From contig CP064982.1 in the NCBI GenBank assembly GCA_016699595.1, forward strand, positions 443,829 to 507,828: a stretch of DNA of 64,000 nucleotides, written 5' to 3'. Source of the stretch: a bacterium (GTDB lineage: Bacteria > Patescibacteriota > Dojkabacteria > GCA-016699595). A program made the translations under genes and the position numbers. This document shows positions 1-64,000 of the stretch, one piece after another; positions within the stretch are counted from its first letter, which is position 1; each line of letters opens with the position of its first letter. Below the pieces are notes generated by a model. That model searched no databases, was not told the DNA's origin, and worked only from the letters and a program-made list of their open reading frames with translations.

Positions 1-478
1 AAATTTAAAATATGAAATTATAGGTAATTCTATAAAGATTCCGAAAAATCAAGAGCTTATTTGCAAGCCAAATTTCAAAGGAGATATGGACAAGATTCCA
101 GATCAGGTTTGGCCGGGTTTTCCGGTTGATCTCATCCCTCCAGCTATTGTACTAGCTTGCTCAGCAGCAGGTAATATCAGGATTCACTCAATCATGTATG
201 AAACACAGTTGTTTTTTATCGAGGAGTTGATGAAAATGAATGGGAAGGTACATCTTTCCAATCCTCATACCGTGGTAACTTTAGGACCGAGTCAATTTCG
301 TGGAGCTAACATAAATTGTCCGGAAATAATTCAAGCAGCTCACGCACTAGTACTTGCGGCACTTGCTGCAACTGGGGAAACAACTTTGAATAGAATTGAA
401 TCTTTGATGAGAAGATATCCAGACCTAGTTAGTAGTCTGAAAAGTCTAGGAGCAGATATCCAAATAGTAGATCAATAA
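1..478 (+). CDS. murA: UDP-N-acetylglucosamine 1-carboxyvinyltransferase MurA, C-terminal part (5' end lies outside the window)
   Basis: The reading frame is open from nt 2 through the listed ORF (86..478). The translation ...PNFKGDMDKIPDQVWPGFPVDLIPP...NCPEIIQAAHALVLAALAATGETTLNRIESLMRRYPDLVSSLKSLGADIQIV matches the C-terminal domain of MurA (E. coli ...APHPAFPTDMQAQF...[20 protein letters not shown]). Confidence 0.85.
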   Translation, partial: NLKYEIIGNSIKIPKNQELICKPNFKGDMDKIPDQVWPGFPVDLIPPAIVLACSAAGNIRIHSIMYETQLFFIEELMKMNGKVHLSNPHTVVTLGPSQFRGANINCPEIIQAAHALVLAALAATGETTLNRIESLMRRYPDLVSSLKSLGADIQIVDQ

Positions 479-482
479 TATT

Positions 483-830
483 TTATTTTGATGATGAATT
501 ATTGCTTTTATTGTTTGGCACTCCAGCACGATGCAATTTCCAGTATTCTTCCTTAGTTAGTATTTGAGCTAGACCTGTGGTCATAAAACCAACAATAAAC
601 TCATACCGTCTATCTGTCGATTTCAATAATTGATAACCTCCAGCTTTCTGAACTTTCCCACAGAATTTCTCAAGCCTTGTAATTTCTGTAACAACAAGTG
701 GATTGACTGAACAGTATTCACAATTATCTGGAGAATTACCTCCCTGTCGGGATTGCCGCATTAACAAGACGATATATTCATCAGATAATTCTTGATACAC
801 ATTTACATGTAAAACATCTGTTTCTGGCAT
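483..830 (-). CDS. hypothetical 115-aa protein with Cys pairs (CEYC ... FCGK), immediately downstream of rpsG on the same strand
   Basis: Intact ORF sitting where fusA would normally follow rpsG. I recognise no domain. A possible Zn-binding CxxC motif is present. Confidence 0.4.
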   Translation of the reverse strand: MPETDVLHVNVYQELSDEYIVLLMRQSRQGGNSPDNCEYCSVNPLVVTEITRLEKFCGKVQKAGGYQLLKSTDRRYEFIVGFMTTGLAQILTKEEYWKLHRAGVPNNKSNNSSSK

Positions 831-871
831 AAAAATATATCGGCAGTAAGGGCAGGTTCATTAATAAAAAA

Positions 872-1348
872 TTACCAAGCTAAATGTGCAAAAGCTTTAT
901 TTGCATCAGCCATTCTATGCATCTCATCTCTCTTCTTCATAGCACTACCTTCACCTTTGTATGCGTCATGAAGTTCTTGAGCCAAGGTTTCCCATGTTTC
1001 GTGTCTAGTATTATTCCTCTTGTCTCTAGCAGAATTTATGATCCATCTATAAGCTAGCGATTTACTTCTGTTTTCTCTCACAGGAGTCGGAACTTGATAT
1101 GTAGCACCACCAACCCTCCTAGACCTTACTTCTATATTCGGTCTTACACTGTTTATAGCTTTTTCAAAAGAAATTACTTGTCCTTCACCCGTGAATTCTG
1201 CAAGTTTATCTAGTGCCTTATATACCAAAATTCTTGCCACACTTTTTTCACCGTCATACATCACATAATTAATGAATTTTGATATGTCTACTGAATTGTA
1301 TTTGTAATCCGGTTCTATTTTTCTAACCGGAGCTTTTTTTCCTCTCAT
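872..1348 (-). CDS. rpsG: 30S ribosomal protein S7
   Basis: Full-length S7-like sequence (158 aa) with the conserved ...SVRPNIEVRSRRVGGATYQVP... and ...RDKRNN... blocks. It lies in an rpsL-rpsG arrangement. Confidence 0.95.
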   Translation of the reverse strand: MRGKKAPVRKIEPDYKYNSVDISKFINYVMYDGEKSVARILVYKALDKLAEFTGEGQVISFEKAINSVRPNIEVRSRRVGGATYQVPTPVRENRSKSLAYRWIINSARDKRNNTRHETWETLAQELHDAYKGEGSAMKKRDEMHRMADANKAFAHLAW

Positions 1349-1380
1349 AATTTTTATTTATCAATTTTAATAAAGTATAT

Positions 1381-1836
1381 TTAATCTTTTTTGACTTTAG
1401 GTCGTTTTGCACCATACTTTGATCTCTCTTGCTTTCTATTCGCAACTCCAGTTGCATCAAATTTTCCACGAACTATATGATATTTTACACCAGGAAGATC
1501 TTTGACTCTACCACCTCTGACCAAAACCACAGCATGTTCTTGCAAACTATGTCCTATACCTGGGATATAAGCAATAACTTCCTGCTTATTGGAAAGTCTA
1601 ACTTTGGCAATCTTACGAACAGCAGAGTTTGGTTTTTTGGGAGTTCTTGTTGTTACTGATATACAAACACCTCTTTTGAAAGGATTATTTGCTTTCGTAA
1701 ATTTTTGACTCTTCGAGTTATAGTTGAATTGCAATTGTTTGTACTTTGTTGTTTGAGAAAATTCTATCCCTTTGTACTTTGCACTTCCTCTCTTAAGTTT
1801 TCGTGGTTTTCTGAGTATTTGATTTATTCGTGACAT
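1381..1836 (-). CDS. rpsL: 30S ribosomal protein S12, carrying a ~27-aa N-terminal insertion
   Basis: Carries ...[59 protein letters not shown].... It is 151 aa versus about 124 aa typical. The extra segment sits between the KRGSAKYKG block and PFKRGVC. Confidence 0.95.
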
Positions 1837-1852
1837 ATATTATTTATAATTA

Positions 1853-4800
1853 TTACCATACATTGCTACCTAGAGGTACAACCCTACCGATTATAACATT
1901 CTCCTTAAGACCTTTCAAGTGATCTACAGAACCAACCAAAGCTGAATCCGAAAGAACACGCACTTGCTCTTGGAAAGATGCTGCTGACAAGAATGATTCG
2001 GACTTCACTGCAACTTGTGATATACCTAAAAGCTGCCTTGTATACTTGATAGGATCTTTACCTTCTGATTTTAATTTCTCATTTTCGTCCCTTATAGTAT
2101 TGTATGATTCAAATTCACCAGGTATGAAAAATGAATCACCAGCATCAACTATTTTTACTAAGCCTCCCATTTTTCTTACCACTATTTCTACATGCTTATC
2201 ATCAATTGCGATACCTTGAACTCCATATACCTCTTGAATATTGTCTATCAAGTATTGCTCAGCCTTTTGCAAATCACCAAAGTTTAGTAAGTCAGGTGGA
2301 TAGATTGAGCCCTCTGATAATTGTTGACCCTGGACTACACTGTCACCATCCTTCACTCTCAAAATAACTTTCTTATCCAATTTGTATTCTACCTCATTAT
2401 TTTTAGTACCAGTGAAATACATTACTCCATCTTTTTTACTGACTTCCCCATTTGTTGGCGCAGCCATTTTCGTTCCATCTTTCTTGATAATCAATACTTC
2501 TGCCTTTTTCACTTTCTTAGACCTAGAAAATTGAACTTCATCATCGTCTTGAATTTTGTATTCTTTATTAATTTCCTCGGTATTTTCAATTCTCAATTTA
2601 TATATACCAGAAACATCATCTTCCAAAATTTTTACAGTCCCAGATATCTCGGCTATAAGTGCTTTCATTTTTGGCACTCTACATTCAAATAATTCTTGTA
2701 AACGAGGAATACCTTGAGTGATATCCTTCGTTCCAGCCTTCGCTCCTGTATGTTTTGAGTCGATAGTCAATTGAGTGGTTGATTCTCCCATAGCTTGTCC
2801 AGCTATGATACCAACTGCAACACCCTTTTCAACTAATTTTCTAGTTCCAAGATTTGCTCCATAACATTTTGTGCATAGACCGTCTTTGGCTTCACATGTC
2901 AAAACTGATCTAACTTTTACCTTGTCAAATTTTTCTGCAATTAACTTTGATAATTCTTCATTGATAATTTCACCAGAATTCAATATCACCTTATCATCTA
3001 AAATGATGTCCTCAGCTACTACCCGACCAGATATCCTTCTTTCAAAACTCAATCGACGATTTACATCTTTGTATATATATATACCTTTCTTAGTTCCACA
3101 ATCGTCAATTCTAGTTATCATATCTTGTGATACATCGCACAATTTTCTAGTAATATATCCAGATATTGGAGTTTTCAACTTTTTGTCAGCTTCTCCTTTT
3201 CTAGTACCTCTAGAAGATGCAAAATATTCAAAGGTTGTAAAGCCTTTTACATAGTTTGACCTTAGTGGCAATGGCACAATACTTCCATGAAGGTCTAGGA
3301 TCAAACCTTTCATAGATGCAGACGATTTGAGCGGTTCGGTTATGGCAATAGCACCAGATTTATTTATCAGAGTAATCGGATTGGTTTGATCATACAACTT
3401 TAGTGTCATTTCTGCTAAATTATCGTTCACTTCTGTCCACAGTTGAGCTGATAATCTAAGTTTTTCACTAGCAGATACTAGACCATTGTCCAAAAGTTTG
3501 TTCAAAGCATCTTCTCTTTTGTTTGCTTCTGCAATTATCTCTTCTCTATTCGGAGCTTGCTTATAGTCGGAAATAGATATAGATACGCCAGAATTTGTCA
3601 ACCATTTGAATCCAAGTTTTTGGATCTTATCGATTGTTTCGAGAGCTACATTTGCACCATATTTTGAATAAATGTCAGAAACAACATCAGAAATCAACCC
3701 TTTGTTAGCTTGTTTATTTATGAATTCATATTCTTGAGGCAAAGATTCATTGAATAGTATCCGACCCGCAGTTGTTTCTACCAAGTCTCCTTTATAATTG
3801 AGCTTTACCTTCGCGTTTGATGTTATTTGATTTAAATCCAACATCTTCATAAGTTCAAGATAATCTGAAACTACCACAACATTATCTGTATCAGCATCTC
3901 GAGTCAGGTAATAATTGCCTGCAATCATATCTTTGTCAGCAAAAATAATTGGAGATCCATCTCTCATCAAAAGAACATTTGAATCAGGCATCATTTTTGC
4001 AATAGCTTCATCAACTGCAGCTTTTGATAAAGGCACATGAACAGACATTTGATCACCGTCAAAGTCAGCATTAAATCCTTTGCAAACTACTGGAGGTATT
4101 TGTATAGCATTACCAGAAATAAGAACTGGGTAAAATGCTTGAATTCCTTGTTTGTGCAATGTAGGAGCTCTATTTAACAATACAGGCCTACCTTGAATGA
4201 CTTCCTCCAGTATTTCATATACTTCTGCATTTTTTTCGTCAATATAAGTTTTTCCTGATTTGGCATTAGCCACAATACCTCGAGCTATAAGCTCTCTAAT
4301 TATAAATGGTTTGAATAACTCTAAAGCCATATCTTGAGGTAATCCACATTGGTTCACATAGAGTTCTGGACCTCCAACAATAACAGCTCTAGCAGAGTAA
4401 TCAACCCTTTTTCCAAGTAGATTTTGTCGAAATCTACCAGTTTTTCCTCTCAACATATCCGAGAGAGATTTGTATGGCTGTTGTCTAGTATTTAGAACGG
4501 GATTTCCGACTCTATGGTTGTTGTCAAGAAGAGCATCTACTGATTCTTGAAGCATTCTTTTCTCATTACGGATAATGATTTCAGGAGCTCCAAGGTCAAT
4601 CAACTTTTTCAATCTATTATTTCTATTTATCACTCTTCTATATAGATCATTCAGATCTGATGTAGCAAATCTTCCTCCCTGTAATTGAACTATTGGTCTA
4701 AGTTCTGGTGGAATCACGGGAAGGTGCTCCATCACAAGCCACTCAGGATTTAAGTTCGAATCTTTCATTCCTTTCAAAATCCTATATCTATCTACCAATT

Positions 4801-5680
4801 TTTTCAAAGTTATGACAGACTTTGCCTTTTCTTTTTGTTTTTCCAAGTTTTTCAATATTGCATCCATATCTTCATGCACTTTTTTCAACATAGTAATGAC
4901 AGCTTCAGCACCTATTTCTGTCTTGAAAAATTTTGCATTTGCTGACTCTATTTGATCAAGTTCATCTTCTGCCAAAACATCACCTACAGAAATATTTTCC
5001 AAAATTTCCTTGATAGCTGAATTTGCATCTCTCAGATCTTTTTCTTGCATATCATATTCAGCTTTCAAATTTGCAATCTCTTTATTTAATTCTGCATTCT
5101 TTTGGACCAACTTCAATTCGTTCTTTTCCTTTTTTATTTGTTTCAACTCTATTTCATACTCTTCTCGCAAATTCTCTATATCCTGTTCTCTACTACTTTT
5201 CATATCAGCAAGTCTTTCTTGTAGTTTTTCTTCTAGTTTTTCAATTTTTTCAACTCTTTTGTCTTCGTCAACTGCAACTACCAAATGTCTTGAGAAATAA
5301 ATCACTCCCTCAAGTTTTTTTGGAGGAATATCAAGAATAATAGCGAGTTTGTTTGGAGTGCCATGAGCATACCATACGTGAACAACTGGAGATGCAAGTT
5401 TGATGTGACCCATCCTTTCTCTTCGAACTCTTTTGTGAGTAACTTCTACTCCACATTTATCGCAGATGATACCTTTGTATCTGATTTTTTTATATTTTCC
5501 GCAATAGCATTCAAAATTTTTTGTAGGACCAAAAATTTTCTCACACATCAGACCATCTGGTTCTGCTCTTTGAGTGCGGTAATTTATCGTTTCTGCCCTA
5601 GTAACTTCACCGTGTGAATTTGCAAGAATATCTTGTGGCGATGAAATTGAAATTTTTAAGGATGAAAAATCTTTTAGCAT
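1853..5680 (-). CDS. rpoC: DNA-directed RNA polymerase subunit beta'
   Basis: 1275 aa with an N-terminal Zn finger (CEKIFGP...CYCGKYK...CDKCGVEV), the NADFDGDQM catalytic motif and trigger-loop regions. It contains a lineage-specific coiled-coil insertion (~aa 130-250). Confidence 0.97.
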
Positions 5681-5824
5681 AAAAGTATTCTTTATAATTA
5701 ACTACAAAAATTTTATGATTGATACAACACAACTTTATTTACTGACAAATTACTATGTATTTAATAAGCACTATCTTACAAGTAAGTAATATGTATGCTT
5801 ATAATAAAATTTAGAATTTACCCG

Positions 5825-8800
5825 TTACAATGCCTCCATCTCCTCAATACCTTCCTTCACTTCCATACCTTCTGTTTCACCTAGATTTTCTTCTGTTGCC
5901 TTCGCTACATTTTCTTCCTGTTGCAAAAGTCCACCTGTCTCAACAAGTTCATTTACATCTATCTTGTCTTGAACGACACCCTGTGGAGTTAGATTCAATG
6001 CCAAAGCAGCAAGTTCTTTTTGCAACACACCAAAAGAGGCAGTAGTTTGAGATTCTGGAATAGGTGCTCCTGTAATTATTGCCCTATAAGCCATCACCCT
6101 ACTAACTACATCATCAGATCTTGTAGTCAACGTTTCGTGAAGAAGATAAGGAACTGCATGAGCTTCAAGCGCCCAAACTTCCATTTCTCCAAATCTTTGT
6201 CCTCCAAACTGGGCTTTACCACCCAATGGTTGTTGAGTCACGATTGTATATGCTCCAACAGACCTTGCGTGGATCTTGTCTTCTGCCAAATGATCCAACT
6301 TCATCATATATCTTATACCAACAACTATATCATTATCAAATGGCTCTCCTGTCCTTCCATCATAAAGTTTCACCTTTTGTAAAGCATCATAACCCTTCTT
6401 TTTTGCTTCTTCGTATATTTGATCTGTGTCAATTGGACTAAATATTGGAGCTGAGACCTTGACACCAAGTTTTGAAGCAGCATAACCCAAATGTGCTTCG
6501 TGTAATTGTCCCAAATTCATACGCCTCACTATAGATAATGTATTCAAAACTATATCTACTGGAGTTCCATCTTCCAAAAATGGCATATCCTCTTGTGGAA
6601 GCACTTTTGTGATTATACCCTTATCTCCATGTCTACCTGTCAATTTATCGCCTACACCAATTTTGTGTGTCTTTGCAACGAACACCTTCACTTGCTTCAA
6701 AACACCCGGTGCCAATTTATCTCCCTTGTTTCTATCCAAAACCTGTACATCCATTACTATTCCTTTGTCACCATGAGGTAACCTTAATGAATTATCACGA
6801 ACATCTTTTGCAGATTCTCCAAATATCACCCTAAGCAATTTCTCTTCAGCACTCATTTCTACTTCACCTTTTGGTGCAACTATCCCAACCAAGATATCAC
6901 TTGAATTTACATAAGACCCAACTCTTACTAAGCCATCTTCATCCAAATTTCTCAGTGAAAAATCAGATAAGTTTGGAATATCTCTAGTCATTTCTTCATT
7001 TCCCAATTTTGTCTCTCTGATATCTTGCGAATATTCTCTTATATGTATTGATGTTAAAAGGTCTTCTTTGACCAATCTTTCTGATACGACTATTCCATCT
7101 TCAAATGAATATCCATACCAAGGTATATAAGCAGCCACTAAGTTTGTACCTAAAGCAATCTCATCGTTTTGCATTGAAGGTCCCTGAATCAAAATATCGC
7201 CCTTTTTGAATTTTTGTCCAACTTTAACTAATGGTTGTTGGTCAAAACAAGTATTTTGATTCGTACCCAAAAACTTTGTCAATTCATAAACTACATCTGT
7301 ATCCGATTCTTCCAATATATCACGTTTTTTTGTTGTAATGTTTGATTTATATTCTCTTACAGGCTTATCATATGAAACAAAAACCTTCTTTGCATCAACA
7401 TACTTCACCTCACCATTTTCTTCAGCAAATACTGCCCTACCAGAAGCTTCAGCTAACAATCTTTCGGTTCCTGTACCAACAATTGCTGATTCTGCTTTCA
7501 AAAGTGGGACTGCTTGTCGTTGCATATTTGCTGCCATCAAAGCTCTGTTTGAATCATCATTCATAATAAAAGGAACTATAGATATCGACGCACCTCCAAT
7601 TTGCATAGGAACGACATCAATAAAATTGATCGATGTGACAGCCATATTCGCATAGTTTCCCTTTGTTCGACAAAATACATAAGTATCTTGCAAAGACATA
7701 TCTTCTGAAATAGAAATATCAGCTGGAGCAATAACTTTGTCAAATTCCTCCTCTGGATCTAAATATACTATTTCCTCAGTAACATACATCTTGTTTTTGT
7801 CTACTTTAGTATCTACTTTATTATTTGACTTTTTCAACACTTCTTCATAAGTTTTGCCATCTACAACTCGTCTATATGGAGCTTCCAAAAAACCGAAGTC
7901 ATTAACCTTTGCATACAATGCCATATGAGAAACTATACCGACCTGAGGTCCTTCAGGAGTTTCGACTGGATCAATTCTTGAGTAATGAGAGTAATGAATG
8001 TCTCTAACAGATATCGTAGCACTCTCAGTAGTCAATCCACCAGGACCACCAGCTGTAATTCTTCTTTTTGCTTCAATTTCTGAAAGTATATTCTGCTGAT
8101 CCATGTACCTTGAAATTTCTGAACTTCCAAAAAACTGAGTTATTGCAGCTGATATTGGCCTTGCATTAACAATCATAGAAGGTGTCACCAATTCGTCAGT
8201 AGAAAATGTACCCATCTTATCTTTCAAATTTTTCTCCATTCTCAAAACACCTTTTCTTAGTTCTTCAGCTATCAATTCACCTACACCCCTGATTCTTCTA
8301 TTTGACAAATGGTCGATATCATCAACATTCCTATATCCATTATTCATCTCTATCAAAGCTCTGACAATTGCAACTATATCTCCTTTGTTCATCAGCAAAT
8401 CTTCGTCTTTGATTTCATCAAAAGAAAGCTTTTTCCCAAATAATTTTTTGGCAATCTGGTATCTACCAACTTTACCTAAATAAAATCTTCTTTTGCCAAA
8501 AAACAAAGAGTTAAAAAAAGCCCTTGCTGACTCTATGGAGATAGAATCTTCAGGGCGCAAAGCTTGAAAAATCTTGATAATAGCATCTTCCGATGATTTA
8601 GATTTATCTTTAGCAAGAGTAGCTTCAATAAATGAAATTTCACCATTATCAACTTCTTTGAACATCTTTTGCATATCATCCGTTGAATATCCTAAGGCCC
8701 TTAAAATCGTAGTTAGATGTATTCTAGGTCTTCCTTCAAGCAATTTGACTGTCATTACGCCTTGTTTATTTGTTTCAAAAGTATACCATTTACCATGTTG

Positions 8801-9268
8801 AGGTATGACTTTTACTCCATACAAACTTTTTTGACCATCGTTTTTAGTTTCAATGAAAAGAACGCCTTCAGAGCGAACTATTTGTTGAACTATAGATCTC
8901 TCATTACCAGAAACTGCGAATGTTCCACGCTCACTCATCACAGGAAGATCCATCAGATATATTTCTTGTTCTTTGATTTCCTTCGTTTTTTTGTTTAGCA
9001 AGGATACCTTTATATAAACAGGTATATCCAAAGTGCCTCCTCTATTTAATGCTGATTTGAAAGTATTTGTAGGCTCACCAAAACGAATTTCACCAAAACT
9101 TATCTCCCATGATTTGCCTGTATAATCTTCGACAGGAGAAATTTCTTCGAACAATGCCTTTAAGCCGAATTCCTTAAGCCACCTATAGGACTTAAATTGA
9201 GATTCCAAAAGATTCTTTTGAATACCTTTAAGGGGAGAAGTTGATAGTGATACTCTACCTTTGTTCAT
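5825..9268 (-). CDS. rpoB: DNA-directed RNA polymerase subunit beta
   Basis: 1147 aa with conserved rpoB blocks (...GNERSIVQQIVRSEGV..., ...GHKGI..., ...RFGEMEVWALEAH...). It has an acidic C-terminal tail. Confidence 0.97.
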   Translation of the reverse strand: MNKGRVSLSTSPLKGIQKNLLESQFKSYRWLKEFGLKALFEEISPVEDYTGKSWEISFGEIRFGEPTNTFKSALNRGGTLDIPVYIKVSLLNKKTKEIKEQEIYLMDLPVMSERGTFAVSGNERSIVQQIVRSEGVLFIETKNDGQKSLYGVKVIPQHGKWYTFETNKQGVMTVKLLEGRPRIHLTTILRALGYSTDDMQKMFKEVDNGEISFIEATLAKDKSKSSEDAIIKIFQALRPEDSISIESARAFFNSLFFGKRRFYLGKVGRYQIAKKLFGKKLSFDEIKDEDLLMNKGDIVAIVRALIEMNNGYRNVDDIDHLSNRRIRGVGELIAEELRKGVLRMEKNLKDKMGTFSTDELVTPSMIVNARPISAAITQFFGSSEISRYMDQQNILSEIEAKRRITAGGPGGLTTESATISVRDIHYSHYSRIDPVETPEGPQVGIVSHMALYAKVNDFGFLEAPYRRVVDGKTYEEVLKKSNNKVDTKVDKNKMYVTEEIVYLDPEEEFDKVIAPADISISEDMSLQDTYVFCRTKGNYANMAVTSINFIDVVPMQIGGASISIVPFIMNDDSNRALMAANMQRQAVPLLKAESAIVGTGTERLLAEASGRAVFAEENGEVKYVDAKKVFVSYDKPVREYKSNITTKKRDILEESDTDVVYELTKFLGTNQNTCFDQQPLVKVGQKFKKGDILIQGPSMQNDEIALGTNLVAAYIPWYGYSFEDGIVVSERLVKEDLLTSIHIREYSQDIRETKLGNEEMTRDIPNLSDFSLRNLDEDGLVRVGSYVNSSDILVGIVAPKGEVEMSAEEKLLRVIFGESAKDVRDNSLRLPHGDKGIVMDVQVLDRNKGDKLAPGVLKQVKVFVAKTHKIGVGDKLTGRHGDKGIITKVLPQEDMPFLEDGTPVDIVLNTLSIVRRMNLGQLHEAHLGYAASKLGVKVSAPIFSPIDTDQIYEEAKKKGYDALQKVKLYDGRTGEPFDNDIVVGIRYMMKLDHLAEDKIHARSVGAYTIVTQQPLGGKAQFGGQRFGEMEVWALEAHAVPYLLHETLTTRSDDVVSRVMAYRAIITGAPIPESQTTASFGVLQKELAALALNLTPQGVVQDKIDVNELVETGGLLQQEENVAKATEENLGETEGMEVKEGIEEMEAL

Positions 9269-9430
9269 AAAAGTTATAATTTAGCTAAAATTTAAACTAT
9301 TTTTATTCAATGACAAGACTACTGTTGCCAGTAGACAAGCTAACACTCCATTCATTTAGAATGTAAAACTTGACCATTTTATCAAAATAAAAAGCAAATG
9401 TCAACAGATATAGAAACATGCGAACTAGAC

Positions 9431-10084
9431 CTATTCCGACAGTCCATCATTTGATCCTGCAACGCTTCCATCCGATTGCTCAACTACATTTTCTGAAATA
9501 GTAGTTTTTGTGGCTGTTTCTTTTTGTGGTGGAACTATTGTTGCAATTGCAATATATATATCGGTTCCTGGCTGGAATTCAACACCCTCAGGAAGATTGA
9601 TATCTTTCATAAGTATAGATTCCCCAACATTATCCAACTCAGAGATATCTATAGTTAAGGTTTCAGGCAAATTCTTTGGCAAACCTTCAAGCGGAATACT
9701 ATCTATAGGGGTAACCAAAAACCCTAAATTATTTTTAACAGCCAATGAAACCCCAGTGATCTCAAAAGGAACATTGACCTTAATCTTCCTATCTTGATCA
9801 AGCTTCATAATCTCAAACGAAGTCAACCCCATTGAGACTGGATGTATTTGAACTTCGCGAATAATGCCATCAAAAAAAATATCCCCAACTTGAAATTTGA
9901 TAACTCCAGAATATCCATGTTCTTTAAACGCACTTGCAAACTCTTTCAGATTCATTTCAACAGATATTGACTTTTCTTTTGCACTATAAACAGATCCTGG
10001 TAAATTCCCTTCTTTTCTCAAGGCTCGGTTTGATCTAGTATAAATGTCTCTATTTGTAAGATTTAATGATGTATTTGATTTCAT
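9431..10084 (-). CDS. rplY: 50S ribosomal protein L25 / general stress protein Ctc
   Basis: Has the N-terminal L25 signature (TRSNRALRKEGNLPGSVY...) followed by a beta-barrel region and an acidic tail. Confidence 0.8.
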   Translation of the reverse strand: MKSNTSLNLTNRDIYTRSNRALRKEGNLPGSVYSAKEKSISVEMNLKEFASAFKEHGYSGVIKFQVGDIFFDGIIREVQIHPVSMGLTSFEIMKLDQDRKIKVNVPFEITGVSLAVKNNLGFLVTPIDSIPLEGLPKNLPETLTIDISELDNVGESILMKDINLPEGVEFQPGTDIYIAIATIVPPQKETATKTTISENVVEQSDGSVAGSNDGLSE

Positions 10085-10174
10085 ATATTTAAGTTATTGT
10101 GACTGATTTCAAATACAGCAATACTTGAGCTATCGTCACCTAAATATTTTTTAAACTGAATGTAAACAAACTTG

Positions 10175-11122
10175 CTATTTCTTCCTATTTTGGAATAATT
10201 TTTCGATTATACTACCAATATTCTGAATTGTCCAGAATATACTAAGGCCAGATGGGAAAAACTGTGCACCACCTAGAAACCCAAGTGAAGTTACTGTTGT
10301 CAGAACTGAAAACATTATATTCATCTGTCCACCAAATATATTTGCCATATTCTCTGGAGATACCGCTTCTGGTTTCGTTGAGTCCAATTCCACCGCAGAC
10401 AAATTTTTCTTTCCATCTTTGTTTTTTTCCTTCTTTGCAATACTAACTATTTCGGCATCTTCAATACCGAGCTTCTGATCTTTGGCTAAATCGGCAGAAT
10501 TTTGAACAGAGAGTTTCATTAGCCAAAATTGAGTTGCACCTACCAGCAAAGCCAAAAGCAAGTATGGTAAAATTTGAATAGTGAATAAACTTTCGATACC
10601 ACCACCCATGAAGTCTCTGGCAGTTTTACCTATATCCAAACCAAGAAACATAGGATTTACAGTATCATAGTCTCCATGCTGTAATTTATCAGTATAAGCT
10701 ACCTTATTGAAATTTTTCCAACCAATATTTCTCTCGACAGTTTGATTATTTTCATTTATGACTTCTGTAGCTGAAAAATCAACAATCACATGCCTTAGCT
10801 GAACGAACATCAATATCAGAATTATAGTAAATGCACAGCCCTTACCTACAGATTTCATAACAGCAGGTTGATACTTCATCATCTCAGAAGCAAGTTTATC
10901 TGGATCATCTTTATATTTCTTTTGAATTTCATTAATTTTATCCATTTGCTCTTTGTTTCCTGTTGCCATCTTGTTTTGAAAACTAGTGATTGGGGAAGTT
11001 ACAAGTTTGAAAACTATTGAAAGCGCGATTATTGCCAATCCTAAGTTACTACCCAGTGTATTGTAAAGTATCACTAAAACATTGAAAAGTGGTTGATATA
11101 TAAGTGTGTGTAATATGTCCAT
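10175..11122 (-). CDS. yidC: membrane protein insertase, YidC/Oxa1 family (short form)
   Basis: Multi-TM protein. The segment LGLAIIALSIVFKLVTSPITSFQNKMATGNKEQMDKINEIQKKYKDDPDKLASEMMKYQ parallels the YidC core (TM2 followed by the KYK-DP helical hairpin). Confidence 0.7.
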   Translation of the reverse strand: MDILHTLIYQPLFNVLVILYNTLGSNLGLAIIALSIVFKLVTSPITSFQNKMATGNKEQMDKINEIQKKYKDDPDKLASEMMKYQPAVMKSVGKGCAFTIILILMFVQLRHVIVDFSATEVINENNQTVERNIGWKNFNKVAYTDKLQHGDYDTVNPMFLGLDIGKTARDFMGGGIESLFTIQILPYLLLALLVGATQFWLMKLSVQNSADLAKDQKLGIEDAEIVSIAKKEKNKDGKKNLSAVELDSTKPEAVSPENMANIFGGQMNIMFSVLTTVTSLGFLGGAQFFPSGLSIFWTIQNIGSIIEKLFQNRKK

Positions 11123-11469
11123 ATCTATATTCGTTTCAATTTAAATGAATAACTATATATAACTACTTAGCACTTCACTACATTATAAATGAAGTTTGAT
11201 AAGGTAATAATTTGTACATTACATGAATTAATATAATTAGTAACAGTAAAAATAGTTTACCACGAGTTATAAACAGAAAATGATTTTAACATTATTTGTC
11301 ATAAATTCTATCAAAATATAAAGAGAATTCAAAAATTGTGTTATAATTCTTCTCGAGCTTATATTGGGGTACCTAAGGTTGTACTATATAAAACAGCAAC
11401 AAACAAGGCAATAGTGTAGTACTTTTCAAATTGTTTAACTAACCAAAAATAGGCAGAAGAAGATTTATT

Positions 11470-11919
11470 GGGCGCGAAAGGATTTCGACAGAAGTACTGA
11501 TCCAAAAATCTCATGCAGTGTTTTACCATTATTGACACTTCAAAATAAATTTGGTAGTGATTTTCACTAGCATACATAAATGCAAACATCAAAACACAAT
11601 TTGCTCAATTTGCAAAAAATGTAAAAAGTGCCCTATATTATAGTGGCTTACTAAATTTTGCATAATAATTGAGCGAAGAAATGCCATGCATTTCCATAGA
11701 ATTAATTCCTTGATGGTGGAGAATTGATCTATGTTTCAAAAACACCATATGTAATATCTCTGTTTTTTATATGCTCAGAGGTACAAAACTATGAAGCATA
11801 TACTATTTGAAATACTTTTATAGATTGACATTCAAATAGAAACTAAATCTATAAAAGCATGTTATAAAGATTTAGGAAACGACTTTTGGAAGCGAGTTCG
11901 AATCTCGCCGCGTCCACCA
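11470..11919 (+). ncRNA. ssrA: transfer-messenger RNA (tmRNA, ssrA), not present in the ORF track
   Basis: The 3' end ggaagcgagttcgaatctcgccgcgtccacca aligns position-by-position with the E. coli tmRNA 3' end (GGACGCGGGUUCAACUCCCGCCAGCUCCACCA): T-arm, acceptor strand and encoded CCA. The 5' end gggcgcgaaaggatttcgacag pairs with that 3' strand across 7 bp, including a G3:U70 wobble, and contains the conserved GGAUUCGAC-like motif. An internal reading frame (11582-11668) ends in TAA TAA. Confidence 0.6.
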
Positions 11920-11964
11920 ATGTCGAACTCAAAAGTACTTAATAATTTTTAAAGAACAAATTTT

Positions 11965-12195
11965 ATGTCAACAGATCAAATTCTAAACTACTTAATCATT
12001 GCGATTTCGGTAATCTTGTCCATTTCTATTCTTCTACAAGCAAGAGGTTCAGGACTTGGTAGTATGTTTGGGGGAGGAAGTGGTGGAGGTGAAATGTACA
12101 GGTCTAGAAGAGGACTTGAAAAGTTCTTGTATTATTTGACAGTGATTTCTGCAATCATTCTTGTTGCTTTGTGCGTAGCATCTCTAGTTATATAG
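11965..12195 (+). CDS. secG: preprotein translocase subunit SecG
   Basis: 76 aa with two TM helices and the Gly-rich SecG loop (LLQARGSGLGSMFGGGSGGG). Confidence 0.75.
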   Translation: MSTDQILNYLIIAISVILSISILLQARGSGLGSMFGGGSGGGEMYRSRRGLEKFLYYLTVISAIILVALCVASLVI

Positions 12196-12328
12196 TCTAA
12201 GTAGATGTAAAAACTAGCTTACTTCTACTTCATAGTTAGGAAATCCTAAATCATCCACAAACATTAAGATGATTTAGTTTGATAACTAAATTTGATAATT
12301 TAGAATATCACGGTTTTTTGAATAATAA

Positions 12329-14059
12329 ATGAATTTGAAATTCAGCAAAAACAAATTTTTGAAAAATGGAAGTCTCGCTTTCGTTTTCTTAGCTTTAGTA
12401 TTGATAATTTTCATACTTTATTCTGTGATAAGTTCAGGAAACATTGGGAAGGATTTATTCTCCCTAAAAAAGGAGATTACCGAAGGTGTTTTGGTTGACA
12501 AAAGCTTTATCGGTATACAAAGAGTATTTCCAACAAATTATAATACTTCAGATCTTGACAGATCTATATCTAGCTTGATTTATGAACCACTTTTCAGAGT
12601 TGATCAAGACGAAAATATAATTCCAGTACTTGCAGAAAATTTTAGTCAAGAAAATTACAAGTACACAATCAATCTCAAACAAAATATAAAGTTTTCAAAC
12701 GGTCAATCAATGACTGCTAACGATGTTATTTCTACTATCAATGCAATTAGAACAAAATTTAATGACAGTGCTACAAAAACAATATTTGATGAGTTGAAGT
12801 ACGATGCTCCCGATGATTTCACTATAACTTTGGATGTAGGCAAATATATACCTACTCTTTTTGAAGATTTATCTTTTGGCATAATGCCTGCAAGTGAACT
12901 TGACAAAGTCGCAGATAAATTTATTGGACTTGAAATATCTAGAAATCCCATTGGAACTGGACCGATGAAAAAAAATTCTTCGAGCGAAAAAGAATATGTG
13001 TTGGTAAAAAATGAATTTTTTAGAAGTGCAGAAAACATAAAAATTGATAAATATATATTTAAGTTTTTCAAATCTCAAACACAACTTGAGAGAAGTTTAC
13101 TTGGCAAAAGTGTTACTTTCACAAAGAATATTAGGTTAAATAAATTGAAAGTAATAGATGGGGATGTTTTGAAAAATGATAATTACTATTTAACAAATTA
13201 CGAATCAAATGTTTTTGCAAACAGATATTGGAGTCTTTATTTTAACCTAAAAGATGAGGCACTTATGAATGATACTGAAAAAGATACTTTGAAAGTATTT
13301 CAAGATAATAATGTTCGAAGAGCGATAAATCTCGGGATAAACAAATCAATAATAGCATCATCGATATCAACCAAATCTCAGCCTATGCAAAGAGCTCTCT
13401 CAGAGTTGAGTTGGGTAAATTTGGGGAATAGTAACCCATATTTGTTTGATAATTCCAAATCCGATACACTATTAAATGAATCTGGATGGCTAATGGTAGA
13501 AGGAAAAAGGCAAAAAAACCAGCAAGTACTTGAGTTCAAAATTACTTACTTCCAAAACGAAACCTCGAACGAGGTAATAAACTTAATTATAGAACAGTTA
13601 AAAAGTATAGGTATTCAAGCAGTAGCAGATCCAATATCGGATGCATCTCATTTGAATGATCAAATTCTCAAAACAAAACAATTTGAAGTGGTATTGCTCG
13701 GAACAGAAACATATATAGATCCAGATAGATCTCGACTTTGGCTGGAAAGTCAAATATCCCAAGATGGGTTGAATATATCTAGTTACAGAAGTAGTGAAAA
13801 AGTTCAAGATATAATAACTGGTAGTGAAATTTCTAGGGTTGATGATGCCTTGAATCGTGCAAGAAGCATAGAGGACAAAGAAACAAGGATAAAGTTGTAT
13901 AAAGATTTTGAGAAGATCATAGACAAGGATTCACCGGTAATTTTTCTTTATCAGCCAAATATCAACATAATATCTAATAAAGCACTCACTATGCCACTTG
14001 ATAATCTCGTTTCTCCTCAGAGTATTTACTACAACCTTGAACTTTGGAACTTGAATTGA
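12329..14059 (+). CDS. ABC transporter substrate-binding protein, family 5 (OppA/DppA-like), N-terminally membrane-anchored
   Basis: Has an N-terminal TM, then ...LIYEPLFRVDQDENIIPVLAE...YKYTINLKQNIKFSNGQSMTANDV..., which is typical of SBP_bac_5. No permease or ATPase genes are adjacent. Confidence 0.75.
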   Translation: MNLKFSKNKFLKNGSLAFVFLALVLIIFILYSVISSGNIGKDLFSLKKEITEGVLVDKSFIGIQRVFPTNYNTSDLDRSISSLIYEPLFRVDQDENIIPVLAENFSQENYKYTINLKQNIKFSNGQSMTANDVISTINAIRTKFNDSATKTIFDELKYDAPDDFTITLDVGKYIPTLFEDLSFGIMPASELDKVADKFIGLEISRNPIGTGPMKKNSSSEKEYVLVKNEFFRSAENIKIDKYIFKFFKSQTQLERSLLGKSVTFTKNIRLNKLKVIDGDVLKNDNYYLTNYESNVFANRYWSLYFNLKDEALMNDTEKDTLKVFQDNNVRRAINLGINKSIIASSISTKSQPMQRALSELSWVNLGNSNPYLFDNSKSDTLLNESGWLMVEGKRQKNQQVLEFKITYFQNETSNEVINLIIEQLKSIGIQAVADPISDASHLNDQILKTKQFEVVLLGTETYIDPDRSRLWLESQISQDGLNISSYRSSEKVQDIITGSEISRVDDALNRARSIEDKETRIKLYKDFEKIIDKDSPVIFLYQPNINIISNKALTMPLDNLVSPQSIYYNLELWNLN

Positions 14060-14088
14060 TTTTGATTATTTGGTAAGCTTAATTTATT

Positions 14089-14964
14089 ATGACTTATCCA
14101 AATGAAATCAATGGCAATAAAAACGAAATAAAGGAAAAGATAAGAAAGTTTCATGAATTAGAACCTCAAGCCAAAGATTCTATATTTACTTACAAGAATG
14201 TCTTAACCTCAGAAGGAAATAAGTCACGAAACAAGGAAATCAACAATGATTCCTATAAACAAGATCCCATTCGAATTGACTTAGTCAATCATAAATTTTC
14301 ATTATCAGGGTGTCTAACATCAATAATTCTTGTTATATTCATTATTTTTGCATTTATATACTTCTTAACAACACAATTTCCATCTGTCAAAGAAAAGGTA
14401 GATAGTTTTATTTCTAGTAACATTTCTCCTACTTTAGAACAGAAATTTCAGGGCATAAACTTGGACCTACCATTTCTCAAAAAAGACTCTAGCAATATAA
14501 GCAACGAGTATTTGTCATCTTTCATCTCAAAAGTTGCTAATGCTACAAATAACAATGATCAAGTGATCGTTCTAACATTGACAGAAGATGAGATAAATTC
14601 ATTTATTTCATCAAAGGATATTAAGGTAAGAAATTATAAAACCGAAACTATACTTAAGATCTTTCCAGAGAAAATCGATGTTGAAATAAAAGTCAAAGAT
14701 ATCATCGCCGGACATGCATATATAGGAACGAATTCACTGGGTAAGTTTCGAATAGATGGTGGTAAGATAGCAACAATTGACTTATCAATAAAAGACTTTC
14801 GTGACAAAGTTGGGAAATTACCACTAGGTATAGGTAATTATGATTTTGAAAAAATTCATGAAGATATTGAAACTCTGCTTTTTGATGGTAAATGGAATAT
14901 AGATAGAGTTGTTTTGAAAAATAAGGAGATGGATGTTTCGATCACAAGAAGAAGCAGCATATAA
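14089..14964 (+). CDS. hypothetical single-pass membrane protein
   Basis: 291 aa with one TM (~aa 75-95). No recognisable domain. Confidence 0.4.
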   Translation: MTYPNEINGNKNEIKEKIRKFHELEPQAKDSIFTYKNVLTSEGNKSRNKEINNDSYKQDPIRIDLVNHKFSLSGCLTSIILVIFIIFAFIYFLTTQFPSVKEKVDSFISSNISPTLEQKFQGINLDLPFLKKDSSNISNEYLSSFISKVANATNNNDQVIVLTLTEDEINSFISSKDIKVRNYKTETILKIFPEKIDVEIKVKDIIAGHAYIGTNSLGKFRIDGGKIATIDLSIKDFRDKVGKLPLGIGNYDFEKIHEDIETLLFDGKWNIDRVVLKNKEMDVSITRRSSI

Positions 14965-15016
14965 ATTTTGGTGAAGTAATAAGTTTTTGATGTGATATAT
15001 AAAATAATTAGTACCT

Positions 15017-15862
15017 ATGCTAATAATTATCCACGGAGAAGATAACTTCAATTCTATAGTAAAACTGAATAGTCTGAAAAAGGCAGCAAAGAGCAAAGGG
15101 TATACTCTGAAATCTATCGACTTAGACATTCTAGACGAATCTATCATAAATACTATCTACCAAAGTTCAGAAGAGTTTTTTTCGAACAAGCATCTTTATA
15201 TATTCAAAAGGATTTCAGATCTTGATAAAAAATTTTTTAGCATCTTTTATGACTTGCTAAAGCATAAATTTGCAAACAACAACAGTAAAGAAGATGTAGA
15301 TAATATTGCAATAATTTGGGAGGAGGTAACTATAAAAAATGAGCATCCTCTATGGGAAAATAAAGTAACTACATATTTTTTTCCACTATCAACAAATTCT
15401 GCTAAAGAAGCTAAGCAACTTGTTTCAAAACTGAACCTAAAGTTTGAATTGGACTTTGACTTGTCTATGGTTCAAAAGGTTACTGATTATATTGGATATG
15501 ACAAATTTACTATATTGAACGAAATGAAAAAGCTGTTTGTGCTTAAAAATGATAAAAGGGAACTTAATGAATCTAATGTACAATCATACTTATCATCTAG
15601 CTTTGAAATGTCACCGCAAAATTTGTTAGAATATCGAGAAGCAGATCTTGCTAATTTTGCTAGGAAAGTTAGAGTCTCGCTTTCACAAAAAGATTTTTAC
15701 AATTATATCTTAGCTATTTGGGCGAACAGTTTAATGAACTATGGAAATCGTAGATTAGCAAAAAATCTAATGTTATATGATTTTCAGTTTAAAAGTGGAA
15801 TAATCAAAGAGGAAGATGTTTTTATCTTATCATACAAAGATTGTTATGAAAAAAAATTATAA
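15017..15862 (+). CDS. possible DNA polymerase III delta subunit (HolA-like); weak call
   Basis: The N-terminus MLIIIHGEDNFNSIVKLNSLKK resembles the HolA start (I/L-Y-L-x-x-G-E-D). The size (281 aa) fits reduced-genome HolA. The rest is too divergent to be certain. Confidence 0.35.
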   Translation: MLIIIHGEDNFNSIVKLNSLKKAAKSKGYTLKSIDLDILDESIINTIYQSSEEFFSNKHLYIFKRISDLDKKFFSIFYDLLKHKFANNNSKEDVDNIAIIWEEVTIKNEHPLWENKVTTYFFPLSTNSAKEAKQLVSKLNLKFELDFDLSMVQKVTDYIGYDKFTILNEMKKLFVLKNDKRELNESNVQSYLSSSFEMSPQNLLEYREADLANFARKVRVSLSQKDFYNYILAIWANSLMNYGNRRLAKNLMLYDFQFKSGIIKEEDVFILSYKDCYEKKL

Positions 15863-17171
15863 TATGACTTATAAAACACGAGTAGTAAAACTTTTTTTTA
15901 TTGTAACTACATCACTGTCATTTCTTATTTTCAATAGCCTAGTATTTAAATTGCATATAGAGAATGTAAGTGCCGTTACTATCGAAGAATTGGAAGAACA
16001 GATAAGTAAGTACAAAAAGGAATTAGAAATTATTGAAGCACAAAAAAAATCTCTTACTACTCAAATTGCAAACAATAAAAAGCAGATATCTAGTAATGAA
16101 CAACAGATTGATGTTATTTCACAAGAGATTGAACTTCAAGAACTGGAGATTGAATCTTTGCAAACTCAAATTGCAAGCTCAGAAGACAATTTGAAAACCT
16201 TGGGAATGGCATTGGGAATTGCAGAGATGGAACTCAAGTTGACAAATGAGCAAATTGACAAAATTTCACAAATAGCTGAATATCAAACAAGACAAATTTA
16301 CAAAAAATTAAAAGTCACCAGTTCAACTAGCATACTGAACATGGTTGATTCAAATAATTTTCTGAATTCAAAAAGCTTTGACGAGATTTTGACAAAGAAA
16401 GATAGATTGATTATTGAAGAACTATCAAGGCTTAAGACATTGCAAGACCAAAAGACTTTTCAAATTCAAGAAAACAAGTCAGAACAAGAGAAAGTAAATT
16501 TTTCTCTAAATGATCAAAAGCAACAACTAGAAACTGCAAAGGCGTCTTTAGAACAAAGAAAAAGTTTTCTTGCAAATCAGATTGAAGTTTTGGGTGTACA
16601 AATTAGCACTGCGTCAAATCAACAAGGTGTACTAAGTGAGAAAGAAAAACAGGCCGAATCTCTACTGAATCAATATGAAAGTGAACTTATAGCTTATATA
16701 AATTCTCAAGTCATAGTCTCAGGTGCAGAAGTGAAAAAAGGCGATATAGTCGGTTATCAAGGGAATACTGGGAACTCTACTGGAGAACACTTGCATTTCA
16801 CTGTCATCTTAAATGGTACAAAAGTGAATCCTTGCAAATATTTACCTGCTAGTGGAATAGTATCAAATGCCGGAATGACTTGTAATTATGGAAATGGTAC
16901 TTTGGGACTACCTGAACTTAGAAATCCTATAATGACACAAGAATATTCCAACTCATCTTTAGGTTACTATCATGATGGTATAGATATTGTTGGACCAAGA
17001 GGAAATGCCATTCTTGCAGCTCACGATGGATACATCCAAAGAGGTAAGTATAATTGCATACCAGGATTTCCAATTGCCTGTAACAATGGTGGTGCTAATT
17101 ATGTAAGAATTTGTGAGGACAAAAGCTGTACAAAAGGATTTACGACGATTTACATTCACTTAAGAGACTAA
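15816..17171 (+). CDS. M23 family metallopeptidase with N-terminal coiled coil (EnvC/LytM-like); the M23 motifs appear in permuted order
   Basis: Has an N-terminal TM and a long heptad-repeat region. The C-terminal region contains GYQGNTGNSTGEHLHF (the HxH block) before YYHDGIDIVGPRGNAILAAHDG (the HxxxD block). A Cys-rich insert is present. Confidence 0.7.
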   Translation: MFLSYHTKIVMKKNYNMTYKTRVVKLFFIVTTSLSFLIFNSLVFKLHIENVSAVTIEELEEQISKYKKELEIIEAQKKSLTTQIANNKKQISSNEQQIDVISQEIELQELEIESLQTQIASSEDNLKTLGMALGIAEMELKLTNEQIDKISQIAEYQTRQIYKKLKVTSSTSILNMVDSNNFLNSKSFDEILTKKDRLIIEELSRLKTLQDQKTFQIQENKSEQEKVNFSLNDQKQQLETAKASLEQRKSFLANQIEVLGVQISTASNQQGVLSEKEKQAESLLNQYESELIAYINSQVIVSGAEVKKGDIVGYQGNTGNSTGEHLHFTVILNGTKVNPCKYLPASGIVSNAGMTCNYGNGTLGLPELRNPIMTQEYSNSSLGYYHDGIDIVGPRGNAILAAHDGYIQRGKYNCIPGFPIACNNGGANYVRICEDKSCTKGFTTIYIHLRD

Positions 17172-17217
17172 ATTTTCCAGTAATTTGTATCTATTATCTA
17201 TACTAGATATTGGAGAA

Positions 17218-17490
17218 TTATTCTGGCCAGATCCTTTGCATATTCTCATCAAACACTTCTATAGCAAAAACTGGGCAGCTCTGAGCTCCAGCCAATACAT
17301 CTTCCAAACTATCATATTGAGTACCGTCTTCTTTGAGGTAAACCAAGTTTTCCTCGTCAAGTCCAAAAGTCGCAGGAGCTAGCGCAGCACAACTTCCAGC
17401 GCCTATACATGTAGGTCGATCAATTTTCAGATAACAAATCTTTCCATCATTTGTAATAATCTTTTTTAAGTCCTTGTGTTGATTATCCAT
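17218..17490 (-). CDS. small ferredoxin-like protein
   Basis: 90 aa with CIGAGSC ... AQSCP: four Cys in a single-cluster Fe-S ferredoxin spacing (Cx5C ... CP). Confidence 0.55.
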   Translation of the reverse strand: MDNQHKDLKKIITNDGKICYLKIDRPTCIGAGSCAALAPATFGLDEENLVYLKEDGTQYDSLEDVLAGAQSCPVFAIEVFDENMQRIWPE

Positions 17491-17497
17491 CTTTAAT

Positions 17498-17698
17498 TTA
17501 TTTTTTTGTTAAACTTTTGATACGAATGAAAATCGCTACCGGAAATAGCACGCCAAAAAATATTGATAAAAAGAATTCGAAATTAAATTGCGAATTATTT
17601 ATCAAATTAAATACATTTCCCCATGCGCCGATAGTAAGCGATGAGTATATTATTATGACTAATAAAGAAATTGGGTTTTGCGTAATATTTTTGATCAT
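17498..17698 (-). CDS. hypothetical small 2-TM membrane protein
   Basis: 66 aa, strongly hydrophobic, lying between serS and the ferredoxin gene. It may be spurious. Confidence 0.25.
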   Translation of the reverse strand: MIKNITQNPISLLVIIIYSSLTIGAWGNVFNLINNSQFNFEFFLSIFFGVLFPVAIFIRIKSLTKK

Positions 17699-17714
17699 TG
17701 AATTATTTAAAAAA

Positions 17715-19097
17715 TTATTTTCCTATAAACTCCCTTCCCATAAACTCTCTCAAAACTTCAGGAACCTTTATACTTCCATCACTTTGTTGATAATTGTCTG
17801 CAATCGCTATCAAAATCCTATCCGGTCCTCCAGTACAATTCACAGTATGACAATACTTTTTATTTCCATCTTTATCTATATATTTCATATTCATTCTTCT
17901 AGCTTGAAAATCAGTTGCATTTGTATCAGTTCCAACTTCGATAAATTCTTGTTGAGCTGTAAGCCAAACTTCAGGATCTGCTTGACGAGCTGATGCATTA
18001 TATCCAGAATCTCCGCTAACTTTTTCAACTACATGAAAAGGTAGTTCAAGTTTGGTCAGCAACCACTTGTTTATATCCAAAAGTTCATCATAAATCTGAC
18101 TTGATTGATCAGCAGTACAAACAACATCAAGTTCCATTTTTGTAAATTGATGAATTCTTTTGATTCCTTTCACATCTTTTCCCCAACTTCCAACTTCAGA
18201 TCTAAAACATGGAGTTACAGCCATCATTTTGGCAGGTAATTCTGATTCTTTGACAGTTCTATCCATATATAAAGCAAAGTTTGGTGGTTCTGAACTTCCA
18301 ACTAGGAACAATCTATCTTTTTCTTCAAGATATTCAGAACTAACTTCATAAACTTGATCTTTGCCTTCTGGCAAATGTGAAGTTCCAAACAATACTTTCT
18401 CTTTTACAAGCAATGGAGGATCAACCCAAAAATAACCTTTCTTTTCAAGTTCGAGTTCCATCATTCTATGAACTGCTCTTCGCATTTTGACTAAATCTCC
18501 AAGTAAGTAAATAAACCTTGTCCCAGATGATTTTGCTCCTTGTTCTAAATTTACTAATCCTAAATCCAAAAATAAATCTAAATGATGTTTTGGTTTCATT
18601 TCGCCAGATTGTAATCTTTCATCCCAATGCGGAGAAACATCAGGACACCAAGGTTGTCTTTTTGAACCATATCCTAACTCTATTCTTTCATCTTTAAATG
18701 ATCTTGCATAAACTTCAGGATTTTCTTCATCACTACTTCCTACAATCATTCCTTCATATGGAATATTTGGAAACCATGATTGGATTTCAAGCCATGTTTT
18801 CTCAATTTCGGCAAGTTTCATTTCAAGTTCTGGAAGTTTGTCTTTTAGAGCTTTTGCTTCTGACACCATTTCAGAAGTTCGTTTGGACTCATCTTGCAAT
18901 AGTTCGGCAATTTCATTTCGTTTTGCATTTATTTCTTCAATTTCTTTAATTACACTCGATCTTTCTAAATCTAATTTTAAGAATTTATCTACATTGGCAT
19001 TTTTCACTAAAACTTTGGAACTATCACCACCAGCTTTATTCAAAATGATTTGCTTGAGTTTTTCAGGATTTTCTCTAACCCATTTGAGATCTAGCAT
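17715..19097 (-). CDS. serS: seryl-tRNA synthetase
   Basis: Has the N-terminal coiled-coil arm and class II motifs (...TPCFRSEVGSWGKDVKGIKRIHQFTKMELD..., ...GGPDRILIAI...). Confidence 0.95.
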   Translation of the reverse strand: MLDLKWVRENPEKLKQIILNKAGGDSSKVLVKNANVDKFLKLDLERSSVIKEIEEINAKRNEIAELLQDESKRTSEMVSEAKALKDKLPELEMKLAEIEKTWLEIQSWFPNIPYEGMIVGSSDEENPEVYARSFKDERIELGYGSKRQPWCPDVSPHWDERLQSGEMKPKHHLDLFLDLGLVNLEQGAKSSGTRFIYLLGDLVKMRRAVHRMMELELEKKGYFWVDPPLLVKEKVLFGTSHLPEGKDQVYEVSSEYLEEKDRLFLVGSSEPPNFALYMDRTVKESELPAKMMAVTPCFRSEVGSWGKDVKGIKRIHQFTKMELDVVCTADQSSQIYDELLDINKWLLTKLELPFHVVEKVSGDSGYNASARQADPEVWLTAQQEFIEVGTDTNATDFQARRMNMKYIDKDGNKKYCHTVNCTGGPDRILIAIADNYQQSDGSIKVPEVLREFMGREFIGK

Positions 19098-19148
19098 AGT
19101 TTGTGAACTGTAAAAATAATAGTGAATTTTACCACTTGAACTAAATAA

Positions 19149-19592
19149 TTAAATCAAAATCTTGACTTTTTCAATATTTTCTACACAAATCCAACTTGCC
19201 ATCGCACCAAAACCAGCTTTTGAAATATTAAATGGTTCAACTTTCTCAACTTCAGTTAGCCAAATCAAAATTGCATATTTTTTACCCGTCAAATGTGCCT
19301 CCATTATGATTTCCATTTCTTTGGAAGTAATGCCAATATTTGCTTTACCAGCTGTAGCAATAAGTTTCAAACTTGAAGCTAAATCCAAATTTTCATATTG
19401 CTCCACCTTTAAGACCTTTGCTTTCAAATATATCGATTTTCCAGATTCTTTGAAAAAAATACTTTCTCCAACCTTAACTAAGTTCCAAGGTTTTGCTTTC
19501 AGTTTATAGAATCTTGTTTCAATAGTCTTAACTTTAGTTTCAATCTTCTCAACCAACTTCCATTTTGGTTGCATTATAGCTATATGAGTCAT
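19149..19592 (-). CDS. ASCH/PUA-like domain protein (hypothetical)
   Basis: 147 aa. The N-terminus contains the K-x-x-E-x-R pattern (KTIETR) typical of ASCH domains. Confidence 0.4.
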   Translation of the reverse strand: MTHIAIMQPKWKLVEKIETKVKTIETRFYKLKAKPWNLVKVGESIFFKESGKSIYLKAKVLKVEQYENLDLASSLKLIATAGKANIGITSKEMEIIMEAHLTGKKYAILIWLTEVEKVEPFNISKAGFGAMASWICVENIEKVKILI

Positions 19593-19607
19593 AGTTCAAA
19601 ACTGATA

Positions 19608-20513
19608 TTATTTGACAAAGAAATTCGTTCCATCGATTGCATTTTCGTGATCCAAAACTCCACCTCCAAATACTCTAAAATTATATTTCTTTATTAACTT
19701 ATCAACTGTCTGTACTAACCTTGCCTTGTGATCAATAGTTTGTGAATTTTGAAATTTATCAATCATTTTTTCATCAACCCTATTTGCTAGTTTCTTTATC
19801 AAAAGACTCATTCTTTTAGGTGGTAAGTTTATATGCTCAATAAAAAGATAATCAGTTCCCGCCTCTTTGATTTCATTAAATAATTTATCTAGAGAATCAG
19901 TATCATCTGCAAAATGTGGGAAAAGTGGTGAAATACAAACATAAGTCGAAATATCTGCTTTGTTCAACTTTCTTAGTGCGTTCAACCTGTCAGTTGAAAG
20001 TGGAGCATTTGTTTCAAATATTCTGCTAATTTCATCACCCAGTGAAGTAATTGTCATCCCAACTTGAATATTCAACTTTCGAAATAAATCAATATCTCGA
20101 GTAACTAGGGTTCCCTTTGTCAAAATTGATAGCTTACCTAGATAATTTTCATCTATAAAGATTTCAAGAATCCTCCTTGTGACTTTGTATTTTGCTTCAA
20201 TTCCTTGGTAAGGATCAGATACAGAACTCATCAAAATATCAGGGAGAATAGAATTATTCTTCCAAATTACTTTGTTGCCAATTTTTTTATTTAAAGTTTT
20301 TATTTCCTTTCTTAAAATATCTTCAAATTCTGTTTTTACATCTACATAACTTCCCCATTCATCTTTCAAATGATTTGTAAATTTGCGGGTAAACTCTGCA
20401 TAGCAATATACACAACCGTATGAGCATCCAGAATATTGATTAATTACAAAGTCAGCTCCAGGAAGTTTGGAGCTGACTATCATCGTTTTAGGTTGAATTG
20501 TATTGATCTTCAT
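19608..20513 (-). CDS. radical SAM protein, spore-photoproduct-lyase/DNA repair photolyase-like (COG1533 family)
   Basis: Has the CxxxCxxC motif GCSYGCVYCYAEF near the N-terminus. The overall length (301 aa) and layout resemble SplB-like radical SAM enzymes. Confidence 0.6.
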   Translation of the reverse strand: MKINTIQPKTMIVSSKLPGADFVINQYSGCSYGCVYCYAEFTRKFTNHLKDEWGSYVDVKTEFEDILRKEIKTLNKKIGNKVIWKNNSILPDILMSSVSDPYQGIEAKYKVTRRILEIFIDENYLGKLSILTKGTLVTRDIDLFRKLNIQVGMTITSLGDEISRIFETNAPLSTDRLNALRKLNKADISTYVCISPLFPHFADDTDSLDKLFNEIKEAGTDYLFIEHINLPPKRMSLLIKKLANRVDEKMIDKFQNSQTIDHKARLVQTVDKLIKKYNFRVFGGGVLDHENAIDGTNFFVK

Positions 20514-20531
20514 ATTAACTCTAATTAGATA

Positions 20532-21104
20532 TTAGTATGGCAATTCATCATCACTATTATCATTATACATATCTTCTTGAGGATCTACTTGGTCTGCACA
20601 ATTTGAATATGCTGATTTCATTTCTATAGCTATTTCATCCATAACAGTCTTCATAACCTCAGTTGGATCTTTACTATTCTCAGCTTTGATCTTCGCTTCC
20701 AAATTTGTTTTCAAAGTTGTTTCAACATCACGCATTTCAGTCTCGACACATGATGAAAACTTTGGATCATTTGTATATTGCGCATACTCCTTATCTAGGC
20801 TTTCAACCTGTGCAGTAAACTCTTTTATGGCAGGCCCCATAACTCTTGTAATAGCTATTGCAGAAGTACCAAAAAGTGCAACGCCTATACCACAGCAACA
20901 AAGAAGAGATATAACTATTCCCATCAAAACATAAAGCCAAGTCTTAGATTTTTTTTCGACATAAACTACATTTGGTTGTTGTACAGGTGCTTGCATTGTT
21001 GGCGATGCAGACATAACTTGAGGTACTGAGTTTGTTGGTTGTTGTGTATTTTCCATATTGTTTTTATAAATTACATTACTTGACTTAATATTTAAGTAAT
21101 GCAA
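20532..21104 (-). CDS. hypothetical bitopic membrane protein, CCC-motif family member 1
   Basis: Has a Pro/Gln-rich N-terminus (MENTQQPTNSVPQV...), a Lys-rich stretch and a TM containing LLCCCGIGV. It has paralogues at 36804 and 53900. The true start may be the internal Met (MENTQQ). Confidence 0.4.
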   Translation of the reverse strand: MHYLNIKSSNVIYKNNMENTQQPTNSVPQVMSASPTMQAPVQQPNVVYVEKKSKTWLYVLMGIVISLLCCCGIGVALFGTSAIAITRVMGPAIKEFTAQVESLDKEYAQYTNDPKFSSCVETEMRDVETTLKTNLEAKIKAENSKDPTEVMKTVMDEIAIEMKSAYSNCADQVDPQEDMYNDNSDDELPY

Positions 21105-21129
21105 AAGTTAATAATAGTTTTCCAAAAAA

Positions 21130-21630
21130 TCATTGGGAATTTGTTTTCAATCTATTTAAAAAATAAACTATGATTCCTCCCAGACCAAGTAGAAATAAGG
21201 TGATAAATAATATTGCCACTTGTTCCTTGACCAAATTTCCAAATAAATTGTAATAAATATCTCCAGATGTACTAGTTATAATAATTGAATCTAATGAAGA
21301 TGCAGAAACACTATTGTCAAAATTTTGATTTCTGATCATGAAAGCTGATTGATAAGAAATTAGTAATCCAAACAAGGTTAACCAAAGTAAAGAAAGATAC
21401 TTCACTGGCTTGCCAGAAAAAAACGGTTTAAGTAAATCAATCCCATTATGCTTATATGTCTTGTTTTTAGCCGATTTGACATCATCCTGTTTCTTGATTG
21501 TTTTCTTAGACTCCCTTACAATATTTACAGAGTCTGACATATTGTAATAATTAGATTTCGTTTTCCTAAGTTCTAGTAAGACATCCTCTGCATCTAAAGT
21601 TTGTAAATTTGTAAATTGTTGTTTTGCCAT
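21130..21630 (-). CDS. hypothetical 2-TM membrane protein
   Basis: 166 aa with two hydrophobic segments. No recognisable domain. Confidence 0.4.
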   Translation of the reverse strand: MAKQQFTNLQTLDAEDVLLELRKTKSNYYNMSDSVNIVRESKKTIKKQDDVKSAKNKTYKHNGIDLLKPFFSGKPVKYLSLLWLTLFGLLISYQSAFMIRNQNFDNSVSASSLDSIIITSTSGDIYYNLFGNLVKEQVAILFITLFLLGLGGIIVYFLNRLKTNSQ

Positions 21631-21640
21631 AATTTGAGAA

Positions 21641-23293
21641 TTATTTCTTTAAGTCGATGATTTTCTCTTCTATCTGTGTCAAAGAGTCAACACTTCCTTT
21701 TGAACCTAGTTCGGATTTAAATATTTTTTGAGCATCTTCGTAGCTATACATTGGCCATGATCTTGCAGTAGGTGCCATTTGTATATATGTTCCTACATAT
21801 TCAACATTCTGTTGAAGGTTCGCCATATCAATTCTTGGATAGGCCTGACCTACAAATCTTGTTTGAGTAGCTTTTTGATACATGGAAGCTAATTGTTCTT
21901 TTTCTGTAATAAATCTCAAAAACTCCCATGCAACTGCTTTATTTGCTGAACCATTATAAACTGCATAACCCCAACTATTTGAGTAATTCACTACATTTGA
22001 ATCACTAATCTGAGGCATTGGAGAAATACCAATATTAAGATCTGGATAATATTTTTTGATTTCATTTATTCTCCACAAAGGACCAAACATCATTGCCAAC
22101 TTACCTTCAGCAAAAGCCTTCACATCTAAATCTTGATTTGCGTCCCAAGATTTTATACCACCTGATTCAGAGTAATATTTCATATAGAAATTTACAGCAT
22201 CTACAAGTTCAACACTAGTTGTCAGCTCGAGCTCACCTTTATCATTTTGCAATTTACCACTTTGCATCATAAGTAATGATATTGGGTCAAAGAAGAAACC
22301 TACATTATTGTACGGACCAGCTGAAAGACCTGATGTTAGCAGGTTTCCATTAGAATCTTTTTTTGTCAATTTCTTAACTTGTTCTGTAAATCCATCCCAA
22401 TCCTTCGCAGGTTCACTATAACCTTGTGATTGTAATAATTCTTTATTGTAATAAACTCCAAGTCCATCAAAACCTATAGGTACTGCATAAACATTCTCTC
22501 CTCGAACAAAAGCTTCAGCAAATGCTGGGTAGAATGTATTTCTATAATCAGTAGCCGTATATCCAGCCGTAGTTGAAGGATACAGATACTTCTGCATTTG
22601 ATCCGTCCAACTTTGTTGTATGATAAATATATCAGGCAATGAGTCTTTCGCATCTACAAATTTGCTAAGAAGTGATTCCTTATACAGTTCTTGAGTGTTA
22701 TTTATACCTTCTCTATTTGCATACTCTATTGTAATATTTGGATACTTCTGATTAAAAGCTTCAATTGCAGGTTTTATTACTTCAGCATTTTCCCACATTC
22801 CCCAAACCCTTAATGTACTTTTGGTAACTTGCTGAGAAGTCGTTGATACGCTCTGTTGACTTATCATAGTGGTCGAAGAAGAAGTGCTGTTCGTATTTGA
22901 ACCGTTGCTGTTTGCCCTTCTAGAAATAACTGTATATATCAAAAAGATTGCTATACAAACTAACGCTAGAATGAAAAGTATAAGCCCTATTTTCACTATC
23001 CTTCTTTTCTTCTCATTTGAATTATCGTTTCCCTCAAATTCATATTCATCTACCTCGTATGTAGGATCAAGCTCAACTGTAGAACTAGGAGTACCCAGTT
23101 TGTCTGTAGGTAGATTAGCAATATCATTCACTTCCTCAGATACATTTGCATAACCAATATCCTGCGAAACTTTCGCTACATTATTTACCAGTGGAGAACC
23201 TGGCAATGTTGAAGTTACTGGTGTTGACAAAAGATTATTTGACTCTGTAGTACTATCGACATTCATATTTGTATTGATTGGGGAAGTGTCCAT
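21641..23293 (-). CDS. ABC transporter substrate-binding protein, family 1 (sugar-binding, MalE-like), membrane-anchored with a low-complexity N-terminal linker
   Basis: Has a TM, a Ser/Thr/Asn-rich linker, then an SBP_bac_1-like core (...VWGMWENAEVIKPAIEAFNQKYPNITIEY...). No cognate permease or ATPase is nearby. Confidence 0.7.
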   Translation of the reverse strand: MDTSPINTNMNVDSTTESNNLLSTPVTSTLPGSPLVNNVAKVSQDIGYANVSEEVNDIANLPTDKLGTPSSTVELDPTYEVDEYEFEGNDNSNEKKRRIVKIGLILFILALVCIAIFLIYTVISRRANSNGSNTNSTSSSTTMISQQSVSTTSQQVTKSTLRVWGMWENAEVIKPAIEAFNQKYPNITIEYANREGINNTQELYKESLLSKFVDAKDSLPDIFIIQQSWTDQMQKYLYPSTTAGYTATDYRNTFYPAFAEAFVRGENVYAVPIGFDGLGVYYNKELLQSQGYSEPAKDWDGFTEQVKKLTKKDSNGNLLTSGLSAGPYNNVGFFFDPISLLMMQSGKLQNDKGELELTTSVELVDAVNFYMKYYSESGGIKSWDANQDLDVKAFAEGKLAMMFGPLWRINEIKKYYPDLNIGISPMPQISDSNVVNYSNSWGYAVYNGSANKAVAWEFLRFITEKEQLASMYQKATQTRFVGQAYPRIDMANLQQNVEYVGTYIQMAPTARSWPMYSYEDAQKIFKSELGSKGSVDSLTQIEEKIIDLKK

Positions 23294-23458
23294 ATATTTA
23301 TCTAGTTAAAAAATTCTATTTGAAATGAATCTTACATTCCTTGGATTCAACACTTTGTCTTGATCAAATTTTGACTAGTGATTTACCAAATTATGAAATA
23401 ATATTATTTTGCACAAAATACTTCAAGTATTTTTTATAATTTTGTAGAATACTAAATA

Positions 23459-24721
23459 ATGAAAACCTTTTTTAGTCAAACTGAAATAAATATACAAGAT
23501 GCTAATTTAGCTACTAGTAATGATTTGTCTGTTCAAAGTTTAGGCAAAATACAAATTAAGAAGAACAAGCGCTTGAAGACTAAAAGAAATATAATTGCAT
23601 TTTTTAGTTTGTTTATTTTTATATTGCTATTAGCTTTTACTTTTTACAAATTTGTTTATAAAGCCGGAAACACTATCCAAGAAATAAATGAGAATAACCT
23701 TGTAGCCAAGCAAGCAGCAACTAAATCTGTTGAAAGTTTAAAGTTAAATTCACACTTAAAACTTCAAGAAAATCAAAATCCAATCACAGGCGAATTTTTG
23801 ACAAAAGAATTATATGAGAAATTAAAAGATCAAAGAATCGTTTCGGCAGTTATTGACAATGCAACAATGGCAAGACCTCAGGCAGGATTGAGTGAAGCTG
23901 ATGTAGTTTACGAAGTACCCGTTGAAGATAAAATCACTAGGTACTTAGGTATATTTTGGCAACACCAACCTAAAGAGATCGGTCCCATAAGATCTACCAG
24001 AGTTTATATTCTTGACATGTCTCAAGAATATGACCCAGTACATTTTCACATAGGACAAGCTACAAGCAATGATTTGAAAAGCAAAAACAAAGTTGATGCT
24101 TTCGATTATATGAATTTGCAAGCTATCAAACATACAGAATGCAGTTCTTATATGGACCAAGGAAGAATCACACAAGGGATTCCAAAAGAACATAGCATGT
24201 TTTTTACCTTGTCTACAATGCGTCAATGCATCCCGGCTAGTTGGAACACTTCATCACAATTAGAGAGTTGGAGTTTCAAAGAAAATTTAAAGCTAGAAGA
24301 TCGAAATATTACAAGTGAAGCAAATATTAACTTGACTGGCGATAGCAAGTATTCTTCAAGATGGATATACAACCGAGAAAAAAATATATACCTAAGATAT
24401 ATAAATGGAAGTCCGGACATTGACAAAAGTAATCAACAACAAGTTACGGCCAAAAACATTATTTTGCAATATGTAAATTATAAAAACATTAATGATGAAT
24501 TAAAACATTTGTCATTTGATATAATCGGCAAAGGCAAGGCCACGTATTTACTTGATGGCAAAATATTTGATGGAACATGGCAGAAAGACAATGCTAGCGG
24601 AAGAACAAAGTTTTTGAATACAGATCAGAAATTTATAAATTTCAATAGAGGTAACTTTTGGATAATCATAGTTCCAGTCGAAGAAAGTGGAAAGACAGAG
24701 GCTAGAATTTCACTTATTTAA
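23459..24721 (+). CDS. DUF3048 domain protein (YerB-like), membrane-anchored
   Basis: Has an N-terminal TM. The segment ...NPITGEF...RIVSAVIDNATMARPQAGLSEADVVYEVPVEDKITRYLGIF... matches the DUF3048 core. Confidence 0.65.
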   Translation: MKTFFSQTEINIQDANLATSNDLSVQSLGKIQIKKNKRLKTKRNIIAFFSLFIFILLLAFTFYKFVYKAGNTIQEINENNLVAKQAATKSVESLKLNSHLKLQENQNPITGEFLTKELYEKLKDQRIVSAVIDNATMARPQAGLSEADVVYEVPVEDKITRYLGIFWQHQPKEIGPIRSTRVYILDMSQEYDPVHFHIGQATSNDLKSKNKVDAFDYMNLQAIKHTECSSYMDQGRITQGIPKEHSMFFTLSTMRQCIPASWNTSSQLESWSFKENLKLEDRNITSEANINLTGDSKYSSRWIYNREKNIYLRYINGSPDIDKSNQQQVTAKNIILQYVNYKNINDELKHLSFDIIGKGKATYLLDGKIFDGTWQKDNASGRTKFLNTDQKFINFNRGNFWIIIVPVEESGKTEARISLI

Positions 24722-24802
24722 TAAATTTAATAATTGTTTTAGAAAAAGTAAATTTGAAATTAATTGCAATAAAGTTTTGCAAAACAAACAGAACATAAAC
24801 AC

Positions 24803-26029
24803 TTGACAACATTATCACAATCAACAAAAAATGTAAGAAAATTTTTGGTAGGATGTTTTGTTTTTATAATTATATCAATGACCTGTACTATCATTGGTAA
24901 ATTAGCATCAGACCAATTGAAAAAGAACGATCTGGCATTCTCGGAGACAGAGAACAGAATCTATGGAGAATTACCTTTACTTGATCTATCAAATTTAGCT
25001 TATAAAGCAAGTATCAAGAATGTGACATATTCTTTAGAGACACCATCAGGAAGACTCTTTTTGTCAAGACCAGATTCATTTAACGAATTCGAAACTCCTA
25101 TAAACATTGTTAGAGTTTATAAGTATATTGAGCCTAAACAGACATTATTTTCATTACAAAAAAGTTTAGAGTTAGCAAAAAAGATGGGATTTGGTCAAGA
25201 ATACAAAAAAAGTGGGACACTTGTGACATTGCAAAGTGGCACAAGAACTCTAGAATTGGATATTGTTCAAGGTAGTGTAATCATCAAAAACGATAATGTG
25301 AAAGATTTGAGTTTTGACAAGCTGAAGGATTTTTCTGGTAACCCAAATAACTATAGTTCGGAATTTCTTCCTAATTTGATATCAGAAAGTTTTTTGAATG
25401 CGAATTATGAAAATGCATGGGTGAATAGTGAATACATAAGCTTTGACAAAGAAAAAAATGTTTTTTACAAAGAATCATCTCCTTTAAGAGCAGAATTTTT
25501 GAGAATGTCATTTCAAAAAAAATTTTTATTAAATACAATCGAAGCAAAAAGCACAGATAGTGAAGCAAAGAAGAATTTAGCAAGTACAAAACAATATCTA
25601 TCAAAAGTGTACAATGAATCTCCAAGATTTCCAAACTCTATGCTGATTTCTGGTACTAGTATTAGATTAAGTGATATATATTCATTTACTTCACCAAATT
25701 GGTATGCAAGTACCCTAGTTCCTTCAAATATTGGCAAGTACAAAATTTTTTCTATTCAGGAGGCATGGCAGAAAATACAGAATAACGAGGGAATTTTGGT
25801 AGATTTGAAAAGAGCATCAAGAACAGATGATTATGATTTGAAGAATGCAAATGAGAAAATTACAAAAATGTATATCAAAAAGATAGAACTTGGTTACTAT
25901 GAAAGCGAGAAATTCCAAGAATACTTGCAACCTATCTATGTTTTTGTCGGCGCAGCTGTTTTGGAGAACGAAGATGGTAATAGTGAACAAGCCGAGTTTA
26001 CTATTTATTTGCCAGCCATCAAAAGGTAA
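24803..26029 (+). CDS. hypothetical membrane-anchored protein
   Basis: 408 aa with an N-terminal TM. No recognisable domain. Confidence 0.4.
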   Translation: MTTLSQSTKNVRKFLVGCFVFIIISMTCTIIGKLASDQLKKNDLAFSETENRIYGELPLLDLSNLAYKASIKNVTYSLETPSGRLFLSRPDSFNEFETPINIVRVYKYIEPKQTLFSLQKSLELAKKMGFGQEYKKSGTLVTLQSGTRTLELDIVQGSVIIKNDNVKDLSFDKLKDFSGNPNNYSSEFLPNLISESFLNANYENAWVNSEYISFDKEKNVFYKESSPLRAEFLRMSFQKKFLLNTIEAKSTDSEAKKNLASTKQYLSKVYNESPRFPNSMLISGTSIRLSDIYSFTSPNWYASTLVPSNIGKYKIFSIQEAWQKIQNNEGILVDLKRASRTDDYDLKNANEKITKMYIKKIELGYYESEKFQEYLQPIYVFVGAAVLENEDGNSEQAEFTIYLPAIKR

Positions 26030-27192
26030 TGAATACAATAAATGAGATATACAAAAAATTAGAGGAGATTCAGCACTTACCAACCTTCAGAAACCTTATT
26101 GAAACAGACTTATCTAAGTTTTATCATTTCCCATCAAGACTTCTCATAAATTTATCTTCTACATATTTTGCTAATAGACAATATAATCCCGAAAGTAAAG
26201 GACAACTAAAACTTAGATCGTCGATATCAAAATTATACACAAAAGCTTCGCATTTAGCTGAAAATATTTTTGTTACAGCATCAACGTCTGAAAGTTATCA
26301 AGTTATTTTCAATGTATTGAAGTTTGACAATGCTAGAGTTCTTCTACCTAGACCTACATACCCTCTTTTTGATTACTTGGCAAAGTTTTCTAACATAGAA
26401 ATTGATTATTACGATTTGATTTATGATGATGAGAATGGGTGGACCGTTGACATAGATAGCCTAGTCAAACAGATTAAAGATGGTTCAAGATTTTTGGTTA
26501 TCATAAGTCCAAATAATCCAACCGGAAGTAATTTAGAAAAGAAGACTTTTGATGATGTATGTAAAATCGCGGTAGAAAACAATTTAATTGTCATTGTAGA
26601 TGAGGTATTCTCTATATTTCAAGAGAAATTTTTGTCAACGGGACGAAATCCTACTTTGTATGATGATGTGCTTAGTAGCAATTATCCAAATTTGAAAGTC
26701 TTTTTTCTAAATGGCATTTCAAAAATGTTTGCTTTGCCCGACTTAAAAATAGCTTGGTTTGTGGGAGTAAATTTATCCCAAATAGACAAAGAAGCATTTG
26801 AAATATACTTAGATACTTTTCTCAATGCGAATTACCTAGCACAGGATATAATAACGAATTTGATAAATTCTTCGGAATCATTGACTTTCCAGCGTGATAT
26901 GGTCGAAAGTATTTTATCAAAGTCTCAATCTTTGCATAATCATGGGTATATAAAAAAGGCTAATACAAGCCTGCAAATACAAGATCTGAAGTTGGATAGT
27001 AACGAAAGTATAAAGATTTTGGATGCAAATTCAGGCATACACAGAGTATTGAATATAAGTAACACTCGGGTCAAAGAAGAAGATTATGTATTGAAACTTC
27101 TCGATGAGAAGAAAATCTTTGTTCACCCAGGCTATTTTTATGAAATACCAAGGGAACCAAATGAAGTAAATATAGTAATGAGCATACTTTAA
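26029..27192 (+). CDS. PLP-dependent aminotransferase, class I/II
   Basis: Carries ...VIISPNNPTGS..., ...IVDEVFS... and the Lys-containing ...NGISKMFALPDLKIAWF... block, typical of fold-type I aminotransferases. Confidence 0.7.
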   Translation: MNTINEIYKKLEEIQHLPTFRNLIETDLSKFYHFPSRLLINLSSTYFANRQYNPESKGQLKLRSSISKLYTKASHLAENIFVTASTSESYQVIFNVLKFDNARVLLPRPTYPLFDYLAKFSNIEIDYYDLIYDDENGWTVDIDSLVKQIKDGSRFLVIISPNNPTGSNLEKKTFDDVCKIAVENNLIVIVDEVFSIFQEKFLSTGRNPTLYDDVLSSNYPNLKVFFLNGISKMFALPDLKIAWFVGVNLSQIDKEAFEIYLDTFLNANYLAQDIITNLINSSESLTFQRDMVESILSKSQSLHNHGYIKKANTSLQIQDLKLDSNESIKILDANSGIHRVLNISNTRVKEEDYVLKLLDEKKIFVHPGYFYEIPREPNEVNIVMSIL

Positions 27193-27318
27193 CTGATGTA
27201 AGCTAGAAAGTGCAAATAGAATAAAGAATTAAATCAGGATTTGGTATCTATTGTATTTACAATTTATAAAGGCTTATAATAATAGAAGATATTTTAACAA
27301 AATTAAACTATTTCCAAA

Positions 27319-28053
27319 ATGTACAAACTTGACCAGATAATAGATAAAGTCATATTCCTAGATATCGAAACAGTATCAGGTGCACATACACTTGAGGAAC
27401 TTGATGAAAGAATGCAAAAACTTTGGGGCAAAAAATCTTTCAAGTTTAGAAAGGATTATGCGAAAAAAGTTAGCGAAGCCAAAATTTTCGAAGAGAAAGC
27501 TGCAATACAAGCAGAGTTTGGCAAAATAGTTTGCATATCTACTGGATATATAACTAGAAATTCGGAAAATGATGAACTAGAGTTCAAAACTAAATCGTTT
27601 TATGGCGAAGATGAAAAAAAACTTCTTGAAGAATTTAGTGACATGCTAAATAAGTTTTTTGAAAGTGACCAACTTGGAAGTATCAGAAAAATATGTACTC
27701 ATAATGGCAAAGAATTTGACATTCCATATATCGCAAGACGAATGCTAATACTTGGATTACCACTTTCTCCAATACTTGATATTGCTGGGAAAAAACCTTG
27801 GGATATCAAGTTCATTCTTGATACCCAGGAGATGTGGCAGTTTGGCGATGTCAAAGCTTTCACAAGCCTTGATCTGCTTGCTGCAGTTTTTGATATACCG
27901 ACTCCAAAGGATGATATAAATGGTGCTCAAGTTAGTAAAGTATTTTGGGAAGATAGAGATCTTGAGAGAATAAAAGTTTATTGCGAGAAAGATATATTTA
28001 CGACTACACAAGTATTTTTGAAATTGAATCAACAAGCTATACTGAAAGTATAG
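27319..28053 (+). CDS. predicted 3'-5' exonuclease, DEDDy/PolB-exo-like (YprB/COG3298-like)
   Basis: Has Exo I FLDIETV, Exo II THNGKEFDIPYIARR and Exo III YCEKDIFTT motifs. Confidence 0.6.
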   Translation: MYKLDQIIDKVIFLDIETVSGAHTLEELDERMQKLWGKKSFKFRKDYAKKVSEAKIFEEKAAIQAEFGKIVCISTGYITRNSENDELEFKTKSFYGEDEKKLLEEFSDMLNKFFESDQLGSIRKICTHNGKEFDIPYIARRMLILGLPLSPILDIAGKKPWDIKFILDTQEMWQFGDVKAFTSLDLLAAVFDIPTPKDDINGAQVSKVFWEDRDLERIKVYCEKDIFTTTQVFLKLNQQAILKV

Positions 28054-28169
28054 AATTGAGTTGGTTCAGAATAAATAAGGAATATTTTGCGAAGTATTTG
28101 TATTTATTAAATAGTGTTAGTATTTTTTGGAATTAGATATACTTTTTGTTCTTAATTAATATTCTGATT

Positions 28170-30101
28170 TTACATCCTTTCAACAACCTCAATCCCAAGT
28201 AACCACATTCCTTTTTCAAGAAGTTGATTTGTCAATGAAACAATTTGCAATCTGACATTTTTTATATCCATATCATCTACCAAGACCTGATTCTCGGAAT
28301 AAAATTTGTTGAAAAGCGTGGCAAGATCATATAGGTAGTGGCAAACTAAATGTGGTTGTAATTTTTCCCCAGCAACTCTAGCTACATTTTCAAATTCTGA
28401 CAGTTTGACAACAAGTTCACTTTCTGAAGCACTAAATGAGTACTGTGAAGTATTAGGGCTTTGAGTAACCAGCTTTGTATCTGTAATTGAATTCAATATC
28501 GATAAACTTCTTACATATGCATACATTACATAAACTCCAGAAAATCCAGTAAGTGAAGTGAATTCCTCAGGATCATAGTTTATATCAGTATGAATTTCAT
28601 GTGATAAAATCAGAAACTTCAAACTCGCAAGAGCAATTTTCGTTGCAATATCATTATCTTCAAACTTCATCTTGGACTTCACATTCTCGATAACTTCAGC
28701 CAAAACATCAAGTCCTTTTATACTATCTCCCATTCTTGAACTTTGTTTCTTATTGTTTCTAAGTAACCAACCAAATGGGATATGTTGCAATAACTTCTGA
28801 TCAGTATTCAGACCAAGTAATTCAAGTGATTTAAATAGGTTTTTGAAATAATCAGCTTGCTCAATTGAAGTTGTAATAATTATTTTTTCTAAATCTGGAT
28901 ATTCTTGTAGTTTCAATTTGACCAAACCTACATCCTTCGCCGAATATGTTGGTAAACCATCTCTCGTTATATAAACAAAAGTCTTTACTTGTTTTTTCTC
29001 TGACTTTGATAATAGTTCCTTATTCAATATTACTGACCCTCCATTTTCCTCATCAATGACAAATACTTTGCCTACACTATCTTTCACAGCTGTTTCACCT
29101 ATTTTCCATACTTCAGATTCAGGATATTGTCTATCGTAATGAATGCCAAGGCTTTCAAAAGCATCCATCTGATGTTCAACAGACCATTTCCTTGTAGTTT
29201 CATATAAAAAGTTGACTTGGTCAGAAGTTTTATCATAAACCAATTTATTGATATTTTTAATAAATGAAACCAAGCTTGGGTTTTCTTTGTATGCTTTTGC
29301 ACCAAATGTATAAAATTTATCAACCAACTTTGACTTTGCTTTCAAATCCATTTGTTCGATTAGTAAAACAGCTTCCTGATAACTTGATATATCCTTTAGA
29401 CTAATATCTTCTTCACTTAATGTAGAAACTTCTGGTATCTTGACTTCATAATAATCAAAGTTTTCAGTTTCAATCTCTTCATCGAGTTTTCCTTCATCAA
29501 GCAACTTAATTGAGCTTATTTGACCTGTTGAATCTATAGCTTTCAGATAGTCAATATTTGCAAGAAAAATACTTGCTCCAAAGATGCATTTTGCAACTTG
29601 CAAACCTACATCCCCAAAATAATTCGTTCGTATGACCTTGTATCCCAGACTTTCTATCAAATTTGACAAACTTAACCCAGTAATAGCTGATTTTAAATGC
29701 CCAATGTGAAAGGCCTTGTGTGTATTTGGTTGACCAAATTCAACCATAATCTCGCCATTTTGATTTGTGGAACTATTGACTTTTTTAATGGCGTCAATTT
29801 GCCCATTCAATATTTGAGTTAGTCCCAAATCATTTAGTTTGAAATTTATATAACCGTTTGTAGCTACAACTTGAGCAAATTGAATTTTATCTTGCAAAAT
29901 CAGAGATAATTCAGACGCAATATCTTGTGAAGATTTCTTCAAAAGCGGAGCAATAATAAATGAGATATTTGTACTTAAGTCTACATTTCCAAACTTGGAA
30001 TACTCGACCTTAACTTTTGATGTATCAAATTCAGAAGCAATATCGCTCTTGTAGAGTTCATGGATAGTTTCTATAATTTTGGTCAATATGTTACTCAGCA
30101 T
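28170..30101 (-). CDS. argS: arginyl-tRNA synthetase
   Basis: Has the class I HIGH motif (PNTHKAFHIGHLKSAI) and the anticodon-binding C-terminal domain. Confidence 0.9.
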   Translation of the reverse strand: MLSNILTKIIETIHELYKSDIASEFDTSKVKVEYSKFGNVDLSTNISFIIAPLLKKSSQDIASELSLILQDKIQFAQVVATNGYINFKLNDLGLTQILNGQIDAIKKVNSSTNQNGEIMVEFGQPNTHKAFHIGHLKSAITGLSLSNLIESLGYKVIRTNYFGDVGLQVAKCIFGASIFLANIDYLKAIDSTGQISSIKLLDEGKLDEEIETENFDYYEVKIPEVSTLSEEDISLKDISSYQEAVLLIEQMDLKAKSKLVDKFYTFGAKAYKENPSLVSFIKNINKLVYDKTSDQVNFLYETTRKWSVEHQMDAFESLGIHYDRQYPESEVWKIGETAVKDSVGKVFVIDEENGGSVILNKELLSKSEKKQVKTFVYITRDGLPTYSAKDVGLVKLKLQEYPDLEKIIITTSIEQADYFKNLFKSLELLGLNTDQKLLQHIPFGWLLRNNKKQSSRMGDSIKGLDVLAEVIENVKSKMKFEDNDIATKIALASLKFLILSHEIHTDINYDPEEFTSLTGFSGVYVMYAYVRSLSILNSITDTKLVTQSPNTSQYSFSASESELVVKLSEFENVARVAGEKLQPHLVCHYLYDLATLFNKFYSENQVLVDDMDIKNVRLQIVSLTNQLLEKGMWLLGIEVVERM

Positions 30102-30410
30102 TTAATAATTATATCAAATCTCATCTAGTATTATGCTATAATCAAAATGTTGAATAATTTTTTCTGCAATTATCATTAAATATTTATTGGAAATATCTAG
30201 CTCTTGATTTGATGACTCTTTGTTGACAGTATATATTGAGAAACATTGAGGCTTGCTTTGGATAAATTGGAAATTTGGTAAATTTGCAAATCGACTAGTG
30301 TTGATTTGATACTAAAAGTTTGGAAATTCAATTATAGTCGGACATTAGATTTCCTGATTCTGATTGAAAGTGTCTTCTAAGATTGCAGAAAGATTATTGA
30401 TAATTTCATT

Positions 30411-32135
30411 ATGGATATTATAAATATTATTAGTGCATTGTTTTCTATAGCTTCTATTTCAATCGCACTATTTTTCTTTTGGAAAAGCACTTCTCAAAAT
30501 AGGCTCCTAAAGGATGCAGAGGAAAAGTTTCTCGAGCTTTCTAAGTTGAAGTCTGAGCAAGGAGAACAAACAAGTACTTTGCTTCAAAATTTACAAGAAG
30601 TAGAAACTTCTAAAGCAAATCTTATACTCATCAACCAGGATTTACAAAGGGAACTTTCAGACATCAAAAGGAAATTAACTAATGAAGAAGAAGCCATTCA
30701 ACTTGCTAGTTCAAAAGCCAAAGAAATTATACAAAAGGCAAAACTAGAATCTCAAGACATTGAAAAAAGAACAAATGAAATTTTGTCTCACGAGAAATCC
30801 CGTATAGATAAGGAGAAGAACGAACTTATAGAACAAGAAAAAAGACTTGATCAAAGAGAACAAGCATTATTACAGAGAAACAAAAACCTTGATGACAGAT
30901 TTTCTAAACTTGATGAGCAAGAAAAAACTCTTGATGAAAAAGGAGAAGAACTAAAGTCACAATTTAGAAAAGTTGAAGATGAGTTATTGCAAATAGCATC
31001 TTTAACTAGAGATGAAGCAACGAAGTTAGTCCAAACAAAAATTGAGGATGAATTAACTAACTGGACTGCAAAGAGAATCAAGCAACAATCTAAATTGGTT
31101 GAGCTTGAATCCGAAGAGAGGGCCAAATCTATACTTATGGATGCTATGGTTCAAGGTGCAACTGATTATATAGCAGATGTAGCTATATCTAGATTTCGAT
31201 TGGAGACTGAAGAACAGAAGGGTAAGATCATTGGTAAAGAAGGAAGAAACATCAAAACTCTAGAAAAATTAACTGGAACTGAGATAATGATTGATGAAGA
31301 TTCCCCAACTATAACTATCTCATGTTTTGATCCTATTCGAAGAGAAGTTGCTGCTATCTCTATAGCTAGACTTTTGAAAGACGGAAGAATGCATCCTGGT
31401 ACGATAGAAGAAACTGTAGACAAAGTGAAATCCGACTTACTTAAGATAATCAAAAAGGAAGGCGAAGAATTAGCTTTCAAATCTGGCTTCACAGATCTTC
31501 CTGATGAACTTGTGAAATTGATAGGCAAGTTCAAATACAGATTTAGCTACGGACAAAATCTTGCCAAACATGTACTGGAGATGGTTCAAATAGGAGAATC
31601 AATTGCAACTGAACTAAAAGCAGATGTACAAGCAGTAAAACTTGCATGCTTACTTCATGATTTAGGCAAAGTCGTGATTACTGATTCTTTAGGGCAGGAT
31701 AATAGGCAACATCATCATATATCAGGGGAATATGCAAGAAAGTATAATCTCGGAGAAAAAGTAATAAATGCAATTGAGGCACATCATGATGATATAGCAA
31801 GTGAATATATAGAAGCTGAAATCGTCAAACTAGCCGACAAGATTTCAGGCAGTAGATCTGGAGCTAGAAGAGAAACATATGAAGAATATATAGCTAGAAT
31901 AAAAGTAATCGAGGATGTAGCAAACTCATATGATGGGGTGAAAGATGCTTATGCAATTTACGCCGGTAGAGAAGTTAGAGTACTTGTTCAATCCGATAAG
32001 CTTGATGACAACCAGTGTATAATTTTGGCAAAAGACATTTCTGACGAAATATCAGACAGTGGTAAGTATCCAGGAGGAGTGAAAGTTACGATTATTCGAG
32101 AGTTTAGAATAAGTTCTTCAACTGGTAGGGAATAA
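30411..32135 (+). CDS. rny: ribonuclease Y
   Basis: Has an N-terminal TM and coiled coil, a KH domain (IIGKEGRNIKTLEKLTGTEIMIDE) and an HD domain (...LLHDLGK...EAHHDD...). Confidence 0.9.
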   Translation: MDIINIISALFSIASISIALFFFWKSTSQNRLLKDAEEKFLELSKLKSEQGEQTSTLLQNLQEVETSKANLILINQDLQRELSDIKRKLTNEEEAIQLASSKAKEIIQKAKLESQDIEKRTNEILSHEKSRIDKEKNELIEQEKRLDQREQALLQRNKNLDDRFSKLDEQEKTLDEKGEELKSQFRKVEDELLQIASLTRDEATKLVQTKIEDELTNWTAKRIKQQSKLVELESEERAKSILMDAMVQGATDYIADVAISRFRLETEEQKGKIIGKEGRNIKTLEKLTGTEIMIDEDSPTITISCFDPIRREVAAISIARLLKDGRMHPGTIEETVDKVKSDLLKIIKKEGEELAFKSGFTDLPDELVKLIGKFKYRFSYGQNLAKHVLEMVQIGESIATELKADVQAVKLACLLHDLGKVVITDSLGQDNRQHHHISGEYARKYNLGEKVINAIEAHHDDIASEYIEAEIVKLADKISGSRSGARRETYEEYIARIKVIEDVANSYDGVKDAYAIYAGREVRVLVQSDKLDDNQCIILAKDISDEISDSGKYPGGVKVTIIREFRISSSTGRE

Positions 32136-32160
32136 AATACTAATAATACCATTAAACTAT

Positions 32161-32552
32161 ATGGCGAAATTTAGATTCAACAAATTAGTAAGAGATAAAA
32201 TTGCAGTAATATTGAATCTAAGAAGGGAAAAGTTGAATTAAGAAAACTATCAAAGAAAGAGTTTCTCGAAGAATTAGTAAAAAAATTATCCGAAGAAACT
32301 AAAGAGTTAGTTGAATGTAAATTAGAAAAAGCAGATTTAATGACAGAGCTTGCAGATATAGTTGAAGTAATTAAAGCTATTCAAAGAGAAATTGATATCT
32401 CCGATGATGAATTAGAAAATGAACGAAAAATTAAAAATCAAAAAGCTGGTGCATTTGAAAATGGAGATTATATAAATTTAGTTGAAACTGAAGATTCTGA
32501 ATGGATTGAATACTATAGACGAAATAATCATAAATATATAGAAATTGAATAG
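32161..32552 (+). pseudogene. MazG-like / all-alpha NTP pyrophosphohydrolase gene, apparently disrupted by a frameshift
   Basis: Frame A gives MAKFRFNKLVRDKIAV... and stops at 32239. The conserved continuation ...IESKKGKVELRKLSKKEFLEELVKKLSEETKELVE...ELADIVEVIKAI... lies in a different frame that is open from 32199 and runs into the listed ORF 32340..32552. The joined product resembles the KLVRDKIPEII...ELADVLEVL family. Confidence 0.5.
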
Positions 32553-32579
32553 GTTTATTGTGTTATTCAAATTTAACAT

Positions 32580-33068
32580 ATGTCCACATCGCTAATTATC
32601 CTTGTAACAGTTGCCATAACTGGCTTTTTAAGTTTGTACTTTATGTTCAGAAAATCCGAACATAATAAATATAGTTATGGTTTCATGGGCAAAAAGATAG
32701 CTACATTCTTGCTTGTACTAATAATTGGTAGTTTTTCTTTAACTGATGGTTATGTGCTAAAGAAAAGTATTTTTGACAACAGGACTTTGGCAGATAATTC
32801 TTGGGTATTTGACATAGATGTGATGACTATAGAAGAAAAGAAAAACATTTTTGTTGCAGTATTTCAAAATGATAAGCCAATCAGTGACAAGTTAAATATC
32901 AAAATCAAAGTTTTTTATGATGAAGAGTTATTATTTGAAAATTTAGAAAAAGTTCAGAAAGTAAACAAGCTATCAATTCCCAACACAACGAACTTTAATA
33001 AAATAATTATTGAAATTTACGATGCAGATAAATTGGTTGAAACTTTTGAACAAATTGGTAATTACTAA
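32580..33068 (+). CDS. hypothetical membrane protein
   Basis: 162 aa with two N-terminal TM segments. Confidence 0.4.
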   Translation: MSTSLIILVTVAITGFLSLYFMFRKSEHNKYSYGFMGKKIATFLLVLIIGSFSLTDGYVLKKSIFDNRTLADNSWVFDIDVMTIEEKKNIFVAVFQNDKPISDKLNIKIKVFYDEELLFENLEKVQKVNKLSIPNTTNFNKIIIEIYDADKLVETFEQIGNY

Positions 33069-33107
33069 AATATATTGATGATGCAATCAAAGTAATAAAG
33101 TTTCCAT

Positions 33108-34598
33108 ATGGAAGTTAAAATCTCAAAGCTTAAAAAACAATTTGGCAAGTTAGTACTTTTCGACAATTTCAATACATTCATAAGTAACGGAGAGACTATC
33201 GGTATTTATGGTGAGAATGGTAGTGGGAAAACTACTTTTCTTGATATTTTTGCCGGCATTCAAACTCCAACACTTGGAAAGATTGAGTATCTCCAATCAT
33301 CAAATATAGCCTACTTCGAACAGAATGATTTGAAAAACTTCCAAGAAATATTGAATGAGGTCGTTGCCAATATTACAAATTATAAGCATACAGAGTTGGT
33401 AGATGGGATAAATCTAAACTCAAATAATTTCTCTTCAGGCGAAAGAGCGAAAATTTATCTGACAAAAATTATTAATTTAGGGGCAAATGTATATTTATTT
33501 GATGAGCCTACAAATCATCTTGATGAGAAATCAATAAGGATTTTGGCACATATAATCAAGAATTTATATGGAGTGAAAATTTTAGCTTCACACGATGAAA
33601 CTTTCTTGAAGCTTGCAGCTTCGAAAATTTGGTACTTGAAAAACAATCAAATAGAAATATATAAAGGAAACTTTGAGAAGTTCTGGTATTCAAAAAGGGA
33701 AAAAGAGGAAGAAACTGAAGAAAGATTTCGACTTGTAATGAAAAAAATCGAAAAGTATAGGGAAAATGATAGAAGGCGACAAGATAAATTTACTGAAAAC
33801 AAAAAGATTGGGAAAGCTGATCCCGTCAAAGTATTTCGAAAAAAGTACAAATTTATACACCAAAACAAGGTCTACAAAAATCGTGTTCGTAGACTTCTCA
33901 ATAAAGAACTACCTAAACTCCCTAAAGACAAACAAGATCTTCTCTTGGAATTTGCTTATGCACCTTTTGAAAATAACGAACCACTTATGGTCATTGACAA
34001 CTTATCCAAGTCATATACCAAAAGAAAAGTGTTGAACAATCTTGACTTTCAAATAGAACCCAAAGAAAAGATTTTGGTAATCGGTCCCAATGGATCAGGA
34101 AAAACTACTTTGCTCAAAATACTTGCAGGGATTGAGCGTGATTTTGAAGGAAAAATTACAAGAGGTGAAAAATTGAATCTAGCATATTTCAAACAAGATA
34201 ATTTTGACGATTTAAACTATAAAAACACTGTTTTTGAAGAATTTGTCAAATTTGTTCTTCACCAAAATCATGATACATTCAAAGAACTTGAAACTGTTCA
34301 CAATATAACTGCTGAACAAGTATTAGAACAAATCAAACTTTTGGAGTTTGATAGTTCCTACACAAAAAGAGGAATTGCAGATTTATCTGAAGGTGAAAAG
34401 ATCAAGTTAAGGTTTGCGAAGTTGCTTCTTCTTGAACCAAATTTGCTCTTGCTCGATGAACCTACAAATCATCTAGATTCTAGAAATAAAACTGGAGTTT
34501 TGAATGCTATAAAAAATTTCGAAGGAGCAATAATCGTAGTAACTCATGACCCCGAAGTTATAAATTTGATAAATTGGGATTATAAGATAAATTTATAA
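33108..34598 (+). CDS. ABC-F family ATPase (tandem ABC domains, no TMD)
   Basis: Two Walker A motifs (GENGSGKTT, GPNGSGKTT), two signature-like motifs (SSGERAKI, LSEGEKIKL) and two Walker B motifs (LFDEPTNHLD, LLLDEPTNHLD), joined by a charged linker. Confidence 0.85.
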   Translation: MEVKISKLKKQFGKLVLFDNFNTFISNGETIGIYGENGSGKTTFLDIFAGIQTPTLGKIEYLQSSNIAYFEQNDLKNFQEILNEVVANITNYKHTELVDGINLNSNNFSSGERAKIYLTKIINLGANVYLFDEPTNHLDEKSIRILAHIIKNLYGVKILASHDETFLKLAASKIWYLKNNQIEIYKGNFEKFWYSKREKEEETEERFRLVMKKIEKYRENDRRRQDKFTENKKIGKADPVKVFRKKYKFIHQNKVYKNRVRRLLNKELPKLPKDKQDLLLEFAYAPFENNEPLMVIDNLSKSYTKRKVLNNLDFQIEPKEKILVIGPNGSGKTTLLKILAGIERDFEGKITRGEKLNLAYFKQDNFDDLNYKNTVFEEFVKFVLHQNHDTFKELETVHNITAEQVLEQIKLLEFDSSYTKRGIADLSEGEKIKLRFAKLLLLEPNLLLLDEPTNHLDSRNKTGVLNAIKNFEGAIIVVTHDPEVINLINWDYKINL

Positions 34599-34599
34599 A

Positions 34600-35082
34600 A
34601 TGAAAATTTTAGTTTATACTTTCTTTGCATATCAAAAATTATCTTCGAAATTACTTCATAATCTTGAAAGTGAATCTTTTGACAAATGTTTCATTTCCTC
34701 AAATAGATCTCTTGAATTGCTTTTAGAGAAGATTTCTAAATATGATATAGTTTTAGGAATTGCTGATCATAATAAAAAAGCATTGAAAAGTAGGTTAGAT
34801 TTAACTTATATCAACAAATATGGAAAAAGAAAAATCTTAAATAATTCTGCAGATTTTTACAAAAGTAATTTAGATATAAACCAAATTAAACTTAATGATT
34901 TTTATGTTTTTAAAAGTTATTCTAATGGTCGGTGTAACAGAAGTGCATACTTGATAATGAACAAAATCACAAATTCAAATTTGCAAACTCATTTCTGTTT
35001 TTCACATTTATCAAGAAAAAATATATCAGAAGATCTTAAAAATTTAATTTCAGCTCTTACAAATTATACAAAAGCTACATAA
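34600..35082 (+). CDS. hypothetical; possible divergent peptidase C15 (pyroglutamyl-peptidase)-like fold
   Basis: MKILVYTFFAY resembles VLVTGFEPF, DIVLGIADHNKK resembles the HVGQAGGR block, SNGRCNRSAYLI resembles the Cys-nucleophile block (SAGTYVCN) and THFCFSHLS resembles the His block. This is a weak motif-level resemblance only. Confidence 0.3.
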   Translation: MKILVYTFFAYQKLSSKLLHNLESESFDKCFISSNRSLELLLEKISKYDIVLGIADHNKKALKSRLDLTYINKYGKRKILNNSADFYKSNLDINQIKLNDFYVFKSYSNGRCNRSAYLIMNKITNSNLQTHFCFSHLSRKNISEDLKNLISALTNYTKAT

Positions 35083-35128
35083 AGTGATACATTAAAGGTC
35101 TTCAACTTGACAAATGCCTTATTTTACT

Positions 35129-35157
35129 TGACTTTATGTCAAAAAAGTCATATAACT
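35129..35157 (+). promoter_or_regulatory. candidate sigma70-type promoter for the HU gene
   Basis: TTGACT, a 17-nt spacer and TATAAC, about 70 nt upstream of the HU start. An AGGAGA Shine-Dalgarno lies 8 nt before the ATG. Confidence 0.35.
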
Positions 35158-35228
35158 AGTTTAATTCTAAAGTTAAAAGTACACCACTTATTACCTCTAG
35201 AATAATTTTCAAATAGGAGAAAAATACT

Positions 35229-35501
35229 ATGAACAAAGGACAATTCGTAAAAGCTTTGTCAGCAGAATTGGGAGTTTCTCAAAAAATGGCTGATGATGCT
35301 CTAAATGCAGTTTTGGATCTCGTCCAAAAAACCCTCAAAAAAGGTGACTCTGTTGTCTTTACTGGTTTCGGTAGTTTTGTAGTCCGAAAACGAGAGGCAA
35401 GAGAGGGAAGAAATCCACAAACAGGTGCTTCTTTGAAGATCCCTGCAAGAAAGGTTCCTGCCTTTAAGGCTGGACGAACATTGAAAGATGCAGTAAGATA
35501 A
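35229..35501 (+). CDS. hup: DNA-binding protein HU
   Basis: 90 aa with the canonical HU sequence (...GFGSFVVRKREAREGRNPQTGASLKIPARKVPAFKAG...). Confidence 0.9.
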   Translation: MNKGQFVKALSAELGVSQKMADDALNAVLDLVQKTLKKGDSVVFTGFGSFVVRKREAREGRNPQTGASLKIPARKVPAFKAGRTLKDAVR

Positions 35502-35674
35502 GATAGTTTTTGAACTTCAAAAATTATATCGATGCATCGAAATTTTAATTTTCCGCAAGTAATAAATTTATAAAAATTTATGAAAGCGGAATTATTTTTT
35601 AGTAACTAAATAGTTTGCAGCAACCACTATAATATATGCATTTAAAACTAATGAGGCTGTATTTATAATTAATA

Positions 35675-36205
35675 CTAAACTATCAAATTAGTCTTTGCAA
35701 GATAGTCTTTCAGTTCTTTAAGATGTAGAATTGGATTGACATTTCGAAATTCCTGCATGACTTTCCCTTCATTATCAATCACAAAGGTTGATCTTTCATT
35801 GGTCAGAAACTTTTTACCAAACATTGACTTCTCTTTCATAACTCCAAATTCTTTTGCAAGTTCTAAGTGAATATCTGCAACTAAAGTAAAGTTTAAGTTA
35901 TGTTTAAATATAAACTTTTTGTGTGAGTTTATGTCATCTCTACTAACTCCAATAATTGCTATTTTTGTTTTATCAATTGATTCATTTAGATCTCGAAAAC
36001 CACAACCTTCAATCGTGCAACCAGGCGTATCATCTTTTGGATAAAAGTATAAGATAGTAAGTTGTCCCTGTAGATCATTTTTCGTAAATTCTCCAATGTG
36101 AAAATCCCCATTTTCAAGTTGAACTTTTTGAATTGGTAAAGATAGCATAGAATTTGTATGACAAATAGATAAGTAGAATTTCCTAATATTAGGAATAATC
36201 TTCAA
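35675..36205 (-). CDS. bcp: thiol peroxidase / peroxiredoxin, Bcp (PrxQ) type
   Basis: Has YFYPKDDTPGCTIEGCGFRD (peroxidatic and resolving Cys). The true start is probably the internal Met at 36148 (MLSLPIQK...). Confidence 0.85.
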   Translation of the reverse strand: MKIIPNIRKFYLSICHTNSMLSLPIQKVQLENGDFHIGEFTKNDLQGQLTILYFYPKDDTPGCTIEGCGFRDLNESIDKTKIAIIGVSRDDINSHKKFIFKHNLNFTLVADIHLELAKEFGVMKEKSMFGKKFLTNERSTFVIDNEGKVMQEFRNVNPILHLKELKDYLAKTNLIV

Positions 36206-36602
36206 AAAATCATATCAAAGAAGGTAAAGCTATGCAACTTTATACTTTTCGGACAGATATATTGCATAATTGAAGTGGGGTGATAGGTTGTATTTCTACT
36301 AGATAGCCTGACAAAGAACTTTAATTCAAGCTTTGTATGGACCAAACGACTTACTGATTCTAAAAGGGAAAGTATATACAAAACCACCAAAAGACCCTTC
36401 TTTTCTAGGCTGTATATATTTAGGGTACTTCGAATTTCAGGGTTCGAATTTACCTCCAGACCCGGGTCTAGCTGAACAAGCATATCAATCAATATGTTGG
36501 AATAAGAAATCAACAGGATTTCATCCATTAGAAAATTTTCTACTATTAAATGGATCTCAAACTGAAATTATATGGAAACAAATGGGCAGGTAGGATATCT
36601 CT

Positions 36603-36683
36603 ACCCGGGGAGGGGCTCGAACCCTCACGGCTTTCGCCAAAGGATTTTAAGTCCTTCGTGTCTACCATTCCACCACCCGGGCA
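36603..36683 (-). tRNA. tRNA-Leu (anticodon UAA)
   Basis: The reverse complement folds as a type II tRNA: acceptor GCCCGGG/CCCGGGT, D-arm GTGG-AATGGTAG-ACAC (same pattern as E. coli tRNA-Leu), anticodon stem AAGGA/TCCTT with loop CTTAAAA, a long variable arm and T-arm GAGGG-TTCGAGC-CCCTC. No CCA is encoded. Confidence 0.85.
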
Positions 36684-36693
36684 CGATTCATCA

Positions 36694-36765
36694 GGAAACG
36701 GCGGGATTCGCACCCGCGCATGGCGGTTTTGCAGACCGCTGCCTTACTACTTGGCTACGTTTCCA
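36694..36765 (-). tRNA. tRNA-Cys (anticodon GCA), with an atypical T-loop
   Basis: The reverse complement has acceptor GGAAACG/CGTTTCC, discriminator U, anticodon stem GCGGT/ACCGC with loop CTGCAAA, and T-stem GCGGG/CCCGC. The T-loop reads TGCGAAT, so position 55 is G rather than U. Confidence 0.7.
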
Positions 36766-36803
36766 AACCAAAATAAATGCAAAAATAATTTTCGTTTTTA
36801 ACC

Positions 36804-37124
36804 TTATTTATCGCAGACACTAGATCTAAACGGTACATCCTTCTGACTGCAGTACTCTTCTAATGTAAGCCCCTTTTCTTTCAAACCTTCTTCGAATCCT
36901 TCTTTAAAATTTACCTTGAAAGACGGTGTAGATGCTACGGCGAACATCCCAATTACACAGGCACAGCAACACAAGCATGTAGTTACCAATGCAACTATAC
37001 CAACTACCTTCTTGGTACTATTCTTTTTTGGTTGTACAGACTCTACTACTTGCGGCTGAGTTGGCAACGGAACACTTTGTACTTGTGCAGGTTGATTGAC
37101 TTGGGGAATTGTATTTTCTGGCAT
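36804..37124 (-). CDS. hypothetical bitopic membrane protein, CCC-motif family member 2
   Basis: Has a Pro/Gln/Val-rich N-terminus (MPENTIPQVNQPAQVQSVPLPTQPQVV), a Lys-rich stretch and a TM containing CLCCCACVIG. It is a paralogue of 20532 and 53900. Confidence 0.4.
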   Translation of the reverse strand: MPENTIPQVNQPAQVQSVPLPTQPQVVESVQPKKNSTKKVVGIVALVTTCLCCCACVIGMFAVASTPSFKVNFKEGFEEGLKEKGLTLEEYCSQKDVPFRSSVCDK

Positions 37125-37252
37125 ATTTTTTAGATACTCTAGATATTGTCTATACTAGATAAAATTATATAAATAAAAAAACAAAATAAGCTATTTTAGA
37201 ATGTGAGAAATAGAAATCACTATGTCATATAGAAAAACAGCCCAGTTACTCG

Positions 37253-38272
37253 CTAATTTGAGTATTCATATATAAGCTTTGACATTACCTCAACACATTC
37301 TACAGGAAAATTTCCAAATGCTGTTTCTCCTGAGAGCATTATAGCATCTGCACCCTGCTTAATTGCAAGAACAATATCTGCAACATCAGCATTACTTGGC
37401 AAATGGTCTTCAAGCATAGATTCCAACATCTCGGTTGCAACTATAGAATACCTACTCTTTGACTGAATTTGATCTAGCATATCTATTTGAACTGCTGGAA
37501 TTCTTTCATAACCAATTTCTGCTGACATATCGCCTCTAGCAATCATTACCCCGTCAACATTGTCCAATATCTCCTCCAAATTTGAAATTCCAAATTGATC
37601 TTCAATTTTGGCTATAAATTGATAATTATAACTTCCTTTATTTTGTTGATTTTTGAGTTCTTCAATACTGTTTTTTATTACTTGAACATCTGTAGAATTT
37701 CTTATAAAACTTCCTGCAATTATCTCCCAATCGTTATCTATAGCATATGATATTTGCTCTAAATCGATGTCAGTTATAGGTAAATTTTCCAAATATGTAC
37801 TTGGTACATTCATTCCCTTTCCACCTTTGATTATTCCACGACTTATAACCTCGGTAATTATTATTCCTTCTATATAATCTATAGATTGAACCTGTAATGC
37901 CACTGCACCTTTATTAATTTTTATAACCCTTCCCGGTTTTATAACTTTGTATAAATCAGGATAAGTAACAGGAAACACTTTGTGATCAGATTTTGATCCA
38001 ATCAAAAAGGTATCTCCCTTGTTCACTGCATATTCTTCATGAAATTTATTCAATCTCAACTCATGTCCTTTGATATCTAGCAATAATCTAACTTTAAAGT
38101 TATTTTCTTTTGCTATCCTCCTGATAAGGTTGCCGACCCTATCCATCTCTGGAAGATCAATAAAAGCGCCATTAAAACGAGCTACGGTCATGCCGTTTTT
38201 CATCATAGCTTCAAGAATATTAGGATCCCAAGAAGAAGGGCCTATTGTACATACAATGTCAATTTGTTTCAT
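37253..38272 (-). CDS. pyk: pyruvate kinase, short form lacking the C-terminal regulatory domain
   Basis: The N-terminus IDIVCTIGPSS...GMTVARFN...LLLDIKGHELR and the A-domain end MIARGDMSAEIGYERIPAVQ...LESM...ADVADIVLAIKQGADAIMLSGETAFGNFPVECV match pyruvate kinase. The protein ends at 339 aa, right after the A domain. Confidence 0.8.
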   Translation of the reverse strand: MKQIDIVCTIGPSSWDPNILEAMMKNGMTVARFNGAFIDLPEMDRVGNLIRRIAKENNFKVRLLLDIKGHELRLNKFHEEYAVNKGDTFLIGSKSDHKVFPVTYPDLYKVIKPGRVIKINKGAVALQVQSIDYIEGIIITEVISRGIIKGGKGMNVPSTYLENLPITDIDLEQISYAIDNDWEIIAGSFIRNSTDVQVIKNSIEELKNQQNKGSYNYQFIAKIEDQFGISNLEEILDNVDGVMIARGDMSAEIGYERIPAVQIDMLDQIQSKSRYSIVATEMLESMLEDHLPSNADVADIVLAIKQGADAIMLSGETAFGNFPVECVEVMSKLIYEYSN

Positions 38273-38485
38273 AAATTTTATCTTTACTAAAGTTTTTAAC
38301 CTCGTATTGTAATCAATAAATGAGAATATTGGAAGCGAAAACTATAATTTGTAATCTAGCAAATGAGCAAAACCTCAAATATCGTATAAATTTGAAAAAT
38401 CTCTGATATAATCTTTCGACTGTAGATAGATTTTCATTATCTATATAGCTCTAATTATTCTAATCATCAAAATAATCTTTTAACA

Positions 38486-39067
38486 ATGGTAAACTACAAT
38501 CATCCCCAACATTTATTACAAACTTTCTCTGATATTGATAATCATATCATAAACTGTATCGTAGAAATTCAAAAAGGAAGTCTCAATAAATATGAAATTC
38601 AAAAAGATAGCGGAATATTGAAACTTGATAGAGTTATGTATAGCAATATGCCTTATCCAAGTGACTATGGCCTTATACCTCAAACATATGATGAGGATGA
38701 TGATTTGCTTGATGTAATGATTTTGAATGATGGTGAGCCATTTCACTCAGGCTCCCTAGTAGAAGGAAGAGTCATAGGAATACTTCATTTTGAAGATACT
38801 GGAGAAGTAGATGACAAAGTCTTGGTAGTGCCAAATGATGATTATAGATACAAAGGCATTTCAAATATCGGAGACTTAAATTTTGCACAAAAAGAAGTTA
38901 TTGATTTTTACTGGAACAATTACAAAACCATACAACTAAAAGTAAAAGGCAAAGAAGGCAAAACCGAAATCAAATCATGGGGCAATGTCGAAGATGCAGT
39001 CAAGACAATTGAAAAAGCTATGCAGCTTTACAAGTCCAAATTTTCGGACAATCCGAGCCTTGGTTAA
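38486..39067 (+). CDS. ppa: inorganic pyrophosphatase, family I
   Basis: Carries ...VEIQKGSLNKYE...LDRVMYS...YPSDYGLIP...DLLDVMIL...DDKVLVV..., the canonical family I PPase blocks. Confidence 0.9.
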   Translation: MVNYNHPQHLLQTFSDIDNHIINCIVEIQKGSLNKYEIQKDSGILKLDRVMYSNMPYPSDYGLIPQTYDEDDDLLDVMILNDGEPFHSGSLVEGRVIGILHFEDTGEVDDKVLVVPNDDYRYKGISNIGDLNFAQKEVIDFYWNNYKTIQLKVKGKEGKTEIKSWGNVEDAVKTIEKAMQLYKSKFSDNPSLG

Positions 39068-39097
39068 AAATTTAACAAATAATATAAAGCGATATAC

Positions 39098-41002
39098 ATG
39101 AACGAAACCAACCCACAAGAACAAAATAATTTTCCCTTTGATAATGCAGCAAATATAAACAATCAAAATCAAAGCAGTGCCGATAAATCACAGGTTAATA
39201 AACCCAGAATTTTTCGTAAATTATCAGGCATGAATTTGATAATAATAGGCATATTGGCGTTTTTATTATTAAGTAGTTTGATATCTTCAATAAGTTCAAA
39301 AATCGAAGAATCCAAGCAAATTGATTTTCAAAAGATAAGTACTGAGATCAAAAATGGCAATGTAAAAAGTATAGAGTACTGCAACAAAAATCTTACCGTA
39401 AGACTTAACGATGACAAGGAACTAAAAACCAACATATCTGTAAATCCAGTTAGTCTATTTTTTGATCAACAATCAGAGCTAAAGATAGATTCAACAAAAA
39501 TTAGCTATAAAGAATGCACTCAAGGGATACCAGCAGAAGACATAATTGGTTATGGCATTCAAGGGTTACTCTTACTTGGTATGGGTGTATTGATATGGAA
39601 GTTATTGAAAAGCATGAATGATCAAGGTTCAAAGATTTTTGGATTTGGTGAGAGCAAAGCAAAGATATCTATAGGCAAAAAGCAAGACATTACACTTGCA
39701 GATGTTGCTGGCATTGAAGAAGCAAAGGAAGAATTGAATGAAATTGTACTATTTCTGAAAGATCCGAAAAGATTCCAAGATATGGGAGCAAGAATTCCAA
39801 AAGGTATCTTGATGGTAGGAGCGCCCGGAACTGGTAAAACACTTTTAGCTAGAGCAATTGCAGGTGAAGCTGGAGTTCCATTTTTTGCAACTTCAGGTTC
39901 AGAGTTTGAGGAAATGCTTGTTGGAGCAGGAGCATCTAGAGTTAGAGATTTGTTTGACAAAGCAAAGAAACTGCAACCAAGTCTAATTTTTATAGATGAA
40001 ATAGATGCAGTGGGAAAAAGAAGAGGAACAAATATAAATTCAAATGCAACCGAGCAAACATTAAATCAAATTTTAGTTGAAATGGATGGCTTTGAGAAGA
40101 ATCAAAATGTAATCGTCATCGCAGCAACAAATAGACCTGATGTACTTGATCCTGCACTACTTCGACCTGGAAGATTTGATAGAAAACTAACTTTAGATTT
40201 GCCAGATCAAGAAGGAAGAACAAAAATTCTCGAAATACATGCAAAAAACAAACCACTTGCAGCTGATGTTGATCTAAGCAAAATTGCAAAAAGAACGATA
40301 GGTTTTACTGGTGCTGATCTTGAAAATACTTTGAATGAATCTGCAATTGCTGCTGCCAAGGCAGGTAAAAAAGTTATTGACACTCACGACATTGAAGAAG
40401 CTACATTGAAAGTTGTTATGGGTTCAGCAAGAAAACGAAGGAGAACTCAAAAAGAATTAAACATTGTTGCTTATCATGAAGCAGGACATGCTGTAGTTAC
40501 GAAATTTGTTCCTGAGGCCGATCCAATTCACAAGATAACTATAGTAAGTCGTGGAATGAGTGGAGGTATGACCATGCACATGCCTGAAGATGATGAAACA
40601 ATGACAAGCAGGACGAAAATTTTGTCTGAAATCAAAGTTCTGCTTTCTGGACAAATTGCTGAAAAACATTTTATGGGTGATATCACAACCGGAGCAAGCA
40701 ACGATATTGAGAGAGCTACAAAGTTGGCTCGTGGAATGGTGAAGAAGTTTGGTATGACGAAACTAGGCATGATAAATTATGGACTTGATGAGGAAGATTC
40801 TGGAACTTACTTCCCAACGAAAGATTATTCAGAAGCAACTGCTAGCGAGATTGATGTTGAGGTAAATAGGATAATTGAGGACTGTTATAAAGAAGCAGAA
40901 AAGATCATATTGGAAAATAAAGATAGACTTGAAAACTTGAAAAATGCTTTGTTGGAAAGAGAGATCATAAATGCAGAAGAATTTGAGGAAATTATGAAGT
41001 AA
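39098..41002 (+). CDS. ftsH: ATP-dependent zinc metalloprotease FtsH
   Basis: Has N-terminal TMs, the AAA module GAPGTGKTLLARAIAGEAGVPFF, the SRH and the HEAGHA zinc site. Confidence 0.95.
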   Translation: MNETNPQEQNNFPFDNAANINNQNQSSADKSQVNKPRIFRKLSGMNLIIIGILAFLLLSSLISSISSKIEESKQIDFQKISTEIKNGNVKSIEYCNKNLTVRLNDDKELKTNISVNPVSLFFDQQSELKIDSTKISYKECTQGIPAEDIIGYGIQGLLLLGMGVLIWKLLKSMNDQGSKIFGFGESKAKISIGKKQDITLADVAGIEEAKEELNEIVLFLKDPKRFQDMGARIPKGILMVGAPGTGKTLLARAIAGEAGVPFFATSGSEFEEMLVGAGASRVRDLFDKAKKLQPSLIFIDEIDAVGKRRGTNINSNATEQTLNQILVEMDGFEKNQNVIVIAATNRPDVLDPALLRPGRFDRKLTLDLPDQEGRTKILEIHAKNKPLAADVDLSKIAKRTIGFTGADLENTLNESAIAAAKAGKKVIDTHDIEEATLKVVMGSARKRRRTQKELNIVAYHEAGHAVVTKFVPEADPIHKITIVSRGMSGGMTMHMPEDDETMTSRTKILSEIKVLLSGQIAEKHFMGDITTGASNDIERATKLARGMVKKFGMTKLGMINYGLDEEDSGTYFPTKDYSEATASEIDVEVNRIIEDCYKEAEKIILENKDRLENLKNALLEREIINAEEFEEIMK

Positions 41003-41108
41003 TTATTTTAATTTAATAATTCATTTTTAGAATCTTAGGTTCGAAACGCTGAAAGATCAAGTAAATTCTAAGAGAAGAGGTAAGTTGGTAAGTAGAAAGC
41101 ACATAATC

Positions 41109-41181
41109 AGCGAAAGACGGGGCTCGAACCCGCAACCTCTTCCTTGGCAAGGAAGCGCTCTACCAATTGAACTACTTTCGC
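41109..41181 (-). tRNA. tRNA-Gly (anticodon GCC)
   Basis: The reverse complement is GCGAAAG-TA-GTTC-AATTGGTA-GAGC-G-CTTCC-TTGCCAA-GGAAG-AGGTT-GCGGG-TTCGAGC-CCCGT-CTTTCGC-T. This is a cloverleaf with anticodon GCC and discriminator U. No CCA is encoded. Confidence 0.85.
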
Positions 41182-41331
41182 AAAGTGAAAAGATTTTAGC
41201 AAGTTTGGGGAATTTTGTAAAATAGAAAATAGTTTAGTCTAATTTTTTTATTATCACATTTCCCTCATCTGGATCTGAAATTAGTTTAGTTATATACCCC
41301 CTTATCTGGATCTAGAACTAATCCATTTTTA

Positions 41332-41775
41332 TTATTCATCTTTTAATTCCGTCACATTGATATAGATCAGGTCTCCTAAAAGCCTATAATATATTCGTAA
41401 TCCTAACATGTCCAGCAATTTGTCTCCTTGAGGAGGTACATAATCTGCCACTTCTTTATTAGGCATATAATCTAACTTCAATTTTTTATTAGGCGTATTA
41501 TCTAACTCACCTTCTTTATCAGATGGAATATTTGCACCTGCATTTCCCGTTAGTATCATGTCTCCCTGTGTTCCTCTTTTAGGAAAAATGACTCCGTCAA
41601 AATTTATTTTATCATTATCGTCACGCTGAGGTTTCCAATTAAACCTCATTTCATCTCCATCAGAATCACTAAGTTTAAACAACTTTGTTATTTTGAATTG
41701 TTTTAAGTTAATCATATTCCAATTATAACTAATGTAATGTAATATGTCAAATAGTTTGCAACACAATTGAAACAA
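41332..41775 (-). CDS. hypothetical protein
   Basis: 147 aa. The real start is probably the internal MINLKQF. It is Asp/Gly/Asn-rich with no recognisable domain. Confidence 0.3.
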   Translation of the reverse strand: MFQLCCKLFDILHYISYNWNMINLKQFKITKLFKLSDSDGDEMRFNWKPQRDDNDKINFDGVIFPKRGTQGDMILTGNAGANIPSDKEGELDNTPNKKLKLDYMPNKEVADYVPPQGDKLLDMLGLRIYYRLLGDLIYINVTELKDE

Positions 41776-41823
41776 GCATTAATCTTACTGATTTAGTTTC
41801 AGATATTTGATAAACTAAATAAA

Positions 41824-44067
41824 GTGAATATTGCCCAATTCCTAGATCCAAAAAGTATAGCTATTTATGGAGTTTCCGAAGATCCCAAAAAAGTAGGTTC
41901 ACAAATATACTTCAATATAATTCACAATAACTTCAAAGGTCAAGTTTTCCCTATAAATCCGAACTATGATAGTGTTCATAATGTAAAATGTTATAAAAAT
42001 ATAATAGAACTAGCCTCCCTGACAAGGGAGGGTGTCACGGAAAGCGTGACGGGTGGGTTAAAAATTGATCTTGCAATTATTGTTACACCTTCTCAAACAA
42101 TTCCACAAATACTTGAAGAAATTGGTCAAACTCAGACCAAAAATGTAGTTATCATCTCAGCCGGTTTCAAAGAAATTGGAAAAGCTGGAATAGAACTGGA
42201 AAATAAAGTTTTGGAACTAGCAAGTAAATATGGATTAAATATTTTAGGACCAAATTGTTTAGGTTTTATAAATAACATTTCAAACTTGAATGCAACTTTT
42301 TCTTCAATTCAACCAAGACTAGGTAATGTTGCCTTTGTTTCACAATCTGGTGCAGTTGGAACTAGTTTTATGGATGTTTGCGAAGAGCGAGGTTTAGGTT
42401 TGAGTTATTTTGTTTCACTTGGAAATAAAGTTGGGATAAATGAAAATAACTTACTAGAATTTCTTTTGCGGGATCAAAAAACTGAAGTTATTGCATTTTA
42501 TCTAGAAGATTTTGAAAAAGGTTTAGACTTTATACAAATTATTGAAAATTATTCGCGTAATGGTAAACTTATCAAACCAATAGTGCTAATTCACCCCGGA
42601 AGTTCAGAACAGGCAAAATCTGCAGTTAGTTCGCATACTGGCTCTCTTGCTAAACCTTGGGACATTATAGAAACTGCACTTCAGAAATATGGAGTTATAA
42701 CCATTTCAAATATTGAAAGTTTTATAAATGTCATAACTCTTTTGAGTTGGAATTTAAATAATTTCTTAAGTTTTGAAAATAAATCACAAAACATTGATAA
42801 TGTTGCAAACAAGAAATCCCTAAACTTTACAGTTTTGACTAATGCTGGAGGTCCGGGAATTATTTTGACTGACCTACTTTCACATAATGGATTTAATTTA
42901 GATAAATTGAGTGATAAAACTTTGTCTAAATTGAATAATTCTGAAGTTCTGAAGAACAAAGGCTGTTCTTTTGCAAATCCAATTGATATAGTTGGTGATG
43001 CCAAAGTTGATAGATACAAAGAAAGTTTGGAAATAATTTTGAATGATCAAGGAATCAAGAATGTAATAATAATTCTAACTCCACAAAGTTCTACTGAAAT
43101 AAAAGAAACTGCAGAATTAATTATAAATTTGAAAAGTAAATTTAAAAGTAAGTTAATAATCCCACTTTTTGCAGGTGGCATTCATATCAAGCAAGCTCGA
43201 GATGAATTTTATAAAAATAGAATTATGAATTTCAAATATGACGATGATTTGATAGATACTTTGATTGCATTGAAAAACTGGGGTAATAATAAGTATATTT
43301 TGAATGTTCCAAATTTAGCTTCAGAAGCAAATTTGAATACTGTAAAACTTACAGAAGGGATTTTATCAGAATCTGAAGTTTTGAAACTTTGTGAAGATTA
43401 CAAAATCTCAATACCTAAGACCTTTTTGTTTGATAATGTTGATAAATTGAATGTGTCAATAGATCAAGTAGATTTCCCAGTTATTCTGAAAGCTACTTCA
43501 AAAGATGTACTTCATAAAACTGAAAATAAATTAGTTGAAATTGCTACAAATCGAATTGAGTTACAAAGTAAGTTTGTTGAAATGCAAAACAAAATTCAAA
43601 AAATTAAACTTTTAGACGAAAAAAATTCAGGTAATTTAGTTATAAATTTTGATAATTATTATCCTGATATTTTGATACAAAAAATGCTGCCAAAAAGTCT
43701 GGAGTTATTTGTTGGAGTGAAGCGAGATGGTGACAGTGAAGTATATCAAAGTAAATTTGGATTTGGACATATGTTGATTTTTGGGACTGGTGGAATATAT
43801 ACAGAAATTTACAATGATTTATCTAAAGTAATATTACCAATTGATCTGCTTGAAATTGAAACAATGATAAATAAAACTAAAGTTGGAAAAGTTTTGAATG
43901 GAGCTAGAGGAAAAGTCTTTGCAAAAGAAAAGTTGATAAATTTACTTTTGCATTTACAAAATTTGGTTTTCGATCATCCAGAAATTTCTGAAGTTGATAT
44001 AAACCCAATCATGATCTCTGAAAATTATGCTCAAGTTGTCGATATGAAAGTCATTGTTAAAAATTAG
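41824..44067 (+). CDS. acetyl-CoA synthetase (ADP-forming), fused alpha/beta domains (NDP-forming acyl-CoA synthetase)
   Basis: Has an N-terminal CoA-binding/succinyl-CoA-synthetase-like region (IAIYGVSEDPKKVGSQIY...VFPINP...DLAIIVTP...GPNCLGFIN) plus a C-terminal ATP-grasp region. It carries a 15-aa in-frame GC-rich insertion. Confidence 0.8.
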   Translation: MNIAQFLDPKSIAIYGVSEDPKKVGSQIYFNIIHNNFKGQVFPINPNYDSVHNVKCYKNIIELASLTREGVTESVTGGLKIDLAIIVTPSQTIPQILEEIGQTQTKNVVIISAGFKEIGKAGIELENKVLELASKYGLNILGPNCLGFINNISNLNATFSSIQPRLGNVAFVSQSGAVGTSFMDVCEERGLGLSYFVSLGNKVGINENNLLEFLLRDQKTEVIAFYLEDFEKGLDFIQIIENYSRNGKLIKPIVLIHPGSSEQAKSAVSSHTGSLAKPWDIIETALQKYGVITISNIESFINVITLLSWNLNNFLSFENKSQNIDNVANKKSLNFTVLTNAGGPGIILTDLLSHNGFNLDKLSDKTLSKLNNSEVLKNKGCSFANPIDIVGDAKVDRYKESLEIILNDQGIKNVIIILTPQSSTEIKETAELIINLKSKFKSKLIIPLFAGGIHIKQARDEFYKNRIMNFKYDDDLIDTLIALKNWGNNKYILNVPNLASEANLNTVKLTEGILSESEVLKLCEDYKISIPKTFLFDNVDKLNVSIDQVDFPVILKATSKDVLHKTENKLVEIATNRIELQSKFVEMQNKIQKIKLLDEKNSGNLVINFDNYYPDILIQKMLPKSLELFVGVKRDGDSEVYQSKFGFGHMLIFGTGGIYTEIYNDLSKVILPIDLLEIETMINKTKVGKVLNGARGKVFAKEKLINLLLHLQNLVFDHPEISEVDINPIMISENYAQVVDMKVIVKN
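42014..42050 (+). repeat. two adjacent perfect GC-rich hairpins (cctccct-gaca-agggagg and gtcacg-gaaag-cgtgac) embedded in-frame in the acetyl-CoA synthetase gene
   Basis: Direct inspection shows 7-bp and 6-bp perfect inverted repeats separated by 2 nt, in a ~60% GC patch inside a ~30% GC gene. They encode LTREGVTESVTGG, which is absent from typical ACD CoA-binding domains. Confidence 0.5.
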
Positions 44068-44073
44068 AATAAT

Positions 44074-45855
44074 ATGTCACAAACTACTCTAAAAATTCAC
44101 GGTCAATCTGGACAAGGAATTGAAACTCTTGGAATGATTTTGGCAAATTCTCTTCTGAAAAGTGGTTATTTTGTTTTTACACATAGAGAATACCCAAGTC
44201 TGATCAAGGGAGGCAATGCCAATTTTCAAATTGAGTTTGGAGATAAAGAAATCACTTCACCTCATGACAAGGTAAATATTTCCTTAGTTCTAAATAAACT
44301 TCAAACATTGTGGAAGCTTGATGAACTTGCAAAAAATGCTATTTTAATAACCGATGTTTCAACTCAAAAATTAACTGAAGCTGAAAATCAAATTATCAAA
44401 AATAAAAATGTAAATCAAATTTATATAAATACAGAACAAATTATAGCTGAAGCTCAAGCTGAAATTATTATGAAAAATATAGTTTTACTTGGGACTATAG
44501 CTCAAATAATTGGACTTGATCTAGAAGTAGTAAAAGATGTAATTTCAACTGAACTTGGTAATCACTCAGAAAAACTTGAGATGAATTTCAAATTACTTGA
44601 ACTTGGGTTTAATTATAATTTGGAAAACAAATTCAATTTTCCAACCTTAAAATTAAATGATAAAGTCGAAAATAATTCTAATAAAGCTTTGATGACAGGA
44701 CATGAAGCTTTATGTTTAGGTGCAATTTCAGCTGGTTTAAAGTTTTTCTTTGGTTACCCTATGACTCCAGCTTCAAATATTTTGAAATACTTGACTGAGA
44801 ATGCGAAAAAGTTTGATATATATGCTCGTCAAGTCGAAGATGAAATATCAGCAATAACGATGAGTTTAGGTTCATCATTAGGAGGAGTTAGGTCAATGAC
44901 TGCAACTTCTGGTGGTGGATATGATCTGATGACTGAGCAAATTTCATATGCTGGAATTTCTGAAACTCCAATTGTTGTAGTTTTAGGTCAAAGACCCGGA
45001 CCATCAACAGGTATGCCAACTTGGACTGCGCAAGGTGATCTGAATTTAGCAATTTACGGAGGACATGGAGAATTTCCGAAACTTGTTATGTCGCTTTCAG
45101 ATCCTTACACAGCTCACGAGCAAATTCAAAATGCTTTTAATTTTGCCGACAAGTATCAACTTCCTGTTATAGTTTTAACTGATAAATTTCTTGCTGAAAG
45201 TAATTTCACTGTAGATCCAACAAAATTCAAACAAATTGCAATTGATAGAAACTTAATAAGTTTGGATGATGTTACTTCCTTGGAGAAGCTACCGGAAGAG
45301 GAGAAAAGGTTTAGCGAAAAAAGATATGAATTTACTGCTTCTGGAATTTCTCCAAGATGGCTTCCTGGAACTTCAAGTTTTGACTATGATATCAATAGTG
45401 ATGAACATGATGAGTTTGGGAATGTAACTGAAGATGCAGACATAGCAAGTAGGATGTATGAAAAAAGAATGCGAAAATTGGTGAGCTTGAAACAAGAATT
45501 ACCTGAACCTGAGATTTTCACAAATCAAACTTTTGATGCACAAACAAATTTGGACAATTTGCAAAGTTATATATCATGGGGTTCAACGAAGTGCAATTTG
45601 CAAACTCATTTACAAAATTTAGATGACAAGAATATTCCAGCTCAATTTTTACACTTTGAGTATTTATGGCCACTCAAGACTGAAAAATTAATTAGGTTTC
45701 TAAATAAATATAAGGATGCAATAGTTGTTGAAAATAACTACGAAGGACAATTCGCAAATTTGATCCAAAAAGAAACTGGAATAATGATTGTTAATAGAAT
45801 TAATAATTGGAATGGTAGAAATATAAACTTCAATCAAAATGTCAAAGATCAGTGA
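44074..45855 (+). CDS. 2-oxoacid:ferredoxin oxidoreductase, fused gamma-alpha subunit
   Basis: Has the N-terminal gamma-domain pattern (KIHGQSGQGIETLGMILANSLLKSGYFVF) followed by the alpha domain (...GHEALCLGAISAGLKFFFGYPMTPASNI...). Confidence 0.85.
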   Translation: MSQTTLKIHGQSGQGIETLGMILANSLLKSGYFVFTHREYPSLIKGGNANFQIEFGDKEITSPHDKVNISLVLNKLQTLWKLDELAKNAILITDVSTQKLTEAENQIIKNKNVNQIYINTEQIIAEAQAEIIMKNIVLLGTIAQIIGLDLEVVKDVISTELGNHSEKLEMNFKLLELGFNYNLENKFNFPTLKLNDKVENNSNKALMTGHEALCLGAISAGLKFFFGYPMTPASNILKYLTENAKKFDIYARQVEDEISAITMSLGSSLGGVRSMTATSGGGYDLMTEQISYAGISETPIVVVLGQRPGPSTGMPTWTAQGDLNLAIYGGHGEFPKLVMSLSDPYTAHEQIQNAFNFADKYQLPVIVLTDKFLAESNFTVDPTKFKQIAIDRNLISLDDVTSLEKLPEEEKRFSEKRYEFTASGISPRWLPGTSSFDYDINSDEHDEFGNVTEDADIASRMYEKRMRKLVSLKQELPEPEIFTNQTFDAQTNLDNLQSYISWGSTKCNLQTHLQNLDDKNIPAQFLHFEYLWPLKTEKLIRFLNKYKDAIVVENNYEGQFANLIQKETGIMIVNRINNWNGRNINFNQNVKDQ

Positions 45856-46615
45856 TTATTATTCAAAAAACTTACCTACTTGGTGTGGAGGTTGTGGGAA
45901 TTATGGCATAATGTCAGCTGTTAAACTTGCACTAGTTGATTTGCAAATTGAATCTAAAGACTTATGCTATTGTTTTGATATTGGCTGCAATGGAAACATG
46001 AGCGACAAGATCAAAGGTTATAGATTTCATGGACTTCATGGACGAGTTTTGCCACTTGCAACAGGTTTGAAACTGTCTCAACCAAATTTGACAGTTCTAG
46101 CTTCAGGTGGAGACGGAGGAACTTATTCTGAAGGCATAAATCATTTTATACATTCTATCCGACATAATTATCCAATCACATTTTTAGTTCACGATAATCA
46201 TGATTATGGTCTGACAACCGGTCAATGTTCTGCAACTAGTCCAGATGGATTTAAGATGAATAGTAGTCCGGAAGGTCAACTTGGAGAAGTATTGAATCCT
46301 CTGAAACTTGCTATGTCAGTGAATGCAACATTTGTTGCTCAAACTAGTTCAAGTAATATCGAACAAATGAGAAAAGTTATCAAACTTGGAATTGAGCATC
46401 AGCATAAGAATAATGGTTTTGCATTTATAAACATCATTCAAGCATGTCCAACTTACAACAAGTATGGAATGGAAGAATTTATAAAAGGTAATTTATTTGA
46501 TGTAGATGAAGGAAATTCTAATGGTATAATTCATAATCCTAATGATTATCAAAGTGCGATTGATATAGTTGAAAAATACAGATACCCACTTGGCCTAATT
46601 TATCAAAGAATGTAG
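45839..46615 (+). CDS. 2-oxoacid:ferredoxin oxidoreductase beta subunit (TPP-binding)
   Basis: Has WCGGCGNYGIM ... GGDGG... thiamine-diphosphate-binding motifs. It overlaps the upstream alpha gene by 17 nt. Confidence 0.85.
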   Translation: MSKISDYYSKNLPTWCGGCGNYGIMSAVKLALVDLQIESKDLCYCFDIGCNGNMSDKIKGYRFHGLHGRVLPLATGLKLSQPNLTVLASGGDGGTYSEGINHFIHSIRHNYPITFLVHDNHDYGLTTGQCSATSPDGFKMNSSPEGQLGEVLNPLKLAMSVNATFVAQTSSSNIEQMRKVIKLGIEHQHKNNGFAFINIIQACPTYNKYGMEEFIKGNLFDVDEGNSNGIIHNPNDYQSAIDIVEKYRYPLGLIYQRM

Positions 46616-46652
46616 TGTAATACACAAGAAACTTAATATTTATTATTCTAAC

Positions 46653-47192
46653 TTGTCAAACTACTTAGCAATACAAAGTTCATTTCAACCTGAAGAATTA
46701 GTTATAGAAACTGAAGGTAATATTTTTTTGCATAAATTTAGCGAAACTGAAAAACCTGCCGAGAACCTAGCAAAAGTAACTAGTGCAATTTTCAGCAAAA
46801 ATAATCTCAAAGTTGATAATCTCGACTTTGTCATAGTTACAACAGGTCCTGGAAGTTTCACTGGACTGCGAGTTGGTATCGCATATGCAAAATCTTTAGT
46901 TCAATTTAATAAAAATATCAAGTTAATTGGTTTAAATTTGCTTCAAGTTGCAAAATGGAAATTTGGAAAAGATTCCTATCTTGATGCAAGAAACAATAGA
47001 TCATTTATTTTAGAAAATGATAAGTTAGTAGTTAAAAATAATTCTGAAATTGCAGAATTTGAAAATTTTGTAAATGCAAATACTTTGAATGCAAATGATT
47101 TAATTGATTATGTGAAGAATAATGCAGTTGCTGAAGTTACTAATTTTTATGAATTTTTGCCTGATTATGTGCTAGAGCCTAGGATCGGGTAA
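46653..47192 (+). CDS. tsaB: tRNA threonylcarbamoyladenosine biosynthesis protein TsaB (YeaZ-like), TTG start
   Basis: Has ...IVTTGPGSFTGLRVGIAYAKSL..., characteristic of TsaB/YeaZ. It is short (179 aa) with a truncated C-terminus, as in minimal genomes. Confidence 0.7.
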   Translation: MSNYLAIQSSFQPEELVIETEGNIFLHKFSETEKPAENLAKVTSAIFSKNNLKVDNLDFVIVTTGPGSFTGLRVGIAYAKSLVQFNKNIKLIGLNLLQVAKWKFGKDSYLDARNNRSFILENDKLVVKNNSEIAEFENFVNANTLNANDLIDYVKNNAVAEVTNFYEFLPDYVLEPRIG

Positions 47193-47347
47193 ATCAGTTT
47201 TATAAACTTTTTAAGCTTATACAATTATCTATTTCCAAGTAATCGCCTTGACTAGATCTAACTAACAAATTATTTATCTACATCTAAGATAGACTGTAAA
47301 TACTGTAATATTTCATCTACTTTTATCTGTTTTGTCGTAGATAAGTT

Positions 47348-49723
47348 CTACATTCTTCCTCTTCCCTGTATCTCTTGATCAACTGCATTTCTATCCCTTC
47401 CATACCTGAGTCTTGACAACTCTTTGATATTTCTAAATGTCCTTTCATTGACTGGGTACTCTGTTCCAGCTATTATTGTTGGCTTTACTGAATCATAGAA
47501 TGTGCTCATTGAAAATGGCGGAGGATATTCACCGTTTACGAGAAGTTTGATATAAGCATTGAAGTTTTCTAAGTTTATCAAGTCGTTCTGTGAAAATATA
47601 GGTGCGAATTCATTTTGCAAATAACTTGCATCTTCAACTCCAACTTTGAATGACAGCATAGTACCAACATTACCAAATACAGCATGTTTGATTTTCTCAT
47701 CAATTTGGGCTATATATTGATTCCCTATAATCAGATTTAATCTATATTTTCTTGCTTCAGACAATATTTGGGCAAATTCTTCAGAAGCAAAATTTTGAAA
47801 CTCATCAACATAAAGATAAAAATCCTTTCTGTCACTTTCATTCATATCAGCTCTACTCATAGCAGCAGACAATATCTTTGGAATCAATAACAATCCCAAA
47901 AATTGTGCATTTTCTTCACCAACTAAACCTTTTGATAAATTTACAATTAAAATTTTCTGTTCATCCATTACTTTTCTAAAGTCAAACGAAGATACTGATT
48001 GACCGAGTATATTTCTCATCATCCTATTCGTGATAAATCTATCAAACTTAGAAATAATGTAACCTAAAACTTCAGATTTATGAAATTCATTTGTTTGAGC
48101 AATTTCTTTTTCCCAATACTCTCTAACTAGCGGATCTTGAATATATGGCAAGTACATTTTTTTCAAAAATTGATAGTCATATAAAATTCTTGCAACTTCA
48201 ACCAATGTACCTCCAGGTCTTGACATAACTGTAAGTAATGCATTTCGAACTGATCTTTCAAGTCTAGGTCCAACTATACCTTGCTTGTTTGGGTCAAACA
48301 TTTTGTAAAGCAAACCGATAAATGAATTTGCAACACGATGTTTATCATCTTCAGAGTAAGCTTCTACGATATTGAATGCTAATGGTCTCTCAACATCAGC
48401 TGGATTGAAATAAATGACATCTTCAGCCCTCTCAGATGGAATTCTTTCAAGTACCCATTCTGCAGCATCTCCATGAGGATCGAGATACGCAATGCCGTGC
48501 CCCTGTTTGATATCTTGAATAATCATTGATTGCATAGCATATGATTTCCCAGCTCCAGTTTTTCCAACCATGTACATATGCCTCCTTCTATCATCAGGTG
48601 CAATCCAAACTTGTTTTTTTGAACCTCGAAAAATTGAATTTCCAAGCCAAACACCTGGTGGTCCAGAAGGCACCTCTTCTGATGCAGGTGCTCTTTTACT
48701 TAACAGCCAATGTATATAAGGTGTTTGCACATTCTTGTTTGGAAAGTGAAATACTGTTGCTAGTTCTTCAGTATTTAGAGTAGTTGTTTGTCTTGGATTT
48801 CTATAAATAAAATCTTCTTCAAATTGTTTTTTTTGCTTTTCGTTTTTAAATTTAACCTTTTTGAATCTATTGGAACCTTGAAGTTCCATAGGATCAAACG
48901 AGGCAAGTACATTTTCTACATGCATTTTTGCGACTTCAATAGTTTTTGAAGCTGCTACAACCCTGATATCTACCAAGAAACCTACTTTTAGAGTTTTCTT
49001 CTCAACGCTACCTACTGATTCATCATCTCTAGGTTTTGACTTCTTTCCCTCTTCGGAACTGCCTGAATCTCGTACAGATTTGATAAATGATCTCCCTGCC
49101 TTTCGCCATTTTTTACTAGCTGGGGTTATCAAAATTTGCACTGCAACACCTTCACCTTCATTCATCCGACTCATAGCAGTTGTTACAGCTGACATAGTAT
49201 CCACATGCAATTCAGAAAATACCTTTATAGGTTTATACGAAACTTCAGCAAGCTTCAAGCCTGCATATTCAACCACTGAATCTTCATGAAATATATTGTA
49301 TTCATCTACTTCTTTCACATCTGCCTCCTGGTAGCTTGCATGTATTTGTTTTTCAACCAGTTGGGAAATTTTTTTGGGAACTATGACATAAAATCTTATA
49401 GACTCAGGAAGTCCCACTATCTCAAAAGAAACATAGTTTGGAGTTTTGAATAATTTTTCGTGCCACTTCGTAGGAACGGACGAAATAGATGTAAGTGCAG
49501 CAAACATCTGTTCTGCAGCGTGTACATCAACATCATTCGCTTTTGGTAACCTAACTTCATAACAAACACTATTCAAAGCTCTTTTCAATTGTTGTTCTTC
49601 TCTTCGTCTTCGTGCAAACATCATAAATAATCCTATCCCAATAGCTACAAGCAAAGTAAGTAATATCAATAAAACTAAGTATAATATGGCAGATGAATTT
49701 GAAGTTGATGATACTGTTGTCAT
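47348..49723 (-). CDS. membrane-anchored P-loop ATPase of the TraD/VirD4 (T4CP)/FtsK-HerA superfamily
   Basis: Has one N-terminal TM and a ~350-aa linker. Walker A is MYMVGKTGAGKSYAM, followed by YLDPHGDAAE (the DPxG[DE] block typical of T4CP/FtsK). A ~245-aa insertion precedes Walker B LYVDEFQNF (the spacing is T4CP-like, consistent with an all-alpha domain), and an Arg-rich C-terminus follows. A VirB4-like alternative is not excluded. Confidence 0.6.
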   Translation of the reverse strand: MTTVSSTSNSSAILYLVLLILLTLLVAIGIGLFMMFARRRREEQQLKRALNSVCYEVRLPKANDVDVHAAEQMFAALTSISSVPTKWHEKLFKTPNYVSFEIVGLPESIRFYVIVPKKISQLVEKQIHASYQEADVKEVDEYNIFHEDSVVEYAGLKLAEVSYKPIKVFSELHVDTMSAVTTAMSRMNEGEGVAVQILITPASKKWRKAGRSFIKSVRDSGSSEEGKKSKPRDDESVGSVEKKTLKVGFLVDIRVVAASKTIEVAKMHVENVLASFDPMELQGSNRFKKVKFKNEKQKKQFEEDFIYRNPRQTTTLNTEELATVFHFPNKNVQTPYIHWLLSKRAPASEEVPSGPPGVWLGNSIFRGSKKQVWIAPDDRRRHMYMVGKTGAGKSYAMQSMIIQDIKQGHGIAYLDPHGDAAEWVLERIPSERAEDVIYFNPADVERPLAFNIVEAYSEDDKHRVANSFIGLLYKMFDPNKQGIVGPRLERSVRNALLTVMSRPGGTLVEVARILYDYQFLKKMYLPYIQDPLVREYWEKEIAQTNEFHKSEVLGYIISKFDRFITNRMMRNILGQSVSSFDFRKVMDEQKILIVNLSKGLVGEENAQFLGLLLIPKILSAAMSRADMNESDRKDFYLYVDEFQNFASEEFAQILSEARKYRLNLIIGNQYIAQIDEKIKHAVFGNVGTMLSFKVGVEDASYLQNEFAPIFSQNDLINLENFNAYIKLLVNGEYPPPFSMSTFYDSVKPTIIAGTEYPVNERTFRNIKELSRLRYGRDRNAVDQEIQGRGRM

Positions 49724-50127
49724 TTATTTTGATCGTTAGCAGTTTACAAAAACATTTGTAAAGTCTTTATACACAAATTTCAGGTTTGTCTTTTGTTTGA
49801 GATATAAATATTTGCAAGAATCTTACTAAATGTAAATACACATACTTACATAAATATTATTATAATTATTGTAATTGTAACCCAGGTAATACCTTACGTC
49901 ATTTCTAATTTGATCAGTTACAACTACTTCAAAAATATCATCACGGTTCTATTGAACTACAGTTACTTGTTACATAATTTCTTTAATTTATCAAACAGAG
50001 CCAAAAATCGTGTAGTTATCCCTAACAAATAATTAAAAATATTTGCCAGTTTTCAAAGCTTACTCTAAAATGAATTTTCTCGCAATTTATAAACTATTTT
50101 TAACAAAGACACTTTCTTTAAAAGAAA

Positions 50128-52632
50128 TTATAAATTTATCTCTTTCACAATTATCTCTATATTAGCAAAATTTGTTGGAAGTTTCTGCAAAAACTTTGGA
50201 AGAAACTTTGGTTGGATGGTTGCTGAAACTATCTGCATTTTGTCATTTGACAAAGTCATAACTTCGCTCTGACTCTTACCCGATATAGATTTTTTTAGTT
50301 CAAGTGACGAAAACTCTGGTAAGGTTGAGGCGTTTATATGCAAAGAGAATATTATATTGTCAGCATTTACCCTGATATTATCGAATGAATAGTCAAACCT
50401 TTCAGTAATTTCCTGAGTATACTCTGAGACTCCATTACCCGTCAATTCTTTCTTTTTAACTTGGTATAGTTCTTTTGCTTTTGCCTCTATTGTCCCCTTA
50501 TCCAGTCCCTTAACTATCCCTTTGATTGTCACAGTAGCTGAAACTTCCTCTGCTTGTGCCCCAATTTGTGTAGAATATTCTTCTTTAACTATAGTATATT
50601 CCGGTTCTTGAGAAAGAAGAATAAAGCTATCTTTTGTCTTTGTTGTCAATTCACTTTTGATTTCTTCTTTAAGTTTATTCGATAGCTTTGAATTTAATTC
50701 ATCTTTTTCTTTTTGCGAAAAAATTAAGACCATATTTGTCTTCCCACCTGCTATATTGTTTGAAAAATTTGCAACAAGTTCGTCTGCGCTATAGTTAGCA
50801 ACTTTGCCTGTAGTATAAGTTGTACCAGTTATATTGTAATCCTCTCCAGATACAGTAGCAGTTATTGGTATCTGTGCTAGTAAACCATACACTGTGCCAG
50901 TGATTTGCTGAGTAGCATTAGGAACTACTCCACCTTTTGAAGCCTCATATTCAAGTGTCTTACCTCCTGCAGTTATAATTACTTTATAATTTTGTGGTAA
51001 AGTTATAGGGTTCGGTGTTTTATTGTATATATTGATAAATCCAGTAGCTTTAGAACCATTATCAACTTTGTTTGTAATTGTAACATTGTCAGAAGATGTT
51101 TTCTCAATCTCAACAGGTACAATGGCTAGACCTCCATTTTGATCTGTAGTCTTAGCTTCAATATCTTGAATAATCTCAATTTTGATAGGTTTCGGTTCAA
51201 TAGTAACTTGAGCTGTTCTAAGAGAATAAATCAACAAAACCAAAATAGGGAACAGAAGAATAATCGGCATCAAAATCATTATCTTTTTACCACGGAACAG
51301 CCCATCTGCTTTACCAAAAAAGTCAAGTATACTTTTCTGTAAATTCTGCAGAACAAACTTAAGTTTAGGAAATAATACGTCCATTAATCTCTTACCTAGA
51401 TATTTATTTGATTGAATTGAACGACTAGTTTTCTCTCCCTTGATACCTTTCATGTACACTCTATCATTAAATATACTAGCTCGTTTTTTCTTTATAGAAA
51501 CACCTTTTGCAATATTTACCTCTAGAGCTTTAGCTCTACCCTTTACCTCGTGGGGAAACTTTACCTTGCTTAAAAAATGTTTTAGAGAGTTTCTCTCAAC
51601 TTTAGAATATATTGGACCTATCTCTTGATCTACTGAATCTAAATTAGGGTTAACCCAATTTATTTCGCTTTGATTATTTATGTCATTAATTATATCTTCT
51701 GAAGGATTTTTTTTTTGGAGAATTGAAGCTTCCTCTATGCCATCTTCAATAATTTTACCTGAGACTTCATCGAATTCAGCAACATCACCACCAGCAACTA
51801 AAATGAAATTCTCATCTATAATCAGTTTTCCTCTTCGTAATTTTGGTGCTGTGTTTGGGGTGGTCTCACTGTCTTTCTGAGCTTTATAAGTATTGTACAA
51901 TTCCTCAAATGTAGGTTGCTTTTGTACTTCATCTTCTAATGATTCCTCAACAGTACTAATTAGAATACTTTCATCACTATTTACAGTTTTTATTGAGTTT
52001 CTAGCACTTTCAGATGAAGTATCTTCGAGAGTTTCAGGTTTGTCGTCATTTTGATTTTCAATTAGTAAGTTCAAAGTATTTTCTTCGTAATCAACTTTTG
52101 CATCAGCATCTTTAAGATTCTCTAGATAATCTTCATCTTTACTAGCGCTGATTAAACTTTCTTCGAGATTATCTTGAGAAATGTCTACACTCTCATTAGG
52201 ATCAACGTCAAAAATTTCAGTTTTTTCTGATTCTACAATGGCAGCATTTTGACTTGCAATTTGCCTTAAAGATAATAACTTCCTTTTCGTGTTATCCATT
52301 CTTCGAGTAAAACTTTCTTTCAAATCATCTGCTATTTGCCACTTTTGACTATCAGCCTGCCCAGAATCTTGTATTACTACCAAACTCACCTGCTTTCCTA
52401 GTTTTTCAGCTTCTTTGTCTTTTGTTTGAATTATGACAATTTTGTTTAGCCTTAGAATTTCCTTTGCAAGGATTCTCAAACTTACAATATTTGTAAATAC
52501 CTCTGAACCACTTGGAACAACTAGCAGAACTTTTTCACTACTAGTCTCCAGTATACTTTCAATGATAAAAGTCATCTCATCATCTACATCTAGAAAAATT
52601 TTTGTTATGTTTTGATTAGAAATCTTTGACAC
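50128..52632 (-). CDS. hypothetical 834-aa bitopic membrane protein (acidic cytoplasmic N-domain, central TM, Thr/Gly/Asn-rich extracytoplasmic C-domain)
   Basis: Has a single strong TM (KIMILMPIILLFPILVLLIYSL at ~aa 455-478). The N-terminal 90 aa look like an alpha/beta module (KVLLVVPSGSEV...). No recognisable enzyme motif. It lies immediately downstream of the FtsA homologue. Confidence 0.5.
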   Translation of the reverse strand: MSKISNQNITKIFLDVDDEMTFIIESILETSSEKVLLVVPSGSEVFTNIVSLRILAKEILRLNKIVIIQTKDKEAEKLGKQVSLVVIQDSGQADSQKWQIADDLKESFTRRMDNTKRKLLSLRQIASQNAAIVESEKTEIFDVDPNESVDISQDNLEESLISASKDEDYLENLKDADAKVDYEENTLNLLIENQNDDKPETLEDTSSESARNSIKTVNSDESILISTVEESLEDEVQKQPTFEELYNTYKAQKDSETTPNTAPKLRRGKLIIDENFILVAGGDVAEFDEVSGKIIEDGIEEASILQKKNPSEDIINDINNQSEINWVNPNLDSVDQEIGPIYSKVERNSLKHFLSKVKFPHEVKGRAKALEVNIAKGVSIKKKRASIFNDRVYMKGIKGEKTSRSIQSNKYLGKRLMDVLFPKLKFVLQNLQKSILDFFGKADGLFRGKKIMILMPIILLFPILVLLIYSLRTAQVTIEPKPIKIEIIQDIEAKTTDQNGGLAIVPVEIEKTSSDNVTITNKVDNGSKATGFINIYNKTPNPITLPQNYKVIITAGGKTLEYEASKGGVVPNATQQITGTVYGLLAQIPITATVSGEDYNITGTTYTTGKVANYSADELVANFSNNIAGGKTNMVLIFSQKEKDELNSKLSNKLKEEIKSELTTKTKDSFILLSQEPEYTIVKEEYSTQIGAQAEEVSATVTIKGIVKGLDKGTIEAKAKELYQVKKKELTGNGVSEYTQEITERFDYSFDNIRVNADNIIFSLHINASTLPEFSSLELKKSISGKSQSEVMTLSNDKMQIVSATIQPKFLPKFLQKLPTNFANIEIIVKEINL

Positions 52633-52657
52633 AATTCTATACTTATTACTTGCAAGT

Positions 52658-53890
52658 TTAATTTAGGAGACTTTCAAGTGCTATTGCAGAAACACTTACA
52701 TCATCAATATCTGTAAGCAGATTCATTTCATCAACCAAATTTCTCAAATCTCTAGGATAAATAAGTTCTGGCTCCGGAAATTTCTCAAAAGGCAAATAGT
52801 TTAGCCAAGCAAAAGTTCTTATACTTTCTTGAATTTGAGATAACTTTGCACCTCCACCTGAAAGAAAAATTCTCGTAGGATACGTTTCTACTTCATCCAT
52901 ATCAGATAATGACACTTGAATCCCAGAAACTAAAACCCTAGCATCTTTTTCAAAAGCTCTTTGAATCATTTGCTTATCATTTAGTTTTATGACATCAGTT
53001 TTTGGATCTTCAGACATTCTAATTTTTATTTTTTCAGCCTTCAAATAATCAATATTTAATAATTTTTGCACCCTGTGTGTAAATGCTCTTCCTCCTAAAG
53101 CAAACATTTTTACTCCAACAAAGCTACCATTCGAAACCATAGCAACATCAGTAGTACCTGCACCTATATCAGCAAAAACTCCCGAGAATCGCTCTCTTTC
53201 CGAACCTGAATAGTTATTTGCAATTGCAAATGGCACAACAGTAATTTTGGCTATTGAAAGGCCAAGATACTCTGCAATCGTTCTGATACTTTGGATATGC
53301 TGATCTTGTGTGAACGAAAAGAAAATTTTAAATGAAACACTTTTTCCTTTGAAACCAACTAAATCACTAACTCTAAGTCCATTTATATAACAATCTTTCC
53401 TAGTAGATGAAACTTCAACTATTTCTGCATGTGAGATACCATGTTTTTTACCAATTTCGACTTTTATGCTATCACTTGTCTCCTCTCTTAGCTTGGACTC
53501 AATATCGTGAAGTTCCTCTTCAGTAATGATCTGCTCTGGCATTTCTCTTTCATAGTTTGCATAAACAACTTCACCATTAACTATTTCTCCTGCTATTCCT
53601 AAATACAAACTTTCTGGATACTCTTTGGATTCTAGATTTTTGCATGCTTCTGCGATCGCTAAGTCACAATTTTCCTTGACATTTTGTATATTTGTAATCA
53701 TTCCACCCTTCATCGCACCAGCTTGTTGTCGAGATCTACCATAACCTACGGTATGTACTCTTCCATTTTCTTTGAAAAACACCAATGCTTTTACCCACTC
53801 GGTTCCAATATCAAGTGCCAAAACATTTCCCGATCTAGAATTTCTTCTTGGCTCAATATTTTGTTTTTTGAATTTATCGAAAATTGACAT
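52658..53890 (-). CDS. ftsA: actin-like ATPase, FtsA homologue (FtsA/PilM family)
   Basis: VLALDIGTEWVKALVF...GYGRSRQQAGAMKGGMITNIQNV parallels the FtsA N-terminus (LVVGLEIGTAKVAALVGE...GVGSCPSRGMDKGGVNDLESVV). GVFADIGAGTTDVAMVSNG...GGRAFT...AEKIKI parallels the FtsA phosphate-2/adenosine motifs. A 1C-like insertion is present. Confidence 0.7.
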   Translation of the reverse strand: MSIFDKFKKQNIEPRRNSRSGNVLALDIGTEWVKALVFFKENGRVHTVGYGRSRQQAGAMKGGMITNIQNVKENCDLAIAEACKNLESKEYPESLYLGIAGEIVNGEVVYANYEREMPEQIITEEELHDIESKLREETSDSIKVEIGKKHGISHAEIVEVSSTRKDCYINGLRVSDLVGFKGKSVSFKIFFSFTQDQHIQSIRTIAEYLGLSIAKITVVPFAIANNYSGSERERFSGVFADIGAGTTDVAMVSNGSFVGVKMFALGGRAFTHRVQKLLNIDYLKAEKIKIRMSEDPKTDVIKLNDKQMIQRAFEKDARVLVSGIQVSLSDMDEVETYPTRIFLSGGGAKLSQIQESIRTFAWLNYLPFEKFPEPELIYPRDLRNLVDEMNLLTDIDDVSVSAIALESLLN

Positions 53891-53899
53891 TAGAAAGAC

Positions 53900-54505
53900 T
53901 TATTTATTTACAACTGAATTCAAAGCATTTTGTTTTGCTTGTTCATAAAGTTCATTACCAATTATTTTCAAAGACTGTCGTATCATTACTTTATCTTTAT
54001 CACTTGCAATATTTTTATCTGTAGAATTTAAATAAGTGTTTGGAAAACTAAATTCTTTGATCTTCTGTGGATTTTTTTTGACATCAAATGTATTTGTTCC
54101 TAAGTATTCTGCATAAAATAAAGTATTTGAAAATGAACTTCCATTTACTTTTGGATTGTCTTTTTTATAACCATAACAACTAGCTATATAATAGTACTTT
54201 TCCAATCCTTTCATTGCTGCAGATTCATCAATACTGTAATCTATAACTCTCAAAGCACAACTATATTTGTCAGTTAACTCATTTGTTTTCAAATAATAAT
54301 TTTCTAAAGTATATTTCAACATTTCTATAGTTTGTGAATCAACTTGAGATCCTGAAACGTTGGAATTATAAAGTTTATATAGGTTTTTTGAATTTACTAA
54401 TGATGCATTAAATCCTAAACTTGTTACCAAAAAGAAAACATTACAACAACAAGATAATATTAGCAATACAGTTAAAATTATTATTAAAATACTTTTAGTG
54501 TTCAT
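53900..54505 (-). CDS. hypothetical bitopic membrane protein, CCC-motif family member 3
   Basis: Has an N-terminal TM with LILSCCCNVFF and a ~170-aa extracytoplasmic domain. It is directly upstream of ftsA on the same strand. Confidence 0.45.
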   Translation of the reverse strand: MNTKSILIIILTVLLILSCCCNVFFLVTSLGFNASLVNSKNLYKLYNSNVSGSQVDSQTIEMLKYTLENYYLKTNELTDKYSCALRVIDYSIDESAAMKGLEKYYYIASCYGYKKDNPKVNGSSFSNTLFYAEYLGTNTFDVKKNPQKIKEFSFPNTYLNSTDKNIASDKDKVMIRQSLKIIGNELYEQAKQNALNSVVNK

Positions 54506-54550
54506 AATATTAAAAATTAAAACTATAAACTTATGAAAATTGAATAAGTT

Positions 54551-55636
54551 TTACGAATAAACTCCAATATCTTCAGGTATAAACTGTCTGAAGTTTTGTG
54601 GAGAAATTTGTATACGATCAACTTTCTGCTCAACTATAATTCTTGCAACTTTCCTAGCAACATTTGTTAAATTTCTTTCAAGCTGCCTTATACCTGCGTC
54701 GAATCCAAGCGGCCTTATCATAAGTGGCCAAACATCATTTGTAAAAGTCATTTGATTTTCACTTAGTCCAGTAGCTTTCCGAATCTTTGGAAGCAAGTAG
54801 TTTTCTGCAATATTTGCCTTTTCAGCATCATTATAACTAGAGAATCGAATTATTTCCAAACGATCAAGTAAAGCAGCAGAAATCGTACCTAGTGTATTTG
54901 CAGTTGCTATGAACATTACATTTGACAAGTCAATTGGGTAATCTATATAAGCGTCCATATAAGTTCCATTTTGCTCAGGGTCAAGAATTTCAATCAAAGC
55001 TGCATTATAATCAAACCTCTCAACTTCATTTCCAGCAGTTTTATCCATTTCATCAAGCAAAATAATTGGATTCATAGTTCCAGCTCGTTGGAGTGCTTTT
55101 ATGATCTGTCCCGGTTCTGCTCCTGTTACATATCTTGGCATTCCCTTCAATCTTCCAATATTTCCAAGTGCATTGAGTGAAATTCTGACAAACTTTTTAT
55201 TCAAGGCTTCAGCTAATGATTTTGCCATGGTAGTTTTTCCAATACCTTGAACTCCAACAAAACATAAAATAGGTGCGTGAGAAGAATTTCCTGCAAGATT
55301 ACTCATATCTTCACTTGCTCGGCTAATCTTTCCACTTTGTAAATTCATAACAGCTACATATTCAGCAATTCTATTTTTGATTTCGTTTAATCCAAAATGA
55401 TTATGGTTGAGAATATCTATTGAATGATTGATTTCTAAATTATCCTTTGTGTAATTGCCAAAAGGAATTTGTAATATATTTTGGATATAATGTTCAACAA
55501 TATCAAATTCTGTTGAAAAATTACCAGCATCAGCCATGCGAGAAAGCCTATCAAGCATTTTGAGTGCCTTTTCCTTCAAACCAACTGGCATACTGGAATT
55601 CTCAACTTGTATTTTTAATGACTTTATTTCATCCAA
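54551..55636 (-). CDS. Lon-type AAA+ ATPase module, lacking both the Lon N-domain and the S16 protease domain
   Basis: It aligns across its length with Lon residues ~280-600. The matching blocks are KEKALKMLDRL (Lon KEKALKELDRL), HFGLNEIKNRIAEYVAV (HYGLEKVKERILEYLAV), PILCFVGVQGIGKTTMAKSLAEAL (Walker A), ILLDEMDK (Walker B), EILDPEQN, FIATAN and LLDRLEIIRFSSY. The ORF ends where the protease domain would begin. Confidence 0.7.
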   Translation of the reverse strand: MDEIKSLKIQVENSSMPVGLKEKALKMLDRLSRMADAGNFSTEFDIVEHYIQNILQIPFGNYTKDNLEINHSIDILNHNHFGLNEIKNRIAEYVAVMNLQSGKISRASEDMSNLAGNSSHAPILCFVGVQGIGKTTMAKSLAEALNKKFVRISLNALGNIGRLKGMPRYVTGAEPGQIIKALQRAGTMNPIILLDEMDKTAGNEVERFDYNAALIEILDPEQNGTYMDAYIDYPIDLSNVMFIATANTLGTISAALLDRLEIIRFSSYNDAEKANIAENYLLPKIRKATGLSENQMTFTNDVWPLMIRPLGFDAGIRQLERNLTNVARKVARIIVEQKVDRIQISPQNFRQFIPEDIGVYS

Positions 55637-55711
55637 TCTAAATTTATTTTACTAAAATTTGGGAAAGAAAGTAATGAAATTAGTTCAAAATGAACCAATA
55701 CATTGAAACTT

Positions 55712-56923
55712 TCAATTTATCAATCCTTTTTTATATTTAACCCTCAAAACTCTTTCAACTGCATTATCCAACCTTTCTTCTGAAACTTCTCCATTCTCAA
55801 CTCCAAGTTTAATTTGCTCAAATGCAACTTCAATCTGAGTAGGATCTGTTAGAAATAACATATCATGTCCAGCAATTACTGTTTTTGTATATTTCTCTGC
55901 TTCATCTTTGAAAACTTCAGCACTCAAATTACTTGAAATTACTATCCCACTATAATTGATTTCATTTTTCAACATATCAGTTACAAACTTTTTTGAAAAG
56001 GTAACTTGGTTATCATCAACTTTTGAATACTTTGCAGCTGAAGTCATAACAAAATCAGAGTTGTTTGCAATTTGAAAGTAAGGCTTTAAGTCACCACTTT
56101 TGAGTTCATCTAAAGTCATTTCGCTTATTTGAAAAGATTTATTTGGATCAAGTTGGAATGTTCCAGTACCTGGAAAATACTTCATAGTCGAGCTTATATT
56201 TTCATTTTGTCCTAGTATTATTTGCTCAGCAAGCGGTATCCATTTATCAAAGTTACGATCCCAACCTTGCATTTTCAAGTAGCTTGTCGAACCTAGCAAA
56301 CCTTCAGTTATTGGAGAAAAATTTACATTAAATCCACCTTCGTTCAAGCTTTGCCCCTTTGACAAACCGTAGCCATAAGAAATTTTTGGAGTATTGTTTC
56401 GTTCCAGAAAATAGTAACTTACACCTGTTGACCCTTCTCCATAAAGATGATTTGTCTGATCCCAAGGAACTTTTCGCACTGCACCTCCATCATCGTCTGT
56501 AGAGATAAAAAGTTTGATTTTTGAATTTTTTTGTAAATCTTCATTGAACCTTTTAGTTGTTGCAAGATCTGAAATGTTGCTATTGGATAAGTAAATACCT
56601 CCAACATTATAAGTATCTAAGATTGTTTGAGTCGAATTAGAAAAAGTTTGACCATTTATACCAACAAACAGCATCTGTCCTATTTTCTGTTCAAGATTCA
56701 TTGTCAGTACTTCTCGTTTTGGAATGTTCCTTTGTTTGTAAATTTCATACCATGATTGAAATCCCGTGATAATGTCAACCTTTTGAATATCAATTTGAGT
56801 CAAAGCATTTAGCTTATCAAGTGTAACTTGGTACTTATATTCAGTTGAAAAATAAAGCGCACTAGCTAAAGCAAGAATTATAATTCCGCCAACAATAAAT
56901 AATTTTGTGAAAAAAGAAGACAT
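55712..56923 (-). CDS. glycoside hydrolase family 3 N-terminal domain protein (NagZ-like beta-N-acetylhexosaminidase), membrane-anchored
   Basis: Has an N-terminal TM, then KIGQMLFVGINGQ...VGGIYL...KIKLFISTDDDGGAVRKV... matching the GH3 N-domain (KIGQ...GG.IL...PL.IA.DQEGG.V.R). Confidence 0.7.
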   Translation of the reverse strand: MSSFFTKLFIVGGIIILALASALYFSTEYKYQVTLDKLNALTQIDIQKVDIITGFQSWYEIYKQRNIPKREVLTMNLEQKIGQMLFVGINGQTFSNSTQTILDTYNVGGIYLSNSNISDLATTKRFNEDLQKNSKIKLFISTDDDGGAVRKVPWDQTNHLYGEGSTGVSYYFLERNNTPKISYGYGLSKGQSLNEGGFNVNFSPITEGLLGSTSYLKMQGWDRNFDKWIPLAEQIILGQNENISSTMKYFPGTGTFQLDPNKSFQISEMTLDELKSGDLKPYFQIANNSDFVMTSAAKYSKVDDNQVTFSKKFVTDMLKNEINYSGIVISSNLSAEVFKDEAEKYTKTVIAGHDMLFLTDPTQIEVAFEQIKLGVENGEVSEERLDNAVERVLRVKYKKGLIN

Positions 56924-56940
56924 AAGAATAAAGTGATTAT

Positions 56941-57147
56941 TTAGATCAACAAAAATATCAAAACCAATATCAACATTGCTAAACTTGCCAACACTAGAAC
57001 GATAATTCTATTACGAAATATCTCACTTCTCTTCCTAAAATCAAGATACAAAGGTGCCTCAAATGACAATGTACTTTGATCTTTTTCTTTTATGACGAAT
57101 TTATCTTCGGAAATTTGTTGAATCTTTTGATACAATAGGCTTCGCAT
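56941..57147 (-). CDS. hypothetical small membrane protein
   Basis: 68 aa with a C-terminal TM. It may be spurious. Confidence 0.2.
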   Translation of the reverse strand: MRSLLYQKIQQISEDKFVIKEKDQSTLSFEAPLYLDFRKRSEIFRNRIIVLVLASLAMLILVLIFLLI

Positions 57148-57217
57148 ATGTTATATTTTATATTAGTATATGAATTAGTTCAATAGCAAGTATTTCATAA
57201 CTTATAAATCTCGAGTC

Positions 57218-58219
57218 TTGTCACAAAACCTTCTAAATAAATCCCTTCTAACTATACTCTTATTTTTGCTATCCATCAATGTTGGTATGAAATATGCAGA
57301 AGTCTTAACGCCAATTAGTAAAAATGCAAGCGAGATGATGTTCATGATTGAAGGTGAAGAAATAAAAAGTATTCATCCTATTGCTTCAAATATTCCGAAC
57401 TATTTTTTTACGAAAAATACAAGCATCAAAACATTAGCTAAATTGCACTTTGAATCTATTGATTCAAAGTCATTGCTTACAGATAGGTTGAAACTAGAAA
57501 ACTTCACTGCAGAATCCATACTTATTAGCAGTACAAATGGCGATATGATATTGGATAAATCTATAAATGAACAGTTACAAGTAGCCTCAATCACAAAGTT
57601 ACTTAGTATACTTACTGCACTAAAATATGAAGACAATTTAGATCTTTACTTTACTATACCCGAGGAAACAGATGAGGTTACTGGCAATGTTCTAGGGTTT
57701 CAGAAAGGTGAAAAGTATAAATTTGCAGATTTAATTGCAGCAAGTCTGATTTTTAGTTCAAATGACGCAATTAGAGCAATTGAAACAAATATAGAAGGTC
57801 TATACAGAATTAGTTTTGTTGAAGAAATGAACAAGCTAGCATCTGATCTCAATATGACGAGTAGTTCATTTGGAGATTCCATAGGCTTTGATCTTCCAAA
57901 TTCATACTCTACCGCTGAAGACATTATGAAACTATCCAAGTTCGCATATCAAAATGACATTATCAGAAGATACTCTACGGTAAAAGAATTCAGGATTTAT
58001 AGTGAGGGTGGAAAAGTAATTTCATTTCGTAATACGAATGAAATGCTGAAGTATGAGAATGTATATGGATTGAAAACTGGAACTACTGAGCAAGCAAAAG
58101 AGTGCTTAGTTATGATACTCAGACATTATGATACAGACTATTATGTAGTGATACTTGGATCAGGTGATAGATATCAAGATGCGACTAAAATATACCAAAT
58201 TATGGAATCTTTGAAATAG
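57218..58219 (+). CDS. dacA: D-alanyl-D-alanine carboxypeptidase (peptidase S11, PBP5-like)
   Basis: Has the SxxK (ASITK), SxN (SSNDA) and KTG (KTGTT) motifs in the correct order and spacing. An N-terminal signal/TM is present. Confidence 0.8.
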   Translation: MSQNLLNKSLLTILLFLLSINVGMKYAEVLTPISKNASEMMFMIEGEEIKSIHPIASNIPNYFFTKNTSIKTLAKLHFESIDSKSLLTDRLKLENFTAESILISSTNGDMILDKSINEQLQVASITKLLSILTALKYEDNLDLYFTIPEETDEVTGNVLGFQKGEKYKFADLIAASLIFSSNDAIRAIETNIEGLYRISFVEEMNKLASDLNMTSSSFGDSIGFDLPNSYSTAEDIMKLSKFAYQNDIIRRYSTVKEFRIYSEGGKVISFRNTNEMLKYENVYGLKTGTTEQAKECLVMILRHYDTDYYVVILGSGDRYQDATKIYQIMESLK

Positions 58220-58256
58220 CTTCTCGCAAGTTTATATACTTATAGTTAATGTTCGC

Positions 58257-59723
58257 TCAGAAGTTCACAACTATCTGCTTATCTATACTCATTGATTCAA
58301 TTGCATCCTTCATCCCTTGAACGCCTATTCCTGAATTCTTTGTGCCCGCAAAAGGGAAATTATCTGGACCTCTATCTGATTTTGCGTTGATTTGAATCGT
58401 TGAAGATTCAAGTTGATTTGCTATATAGAATGCTTCGTTTATATCTTGAGTGAAAACATCGCTTTGAAGTCCATACTCAGAAAGATTAGCTAACTTTATC
58501 GCTTGATCTATTGTTTCTACTTGAAAAACAGGTAATATAGGTGCAAATTGTTCTTCGTCAAAAATGCGAATTTCCTTTATCTTTTTTTCATCAAAGGTAG
58601 CAGATGAAAATAGAATATTCGGATAAATCAGATTCTTATCTCTTTTAAATGGGTTTATAAAATTCATTCCTTTTGATACTGCGTCATGAAACAGTTCCTC
58701 TGCATAATTTGCAGCAGAGGTTGAAATAAGTGGAGTTATAACTACATTCGTATCAAGTGGACTTCCAACCTTCAACTTATTCATCTCAATTTGTAGTAAA
58801 CTTAGAAAGACATCAAATATGTCCCCTTGTATAAGTACTTTCTTTACTGCAGTACATCTCTGACCAGAGTAACTAAATGCTCCCTTTACTATTTGTTGCA
58901 CTGATTTCTGAACATCTGCTTTTTTGGTCACAATCGCTACATCCTTACCACCAAGTTCCATTAGTGGCGTCTTGAAACCAACCTTGCGTTGAGAACTTTC
59001 TGCTAAAACAGAATAAATATGTTTTCCTACTTCTGTAGAACCAGTAAAGTTCACCATATCCACATTTTCATTTTGTACTAGTAAATCACCAATTTCAGCG
59101 CCCTTCCCAGTTATAAAATTCAGAGAACCTGTTGGGAGGTTTTTCGAGAATATCTCTGCAAGTATATAGGCAACCAGACTACCTTGTGTTGCTGGTTTGA
59201 AAACAACTGTATTTCCTGCAAGAAGTGCAGGAACAATTTTCGAAACTGATAAGTTTATAGGGTAATTGAATGGTGATATACAAAGAACTACACCTATAGG
59301 AACTTTTGTTACTATTGAAACTTTTTGACTATGTTTATATCCTCGCATCATTCCAGAATCCAATACTCTACCTTCCATACTTTTTGCTATCTCACAAGAT
59401 GTATAAATAAATTCAGCAGATCTAACAACTTCATCAAGTGCAGAAGCGTATGGTTTTCCAACTTCATGACTAAGAAGTTTCGCAATTTCTTCTTTTCTTA
59501 AGATAAGTTCTTCAGCAACTCTTTTGATTAGCTCTGTCTTTTCATATGTAGAAACTTCACTCCAGATTTTGTACGCATCTCTAGCAGCAGTATACGCATC
59601 ATTAACTTGTAAGCCATTTGCAAGAGCAAATTCTCCCAATTCTGAATTATCAGATACAGAAAATACTTTTTGATACTTTTCAGTTTTGACTTTAATTGCA
59701 TTAATTATTAGATCGTTTTTCAT
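58257..59723 (-). CDS. gapN: NADP-dependent non-phosphorylating glyceraldehyde-3-phosphate dehydrogenase (GapN-type aldehyde dehydrogenase)
   Basis: It is near-collinear with Streptococcus GapN: ISPFNYPINLSVSKIVPALLAGN, FTGSTEVG, ELGGKD, catalytic YSGQRCTAVKKVLIQ and the C-terminal NFPFAGTKNSGIGVQG. Confidence 0.8.
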   Translation of the reverse strand: MKNDLIINAIKVKTEKYQKVFSVSDNSELGEFALANGLQVNDAYTAARDAYKIWSEVSTYEKTELIKRVAEELILRKEEIAKLLSHEVGKPYASALDEVVRSAEFIYTSCEIAKSMEGRVLDSGMMRGYKHSQKVSIVTKVPIGVVLCISPFNYPINLSVSKIVPALLAGNTVVFKPATQGSLVAYILAEIFSKNLPTGSLNFITGKGAEIGDLLVQNENVDMVNFTGSTEVGKHIYSVLAESSQRKVGFKTPLMELGGKDVAIVTKKADVQKSVQQIVKGAFSYSGQRCTAVKKVLIQGDIFDVFLSLLQIEMNKLKVGSPLDTNVVITPLISTSAANYAEELFHDAVSKGMNFINPFKRDKNLIYPNILFSSATFDEKKIKEIRIFDEEQFAPILPVFQVETIDQAIKLANLSEYGLQSDVFTQDINEAFYIANQLESSTIQINAKSDRGPDNFPFAGTKNSGIGVQGMKDAIESMSIDKQIVVNF

Positions 59724-59734
59724 GTTTAAATATG

Positions 59735-60178
59735 TTAATTTTTGTTTATACTTGTCGTTGAGGAAGATTCTCCAACTCCCATAAATATTGAATTATTACA
59801 ATTTGCATCACAATATACTCTCTTATAATTTTTTGGTAATTCATAATTATTATCAAGTAGCCAACCGTCAAGTTTCAGTATAATGTCAGATTCAGAAAGA
59901 TACAATGAATTGACAAATACAATCTTCTGACTATCATCAATTAAAATACTCATATCTTCATCATTATATATATTTTTTAGATCAGGCAAATCATCTATGC
60001 TAACTGTACTAGTAATTGAATTCGTCATATTAGAACCATTATTTGTTACCTTTTTATTTCTTGATACTAATAAGTTTATAGTAATTAACAAAGCACATAG
60101 GATAATTGCAAAAACAAATATCAAAATAGAATACTTCTTTGAGTTTTGAATTGAATTATTTGATAAATTTGTAGACAT
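59735..60178 (-). CDS. hypothetical membrane-anchored protein
   Basis: 147 aa with an N-terminal TM. It abuts the start of gapN. Confidence 0.35.
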   Translation of the reverse strand: MSTNLSNNSIQNSKKYSILIFVFAIILCALLITINLLVSRNKKVTNNGSNMTNSITSTVSIDDLPDLKNIYNDEDMSILIDDSQKIVFVNSLYLSESDIILKLDGWLLDNNYELPKNYKRVYCDANCNNSIFMGVGESSSTTSINKN

Positions 60179-63100
60179 TAATTTATAAAGTACTGTTTAA
60201 ATTTTGCAGAATTTTCAACAACCTTACGGCAATATGTGAAATACGTAGGATTATCAGGAGAACAACTCCCAAGGTAGCCTTCGGCAGCTTTCCAAATATC
60301 TCCATTTGTCCAGTTTGTACATTTATCTCCTTCTACTCCTCTGGCACTAGCTTTCTGTCTGATAATCAAGGTACTTCCACACATTCCATCTCCAAAATAG
60401 TACCTTTCAGATTGATTCGCTGACCTACTAGAATTGACTAATTGCAAGCAGTTTGAGAATAAAGTTGTACCTGCTACATCTGGCCAAGTATTAGAATTGA
60501 TTTGAAAAGGACCCCTCACATCACAATCACCCCTTCGTATACATTCAGCATTGTTATCTTTCATTAATATATCATCAGTGAAATTCCCAGTGGCCGAAAC
60601 AACTGGATGTGCACAATTTGATTCATTTTGCCAAATAGCCATAAGAAGCTCAGGTGGAATACATGCATTTCTTGAAGTATCTTTAACCAACTTTACAATT
60701 TCAGGTATTGCAAAAACGCCCTGACAATTTCTTGAGATATTACCATTCTCTATTTCAGGTACTTGAGATGCACTAGGTTTAATATTACATTTAAATGGAT
60801 TATATTCCAAATTATCTACCTTTTTTTTGTCATCTGACACATTGACATTCAAAAAACCTTCATCCACCATTTCTTTATATGTCAACATACCATTTCTACA
60901 TAAATACACACCCATTTGATCATACTTGTACATATTTTCATTTGAATTACTATCACACAAACACATGAAGTAATTATTCGTAGAAGAACATTTCTGTAGT
61001 AACATATTTTCATTTGAGTTCATATTGAATCCCACCATCGAAAGATGCTGATTTATCAAAGCTACAGTGCCAAGCCAAGGAAATTGTGCAGAGGTAATCT
61101 GATAGTCCATATTAGAACTTATAACTGGTCTTTTATATCCAGACAGCAAGCCATTGTTTGGATTTACGCATTGTGAATCTGAAGTTTTCCCAGTATTTAT
61201 AGATTCACTTTGACTAACTGAATATTTCCGTATATACAAACTTGCCTCAGTATGAACATTTTGATTTATACATATTCTATTTTGTCGCAGTAAAGAATCA
61301 GCAGAATTAACTTGATAAGATAATCCATTTGCATTTGATTTGTTTGAATATTCCAACCTTTTTGCCCATTCCCATGCAGTTCTCAGTACCCTAAGAAGTC
61401 CATCTGCCGAATCAATTGTAGGTGCACTACTCCAACTCCTAAGTAGAAAATGTCCGTGAGGAGGTTCGTTTTGATTTATAGATGCACTTTCTGTATAGCC
61501 CCAAAATGGAGCAGGATAATCGCCAGAAATCGTATAAAAATCATTATAGACATTGCTACTAGTCAAAACATTCCTTTCGATTTGTTTAAGTTTTGTGCTG
61601 GGATCTGCAATTCTAGGCTCATCTTTTCTGCAATAATTCACCAAACAAACCGGATTTAAAACTGATATTCTTTGTGTTGAATTTGTTGTTTCAATTACAG
61701 CTCCAGTTAATCTATTTTTTCTGACTGTTCTCACAACTGTCGATGGAAAGTTATCACATGCTACATTATAACTATATGTACTTGCATTATTAGGTTTGCT
61801 TTCATCGGTATTTTGCAATGTTACTTTAGCTGTTGGATCTCCCAAGTATTTATATCCGCCTTGATATGGTTTAAATAGATACGAGCAACTTACTTCATAT
61901 CCATAAGGTGTTGTGGTATTTTTACCTACCAGTTCAGTACTAATAGCATATTCATCACTCATTACTTCAGATGGTGTCAATTGAAACTTTGCGATCTCTT
62001 CCAATGTATAATCTTTGAGTTTGGAAACTACATTCTTTTTTATATCTTGATTTACTTTTACAACATAGTTTATACTGTCCTTACTTATATCATTGGCACT
62101 TGGTATTGATGAAAATGGAAATAAAAATTTACCATAATAACCCCTTAAAGATTTTAAAGCTTGGTTTGTAGCTCTAAATTCAGTGCCATTTTGTCCAATG
62201 TAATAATTTCTCAATGAACCACTGTAATAATTAGTTATTTTGAAAGAATCGGAGATTACATTTGGTTCAAAAACTACCCCAGATTCTTCAAGATAATCCA
62301 AGTAATCATAACCATATAGTTCCACTGCAGTACCAATTTGATATGGAATACTAGAACCGGTAGATAATTGAATGTTGGAATTAACCTTCCTTGTCATGTC
62401 AAAAGCTTCATCAGTATTCATTCGATTCACATAATTTCCATATTGTATGAAATCCAAATCTTCCGTACCCGCAGCACTTGTATTGACCAAGGATTGAGTC
62501 ATCGGCATATTCAACCTTGCTGTAGTAACTATATTTCCTGAATACAAAACATCTATCGGGGTATTTACCAAAGTTGTAACAACACATTCATTACCACTGC
62601 AGTAATTGCCGATTTCTATGTCTCCGTACTTCAATTCTTTATCAGGCAAGTCGTAATAGCCTAAATAAATATCTTCAGATGAGTTTTCAACATTCACAAC
62701 ATCTTGTGATAAATCTTTGAATTTCAGGCGTTCTACTTCTACGAAAGAACTTTGCCCTGAACTAGTTTTTAACAATTCGCCAGTTTCTATATTTGTTTTA
62801 GCTAGATTTTCATTTGAACATGAATACGTGTATTTATTGGCACAACCTGCAACTTCCATAAAATCATACATTTGTGATTCATACCAGTATGTCCAATCAT
62901 TATTGATACCTGTAGTTGGTTCAGCTATATCTCCATAAATGCATCCATAGTAGTTACTTGAAAGAGGGCTGACACGCAGAGAGTAGTACTTATTGGCATC
63001 TTTTACCTCACCTGTTTTGCTCAAAATTTCATTCTCTCCTATCTTCGTATCAAGAGGTAAGTTCATCGCTATGTAATATCTACATGCTCGCCAATGATCT

Positions 63101-63981
63101 TTATCCGACAAATCAGCAAGACCTAAATCTGTTATTTTACCCTTGATTCTTGGATATTCATTTGTATAAACATTCTCTAACCTAGTATTTGCATAGTATT
63201 GATCTCTATCATAAACCGACCTCTCGAGATCAGTAAGTTGAGCAAAGATTTTCCCAGAAGGTTCTTGGCCCCTAATTCTAGATTCACCCAAAGGAGCACC
63301 ATTGAAGAGTAGCACTGCCTCTATATATGGATTTGTCATAAGTTGGAGCAACATATCATATTCATACTTCTTTGCCCATTCATCTGTTGCAGCAGAATAA
63401 ATTGGCTTGTTATCGACAGGATCTAGCCCTGTTTCAAGGAAAAATAGCTTTCTATCATTAGCTTTTGCATACTCAAGAGCATCCCTCAATTGAGGTATCA
63501 TAGTATTACCTTCAGCATCAAAGACATACATATTTATTGCAATTCCGACCAATCCACCAAAATCTGCATTAGCATCTTTCATTTGATTGAGGTATTCAAT
63601 ATCAGCAAGCGACATCACGGGGCTTAGCAAATTTATATGTTTTCTATATTTGTAGTAATCTTCTATTCTCAATGATCCGCCACAGTTGTAATTGCCCTTA
63701 TTTATATCATCGTCTGAAGTATTCAATGCACACTGAAAGGCTCGCAGTGTTGACAGATGATATATAACTGAATTCATATATCTGGTAACTTTGCCAGCAT
63801 CAATTTCAGGTATATCTGTTGGTATATTTGGTTCGTTTGGACCAGCTATAGCCCAAACTGATATATCATATCCGTTTGATTTAGTTTTATTTTCCAGTTC
63901 AATTGCTAATTTTGCAAGTTTAATTGAATACTTCTCAGCTGCATTGGATATTTGTGATTCATTTCTAGCTAGTGGGGCCAA
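60178..63981 (-). CDS. large (1267 aa) multidomain cell-wall-active-like protein: N-terminal GH-A-like (TIM-barrel glycosidase) motifs and a C-terminal lysozyme-like/SLT-like domain
   Basis: The N-terminus has WAIAGPNEPNI (an NEP acid/base-like motif) and, ~135 aa later, LFFLETGLD (a TE-x-G nucleophile-like motif), as in clan GH-A. The C-terminus has ...AIWQNESN... and ...RGPFQINSNTW..., resembling the E...GLMQI pattern of lytic transglycosylases. The protein is Cys/Tyr/Asn-rich. The start is bounded by an in-frame TAG immediately upstream, and no signal peptide is evident. Confidence 0.6.
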   Translation of the reverse strand: MAPLARNESQISNAAEKYSIKLAKLAIELENKTKSNGYDISVWAIAGPNEPNIPTDIPEIDAGKVTRYMNSVIYHLSTLRAFQCALNTSDDDINKGNYNCGGSLRIEDYYKYRKHINLLSPVMSLADIEYLNQMKDANADFGGLVGIAINMYVFDAEGNTMIPQLRDALEYAKANDRKLFFLETGLDPVDNKPIYSAATDEWAKKYEYDMLLQLMTNPYIEAVLLFNGAPLGESRIRGQEPSGKIFAQLTDLERSVYDRDQYYANTRLENVYTNEYPRIKGKITDLGLADLSDKDHWRACRYYIAMNLPLDTKIGENEILSKTGEVKDANKYYSLRVSPLSSNYYGCIYGDIAEPTTGINNDWTYWYESQMYDFMEVAGCANKYTYSCSNENLAKTNIETGELLKTSSGQSSFVEVERLKFKDLSQDVVNVENSSEDIYLGYYDLPDKELKYGDIEIGNYCSGNECVVTTLVNTPIDVLYSGNIVTTARLNMPMTQSLVNTSAAGTEDLDFIQYGNYVNRMNTDEAFDMTRKVNSNIQLSTGSSIPYQIGTAVELYGYDYLDYLEESGVVFEPNVISDSFKITNYYSGSLRNYYIGQNGTEFRATNQALKSLRGYYGKFLFPFSSIPSANDISKDSINYVVKVNQDIKKNVVSKLKDYTLEEIAKFQLTPSEVMSDEYAISTELVGKNTTTPYGYEVSCSYLFKPYQGGYKYLGDPTAKVTLQNTDESKPNNASTYSYNVACDNFPSTVVRTVRKNRLTGAVIETTNSTQRISVLNPVCLVNYCRKDEPRIADPSTKLKQIERNVLTSSNVYNDFYTISGDYPAPFWGYTESASINQNEPPHGHFLLRSWSSAPTIDSADGLLRVLRTAWEWAKRLEYSNKSNANGLSYQVNSADSLLRQNRICINQNVHTEASLYIRKYSVSQSESINTGKTSDSQCVNPNNGLLSGYKRPVISSNMDYQITSAQFPWLGTVALINQHLSMVGFNMNSNENMLLQKCSSTNNYFMCLCDSNSNENMYKYDQMGVYLCRNGMLTYKEMVDEGFLNVNVSDDKKKVDNLEYNPFKCNIKPSASQVPEIENGNISRNCQGVFAIPEIVKLVKDTSRNACIPPELLMAIWQNESNCAHPVVSATGNFTDDILMKDNNAECIRRGDCDVRGPFQINSNTWPDVAGTTLFSNCLQLVNSSRSANQSERYYFGDGMCGSTLIIRQKASARGVEGDKCTNWTNGDIWKAAEGYLGSCSPDNPTYFTYCRKVVENSAKFKQYFIN

Positions 63982-64000
63982 AATATCACATGTTCTAATG

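Follow-up and report, generated by a model that had tools for sequence, protein, structure and literature searches.

A complete tmRNA gene encoding a long, basic tag that ends in -FA, beside yidC in a Dojkabacteria-related bacterium

To our knowledge almost every bacterium can be expected to have a tmRNA, and the presence of an ssrA gene as such calls for little comment. The questions raised by the locus described here are whether it encodes a complete and maintained tmRNA, which peptide tag that RNA carries, and which protease would read a tag of so unusual a form. A sequence-only reading of the window (the whole stretch of DNA that was analysed, 64,000 nucleotides of contig CP064982.1) had proposed a tmRNA at this position and had compared its tag, ending in -NFA, with those of the Mollicutes.

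Both detection methods applied to the locus give the same result, and it is one that default tools can reach. ARAGORN returns a one-piece tmRNA (ssrA) of 450 nt, the single tmRNA call in the window, and Rfam cmscan places a match to RF00023 at identical coordinates with 63.2 bits (gathering score 47; E = 2.4e-22), covering the model end to end from position 1 to 374. The score is modest, with 27.4 bits of bias, and in clan competition no rival tmRNA-type family outscores RF00023 at these positions. The minimum free energy fold recovers the acceptor stem, the T-arm and helix 2, with z = -6.8 relative to shuffled sequences. Since ARAGORN and Rfam agree on the coordinates and the resume region aligns to the consensus, the proposed gene has both the covariance-model hit and the resume codon that were predicted for it, and the tag reported by ARAGORN is the predicted tag. 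The gene lies between yidC and secG, downstream of rpsL-rpsG-rpoC-rpoB-L25, in DNA of about 32% GC, with the following neighbours.

10175 to 11122, minus strand: YidC, the divergent upstream neighbour (Pfam 60KD_IMP), which also adjoins the tmRNA in the related sequences L081, L082 and L091.
11470 to 11919, plus strand: tmRNA (ssrA), one-piece, with the 3' CCA encoded.
11965 to 12195, plus strand: SecG (Pfam SecG), 46 nt 3' of the tmRNA and the same neighbour in L081, L082 and L087.
11359 to 11592, minus strand: a spurious antisense ORF of 77 aa.

No terminator-like site was found between the tmRNA and SecG, and a scan for consensus promoters and terminators gave nothing above background. The antisense ORF, already suspected of being spurious, has no Pfam match; it has a counterpart in L082, with similarity limited to residues 14-41, which correspond to window positions 11470-11553, and this similarity stops exactly at the tmRNA 5' end. 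Conservation that ends at the boundary of the RNA belongs to the RNA, and the ORF is therefore regarded as spurious.

By exact look-up, the window SecG is QQR93255.1 and the Lon-like ATPase discussed below is QQR93293.1. YidC QQR93254.1, from the same 761,814-bp contig, clusters with the 98%-identical variant P0001, and neither the window SecG nor YidC variant P0011 gave a record in an exact look-up. For both YidC and the Lon-like ATPase the closest named homologues belong to Candidatus Dojkabacteria (WS6), a CPR lineage, and the window shares with Dojkabacteria contigs the gene order tmRNA-YidC-L25 and a Lon-like ATPase near an FtsA-like gene.

The canonical elements of the RNA were placed by comparing the window with L082, and are distributed over the gene as follows.

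11470 to 11476, plus strand: acceptor stem 5' strand, GGGCGCG, with 7 of 7 pairs to 11909-11915, including G3:U70.
11489 to 11516, plus strand: helix 2 5' strand, segments 2a-2d, pairing with 11857-11888.
11517 to 11556, plus strand: pseudoknot 1 (stem 1, 11517-11522/11534-11539; stem 2, 11524-11528/11552-11556).
11555 to 11569, plus strand: extra hairpin UAGUGA-UUU-UCACUA, between pseudoknot 1 and the resume codon.
11678 to 11694, plus strand: hairpin 3' of the stop codons, at the helix 5 position.
11695 to 11748, plus strand: pseudoknot 2 (stem 1, 11695-11708/11721-11733; stem 2, 11713-11718/11743-11748).
11756 to 11802, plus strand: pseudoknot 3 (stem 1, 11756-11762/11776-11782; stem 2, 11768-11775/11795-11802).
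11803 to 11853, plus strand: pseudoknot 4 (stem 1, 11803-11811/11831-11839; stem 2, 11819-11826/11846-11853).
11857 to 11888, plus strand: helix 2 3' strand, pairing with 11489-11516.
11892 to 11908, plus strand: T-arm GCGAG-UUCGAAU-CUCGC with a 7-nt T-loop (from the Rfam alignment), identical in the window, L081 and L082.
11909 to 11919, plus strand: acceptor 3' strand CGCGUCC, discriminator A73 and CCA (from the sequence and Rfam).

In the tRNA-like domain, the pairing of GGGCGCG with the acceptor strand is found as it had been read from the letters, with CGCGUCC followed by A73 and CCA; G3:U70 is the alanine identity pair. The D-loop-like GG..UUCGAC element (GGAUUUCGAC) and the T-arm both align to the RF00023 consensus. 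The statement that the 3' end matches E. coli almost base for base was too strong, as about three in four of the last 32 nt agree with the Rfam consensus. The C6:G acceptor pair of the window is replaced by U:A in L082, one pair altered on both sides, and helix 2, whose twenty pairs over four segments all form in the window, likewise has one pair changed on both sides, with segments 2c and 2d wholly paired in three of three sequences.

In the region from pseudoknot 1 to pseudoknot 4, all eight stems of the four pseudoknots form in both the window and L082. A G:C pair of pseudoknot 1 stem 1 becomes A:U. Changes on both sides affect six stem 1 pairs and two stem 2 pairs of pseudoknot 2, as well as four stem 2 pairs of pseudoknot 3, whose stem 1 is built from a different sequence in L082. 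The stems of pseudoknot 4 comprise 9 and 8 bp in the window and 10 and 7 bp in L082, with the register shifted by one column. Similarly, the hairpin at the helix 5 position is fully paired in both RNAs (7 of 7 pairs in each) with different sequences, and the extra hairpin at 11555-11569, which explains part of a 45-nt insertion against 22 nt in the Rfam alignment, has two pairs of which both bases differ in L082.

Counted together (acceptor stem, T-arm, helix 2, the four pseudoknots and the two extra hairpins), the structure gives standard pairs in 92.7% of the cells of a three-sequence alignment, against 33-43% when the 3' partners are slid out of place. Twenty-three pairs in this alignment, most of them in pseudoknot stems, are changed on both sides and yet remain paired, compared with one to four when the 3' partners are slid; shuffles gave a mean of 7.7 and none of the 500 reached 23. 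Some L082 helices lie one column off in the alignment and form 6-10 bp in their own register.

Like the RF00023 consensus and E. coli SsrA, the window RNA combines G3:U70, A73, CCA and the T-loop UUCGAAU with a long helix 2, pseudoknot 1 before the tag and pseudoknots 2-4, and has U(-5)A(-4) before GCA and a tag with a non-polar end. It differs from them in the extra hairpin between pseudoknot 1 and the resume codon and in its length, 450 nt against a 374-position consensus, which had also been remarked on from the letters alone. In the Rfam alignment this length stems mainly from the 27-codon tag, with the remainder supplied by the extra hairpin and a larger pseudoknot 1 region. The E. coli tag, in contrast, has 10 codons, is acidic rather than basic, and ends in -LAA rather than -NFA.

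The tag reading frame is delimited by three short features.

11577 to 11578, plus strand: U(-5) and A(-4), 5' of the resume codon, equivalent to E. coli U85-A86.
11582 to 11662, plus strand: tag reading frame of 27 codons, ANIKTQFAQFAKNVKSALYYSGLLNFA (ARAGORN, Rfam resume region and homologous tags of relatives).
11663 to 11668, plus strand: tandem stops TAA TAA (sequence and ARAGORN).

The coding part reported by ARAGORN spans gene positions 113-199, which are window positions 11582-11668 with the stops included. The resume region, UGCAAAC, is placed on UGCaAAC of the Rfam consensus with maximal posterior probability, and CAUAAAU directly precedes the resume codon GCA. In E. coli, U85 and A86 set the frame, with A86 as the main frame-setting base (PMC2481249). 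The resume codon at 11582, the 27-codon tag ending in -NFA and the double ochre stop that had been predicted are all upheld, with ARAGORN and Rfam giving the same tag. In addition to the alanine with which the RNA would be charged, the 27 codons specify 5 aromatic residues and are 56% hydrophobic.

The comparison with related genomes that had been suggested does yield homologous tags, in L081, L082 and L091. All three related tmRNAs lie beside YidC, those of L081 and L082 between YidC and SecG as in the window and that of L091 beside YidC-L25. Together with the window, the comparison set comprises four tmRNA sequences from three lineages. The relatives and their tags are as follows.

L081 and L087 (Logan): YidC 98% identical to the window; tag ANIKTRFAQFAKNVENALNNYSALLNFA, double stop.
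L082 (GCA_040364335.1): YidC 58% identical to the window; tag ANIKSQVAQFVRNVKASFSNVALMFA, single TAA.
L091 (Ca. Dojkabacteria, JGI Ga0226835_1000090): a 461-nt tmRNA upstream of YidC-L25; tag VNQIKNTVANAVAGVKAAFAPSYALAFA, single TAA.

The frame in L091, whose genes are also found in GCA_030834985.1, was set by alignment to the window tmRNA. The tags of the window and L081 end in -LNFA, that of L082 in -LMFA and that of L091 in -LAFA, and the four align with whole-codon insertions and deletions only, having in common N-IK, A, VK and the terminal L-x-FA. Relative to the resume codon, position -5 is U and position -4 is A in each of the four RNAs. The homology of the tags, the restriction of indels to whole codons and the shared U(-5)A(-4) make the tag frame well supported on comparative grounds. 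With 26-28 codons, a net charge of +2 to +3, 54-64% hydrophobic residues and 3-5 aromatic residues in each of the four, the long basic -FA tag is a feature of the clade rather than of one genome. The tmRNA of the window is complete and selectively maintained, and its tag frame is defined.

The L091 RNA resembles that of the window in its homologous tag, xN(Q)IKxxxAxxxxxVK...L-x-FA, in its similar length and in its YidC-L25 linkage. However, it lies on the same strand as YidC, whereas the window tmRNA is divergent from YidC, and it has GUC as resume codon, a T-loop cut to 4 nt and a deletion of the D-loop-like GG. It scores 50.2 bits with Rfam and is missed by ARAGORN, and the L082 tmRNA, in which CCA is not encoded, falls under the Rfam gathering score. 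The tmRNAs of the clade are therefore at the edge of standard detection, and a clade-specific model would improve their annotation.

Other searches for relatives were less productive. A scan of genome contigs for RpoB matched conserved motifs in many phyla and kept 80 loci from Actinomycetota, Clostridia and other groups at 38-50% identity, with no close relative among them, and the T-arm and acceptor pattern found two unrelated tmRNA matches in metagenome contigs, one of 251 nt and one a 76-nt tRNA-like domain. Contigs with a more distant YidC (L083, L084, L089 and L090) have the context rnpA-yidD-yidC-jag; ARAGORN found no tmRNA in either L083 or L084, and for L089 and L090 the gene tables leave no gap next to YidC. 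In the Dojkabacteria contigs L096 and L097 no tmRNA was found within 10 kb of the Lon-like ATPase gene.

The window and the 98%-identical strain L081 differ by six substitutions and a one-codon insertion within the 87-nt tag frame, and five of the six substitutions are nonsynonymous. Outside the tag there are 18 substitutions over 1934 aligned nt (Fisher p = 3e-4 against the tag frame), and within the tmRNA itself the tag has 6 in 84 against 3 in 363 for the rest (p = 0.002). The 3' end of L25 is also locally diverged between the two. The cluster of substitutions in the tag may stem from a recombination patch or from rapid change in the mid-tag region.

The way in which this RNA would work can be set out by analogy with the tmRNA family. 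The mature tmRNA would be charged with alanine by AlaRS through G3:U70 and A73, as is established for tmRNAs, and, together with SmpB, would enter ribosomes stalled on broken mRNAs. With U(-5)A(-4) setting the position, the ribosome would resume translation on the tmRNA at GCA (11582), add alanine followed by ANIKTQFAQFAKNVKSALYYSGLLNFA as a 28-residue C-terminal tag, and terminate at UAA UAA. The long, basic and aromatic-rich tag with its non-polar end would then mark the truncated protein for an AAA+ protease. We consider it very probable that the locus is a functional ssrA gene of a small-genome, low-GC Dojkabacteria-related (CPR) bacterium that operates in this manner, with SmpB-dependent rescue and 28-residue tagging.

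Which protease would complete the process is a separate question. A screen of the larger ORFs of the window, which is about 8% of the 761,814-bp contig, found no SmpB, ClpX or ClpP, and gave two genes of relevance.

39098 to 41002, plus strand: FtsH (Pfam Peptidase_M41 and AAA; NCBIfam FtsH_fam, 704.5 bits against a cut-off of 600).
54551 to 55636, minus strand: Lon-derived AAA+ ATPase of 361 aa (Pfam AAA and Lon_lid), lacking the N-terminal and protease domains.

The presence of FtsH in the window, noted earlier from the translation, is upheld by Pfam and NCBIfam; it is a candidate for degrading tagged proteins, and no other complete ATP-dependent protease was found in the window. The Lon homologue had been described as lacking a protease domain, and Pfam, the endopeptidase La models and structural alignment all agree, in that the protein matches about residues 250-580 of the endopeptidase La models, under their cut-offs, and aligns solely to the ATPase module of solved Lon structures. 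Among its best 120 homologues listed (44-95% identity, 354-489 aa), several of them named as Dojkabacteria or Patescibacteria, all 120 are without a Pfam match to the Lon protease domain. An FtsA/PilM-like gene and a large Pfam-less protein lie within about 6 kb of the ATPase in all five homologue contexts fetched, as well as in the window. On these sequences the protease-less Lon ATPase is a conserved family and not a truncation artefact, and nothing in its context near an FtsA/PilM-like gene points to a connection with tmRNA. The 201-aa ORF downstream of the ATPase was considered as a split Lon protease domain and rejected; its product, probably a membrane protein, starts with a hydrophobic N-terminal stretch, and Pfam, NCBIfam and PDB gave no match for it.

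A possible but doubtful reading is that the tag is an ordinary variant of the ClpXP/ClpAP degron, with -FA in place of -AA and with Clp genes that lie outside the window. ClpXP is the main route for ssrA-tagged proteins in E. coli (PMC8403727), all four tags end in Ala after non-polar residues as canonical tags do, and the genes screened represent only about 8% of the genome. However, neither ClpP nor ClpX is among the window ORFs screened, and the penultimate Phe and the length of the tag depart from the canonical -LAA.

Somewhat less likely is that the tag is read mainly by FtsH, in which case the non-polar C-terminus would be the degron and the basic, possibly amphipathic N-terminal two thirds would direct the substrate to the membrane. 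FtsH is the complete AAA+ protease that the window does encode, the tags carry a net positive charge, and the E. coli enzyme is reported, in work cited in PMC8403727, to degrade ssrA-tagged proteins. The 18-residue helical hydrophobic moment of the tags is 0.37-0.51, matched by 3-6% of shuffles, although this signal is weak and the four tags are non-independent. Moreover, depletion of FtsH in M. pneumoniae left a tagged reporter unstabilised (PMC8403727), and further proteases may be encoded elsewhere in the genome.

The comparison with the Mollicutes would imply a degron whose specificity has switched from ClpXP to Lon, with tagged proteins degraded by Lon, and we judge this improbable for the window tag. 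M. pneumoniae has no ClpXP and a 27-residue tag, reported to be rich in hydrophobic and aromatic residues, and its tagged proteins are degraded by Lon and not detectably by FtsH (PMC8403727). The window tag is as long as that of M. pneumoniae, is similarly rich in hydrophobic and aromatic residues and comes from a reduced genome; the -FA ends and aromatic residues extend to all four tags, and the L091 tag ends in -LAFA. Mollicute tags generally end in -[YF]AFA, against -LNFA in the window, and by eye the two appear non-homologous, with no likeness beyond the terminal residues. The proposed resemblance of -NFA to these tags therefore stands for length, aromatic content and the terminal -FA, and goes no further. 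Furthermore, the only Lon homologue in the window is without a protease domain and belongs to the conserved protease-less family found near FtsA/PilM-like genes, and the adjacent ORF has no Lon protease domain either. With the resemblance so limited, and the window being a small part of the contig, the Lon reading is an analogy and not a finding.

That the locus is instead a decaying tmRNA pseudogene, a tRNA-like fragment, or the site of a real gene in the 77-codon minus-strand ORF is scarcely credible, for all that the Rfam score is modest with high bias and such an ORF exists, given that the full model is matched, that compensatory changes preserve all the helices and that relatives retain the tag frame, whereas the ORF lacks a Pfam match and loses its conservation exactly at the tmRNA boundary.

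The locus is a genuine but ordinary tmRNA gene, the sole unusual feature of which is the long, basic -FA tag that it has in common with its relatives. In the literature searched for tmRNA tags, or for Clp and Lon content, in CPR or Dojkabacteria, nothing specific was found. A more speculative proposal, which we think unlikely, is that Dojkabacteria-like CPR bacteria remodelled the tag into its long, basic, possibly amphipathic -FA form as a result of losing the usual ClpXP route, in parallel with the Mollicutes, so that tagged proteins would be directed to membrane-bound FtsH or to the protease-less Lon-derived unfoldase, with the middle of the tag evolving unusually fast from strain to strain. 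The locus supplies a correctly delimited tmRNA for a poorly studied lineage, with a tag frame checked by comparison. If these genomes do lack ClpXP and a full-length Lon, their -FA tags would join those of the Mollicutes as a second natural example of a tag co-evolving with a reduced set of proteases.

Standard detection reaches the tmRNAs of this clade only at its edge, as the two relatives listed here illustrate.

L091:3772-4232 (+): tmRNA of 461 nt, Ca. Dojkabacteria contig Ga0226835_1000090, found with the Rfam model
L082:1086-1529 (-): related tmRNA of GCA_040364335.1, called by ARAGORN

The Ca. Dojkabacteria tmRNA scores 50.2 bits, barely over the Rfam cut-off of 47, and is missed by ARAGORN. 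Its T-arm (AGGGG-AAAA-CCCCU) has a loop of only 4 nt, and the RNA has lost the D-loop-like GG; the resume codon is GUC and the tag reads VNQIKNTVANAVAGVKAAFAPSYALAFA. The same genes as at this locus are carried by a second contig, L092. The tmRNA of GCA_040364335.1, in which the 3' CCA is not encoded, lies under the Rfam gathering score, although it is called by ARAGORN.

Comparison of the window with two closely related Logan contigs (L081 and L087), strains that are ~99% identical across the region, showed 6 substitutions in the 84 nt of the tag frame (window 11582-11668) together with one codon insertion. Substitutions are concentrated in this frame: the 1934 nt compared outside it carry 18 (p = 3e-4). 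Five of the six in the frame are nonsynonymous. A second divergent patch lies at the 3' end of the L25 gene (window 10001-10053), where 12 differences from L081 fall within 53 nt, mostly three bases apart. These adjoin DNA that is ~99% identical, and the pattern suggests mosaic recombination between strains.

The window tag (11582-11662) and its three homologues all have a positive net charge. Their helical hydrophobic moment is moderately raised (3-6% of shuffles attain it), and the four peptides may form an amphipathic helix.

Further genes of the window are as follows.

41824-46615 (+): acyl-CoA synthetase-like and oxidoreductase gene cluster
47348-49723 (-): 791-aa protein with type IV secretion coupling-protein-like domains (weak matches)
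50128-52632 (-): very large ORF, 834 aa; grouped with the Lon-derived ATPase
52658-53890 (-): gene grouped with the Lon-derived ATPase
53900-54505 (-): gene grouped with the Lon-derived ATPase
54551-55636 (-): Lon-derived AAA+ ATPase, 361 aa
60178-63981 (-): very large ORF, 1267 aa

The plus-strand cluster encodes an acyl-CoA synthetase-like protein of the ADP-forming type (CoA_binding, Succ_CoA_lig, ATP-grasp_5) and, after it, two subunits of 2-oxoacid:ferredoxin oxidoreductase; it looks like a fermentative ATP-yielding module. The 791-aa protein matches TrwB_AAD_bind, the HerA central domain and TraG-D_C weakly, domains that are unexpected for a genome of ~0.76 Mb. Pfam returned nothing for the 1267-aa or the 834-aa ORF, nor did NCBIfam for the latter.

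The Lon-derived ATPase of the window is without both the N-terminal and the protease domain, and its Walker A and B motifs are intact. No Pfam match to the Lon protease domain occurs in any of the 120 best homologues of the listing, which are 354-489 aa long and share 44-95% identity with it. In the window and in each of the five homologue contexts fetched, a gene resembling FtsA/PilM lies within ~6 kb of the ATPase, as does one for a large protein (620-860 aa) that has no Pfam match. The protease-less Lon-derived ATPase is a conserved family of Dojkabacteria and Patescibacteria.

Follow-up and report, generated by a model that had tools for sequence, protein, structure and literature searches.

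Actin-like proteins and their bitopic partners

Cytoplasmic actin-like proteins that act together with a bitopic membrane protein are known from several bacterial systems, of which PilM-PilN, FtsA-FtsN and MreB-RodZ come closest to the genes described here. PilN is encoded immediately downstream of PilM and contributes a short PilM-binding peptide, and in the GspL protein of type II secretion the actin-like domain, transmembrane (TM) helix and ectodomain are joined in one chain. RodZ, the bitopic protein that accompanies MreB, has a folded cytoplasmic N-domain of the helix-turn-helix type, a single TM helix and a β-rich outer domain. FtsA (TIGR01174, PF14450) combines an actin fold and a 1C (SHS2) insertion with ATP motifs and a membrane-targeting sequence, and canonical ftsA genes had ftsZ as the next gene in 42 of 45 cases. 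We analysed a 64-kb stretch of bacterial DNA (the window), in which an FtsA-like protein is encoded together with a large bitopic protein, and in which no FtsZ is encoded over the entire length.

Organisation of the locus

The ORF listing and domain searches of the window recovered the five consecutive minus-strand genes of the original prediction (47348–55636) as real ORFs, and the Pfam and NCBIfam searches confirmed the Lon AAA+, FtsA-like and T4CP-like assignments. In the direction of the genes, these encode a Lon-type AAA+ module (54551–55636, 361 aa), a bitopic protein whose TM helix contains a CCC motif (53900–54505, 201 aa), an FtsA-like actin-fold ATPase (52658–53890, 410 aa), a bitopic partner protein with a GTG start (50128–52632, 834 aa) and a membrane-anchored T4CP/DUF87-like P-loop ATPase (47348–49723, 791 aa). 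The first four genes are separated by only 45, 9 and 25 nt, which makes co-transcription of the Lon-AAA gene, the 201-aa gene and the two genes behind them likely here, and allows for a local functional link. They are followed by an AT-rich intergenic spacer, predicted at about 400 bp and measured as 404 nt (49724–50127), in which no Rfam family, significant fold or credible ORF was detected, and which probably represents a boundary between transcription units. The GC content is even throughout the window. A sixth co-directional gene, not listed in the original prediction, is located 75 nt upstream of the Lon-AAA gene and encodes a membrane-anchored GH3 (NagZ-like) glycosidase (55712–56923, minus strand).

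Conservation of the FtsA-like gene and its partner

We surveyed 41 loci of the FtsA-like family, including the window, from Patescibacteria, Chloroflexota, Dormibacterota and one Firmicute. The partner gene was located directly downstream of the FtsA-like gene and on the same strand in 34 of the 37 assessable loci, with a median gap of ~9 nt; most of the 34 gaps ranged from -14 to +36 nt, with five outliers of -208, 103, 125, 160 and 365 nt. Unlike canonical ftsA, the FtsA-like genes are followed by this dedicated bitopic partner and never by ftsZ, which did not adjoin any of the 41 family members, consistent with the earlier description of an FtsA homologue without a neighbouring ftsZ.

The usual setting of the pair is a housekeeping block consisting of alaS, the pair, ruvX and mltG, with alaS near and upstream in 19 loci and ruvX/mltG downstream in 17, and loci of this type span Saccharibacteria, Limnocylindrales, Dormibacterota and Natroniella. 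A LysM/CHAP hydrolase gene also adjoins the pair in the Saccharibacteria, and the cell-wall genes in the window encode the GH3 enzyme and an S11 carboxypeptidase; such a neighbourhood is also a feature of MreB-RodZ.

The FtsA-like and 834-aa proteins are a conserved, uncharacterised membrane-spanning pair that is found across many bacterial phyla, in keeping with the earlier remark that no described divisome, T4SS, T4P or competence operon has this combination of genes. We interpret the region as a lineage-specific juxtaposition of genes with the FtsA-like protein and its bitopic partner as the sole evolutionarily coherent unit, and the FtsA-like protein as a putative paralogue distinct from the FtsA encoded next to ftsZ, and we put the probability of this explanation as a whole at about 0.65. 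Nothing was found in support of the suggested link with epibiotic attachment, and the pair is also present in Chloroflexota, Dormibacterota and Natroniella, which we take to be free-living.

The FtsA-like protein

FtsA profiles gave the best profile matches of the 410-aa protein, with 44.5 bits for Pfam FtsA, 79.6 bits for TIGR01174 (under the cut-off of 175.85) and 42 bits for PRK09472 (cut-off 409), at ~25% identity to canonical FtsA. The alignment covers positions 2–255 of TIGR01174, and FtsA structures align continuously with residues 22–292, including an FtsA-type 1C (SHS2) subdomain in place of 1B, a region that is conserved in the family. The ATP motifs are intact (DIGTE at 27–31, DIGAGTTD at 241–248 and GGG at 345–347). 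A family HMM scored 400–660 bits on FtsA-like members versus ~100 bits on canonical FtsA. Resembling the FtsA membrane-targeting sequence, a cationic amphipathic C-terminal helix was present in 20 of the 30 aligned family members (muH 0.5–0.9, positive net charge), but it is absent from the window protein (tail muH 0.16, net charge -2) and likewise from its close relatives. Having lost this helix, the window copy would need the partner to attach to the membrane.

The FtsA-like protein could alternatively be the true divisome FtsA of the lineage, moved away from ftsZ, with the 834-aa protein as a lineage-specific anchor resembling ZipA, FtsN or FtsQ. The profile ranking, the 1C topology, the amphipathic helix in most family members and the cell-wall genes among the neighbours would all fit such a relocation, which we nevertheless consider unlikely given the contrast in ftsZ adjacency (0/41 versus 42/45) and scores that are far under the FtsA equivalog cut-off. 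The family is also present in Chloroflexia, where canonical-type FtsA was found as well (L067, in a different MAG), and in a Firmicute, whose phylum normally has the canonical ftsA-ftsZ arrangement. In CPR bacteria, ftsZ is reported to retain a dcw context that contains FtsA (PMC9871819), which favours reading the protein as a paralogue.

Somewhat less probable again is that the pair forms a PilM/PilN-type alignment subcomplex for a type IV pilus or a competence apparatus whose genes are located at another site in the genome. The combination of a cytoplasmic actin-like protein with a bitopic protein encoded immediately downstream is indeed that of PilM-PilN, the best PDB match of the 410-aa protein is M. 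xanthus PilM, Pfam PilM_2 reaches a marginal 29.3 bits (cut-off 27), and CPR bacteria depend heavily on type IV pili (PMC11623550). However, TIGR01175 scored 39.6 bits versus a cut-off of 133, and the type IV pilus loci of TM7x have their own PilM/N/O sets. Unlike PilM-PilN and GspL, the pair has no pilus or secretion genes nearby: pilB, pilC, pilin, pilN and pilO genes were not seen in the annotated neighbourhoods, where the conserved setting is alaS-ruvX-mltG instead.

The bitopic partner protein

The 834-aa protein did not match any Pfam or NCBIfam family, while its own family (median length ~670 aa) has 2331 representatives in a library clustered at 50% identity. It had been described, together with the 201-aa protein, as a bitopic protein with a large extracytoplasmic domain and no recognisable motifs. 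The absence of a Pfam/NCBIfam family holds for both proteins, but with ~450 aa in the cytoplasm and ~360 aa outside the 834-aa protein is not mostly extracytoplasmic, and the fold of its ectodomain can be recognised. From the basic residues in front of the single TM helix (residues 450–471, 51220–51285; this and all following partner features are on the minus strand), a cytoplasmic N-terminus is predicted.

The cytoplasmic part starts with a small α/β domain (residues 9–138, 52219–52608; pLDDT ~97) with the order β-α-β-α-β-α and then a long helix, in which K11, F13, P40, L55, K64 and W98 are near-invariant. This is followed by a variable, mostly disordered linker (residues 139–448, 51289–52218), which contains a conserved helix and β-hairpin with a GGD motif (residues 281–283; VAGGDV at 51781–51798). 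The partner differs from PilN in having this folded N-domain of ~100 aa and long linker rather than a short PilM-binding peptide. Its layout of folded cytoplasmic N-domain, one TM helix and β-rich outer domain is that of RodZ, but there is no sequence or fold similarity to the RodZ helix-turn-helix domain, and the actin-like protein of the pair is of the FtsA/PilM class, unlike MreB.

The ectodomain (model pLDDT 91.8) consists of a β-barrel (residues ~473–637, 50722–51216) and two C-terminal α/β domains (residues ~638–834, 50131–50721) with weak SIMPL/BP26-like similarity, an arrangement unlike the PilN/PilO fold. The barrel is of the type seen in Baseplate_J (PF04865; phage Mu gp47, T4 gp6 and injection-system wedge proteins) and in the GlxA β-barrel (PF21110), a fold common to baseplate wedge proteins. 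The window's own sequence gave no Pfam match to Baseplate_J, and several homologues scored above its cut-off of 21.1 bits (L034 33, P0274 40.6 and P0235 32 bits), with only ~125–150 residues aligning. Unlike Baseplate_J proteins, the partner is a cellular protein that is anchored in the membrane, has a cytoplasmic domain and lacks a tail or sheath context, and no contractile tail or injection-system cluster was found around it, with all loci being housekeeping loci.

Fusion proteins and proposed function

Two relatives, P0235 and P0269, have at the position of the pair a single protein that joins a degenerate actin-like N-domain to a TM helix and the partner ectodomain, as GspL does relative to PilM and PilN. 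The fusions match the FtsA-like family in hhalign (96.2% probability, E 2.3e-9) and retain the family-specific W..L.F..FP motif, and they are located at the orthologous site, with alaS followed by the fusion in L120, and the fusion followed by sortase and ruvX genes in L117. By analogy with GspL, these natural fusions argue for a physical complex of the FtsA-like protein and its partner.

In such a complex, the actin-like protein may dock onto the cytoplasmic part of the partner, with the conserved N-terminal α/β domain and/or the juxtamembrane GGD hairpin as candidate sites. This would couple nucleotide-dependent assembly in the cytoplasm to the cell wall compartment, where the Baseplate_J/GlxA-type β-barrel ectodomain is located, following a logic that resembles PilM-PilN and its fused form GspL, FtsA-FtsN and MreB-RodZ. 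The fixed adjacency to ruvX-mltG, and in Saccharibacteria also to the LysM/CHAP hydrolase gene, suggests that envelope growth or division is the most likely function of the pair, rather than secretion. As a guide to function the alaS-ruvX-mltG adjacency is weak, since Firmicutes conserve this block although its genes are not known to share a function.

The Lon-AAA and 201-aa genes

The 361-aa protein consists of a Lon AAA+ module and Lon lid alone (PF00004 77 bits, Lon_lid 40.6 bits), corresponding to positions 254–571 of the 795 in TIGR00763, in agreement with the predicted stand-alone module without a peptidase. The module and lid are 40–50% similar to LonA structures (E 2e-70), with the Walker A, Walker B, arginine finger and sensor-2 motifs all present. 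Unlike the LonA protease, it lacks both the N-terminal substrate domain and the S16 Ser-Lys peptidase domain, and the ORF cannot be extended to include these. About 25 related loci encode proteins of ~360 aa (350–400 aa) with the same truncation, and the gene is thus not a pseudogene. The homologues elsewhere adjoin genes for UDG, UvrD, PNPase, MetRS, RNase J, L25 or FtsK, and in the window the gene is flanked by the GH3 gene and a membrane-protein gene. The predicted product is an independent conserved housekeeping protein resembling an unfoldase, which falls outside the conserved pair. The 201-aa protein was found in one near-identical relative contig only (L002), and its gene is a lineage-specific orphan.

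In the original prediction, the five genes were read as possible parts of a single new machine that spans the envelope, with a role in division, in the translocation of DNA or protein, or in the attachment of cells to each other. They are co-directional and closely spaced in the window, and every product is membrane-associated or an ATPase, but synteny extends to the FtsA-like and 834-aa genes only. Among the 39 other pair loci screened, the Lon-AAA, 201-aa and ATPase genes were missing near the pair in 36–39, each being found near it in a single locus (L087, L002 and L036, respectively). L087, the closest relative with both the Lon-AAA gene and the pair, has an opposite-strand gene between these and no ATPase gene after the pair, which is followed by ORFs of 112 and 540 aa, likened to groES/groEL by size and position; Cpn10/Cpn60 genes are at the same place in L003. 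In the Saccharibacteria locus L036, the T4CP-like gene is 2–5 kb from the pair with alaS in between, and a single case of this kind in ~37 loci is about as many as expected by chance. With the ~25 Lon-AAA loci having unrelated housekeeping neighbours, and the ATPase gene being set apart by the 404-nt spacer in the window itself, a five-gene machine is largely refuted and now appears very improbable; what stands of the proposal is the conserved pair.

The T4CP/DUF87-like ATPase

The T4CP/FtsK hallmark motifs noted for the 791-aa ATPase were located, with one N-terminal TM helix within residues 12–36 and the remainder cytoplasmic, GKTGAGKS (Walker A) at 387–394, DPHGD at 415–419 and VDEF (Walker B) at 639–642. 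As expected for a relative of the VirD4/TraD/TrwB/DotL coupling proteins, the Pfam families TrwB_AAD_bind (32.5 bits, cut-off 20.5) and DUF87 (27.3 bits, cut-off 23.2) matched above threshold, but all NCBIfam T4CP models were far under their cut-offs (best SXT_TraD, 57.7 versus 366 bits). The protein also matches PHROG 5156 and Bacillus phage and plasmid proteins, including SPO1 gp27.4, and shows full-length homology (22–24% identity) to Bacillus plasmid proteins that are encoded beside a relaxase and a VirB4-like gene. An integrated conjugative element, the setting of an ordinary VirD4, was not found around the gene, and the annotated ORFs of the window included no relaxase, VirB4, other T4SS gene or integrase.

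That the Baseplate_J-like 834-aa gene is a prophage or tailocin remnant and the cluster mobile-element debris, as the similarity of the partner to baseplate wedge proteins and the phage and plasmid matches of the ATPase might suggest, is highly improbable in view of the TM anchor and conserved cytoplasmic domain of the partner, its housekeeping position that is fixed across phyla, its lack of a match in PHROGs, the uniform GC content of the window, and the absence of other phage structural genes, integrase and relaxase among the annotated window ORFs.

Unlike T4CPs, the ATPase gene is located among housekeeping genes, flanked by a tsaB-like gene, a CoA ligase gene and the conserved pair, and it is a chromosomal orphan, with the other members of its DUF87/VirD4-like family coming from plasmids and phages of Firmicutes.

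The five genes and their surroundings

The ORF list gave the five minus-strand genes at coordinates identical to those of the original prediction, and its domain calls were upheld by Pfam, NCBIfam and PDB sequence searches, in which the 834 aa and 201 aa proteins matched no family. From upstream to downstream, the genes encode a Lon-type AAA+ protein (54551–55636, 361 aa), a bitopic protein without a family (53900–54505, 201 aa), an FtsA-like protein (52658–53890, 410 aa), a bitopic partner protein, also without a family (50128–52632, 834 aa, GTG start) and a T4CP/DUF87-like ATPase (47348–49723, 791 aa), with successive intergenic gaps of 45, 9, 25 and 404 nt. Upstream of the five, at a distance of 75 nt, a sixth gene in the same orientation encodes a GH3/NagZ-like hydrolase (55712–56923, minus strand). 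The window is chromosomal, with a GC content of 32%, and is rich in housekeeping genes (tmRNA, tRNAs, aminoacyl-tRNA synthetases, FtsH and RNase Y), and the nearest relatives of its proteins are found in Candidatus Dojkabacteria and other Patescibacteria. No FtsZ is encoded within the 64 kb. A promoter and terminator scan of 47000–57400 gave the same counts as shuffled sequence, and the 404 nt spacer showed no significant fold (z = -0.07) and no Rfam family, and contained only tiny ORFs.

A conserved pair of an FtsA-like protein and a membrane-spanning partner

The 410 aa protein matched Pfam FtsA with 44.5 bits, and reached 79.6 bits for TIGR01174 against a cut-off of 175.85. A word-indexed search detected >3400 relatives of ~418 aa, which are inconsistently annotated as FtsA, PilM, MreB-like or Hsp70. 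The same type of search made the 834 aa protein appear near-unique, with two proteins found, or five when the family alignment was used; the partner family became visible only through an exhaustive representative search, which retrieved 2331 cluster representatives (E ≤ 0.001; median length ~670 aa).

The FtsA-like alignment was used to scan genomes (one per species), and all ORFs of the retrieved loci were scored with HMMs built in this analysis. The FtsA-like family was present in 41 loci, with scores of 400–660 bits. The contig permits judgement for 37 of them, and in 34 a member of the 834 aa family was located directly 3′ on the same strand, with two further loci having one within 4 kb. 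The gaps between the two genes were mostly -14 to +36 nt (median ~9 nt), with five outliers ranging from -208 to 365 nt. None of the 41 loci had ftsZ near the FtsA-like gene, whereas 45 loci scoring ~100 bits represented canonical ftsA, with ftsZ following directly in 42. In CPR bacteria, ftsZ is reported to retain an FtsA-containing dcw context (PMC9871819), which supports reading the FtsA-like protein as a probable paralogue, distinct from true FtsA. Tested for membership of FtsA and of PilM, the pair fell outside both by the curated NCBIfam cut-offs (for PilM, TIGR01175 gave 39.6 bits against 133) and by gene context, with the Pfam PilM_2 cut-off of 27 bits passed marginally (29.3 bits). 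The family extends beyond the Patescibacteria to Limnocylindrales, Chloroflexia, Dormibacterota and Natroniella sp. ANB-PHB2, the genome of which is complete (NZ_CP175562).

Clustering of the neighbouring genes, followed by annotation of the clusters, showed that the gene order in Saccharibacteria is mnmA, alaS, FtsA-like gene, partner gene, ruvX, mltG (YceG), a LysM/CHAP hydrolase gene and obg. The alaS gene is also upstream of the pair in Limnocylindrales, Dormibacterota and Natroniella, and in the latter the pair is embedded in the classical Firmicute alaS-ruvX-mltG block. This context is lost for the window copy, which neighbours genes for the GH3 hydrolase, an S11 D-Ala-D-Ala carboxypeptidase, the Lon-type AAA+ protein and the 201 aa protein. 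The near-fixed position of the pair across phyla indicates that it has long been inherited vertically and serves a core function of the cell, and that it is not a mobile element; it likewise speaks against the region being a prophage or tailocin remnant, which was rejected. Natroniella sp. ANB-PHB2 (locus L034) is the one cultured Firmicute carrying the pair, and there a 719 aa protein without a convincing Pfam match is encoded between alaS and the FtsA-like gene (7722–9881 of that locus).

Anatomy of the two proteins

The window FtsA-like protein has intact ATP-binding motifs and a conserved FtsA-type 1C region. A cationic amphipathic C-terminal helix is present in 20 of 30 family members in the alignment (hydrophobic moment 0.5–0.9), and is comparable to the membrane-targeting sequence of E. 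coli FtsA. The window protein (C-terminus at 52658–52700) and its Dojkabacteria-like relatives have no such helix in this alignment; it has been lost in their clade, and we infer that membrane attachment in the window lineage depends on the partner.

The cytoplasmic part of the partner was modelled by AlphaFold2 with family alignments, and is predicted to consist of a small α/β domain (residues 9–90, pLDDT ~97), a long helix up to residue 138 and a variable disordered linker. A conserved helix and hairpin precede the membrane and carry a GGD motif that is almost invariant (residues 281–283); a single transmembrane helix follows (residues 450–471). The ectodomain model (mean pLDDT 91.8) has a β-barrel at approximately residues 473–637 and then two α/β domains, with weak resemblance to SIMPL/BP26 proteins. 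Scores above the Pfam cut-off for Baseplate_J were obtained with several homologues but not with the window copy, and the latter is also unusually long (834 aa versus a family median of 671, about 160 aa more). The ectodomain has its fold in common with Baseplate_J proteins, but the partner does not belong to an injection system, and "Baseplate J" matches in genomes carrying the pair are cellular membrane proteins rather than prophage remnants.

Two partner-family representatives (P0235 and P0269) matched both HMMs built here, and are natural fusions of the two proteins. Their N-terminal ~250 residues matched the FtsA-like family in profile-profile comparison (96.2% probability, E 2.3e-9), with the actin-like domain being degenerate, lacking subdomains 1C and 2B and the ATP-binding motifs, but retaining the family-specific W..L.F..FP motif. 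The remainder of each fusion consists of the partner transmembrane helix and Baseplate_J ectodomain. The fusion genes (loci L117–L121) are located between alaS and ruvX, with alaS followed by the fusion in L120, without a separate FtsA-like gene in between, and the order fusion, sortase, ruvX in L117, where a sortase gene is inserted beside the fusion. This is the orthologous site. By a Rosetta-stone argument, the fusions suggest that the two proteins function jointly, and support a predicted physical complex of the FtsA-like protein with its partner. The relation between the fusion and the separate proteins mirrors that between GspL and PilM plus PilN.

A possible third actin-based system of the FtsA/PilM class

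Patescibacteria account for much of the diversity of bacteria, and few experiments have addressed their cell biology. Ultrasmall bacteria lack much of the classical machinery. Based on synteny, fusions and structure prediction, the pair may couple an actin-like ATPase, tethered to the membrane, to a barrel that faces the wall, and would act in envelope growth or division, with a working logic that we liken to that of PilM-PilN/GspL, FtsA-FtsN and MreB-RodZ. A more far-reaching and tentative reading, to which we assign a probability of about 30%, is that the FtsA-like protein and the partner with its Baseplate_J barrel constitute an unrecognised, anciently inherited, membrane-spanning actin-based system, common to Patescibacteria, Chloroflexota, Dormibacterota and some Firmicutes, which would be the third of the FtsA/PilM class, after the divisome and the complex for pilus alignment, and would organise wall growth or division in ultrasmall bacteria. 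Literature searches turned up nothing published on the pair, nor on FtsA in association with Baseplate_J, and as far as the databases and literature searched show, the pair is uncharacterised. It is a widely conserved, unnamed module with thousands of cluster representatives, a near-fixed chromosomal position and a clear structural logic, with natural fusions in support of a physical complex, and is a candidate for the means by which Patescibacteria link a filament or ATPase in the cytoplasm to their wall. For annotation, it allows the paralogue labelled FtsA, PilM, MreB or Hsp70 to be separated from true FtsA.

The other three genes of the cluster are unrelated neighbours

The original prediction had suggested that the five genes could form one envelope-spanning machine for division, DNA or protein translocation, or cell-cell attachment. 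This found no support, as homologues of the Lon-type AAA+ protein, the 201 aa protein and the ATPase are missing from almost all HMM-scored neighbourhoods of the pair; these three genes are unrelated neighbours, and the cluster should therefore not be over-read as a secretion or attachment machine.

The 361 aa protein corresponds to LonA reduced to its AAA+ module and lid, matching positions 254–571 of 795 in TIGR00763 and LonA structures in the PDB (E 2e-70), in agreement with the predicted absence of a peptidase. A metagenome scan gave ~25 relatives at 43–55% identity (L087–L111), without the N-domain and protease and with all ATPase motifs intact, and since all are 350–400 aa, the protease domain is consistently missing throughout the family; Lon of full length was reached only at 39% identity. 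The neighbours are varied housekeeping genes (UDG, UvrD, PNPase, MetRS, RNase J, L25 and FtsK), with the pair nearby in L087 only, separated by an opposite-strand gene; the pair is followed there by ORFs of groES/groEL size instead of an ATPase. The 201 aa protein, which has three consecutive cysteines within its predicted transmembrane helix, has a homologue only in L002, a contig that shares 99% identity with the window. It was rejected as a split-off Lon peptidase domain, as it has no peptidase signal and the ~204 aa gene downstream of the Lon-type gene in relatives encodes uracil-DNA glycosylase.

The 791 aa protein exceeds the Pfam cut-offs for TrwB_AAD_bind and DUF87, and has a single N-terminal transmembrane helix and Walker A/B motifs. 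Full-length relatives with 22–24% identity are encoded on Bacillus plasmids, adjoining a relaxase-family gene, conjugal transfer genes and a gene for a VirB4-sized ATP-binding protein (847 aa), and others in SPO1-like Bacillus phages (gp27.4) and phage G (gp156), with PHROG 5156 matching at E 2e-93. A putative role in translocating DNA or another substrate is plausible. In the window and in the Saccharibacteria locus L036, the ATPase gene is an orphan on the chromosome, surrounded by housekeeping genes, and L036 is the one locus with a T4CP-like gene near the pair, with alaS between the two. There the family is split over two genes (5008–8050; 461 and 546 aa), the second of which ends in a treble-clef zinc finger; a further locus, L086, is listed with L036 and 47348–49723 of the window for the T4CP/DUF87-like ATPase. 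Assignment as FtsK was rejected, as there is no FtsK_SpoIIIE domain and true FtsK (L097) looks different. No defence system in PADLOC fits either ATPase, with only weak generic matches to DolB for the Lon-type protein, and to mad8 and HerA for the T4CP/DUF87-like protein.

Elsewhere in the window, a minus-strand ORF of 1267 aa (60178–63981) is followed by one of 147 aa (59735–60178, minus strand), both without a Pfam match and just upstream of an aldehyde dehydrogenase gene. The tmRNA gene (11470–11919; Rfam tmRNA, 63 bits) is long at 450 nt, and the tag peptide predicted by ARAGORN has an unusual length of 27 residues (ANIKTQFAQFAKNVKSALYYSGLLNFA).

Follow-up and report, generated by a model that had tools for sequence, protein, structure and literature searches.

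A conserved Patescibacteria family of stand-alone LonA-type AAA+ modules without a protease domain

The window analyzed here, a 64-kb stretch of a Dojkabacteria chromosome, carries on its minus strand a complete gene (54551..55636) for a 361-aa protein that is almost certainly a stand-alone LonA-type AAA+ module. The gene starts with TTG, at the same position as its homologues P0002 and P0004 in the alignment and with an in-frame TAA 12 nt on its 5′ side, and it ends with the TAA at 54551-54553. A GH3 gene (PF00933) ends 75 nt upstream. Downstream, after a gap of 45 nt, lies a gene for a 201-aa protein with a hydrophobic N-terminus and no Pfam match (53900..54505, minus strand), followed on the same strand by genes for an FtsA/PilM-like actin-fold protein of 410 aa (52658..53890) and an 834-aa protein that is hydrophobic in a central segment and matches nothing in Pfam or NCBIfam (50128..52632). 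A preliminary description of the locus had noted that the flanks, GH3 on one side and a membrane protein on the other, do not encode the domains missing from this Lon; our data agree, the 201-aa neighbor being unrelated, and gaps of 75 and 45 nt are too short to hold such domains.

Six genes of the window cluster are co-directional, 9-75 nt apart, and the cluster holds no terminator-like site on their strand. Near the Lon-AAA gene there are no Rfam elements and no excess of promoter-like sites (36, versus 31 ± 5.5 by chance). The FtsH gene that had been reported at 39098 is indeed present (39098-41002), 13.5 kb away on the opposite strand and with an AAA+ module of its own. The chromosomal setting is one of housekeeping genes (rpoBC, aminoacyl-tRNA synthetases, FtsH, YidC/L25, and GroES/EL).

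Pfam recognizes two domains in the protein, AAA (residues 124-266, E 2.4e-21) and Lon_lid (residues 287-338, E 2e-10). The NCBIfam model TIGR00763, “endopeptidase La,” matches with an E value of 2.4e-97 over model positions 254-571 of 795 only, and the E. coli-type Lon model NF008053 over positions 249-579 of 784; both scores (327.3 and 231 bits) lie below the respective cut-offs of 608.05 and 891, so that equivalog level is not reached. Accordingly, the LAN/PUA-like N domain (PF02190) and the coiled coil are absent, the ORF starting at about Lon position 249-254, and there is no Pfam match to the S16 domain Lon_C (PF05362), the ORF ending at position 571. This corroborates the preliminary view of a Lon AAA+ module cut at both domain boundaries. 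Sequence searches of the PDB point the same way, with B. subtilis Lon (3m6a, 2e-70) and human LONP1 (3e-70) matched over the AAA+ module only. An AlphaFold2 (AF2) model (pLDDT 82.6) superimposes on the AAA+ modules of LONP1, MtaLon, and EcLon with a query-normalized TM score of 0.83.

The ATPase site is intact. Walker A is GVQGIGKT (G128-T135; 55232..55255, minus strand, as for all features of the gene), the family consensus being G[LVI]QG[VIT]GKT against GPPGVGKT in LonA, and Walker B is IILLDE (55049..55066), with D195 and E196 100% conserved. The second region of homology (54860..54898) runs from sensor-1 N247 (54896-54898) to the Arg finger R259 (54860-54862), again both 100% conserved, and sensor-2 R317 (54686-54688) lies in the lid. 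Sixty residues separate the Walker A Lys K134 from the Walker B Asp D195, which is the LonA-type spacing, as opposed to 82 in LonBA; the EcLon counterparts of sensor-1 and the Arg finger are N473 and R484 (PMC9569914). With Walker A/B, sensor-1, Arg finger, and sensor-2 all 100% conserved in the 54 family members aligned, the alignment confirms the intact Walker and sensor/Arg-finger region noted earlier and shows that every residue needed for ATP binding and hydrolysis is kept in the window protein.

Around this core, the protein has several distinguishing parts. An N-terminal bundle of five helices (residues 1-107; 55316..55636) corresponds to about residues 249-340 of E. coli Lon, i.e., the helices before the alpha/beta core. 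A family-specific insert before strand beta-1 (residues 104-122; 55271..55327), predicted to be disordered (pLDDT 41-47), closes on the conserved motif M-x-x-L-x-G-[NS]-S-x-H-A-P and grows to about 100 Pro/Ala/Gln/Thr-rich residues in other members. The lid, or alpha subdomain (residues 267-355; 54572..54838), holds the family motif R-P-L-G-F-D-A-G in addition to sensor-2. The C-terminal tail IPEDIGVYS (residues 353-361; 54554..54580) is predicted to be flexible (pLDDT 33); it is at least 90% conserved in the window’s subclade, whose members all share this end point, and in alignments it falls on the Lon linker between AAA and protease domains (..FIGKRI in B. subtilis Lon). Outside this subclade the tails read …GPLS, …FLPQW, …IQMY, or …GIVS, the penultimate Tyr being subclade specific.

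This architecture recurs in at least 172 distinct homologues, 343-548 aa long, from Dojkabacteria, Shapirobacteria, Woykebacteria, and other Patescibacteria, and the best 120 of 2,831 matches are all proteins of 354-489 aa with AAA and Lon_lid only. We defined the family by a size of some 340-550 aa, AAA and Lon_lid as sole domains, a Walker A of the G[LVI]QG form, a variable pore loop with [AS]EPGQ behind it, RP[LV]G[FY]DAG ahead of sensor-2, and an end at the AAA-to-protease linker, all of which the window protein shows. ORFs at the 42 family loci (L001-L042) measure 348-472 aa, compared to 770-920 aa for the Lons of the canonical loci (L043-L083) where the ORF is complete on the contig. Stand-alone and canonical forms fell into separate clans in 200/200 bootstraps of a simple unrooted neighbor-joining tree, in which the canonical Lons were sampled with a bias towards those most similar to the query. 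The distinct protease-less clade that the preliminary description had envisaged is thus borne out. Judged from these sequences, the family is a conserved, monophyletic group of LonA-derived AAA+ ATPases of Patescibacteria without the N-terminal substrate-recognition and S16 domains.

Searched in all frames, the 721 kb made up of the window and the 42 family loci, each of these reaching about 10 kb to either side of the gene, gave no S16 or Lon N domain; the positive control gave 41/41. Similarly, tblastn with 105 clean S16 domains and with the Lon N domain found nothing in the 64-kb window. A protease part encoded by a separate gene, which the preliminary description had named as a refuting condition, is excluded for some 10 kb to either side. 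These results bear on the trivial explanation, that the gene is a frameshifted, truncated, or misassembled full-length lon or its decaying relic. One Woykebacteria locus (L042) does appear frameshifted within the lid region. Against this, independent assemblies give identical boundaries in more than 170 homologues, the intergenic gaps are too small for the missing domains, and no remnant of these domains was found in any frame. Moreover, the window gene and a 95%-identical relative differ by 19 substitutions, none of them in a motif, with a dN/dS of 0.067, and the catalytic motifs are 100% conserved. Together, boundaries, gaps, lack of remnants, and purifying selection effectively refute an artefact, to which we assign next to no probability, and the frameshift or assembly error raised in the preliminary description is excluded.

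What does vary is the pore. In Lon, the pore-loop-1 aromatic paddle is required for threading substrates into the protease chamber, and its Tyr is 99% conserved in canonical Lons (n = 108). Where these have GHRRTY[IV]GAMPG, the window protein has GMPRYVTGAEPG (G165-G176; 55109..55144), followed by the family-fixed [AS]-E-P-G-Q; the canonical Tyr position is Val170, and a Tyr (Tyr169) stands one residue before it. Across the family (n = 172) this position holds S, E, F, N, and others and is aromatic in 23%; an aromatic residue anywhere in pore loop 1 (e.g., in the QSRAFLD and QSRAYLD types) occurs in 33%, and there are 107 distinct pore-loop-1 sequences among the 172 proteins. Conserved within the loop is a basic residue, [RK]168, in 94% of members. 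Pore loop 2 (residues 199-211; 55004..55042) has a two-residue insertion relative to LonA. Aromatic and non-aromatic states are both found in all three C-terminal classes, which implies that the aromatic was lost repeatedly, and the alignment shows that the paddle used by LonA for polypeptide threading is no longer under constraint in the family. As a third of members keep an aromatic and the window Tyr is displaced by one position only, some family members may still thread substrates to a degree. Of the initial characterization as an “unfoldase uncoupled from proteolysis,” the uncoupling therefore stands, there being no protease domain, but the unfoldase does not sit well with a translocating Tyr lost or displaced in most members, the window protein included.

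The reading we favor, tentatively and at a little short of an even chance, is that of a non-degradative ATPase ring working without canonical (processive) substrate threading. This function is deduced from sequence features, and because the pore-loop-1 Tyr is mostly lost, such an ATPase is more likely than a plain unfoldase. The window protein would assemble into a Lon-like ring; a hexamer and ATP hydrolysis are suggested by the Lon-like fold and the conserved Arg finger, a residue that works across the subunit interface in Lon. The ring would act as an ATP-driven remodeler, chaperone, or assembly factor whose clients are neither degraded nor processively threaded, as a naturally occurring form of the activity independent of proteolysis that has been reported for Lon. 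Contact with clients may be made via the helical bundle kept at the N-terminus, the low-complexity segments with their disorder, or the C-terminal tail, which is flexible and conserved. Gene neighborhoods vary between subclades, so that no common client emerges; for the window’s subclade, the most plausible client or anchor would be the downstream FtsA/PilM-like module.

The preliminary description had proposed that the protein might serve FtsA and the neighboring membrane protein as a chaperone or remodeler or might deliver substrates to FtsH. For FtsH we find no support, given its distance, strand, and own AAA+ module. Nor is the 201-aa membrane protein a probable partner, as it is not conserved at this place in other family loci: the genes found there in L001, L003, L006, L022, and L028 are not similar to it by phmmer, so that even the loci of close relatives do not conserve it. 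The FtsA link survives in part. An FtsA/PilM-like gene occurs within three genes downstream in 8 of the 12 informative loci with a subclade-A type tail (the window, L001, L003, L004, L005, L009, L031, and L085; directly adjacent in L009 and L085), and homologues of the 834-aa protein (608-710 aa) come after it in the relatives’ loci. Subclades B and C, however, lack it, as do L006, L022, L028, and L033, and at 79.6 bits against the FtsA cut-off of 175.85 the protein, while a conserved, subclade-specific neighbor, is not a bona fide FtsA.

On this basis, the Lon-AAA protein could be a dedicated remodeler or anchor partner of the FtsA/PilM-like protein and its large membrane partner, in a divisome- or pilus-like module. 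Terminal peptides of FtsZ and PilN bind FtsA and PilM, and by analogy the C-terminal peptide of the Lon-AAA protein might bind the actin-fold protein. In line with this, a tail of the form [IL]P-x-D-x-G-[VI]-[YF]-x is present in 8/8 loci with the FtsA-like gene, which stays nearby although the upstream genes vary (GH3, L25, or an 856-aa protein), and the window cluster is tightly packed, co-directional, and free of terminator-like sites. Yet an opposite-strand gene breaks the cluster in L001, L003, L004, L005, and L031, and shared ancestry confounds the correlation between tail and neighbor; with the patchy distribution of the FtsA-like gene, its divergence from FtsA, and the poor conservation of the immediate membrane neighbor, we consider such a dedicated partnership unlikely. 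The same tail, invariant in position and sequence in the window’s subclade (hydrophobic-Tyr-X at its end) yet predicted to be disordered, could instead belong to a split AAA+ protease in which the ATPase half docks on a separately encoded S16, ClpP, or HslV; HslU and the proteasomal ATPases dock through their C-terminal tails. Some members keep an aromatic-hydrophobic pore loop, and in L003 a ClpP gene lies about 7 kb downstream. That ClpP, though, adjoins its own ClpB/C-type ATPase, the searches above, over the 64-kb window and about 10 kb to either side of the gene at 42 loci, turned up no S16, the tail varies across the family and sits at the linker position, and most members lack the paddle that threading into a protease chamber needs, all of which makes a split protease slightly more doubtful still. 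Two candidate docking elements were considered. An HbYX-type proteasome-docking motif, to which the V-Y-S end of the window protein might point, is rejected as a feature of the family in view of the linker position of the tail and of the different tails of the other subclades, and the LGF of R-P-L-G-F-D-A-G is unlikely to be an IGF-like loop for ClpP docking, being modeled as a tight turn in the lid, only three residues ahead of the sensor-2 Arg, with no long surface loop.

Alternatively, the substrates of the freed Lon module might be DNA or RNA and not proteins: the Lon AAA+ lid binds DNA, and RuvB belongs to the same HCLR clade. A UDG-family gene is adjacent or within three genes in L006, L011, L013, L033, L035, and L036, the subclade B gene lies beside SHMT, ThyX, and dCTP deaminase and that of subclade C between PNPase and RNase J, near FtsK, the basic loop residue [RK]168 is widely kept, and PDB 6n2i, an EcLon AAA+ fragment, is described as “DNA-binding.” These neighbors are, however, common housekeeping genes that differ between subclades, without a consistent operon partner, the family has gained no nucleic-acid-binding domain, and the case is one of context throughout, leaving this the least probable of the functional alternatives, with a small chance of being right. 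A role as a defense-system component (Dodola) was discarded, the match to DolB (54.5 bits only) reflecting generic AAA similarity and PADLOC giving no matches among the neighbors.

Reviews describe Lon as a single chain whose ATPase is always coupled to the protease (PMC9569914), and our literature search found no published account of a protease-less Lon or of Lon in CPR/Patescibacteria. MEROPS-based censuses, being anchored on the protease domain, are blind to such a relative. A conserved family under purifying selection, with a pristine ATPase site and an unconstrained pore loop, is a natural experiment on the Lon motor without proteolysis. It bears on how proteostasis is organized in genome-reduced episymbiotic bacteria and offers concrete, clonable proteins for testing a Lon ring as a chaperone or remodeler without threading. 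In its broadest form, our proposal would be that Lon-derived ATPase rings with neither degrading nor threading activity are present in much of the Patescibacteria (CPR) and that in Dojkabacteria the ring has perhaps been recruited, with its conserved C-terminal peptide as the link, to a membrane-associated actin-fold module of the FtsA/PilM-like kind; this combined picture is speculative and, as a whole, rather improbable. If true, the HCLR clade of AAA+ proteins would gain a new functional class, and the family would be a natural “protease-free Lon” isolating the long-debated proteolysis-independent function of Lon.

Among known systems, the closest is LonA (endopeptidase La; TIGR00763; MEROPS S16.001), represented by E. 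coli Lon, B. subtilis LonA, and human LONP1. Homology spans the whole AAA+ module, with about 40-43% identity to canonical Lon representatives, and the window protein shares the 60-residue Walker spacing, Lon_lid, sensor-1, Arg finger, sensor-2, and a short helical bundle before the core. Unlike LonA, the window protein lacks the S16 protease domain with its Ser-Lys dyad, as well as the coiled coil and the LAN/PUA-like N domain; its family does not conserve the pore-loop-1 Tyr, pore loop 2 is two residues longer, GPPG in Walker A becomes G[LVI]QG, YTRE before sensor-2 becomes LGFD, and a disordered insert precedes beta-1. ClpX and HslU, stand-alone unfoldases that dock on separate peptidases, are likewise single-module ATPases of the HCLR clade and of similar size, and the C-terminal tail of the window protein is possibly functional, like that of HslU; they differ in keeping the aromatic pore-loop-1 paddle and in having defined docking elements and partner genes, which are not demonstrable for the window protein. 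Proteolytically inactive Lon acts as a chaperone in the cases of yeast Pim1 and human LONP1, the likeness being an ATP-dependent motor function independent of proteolysis, but there the enzymes are full length, with N domains and intact pore loops, and the activity is a secondary one or that of a point mutant. The chaperone role of LONP1 is also mentioned in PMC9657610. LonB and LonBA also miss the long N-terminal region of LonA, but the P domain is retained in both, the AAA+ module of LonB contains an inserted membrane anchor, and LonBA has a Walker spacing of 82 rather than 60 (PMC9569914); the window protein has neither a transmembrane insert nor a P domain. MtaLonC, “a Lon-like protease with no ATP-powered unfolding activity” (PMC3391209), is, like the present family, a natural Lon derivative that has given up one of two coupled activities, and it is the mirror image: LonC is a protease with a dead ATPase, the family an ATPase without a protease.

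The ORF at positions 54551 to 55636 (minus strand) encodes a 361-aa protein, Lon-AAA, with a TTG start and a TAA stop. An in-frame TAA lies 12 nt upstream of the start codon, and the start residue is shared with the two closest distinct homologues (P0002 and P0004). Pfam recognizes AAA (residues 124 to 266), Lon_lid (residues 287 to 338), and no other domain. The NCBIfam LonA equivalog model, TIGR00763, is matched (E = 2.4e-97) only over positions 254 to 571 of 795, with a score of 327 bits, below the cut-off of 608. Among solved structures, B. subtilis LonA and human LONP1 match best in sequence, over the AAA+ module alone, and an AlphaFold2 model (60-sequence alignment, pLDDT 82.6) gives a query-normalised TM of 0.83 against the AAA+ modules of LONP1, MtaLon, and EcLon. 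This likeness to Lon is far beyond chance, and its restriction to the AAA+ region upholds the preliminary description of a stand-alone Lon module. Neither flank supplies the missing domains, as that description had stated: a GH3 gene ends 75 nt upstream, and a 201-aa protein with a hydrophobic N terminus, unrelated to Lon, starts 45 nt downstream. Walker A Lys134 and Walker B Asp195 are separated by 60 residues, a spacing characteristic of LonA (82 in LonBA; PMC9569914), making the protein LonA-type by this measure.

S16 domains (107) and N-terminal regions (101) excised from canonical Lons were used as tblastn queries against all frames of the window and 42 family loci, together 721 kb; no S16 or N-domain match was detected outside the Lon-AAA gene. 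The matches obtained came from three aberrant queries with extra AAA segments and fell solely inside that gene. Since the search was negative, and the same S16 queries matched 41/41 canonical loci as a positive control, an adjacent split partner is excluded. The tag encoded by a tmRNA gene in the window (11470 to 11919, plus strand) is unusually long at 27 aa (ANIKTQFAQFAKNVKSALYYSGLLNFA) and has …NFA as its end. Mycoplasma has Lon-specific long tmRNA tags that end in …YAFA; the long tag is curious here, where the only visible Lon relative in the genome has no protease.

A protein search with Lon-AAA returned 2,831 matches at E ≤ 1e-10, the best 120 of which were all 354 to 489 aa long, with AAA and Lon_lid but neither Lon_C nor a LON N-domain; source names among them were “AAA family ATPase [Candidatus Dojkabacteria]” and “Lon protease 1 [Patescibacteria group].” An exhaustive search of 50%-identity cluster representatives added more distant short forms (343 to 548 aa, 40 to 53% identity), with canonical Lons (770 to 880 aa, ~40 to 43%) ranking after them. 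The GTDB genomes that carry the family are MAGs labelled Dojkabacteria, Shapirobacteria, Woykebacteria, Nomurabacteria, and “Patescibacteria group”; other family MAGs bear the automatic labels “uncultured Saccharibacteria/Gammaproteobacteria.” Each of the 42 family loci (L001 to L042) has an ORF of 348 to 472 aa that stops at the identical alignment position, and those canonical loci (L043 to L083) whose ORF is not cut by a contig end encode Lons of 770 to 920 aa. In the Woykebacteria member L042 (9968 to 11334), an apparent frameshift yields a 363-aa ORF followed by a 100-aa ORF in whose frame the lid similarity continues; the gene is a pseudogene or its sequence contains an error. Stand-alone and canonical proteins split in 200/200 bootstrap replicates of a simple, unrooted neighbor-joining tree (334 columns, 102 sequences), which shows a single clan and does not bear on the direction of change. 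The protein thus belongs to a monophyletic protease-less family, the distinct clade for which a Lon phylogeny had been proposed.

Compared with L084, which comes from another sample and is 95% identical, Lon-AAA has a dN/dS of 0.067; its dS is 0.51, and those of the flanking genes are 0.12 and 0.18. Nucleotide identity between window positions 53600 to 57500 and L084:1-3701 is mosaic (84 to 100% in 150-nt blocks), with divergent blocks overlapping both ends of the gene, a pattern suggestive of inter-strain homologous recombination. Lon-AAA is a genuine LonA-type AAA+ protein that stands alone and is under selection.

When 54 stand-alone proteins were compared with 108 canonical Lons, the Walker A Lys/Thr, Walker B Asp-Glu, sensor-1 Asn, Arg finger, and sensor-2 Arg conserved in LonA were present in 100%. 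The ATPase site, already described as intact, is complete in its residues. Other motifs have changed: Walker A starts G[LVI]QG instead of GPPG, pore-loop 2 is two residues longer, and sensor-2 is preceded by R-P-[LV]-G-[FY]-D-A-G instead of Y-T-R-E-A-G. The LGF tripeptide within this motif (54686 to 54711, residues 309 to 317, just before the sensor-2 Arg) is reminiscent of ClpP-docking IGF loops but lies where the lid makes a tight turn. Pore-loop 1, R-G-H-R-R-T-Y-[IV]-G-A-[ML]-P-G-R in canonical LonA (Tyr in 99%), reads G-x-[SP]-[RK]-x-x-x-[DG]-[AS]-E-P-G-Q in the family, with Ser (24%), Glu (22%), Phe (16%), Asn (11%), or others at the Tyr position. Among 172 unique members there are 107 different loop sequences, with an aromatic at the canonical position in 23% and anywhere in the loop in 33%. 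In the window loop, GMPRYVTGAEPG, Val occupies the Tyr position and is directly preceded by a Tyr; relatives 65 to 70% identical have APKTKPG and MPKHIPA. Aromatic (QSRAFLD, QSRAYLD) and non-aromatic loops both occur in all three C-terminal classes, pointing to repeated loss from an ancestor with the paddle, which is now free of constraint. A sequence-conserved, predicted flexible insert ending M-x-x-L-x-G-S-S-x-H-A-P precedes strand beta-1, growing to ~100 Pro/Ala/Gln/Thr-rich residues in some members, and the C-terminal …IPEDIGVYS, also predicted flexible, is invariant in the window's subclade.

No partner gene is conserved throughout the family. The typical order in subclade A, which includes the window, is YidC, L25, Lon-AAA, variable small gene(s), FtsA/PilM-like, a 600- to 834-aa membrane protein, GroES, and GroEL, followed in L003 by ClpP and a ClpB/C-type ATPase. 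In subclade B (…GPLS tail) it is SHMT, ThyX, dCTP deaminase, and Lon-AAA, the first three being thymidylate-synthesis genes, with VirB4/TraG-like and PrgI-family genes adjoining on the opposite strand (L012:11360-15454). In subclade C (Shapirobacteria type) it is S15, PNPase, Lon-AAA, (UDG), RNase J, and, further on, FtsK. A UDG-superfamily gene (cluster c28) lies directly downstream or within three genes in six loci from different subclades (L006, L011, L013, L033, L035, and L036). Just past the window cluster is a VirD4/TraD-like coupling protein (791 aa, 47348 to 49723, minus strand), so that T4SS-like genes recur near the family. Six co-directional window genes (57147 to 50128) follow one another at intervals of 9 to 75 nt, their strand lacks any terminator-like site across the cluster, and their co-transcription is plausible. 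A conserved c21 gene (171 to 200 aa, no Pfam match; L001:11671-12186, minus strand; homologues in L003, L004, L005, L006, L031, and L034) is missing from the window; in many Dojkabacteria loci it intervenes between Lon-AAA and the FtsA-like gene, encoded on the other strand.

The FtsA/PilM-like gene lies at most three genes downstream in eight loci (window, L001, L003, L004, L005, L009, L031, and L085), adjoining Lon-AAA in L009 and L085 despite differing upstream genes. It is always followed by a large protein (608 to 834 aa; window 50128 to 52632, minus strand; L001:13569-15701) that has a central hydrophobic segment and no family assignment, with a weak GlxA beta-barrel match in L001 only. 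The pair makes up an uncharacterised module of two genes that Dojkabacteria conserve. Bona fide FtsA was rejected for the first protein (79.6 bits; cut-off, 175.85).

Translocation in AAA+ unfoldases needs the pore-loop-1 aromatic. Pore-loop 1 is the translocation element (PMC9569914), and because its aromatic has been repeatedly lost while the motor is under strong selection, Lon-AAA would act non-degradatively, without canonical threading, presumably as a ring given the conserved Arg finger and Lon-like fold. We tentatively favor an ATP-driven remodeler, chaperone, or assembly factor. The unfoldase uncoupled from proteolysis suggested earlier stands as to the absent protease and intact ATPase site; canonical threading is doubtful. 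Of the proposed clients, the membrane-protein neighbor finds no support, the 201-aa gene having no detected relative at the equivalent position in other genomes. The FtsA neighbor fares better through its recurrence near Lon-AAA, and in Dojkabacteria its module is the leading candidate for a client or an anchor; this is nonetheless rather unlikely, as the gene is missing from L006, L022, L028, L033, and subclades B and C and is not a true FtsA.

The protein could instead be the ATPase half of a split protease whose partner is distant in the genome, an unlikely arrangement now that an adjacent one is excluded by tblastn; a nucleic-acid-directed ATPase is slightly less likely. An artefact has practically no chance, given the shared stop position and the low dN/dS. 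The family would be a natural protease-free Lon. We found no description of one in the literature, and in public databases its members go under the name “AAA family ATPase” alone or under the mistaken name “ATP-dependent Lon protease.” Like ClpX and HslU, it is an HCLR-clade ATPase that stands alone, but it lacks their pore loop and has no identifiable partner within ~10 kb. With LonA it shares the motor, differing in four of five membership features (P domain, N domain, curated score, and pore-loop Tyr). It is also unlike LonB and LonBA, both of which retain the P domain (PMC9569914), and is the mirror image of LonC, in which the protease is kept and the ATPase is dead (PMC3391209).

Follow-up and report, generated by a model that had tools for sequence, protein, structure and literature searches.

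A probable Sec-exported glycan-cleaving protein with a predicted GH-A-type barrel and a putative lysozyme-like C-terminal domain in a patescibacterial genome

The stretch of DNA analysed here (64,000 nucleotides, referred to as the window) comes from an uncultured bacterium of the Dojkabacteria (Patescibacteriota) with a small genome (~0.76 Mb, 32% GC) and ends inside a very long gene on the minus strand. The question raised by this locus is what the protein encoded by this gene does and whether it acts outside the cell that makes it. An original prediction, made from the letters of the window, described a protein of 1267 amino acids, possibly degrading the wall of its own cell or of a host, that has no signal peptide and carries glycosidase motifs at one end and a lysozyme-like domain at the other. 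The gene occupies the following part of the window.

60178..64000, minus strand: 3' portion of the big gene (3.8 kb), codons 123-1395 of 1395 plus the TAA stop codon

The predicted long minus-strand open reading frame is indeed present, with its TAA stop at 60178-60180, and it is a genuine open reading frame cut off by the window edge. The start had been set by an in-frame TAG; the nearby TAG triplets are out of frame, and the frame is still open at 63999, where the window ends, so both the length of 1267 residues and a TTG start are artefacts. The 1,273 codons in the window translate into a sequence identical to residues 123-1395 of GenBank entry QQR93299.1 (referred to below as P0009), which is 1,395 residues long, annotated as a hypothetical protein and encoded on a 762-kb MAG contig. 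A search upstream for an alternative start, which had been suggested, thus leads to 122 additional residues past the window end, and it is these first 122 codons that include the signal sequence.

The true N-terminus of QQR93299.1 reads MSTRRISKIYLSIVSAMFAVVFIYVGILLSPKNDVIASS and consists of RR/K, a hydrophobic core of 21 residues (mean Kyte-Doolittle 2.6 over 19 residues) and then V-I-A|SS, that is, the basic n-region, hydrophobic core and AXA-type site by which Sec export is recognized. The same arrangement of a hydrophobic N-terminus and an AXA-like site (VNA, LNA, VDA) is found in 6/6 tabulated full-length homologues as well as in L009 and L010. The apparent absence of a signal peptide arises because the window cuts off the start of the gene; the claim of a hydrophilic N-terminus is therefore wrong, and non-classical export is refuted by the classical signal sequence in the missing residues and in all full-length homologues. 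Judging from these sequences, the protein is most likely Sec-exported by means of an N-terminal signal sequence that is either cleavable or anchoring.

The homologues form a family of 8 clusters among 1.84 billion representatives, with protein lengths of 1,400-1,950 aa and swapped end domains; in one homologue, the N-terminus carries an esterase domain of SGNH/GDSL-like type (E=0.0014). One outcome that the original prediction had named as counting against it combines a conventional signal peptide upstream, which exists, with membership in an S-layer or adhesin family, of which none was identified: SLH, S-layer, adhesin, LysM and CBM families gave no match to the window protein or 6 homologues in Pfam, NCBIfam and PHROGs. 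This negative result bears on a quite unlikely alternative, in which the protein would act at the surface chiefly without catalysis, as an adhesin or a scaffold that binds the wall, its barrel and lysozyme-like modules being degenerate and serving only to bind glycans. Such a role would be in line with the fact that no domain of the big protein reaches the curated thresholds of enzyme or other families, and would lead one to expect the surface families just listed, which were not detected.

The explanation we favor, and consider fairly probable, is that the truncated gene encodes a Sec-exported multi-domain glycan-cleaving enzyme with a GH-A-type barrel and an SLT-like domain. The proposed order is 1) the signal sequence, 2) the GH-A-type barrel, 3) a middle region of ~840 residues and 4) the SLT / goose-lysozyme-like domain. 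A large cell-wall-degrading enzyme, as had been suggested, remains the best explanation. We infer that the enzyme would act on peptidoglycan or some other glycan of the wall, either in the cell that makes it or in a host.

The N-terminal domain is predicted to be a clan GH-A-type (beta/alpha)8 barrel, of which strands 1-3 are encoded outside the window.

63307..63999, minus strand: GH-A-like (beta/alpha)8 barrel as far as the window encodes it, from just past strand 3 to strand 8
63829..63837, minus strand: N-E-P motif with the candidate acid/base Glu, 4-6 residues past predicted strand 4
63427..63435, minus strand: E-T-G motif with the candidate nucleophile Glu, within predicted strand 7

The AF2 model of P0009 residues 40-375, built on 6 sequences only, has a pTM of 0.78 and a pLDDT of 72.9 and shows eight strand-helix units. 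When this model was compared with the PDB, Foldseek returned GH53, GH26, GH5, GH1, GH51 and GH128 enzymes and PslG; the best matches reach E 5.7e-6 at probability 1.0, with TM ~0.5 and an identity of 8-14%, and the 35 PDB matches at E<=1e-3 are mostly clan GH-A enzymes. The nearest solved structures are the GH53 endo-beta-1,4-galactanases 4BF7 and 1HJS, the GH26 lichenase 2CIP and the GH5_4 endoglucanase 6XSO. In sequence searches of Pfam, NCBIfam and the PDB, taken as far as E=10, no GH family was matched by the whole protein or by the isolated domain from 6 members. The model places strand 4 at residues 131-134 and NEP at 138-140, and strand 7 at 267-274 with Glu272 of ETG inside it, which supports both the TIM barrel and the placing of the two motifs as originally predicted. 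The domain thus resembles the retaining glycoside hydrolases of clan GH-A (4/7 superfamily) in its predicted barrel, in NEP after strand 4 and in the strand-7 Glu; it differs from them in that the barrel is fused to ~1,000 more residues and that some family members are without the catalytic residues. The NEP tripeptide by itself could have arisen by chance, as the big protein contains it two times, and the two motifs are meaningful because they are placed rightly in the predicted barrel and conserved across the family. As the barrel retains both putative catalytic glutamates, it is predicted to follow the retaining beta-glycosidase mechanism.

Across the family, NEP is present as HNEPN in 5/8 lineages and the strand-7 motif as ETG or ESG in 5/8 lineages. 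The strand-7 motif is missing from P0004, P0019 and P0007; the three lineages that lack its nucleophile Glu also have a degraded NEP, in one of them with loss of the acid/base Glu. The joint loss of the nucleophile and of the NEP proline is expected if both sites cooperate. With catalytic residues gone from the barrel of three members, this domain may serve in binding instead of catalysis in part of the family. These losses are what a glycan-binding scaffold would predict; the retention of NEP and ETG/ESG in five lineages, that of the window protein included, points the other way.

The barrel is followed by a linker and by two conserved regions, in which column conservation was taken from a 9-sequence family alignment.

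62941..63240, minus strand: variable linker, P0009 residues 376-475, with the lowest column conservation (0.06-0.21)
61486..62940, minus strand: conserved middle region A, P0009 residues 476-960
60751..61443, minus strand: conserved middle region B, P0009 residues 975-1205

Region A, with a conservation of 0.3-0.57 on par with the enzyme domains, includes blocks such as EPTT..YESQ..AAGCSN and VLTT..VN.P.LRSL..GT.DL, has no match in Pfam, NCBIfam, PDB or PHROG, and yields an AF2 model of unusable confidence (pLDDT <50). No block of the family is better conserved than region B (LRILRTAWE, C.NP.N, PWLGT..AIN, C.C, IYLCQNGMLTYSE), which has 18 invariant columns in the 9-sequence alignment A8 and six invariant cysteines and was matched to no PDB or Pfam entry even at E=10. 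The middle had been described as rich in Cys, Tyr, Asn and Gly and as possibly carbohydrate-binding or made of beta-rich repeats. Relative to the other long open reading frames of the window, the big protein is enriched in Cys (4x), Tyr (2x) and Asn (1.5x), and Gly is not enriched; the ~840 aa of the middle are Cys- and Tyr-rich and non-repetitive, no internal repeats having been detected, match neither carbohydrate-binding nor any other family, and are conserved to the same extent as the end domains. Two-thirds of the big protein are without assignable function. That this unassigned middle is the largest and best conserved part again suits a scaffold; in the favored enzymatic explanation, the lineage-specific middle would presumably position or target the enzyme on the cell wall.

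The C-terminal domain is a divergent SLT / goose-lysozyme-like domain, as we infer from weak but convergent sequence matches.

60181..60723, minus strand: SLT / goose-lysozyme-like (GH23-type) domain, 181 aa
60622..60624, minus strand: candidate catalytic Glu (W-Q-N-E-S), invariant in 7/7 members, at the end of a predicted helix
60502..60513, minus strand: G-P-F-Q motif, followed by I-N-S-N-T, with G, Q and T invariant in 7/7 members

The pattern E...GPFQI of the original prediction is found at these positions, and its comparison of the last ~170 residues with SLT/lysozyme-like muramidases agrees with several searches, all of which stay below threshold. Pfam SLT matches the window copy with E=0.045 and 13.8 bits, short of its gathering score (21.3); SLT_2 matches 3/4 other members (best E=0.027), also under its gathering score; and no family besides SLT and SLT_2 matched more than one member in the Pfam scan of this domain. 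When a family profile of 7 sequences was compared with the PDB, the top two entries were goose lysozymes (153L, E=0.021; 1GBS, E=0.027), which were also the top two with a 5-sequence profile at E 0.1, and hhalign gave a probability of 42% for goose lysozyme across 33 columns only. The AF2 model of the domain is of low confidence (pLDDT 50-72, helices and a hairpin), and among its Foldseek matches, all non-significant, lambda lysozyme and Slt are in the top four.

Both HMMER and hhalign align the Glu of W-Q-N-E-S to the catalytic Glu73 of goose lysozyme, and in alignment A7 the positions E34, G71, Q74, T79, A147, Y150 and G152 are invariant in 7/7 members. The segment G-P-F-Q / I-N-S-N-T we take to be the counterpart of the PF01464 (SLT) motif G-L-M-Q-I-x-x-x-T. 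The third motif is AYNG in one member only and A-x-x-Y-x-G in the others; the Glu, the G-x-F-Q-like motif and the A-Y-N-x-G-like motif occur in the order seen in SLT. The GH23 families (SLT PF01464, SLT_2 PF13406 and goose-type lysozyme 153L), which provide the best, sub-threshold matches in Pfam and the PDB, share with the domain a helix-end Glu followed by Ser/Thr, the pattern G-x-[FM]-Q-I-x-x-x-T and the order of motifs. Unlike GH23, the domain has long and variable insertions between Glu and GxFQ (~37 to well >100 residues), and unlike canonical SLT domains it contains five invariant cysteines. Invariance of the lysozyme-like Glu, G..Q and A..Y.G is typical of a selected active site and argues against a scaffold made of degenerate modules. 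With a single candidate catalytic Glu, the domain is predicted to cleave the MurNAc-GlcNAc bond in peptidoglycan, and would act as a lytic transglycosylase or muramidase.

Two genes follow the big gene on the same strand.

59735..60178, minus strand: 147-aa gene with an N-terminal transmembrane helix, directly downstream of the big gene
58257..59723, minus strand: aldehyde dehydrogenase (Pfam Aldedh, E 8.5e-128)

The ATG of the small gene overlaps the TAA of the big gene (TAATG), and the two are translationally coupled in the window. In all lineages for which the DNA past the big gene was read, the next gene encodes 141-167 aa and has no Pfam match. Each of the 8 aligned copies (alignment A6) begins with hydrophobic residues; between the window copy and the other copies, homology is non-significant at 12 bits. 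No known immunity or inhibitor family was matched by the small gene. The membrane-anchored partner may serve for anchoring, as a chaperone or in self-protection.

The neighbors had been described as gapN, dacA and nagZ-like. An S11 DD-carboxypeptidase and a signal-bearing, N-acetylhexosaminidase-like GH3 protein are present, and the aldehyde dehydrogenase cannot be assigned specifically to gapN. The S11 and GH3 proteins, together with an FtsA-like protein nearby, are consistent with a second explanation, possible although clearly less probable, in which a protein of the same architecture is a housekeeping autolysin that remodels or recycles the cell's own peptidoglycan in growth and division, the small downstream membrane protein being its regulator or anchor. 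NagZ-type enzymes act on the products of lytic transglycosylases. The autolysin explanation and the favored one differ in the target alone. An autolysin would also fit the single copy of the big gene (the window holds no paralogue, and the source genome contributes one cluster) and its housekeeping surroundings in all lineages (MurB, ClpP, aaRS, PBP1, Mur ligase). However, the dacA/nagZ neighborhood is not conserved around the homologues, and the size and swapped end domains of the family are odd for a housekeeping lytic transglycosylase.

Another neighbor, a VirD4/TrwB-like coupling protein ~10 kb from the big gene at 47348-49723, raises the very improbable alternative of a VirB1-like wall-piercing hydrolase of a patescibacterial type IV secretion system. 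In monoderms, VirB1 is a large protein of several domains that include SLT, and in Patescibacteria other glycosidases may replace it; however, solitary coupling protein genes distant from virB4 are common in this group (PMC12102498). Neither the scanned open reading frames of the window nor the annotated neighborhoods of five homologues contain virB4, virB6 or pilin genes. The VirB1-like proteins PrgK and TraG(pIP501), which combine SLT with CHAP or LytM, are similar to the big protein in being large and exported, with an N-terminal anchor or signal and a second wall-degrading module (PMC12102498). They differ in that here a predicted GH-A-type barrel takes the place of the peptidase as second module, the 840-aa middle has no counterpart in them, and the scanned surroundings just named show no T4SS gene context.

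Returning to the favored secreted enzyme, a parallel exists with patescibacterial cell-surface lytic transglycosylases, which come from the same type of organism, are likewise secreted, have a lysozyme-like domain and have been proposed to breach the host envelope (PMC11665869). That proposal is generic, whereas the present family consists of ~8 sequence clusters annotated as "hypothetical protein". A more far-reaching version, which we regard as doubtful, is a machine by which epibiotic Patescibacteria would breach walls, undescribed so far and restricted to their lineage, comprising the founder of a new GH family within clan GH-A, a new conserved targeting domain of ~600-840 residues, a lytic module at the C-terminus that can be exchanged (SLT-like or a 235-aa domain of no assigned type) and an obligatory small membrane partner for guarding or docking. 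If so, the cell wall of the host would be opened for nutrient uptake.

The order of big gene, small gene and aldehyde dehydrogenase is common to the window, L001, L007 and L008. Elements of a wall-related context are the SGNH/GDSL-like domain of one homologue and, in the window, the neighboring GH3 protein and S11 DD-peptidase.

The gene that ends at 60178 most likely encodes a Sec-exported enzyme in which a predicted retaining GH-A-type glycosidase module at one end and a GH23-type module (a muramidase or lytic transglycosylase, with peptidoglycan as the expected substrate) would be joined by a large lineage-specific scaffold, and which would be made together with a small membrane protein. 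Secreted wall hydrolases of several modules are already known as a kind of protein; no current family model covers either recognisable module, and about two-thirds of this protein, together with the partner, are new.

The long minus-strand open reading frame was correctly predicted to terminate at 60178, and its stop codon TAA occupies 60178-60180. The original prediction also had the start delimited by an in-frame TAG, giving a 1267-aa protein with a hydrophilic N-terminus and no signal peptide, which would have to be exported non-classically. The first three of these features arise because the window truncates the gene, and the missing signal peptide, the most puzzling of them, is a window-edge artefact. 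Both TAGs in 'ccactagctag' are out of frame relative to the gene, the frame is free of stops from 63981 to the final complete window codon at 63999 (reading ...IRTCDILAPLARNES...), the TTG at 63981 is a leucine codon inside the gene rather than a start, and the gene extends past the window end. The window translation (1,273 aa) is identical to residues 123-1395 of QQR93299.1 (P0009), the GenBank 'hypothetical protein IPJ91_02460 [bacterium]' of 1,395 aa, encoded on a 761,814-bp MAG contig. The 122 residues outside the window start MSTRRISKIYLSIVSAMFAVVFIYVGILLSPKNDVIASS; the n-region is basic, the hydrophobic core spans 21 residues (mean Kyte-Doolittle 2.6), and a V-I-A/S site follows (the slash marks the site). 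The same pattern is found in all full-length homologues, with AXA-like sites such as ...VNA/A, ...LNA/Q and ...VDA/Q. Because QQR93299.1 and every full-length homologue carry this signal-type N-terminus, classical Sec export would be expected, with the sequence either cleaved or serving as a membrane anchor, and the claim of non-classical export is refuted. Calls of 'no signal peptide' are unreliable for ORFs that reach a window edge.

QQR93299.1 sits in the 90% cluster of P0001, a 685-aa fragment 100% identical to the window protein. On one 5,763-bp Logan contig from a second public assembly the same gene is split into at least four ORFs (P0001, P0003, P0010 and P0011), each 100% identical to part of QQR93299.1 and the pieces ending in short frameshifted tails; the splits are probably assembly indels and not a sign of a pseudogene.

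Assignment of the N-terminal part to clan GH-A is supported at the level of the fold, as seen in a predicted structure. Neither the window protein nor any homologue gave a match to this domain in Pfam, NCBIfam or PDB sequence searches, whether the entire protein or the domain by itself was used, and judged by sequence the domain is outside every current family. An AF2 model of residues 40-375 of the full protein, built from a six-sequence family alignment (pTM 0.78; mean pLDDT 72.9, with 85-95 across strands 4-7), consists of eight alternating strand-helix units. The tripeptide NEP occurs twice in the protein and is therefore not significant alone; in the model N-E-P lies four residues past strand 4, and the Glu of E-T-G lies within strand 7. 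Glutamates at strands 4 and 7 are the hallmark geometry of the clan GH-A ('4/7') retaining glycosidases. Comparison of the model with the PDB by Foldseek yielded 35 matches at E<=1e-3, almost all of them GH-A enzymes, the best being GH53 galactanases (E 5.7e-6, TM 0.51) and the others including GH26 lichenase and mannanase, GH5, GH1, GH51, GH128, PslG and GH30. The barrel shares only 8-14% sequence identity with its clan GH-A structural matches, whose substrates (galactan, glucan, mannan and Psl) point to no specific one for it. HNEPN and ETG/ESG are kept in five of the eight lineages (window, P0002/L010, P0005, L009), while in the homologues P0004, P0006/P0019 and P0007 the strand-7 Glu and the NEP proline are both lost, a joint loss of the sort expected of two residues in one active site. 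P0007 has lost the acid/base Glu too.

The C-terminal domain is quite probably lysozyme-like and of GH23 type, on evidence weaker than that for the barrel but convergent. The E...GPFQI pattern originally noted there stands. Scanned alone, the last 181 aa of the window protein match SLT (PF01464) with E=0.045, at 13.8 bits where the Pfam cut-off is 21.3. SLT_2 is matched by the C-terminal domains of three among four further members (best E=0.027), and in scans to E<=10 no other Pfam family matched more than one member. When the family profile is compared with all PDB sequences, goose and black-swan lysozymes (GH23) rank first, with E of 0.1 for a five-sequence profile and 0.021 for seven sequences, and Glu73, the catalytic residue of goose lysozyme, aligns with the family's invariant Glu in W-x-x-E-[ST]-x-C; an hhalign comparison with goose lysozyme gave 42% probability over 33 columns only. 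Invariant in the seven-member alignment are E, D-x-x-G-x-x-Q-x-x-x-x-T and A-x-x-Y-x-G, which presumably match, in order, SLT motifs I-III (E-S, G-L-M-Q-I-x-x-x-T and A-Y-N-x-G); the third motif of P0005 is A-Y-N-G. Five invariant cysteines, and insertions behind the Glu that are long and variable, set the family apart from canonical SLT domains. A 1,020-residue AF2 model of the middle and C-terminus has a pLDDT of 34.8 overall, and only its C-terminal region reaches 50-72; in this low-confidence region the Glu is at a helix end, with a hairpin and more helices after it. Foldseek found nothing significant for the model in the PDB or BFVD, with lambda lysozyme and Pseudomonas Slt at ranks 3 and 4 (E ~1.5, non-significant). 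The protein could instead be purely adhesive and non-catalytic, which is less likely for the window copy because it keeps all three candidate catalytic glutamates, Glu178, Glu311 and Glu1248 of QQR93299.1.

Between the two modules, residues 376-475 form a variable linker, whereas conservation in residues 476-960, and above all in 975-1205, equals that of the end domains, the latter block having 18 invariant columns, six of them Cys. From this conservation we infer that the middle region may have a structural, targeting or wall-binding role. It had been described as Cys/Tyr/Asn/Gly-rich and possibly repetitive; relative to other long ORFs of the window Cys is enriched fourfold, Tyr twofold and Asn 1.5-fold, Gly is not enriched, and a search for internal repeats in the region found none. 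Neither single sequences nor profiles of the region matched Pfam, NCBIfam, PHROGs or the PDB, and AF2 with seven sequences gave no usable fold.

The family is very small: among 1.84 billion cluster representatives, scanned exhaustively with HMMER, only eight clusters are related, one of them P0001. When GTDB genomes and JGI metagenomes were scanned with family alignments, only two further lineages came up besides duplicates, one from a MAG titled 'bacterium' and one from 'uncultured Candidatus Saccharibacteria'. Word-seeded searches with the window protein or the C-terminal profile returned nothing, as low-complexity words seem to swamp the candidates, and with the full-family profile they returned P0001 only. 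The whole window protein had no match in Pfam, NCBIfam or PDB sequences, nor, used alone, in genome and metagenome contigs; the contig index, queried for exact copies of P0001, P0009 and the aldehyde dehydrogenase of the window, had no record of any of the three. A phage origin was dropped, there being zero PHROG matches.

The members are modular. In P0005 (locus L004, 10001-15052) an SGNH/GDSL-like esterase domain is added near the N-terminus, at residues ~60-215 (Lipase_GDSL_2, E=0.0014, full-length coverage; motifs GDS, GTNG and D-x-x-H). Enzymes of this type elsewhere de-O-acetylate peptidoglycan ahead of lytic transglycosylases, and by analogy the domain might be linked to the same reaction. 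P0006/P0019 and P0007 bear different N-terminal extensions; an RlpA/3D-like domain was considered for that of P0019 and dropped for lack of support. In these proteins (P0006/P0019, ~1297-1529; P0007, ~1720-1956; loci L007 and L008) an unrelated domain of ~235 aa with the motifs FDFDLEW, INDGIGSC and WGGMDF replaces the SLT-like one, and these lineages are also without the barrel nucleophile Glu. The alternative domain had no match in Pfam or the PDB, and its identification as a GH25 muramidase from a D-x-E motif was rejected for that reason.

The window features that bear on the gene's surroundings, or were noted beside them, are as follows.

58257-59723, minus strand: aldehyde dehydrogenase
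54551-55636, minus strand: 361-aa protein in which a Lon-type AAA+ module and a Lon lid domain occur without the S16 protease domain
53900-54505: gene adjoining that of the Lon-type protein, encoding a membrane protein of 201 aa that matches nothing in Pfam
52658-53890, minus strand: divergent FtsA/PilM-like actin-fold protein
50128-52632, minus strand: 834-aa ORF directly downstream of the actin-fold gene, hydrophobic in a segment mid-protein and unmatched in Pfam
47348-49723, minus strand: type IV coupling protein, VirD4/TrwB-like and lone, whose N-terminus bears a membrane segment; 10 kb from the large gene
41824-46615, plus strand: 747-aa ORF and the two ORFs after it
11470-11919, plus strand: tmRNA gene

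In every lineage with downstream DNA read, a gene of 141-167 aa lies directly downstream of the large gene. The eight copies of its product that were aligned open with a hydrophobic stretch of transmembrane type, and none of the copies annotated or scanned with Pfam has a match. In the window the large gene and its 147-aa partner overlap as TAATG. The non-window copies align with one another; their profile gives the window partner no more than 12 bits, with heavy composition bias, and for this reason we claim its equivalence to them in position and architecture and not sequence homology. An aldehyde dehydrogenase comes next in four lineages. The window copy, predicted as gapN, has lactaldehyde dehydrogenase as its top NCBIfam match, all matches being far below equivalog cut-offs, and gapN is not singled out. 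The dacA- and nagZ-like neighbours are real, as S11 DD-peptidase and GH3 N-acetylhexosaminidase-like genes, and are not conserved beside homologues.

Patescibacterial surface lytic transglycosylases have been proposed to attack the host envelope (PMC11665869). Self-remodelling, with the organism's own wall as the target rather than that of a host, is an equally good fit to the housekeeping synteny of the gene and its single copy. Entry through the host wall by ultrasmall epibiotic bacteria is an open question, for which secreted lytic enzymes are lead candidates with few defined. The present family, read as an exported wall hydrolase, escapes current annotation ('hypothetical protein', no Pfam or NCBIfam match) and probably unites two modules that cleave glycans, a large conserved region between them and, next to the gene, a fixed partner. 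Confirmation of the activities would give clan GH-A a new glycoside hydrolase family, alongside a divergent lysozyme-like branch and a concrete gene pair for tests on Patescibacteria in culture; without it, this would be another orphan surface protein.

A type IV secretion context for the large gene was dropped, since the window ORFs scanned include no virB4, nor any T4SS gene besides the VirD4-like one. Coupling protein genes of Patescibacteria are mostly far from virB4 and lone ones are common (PMC12102498), with which the lone window gene is consistent. The 747-aa ORF resembles, by eye, an ADP-forming acetyl-CoA synthetase and the two ORFs after it 2-oxoacid:ferredoxin oxidoreductase subunits; together they would make up a module for fermentative energy metabolism, as is typical of uncultured bacteria with small genomes. 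The predicted tag peptide of the tmRNA, ANIKTQFAQFAKNVKSALYYSGLLNFA, is unusually long for a tmRNA tag.
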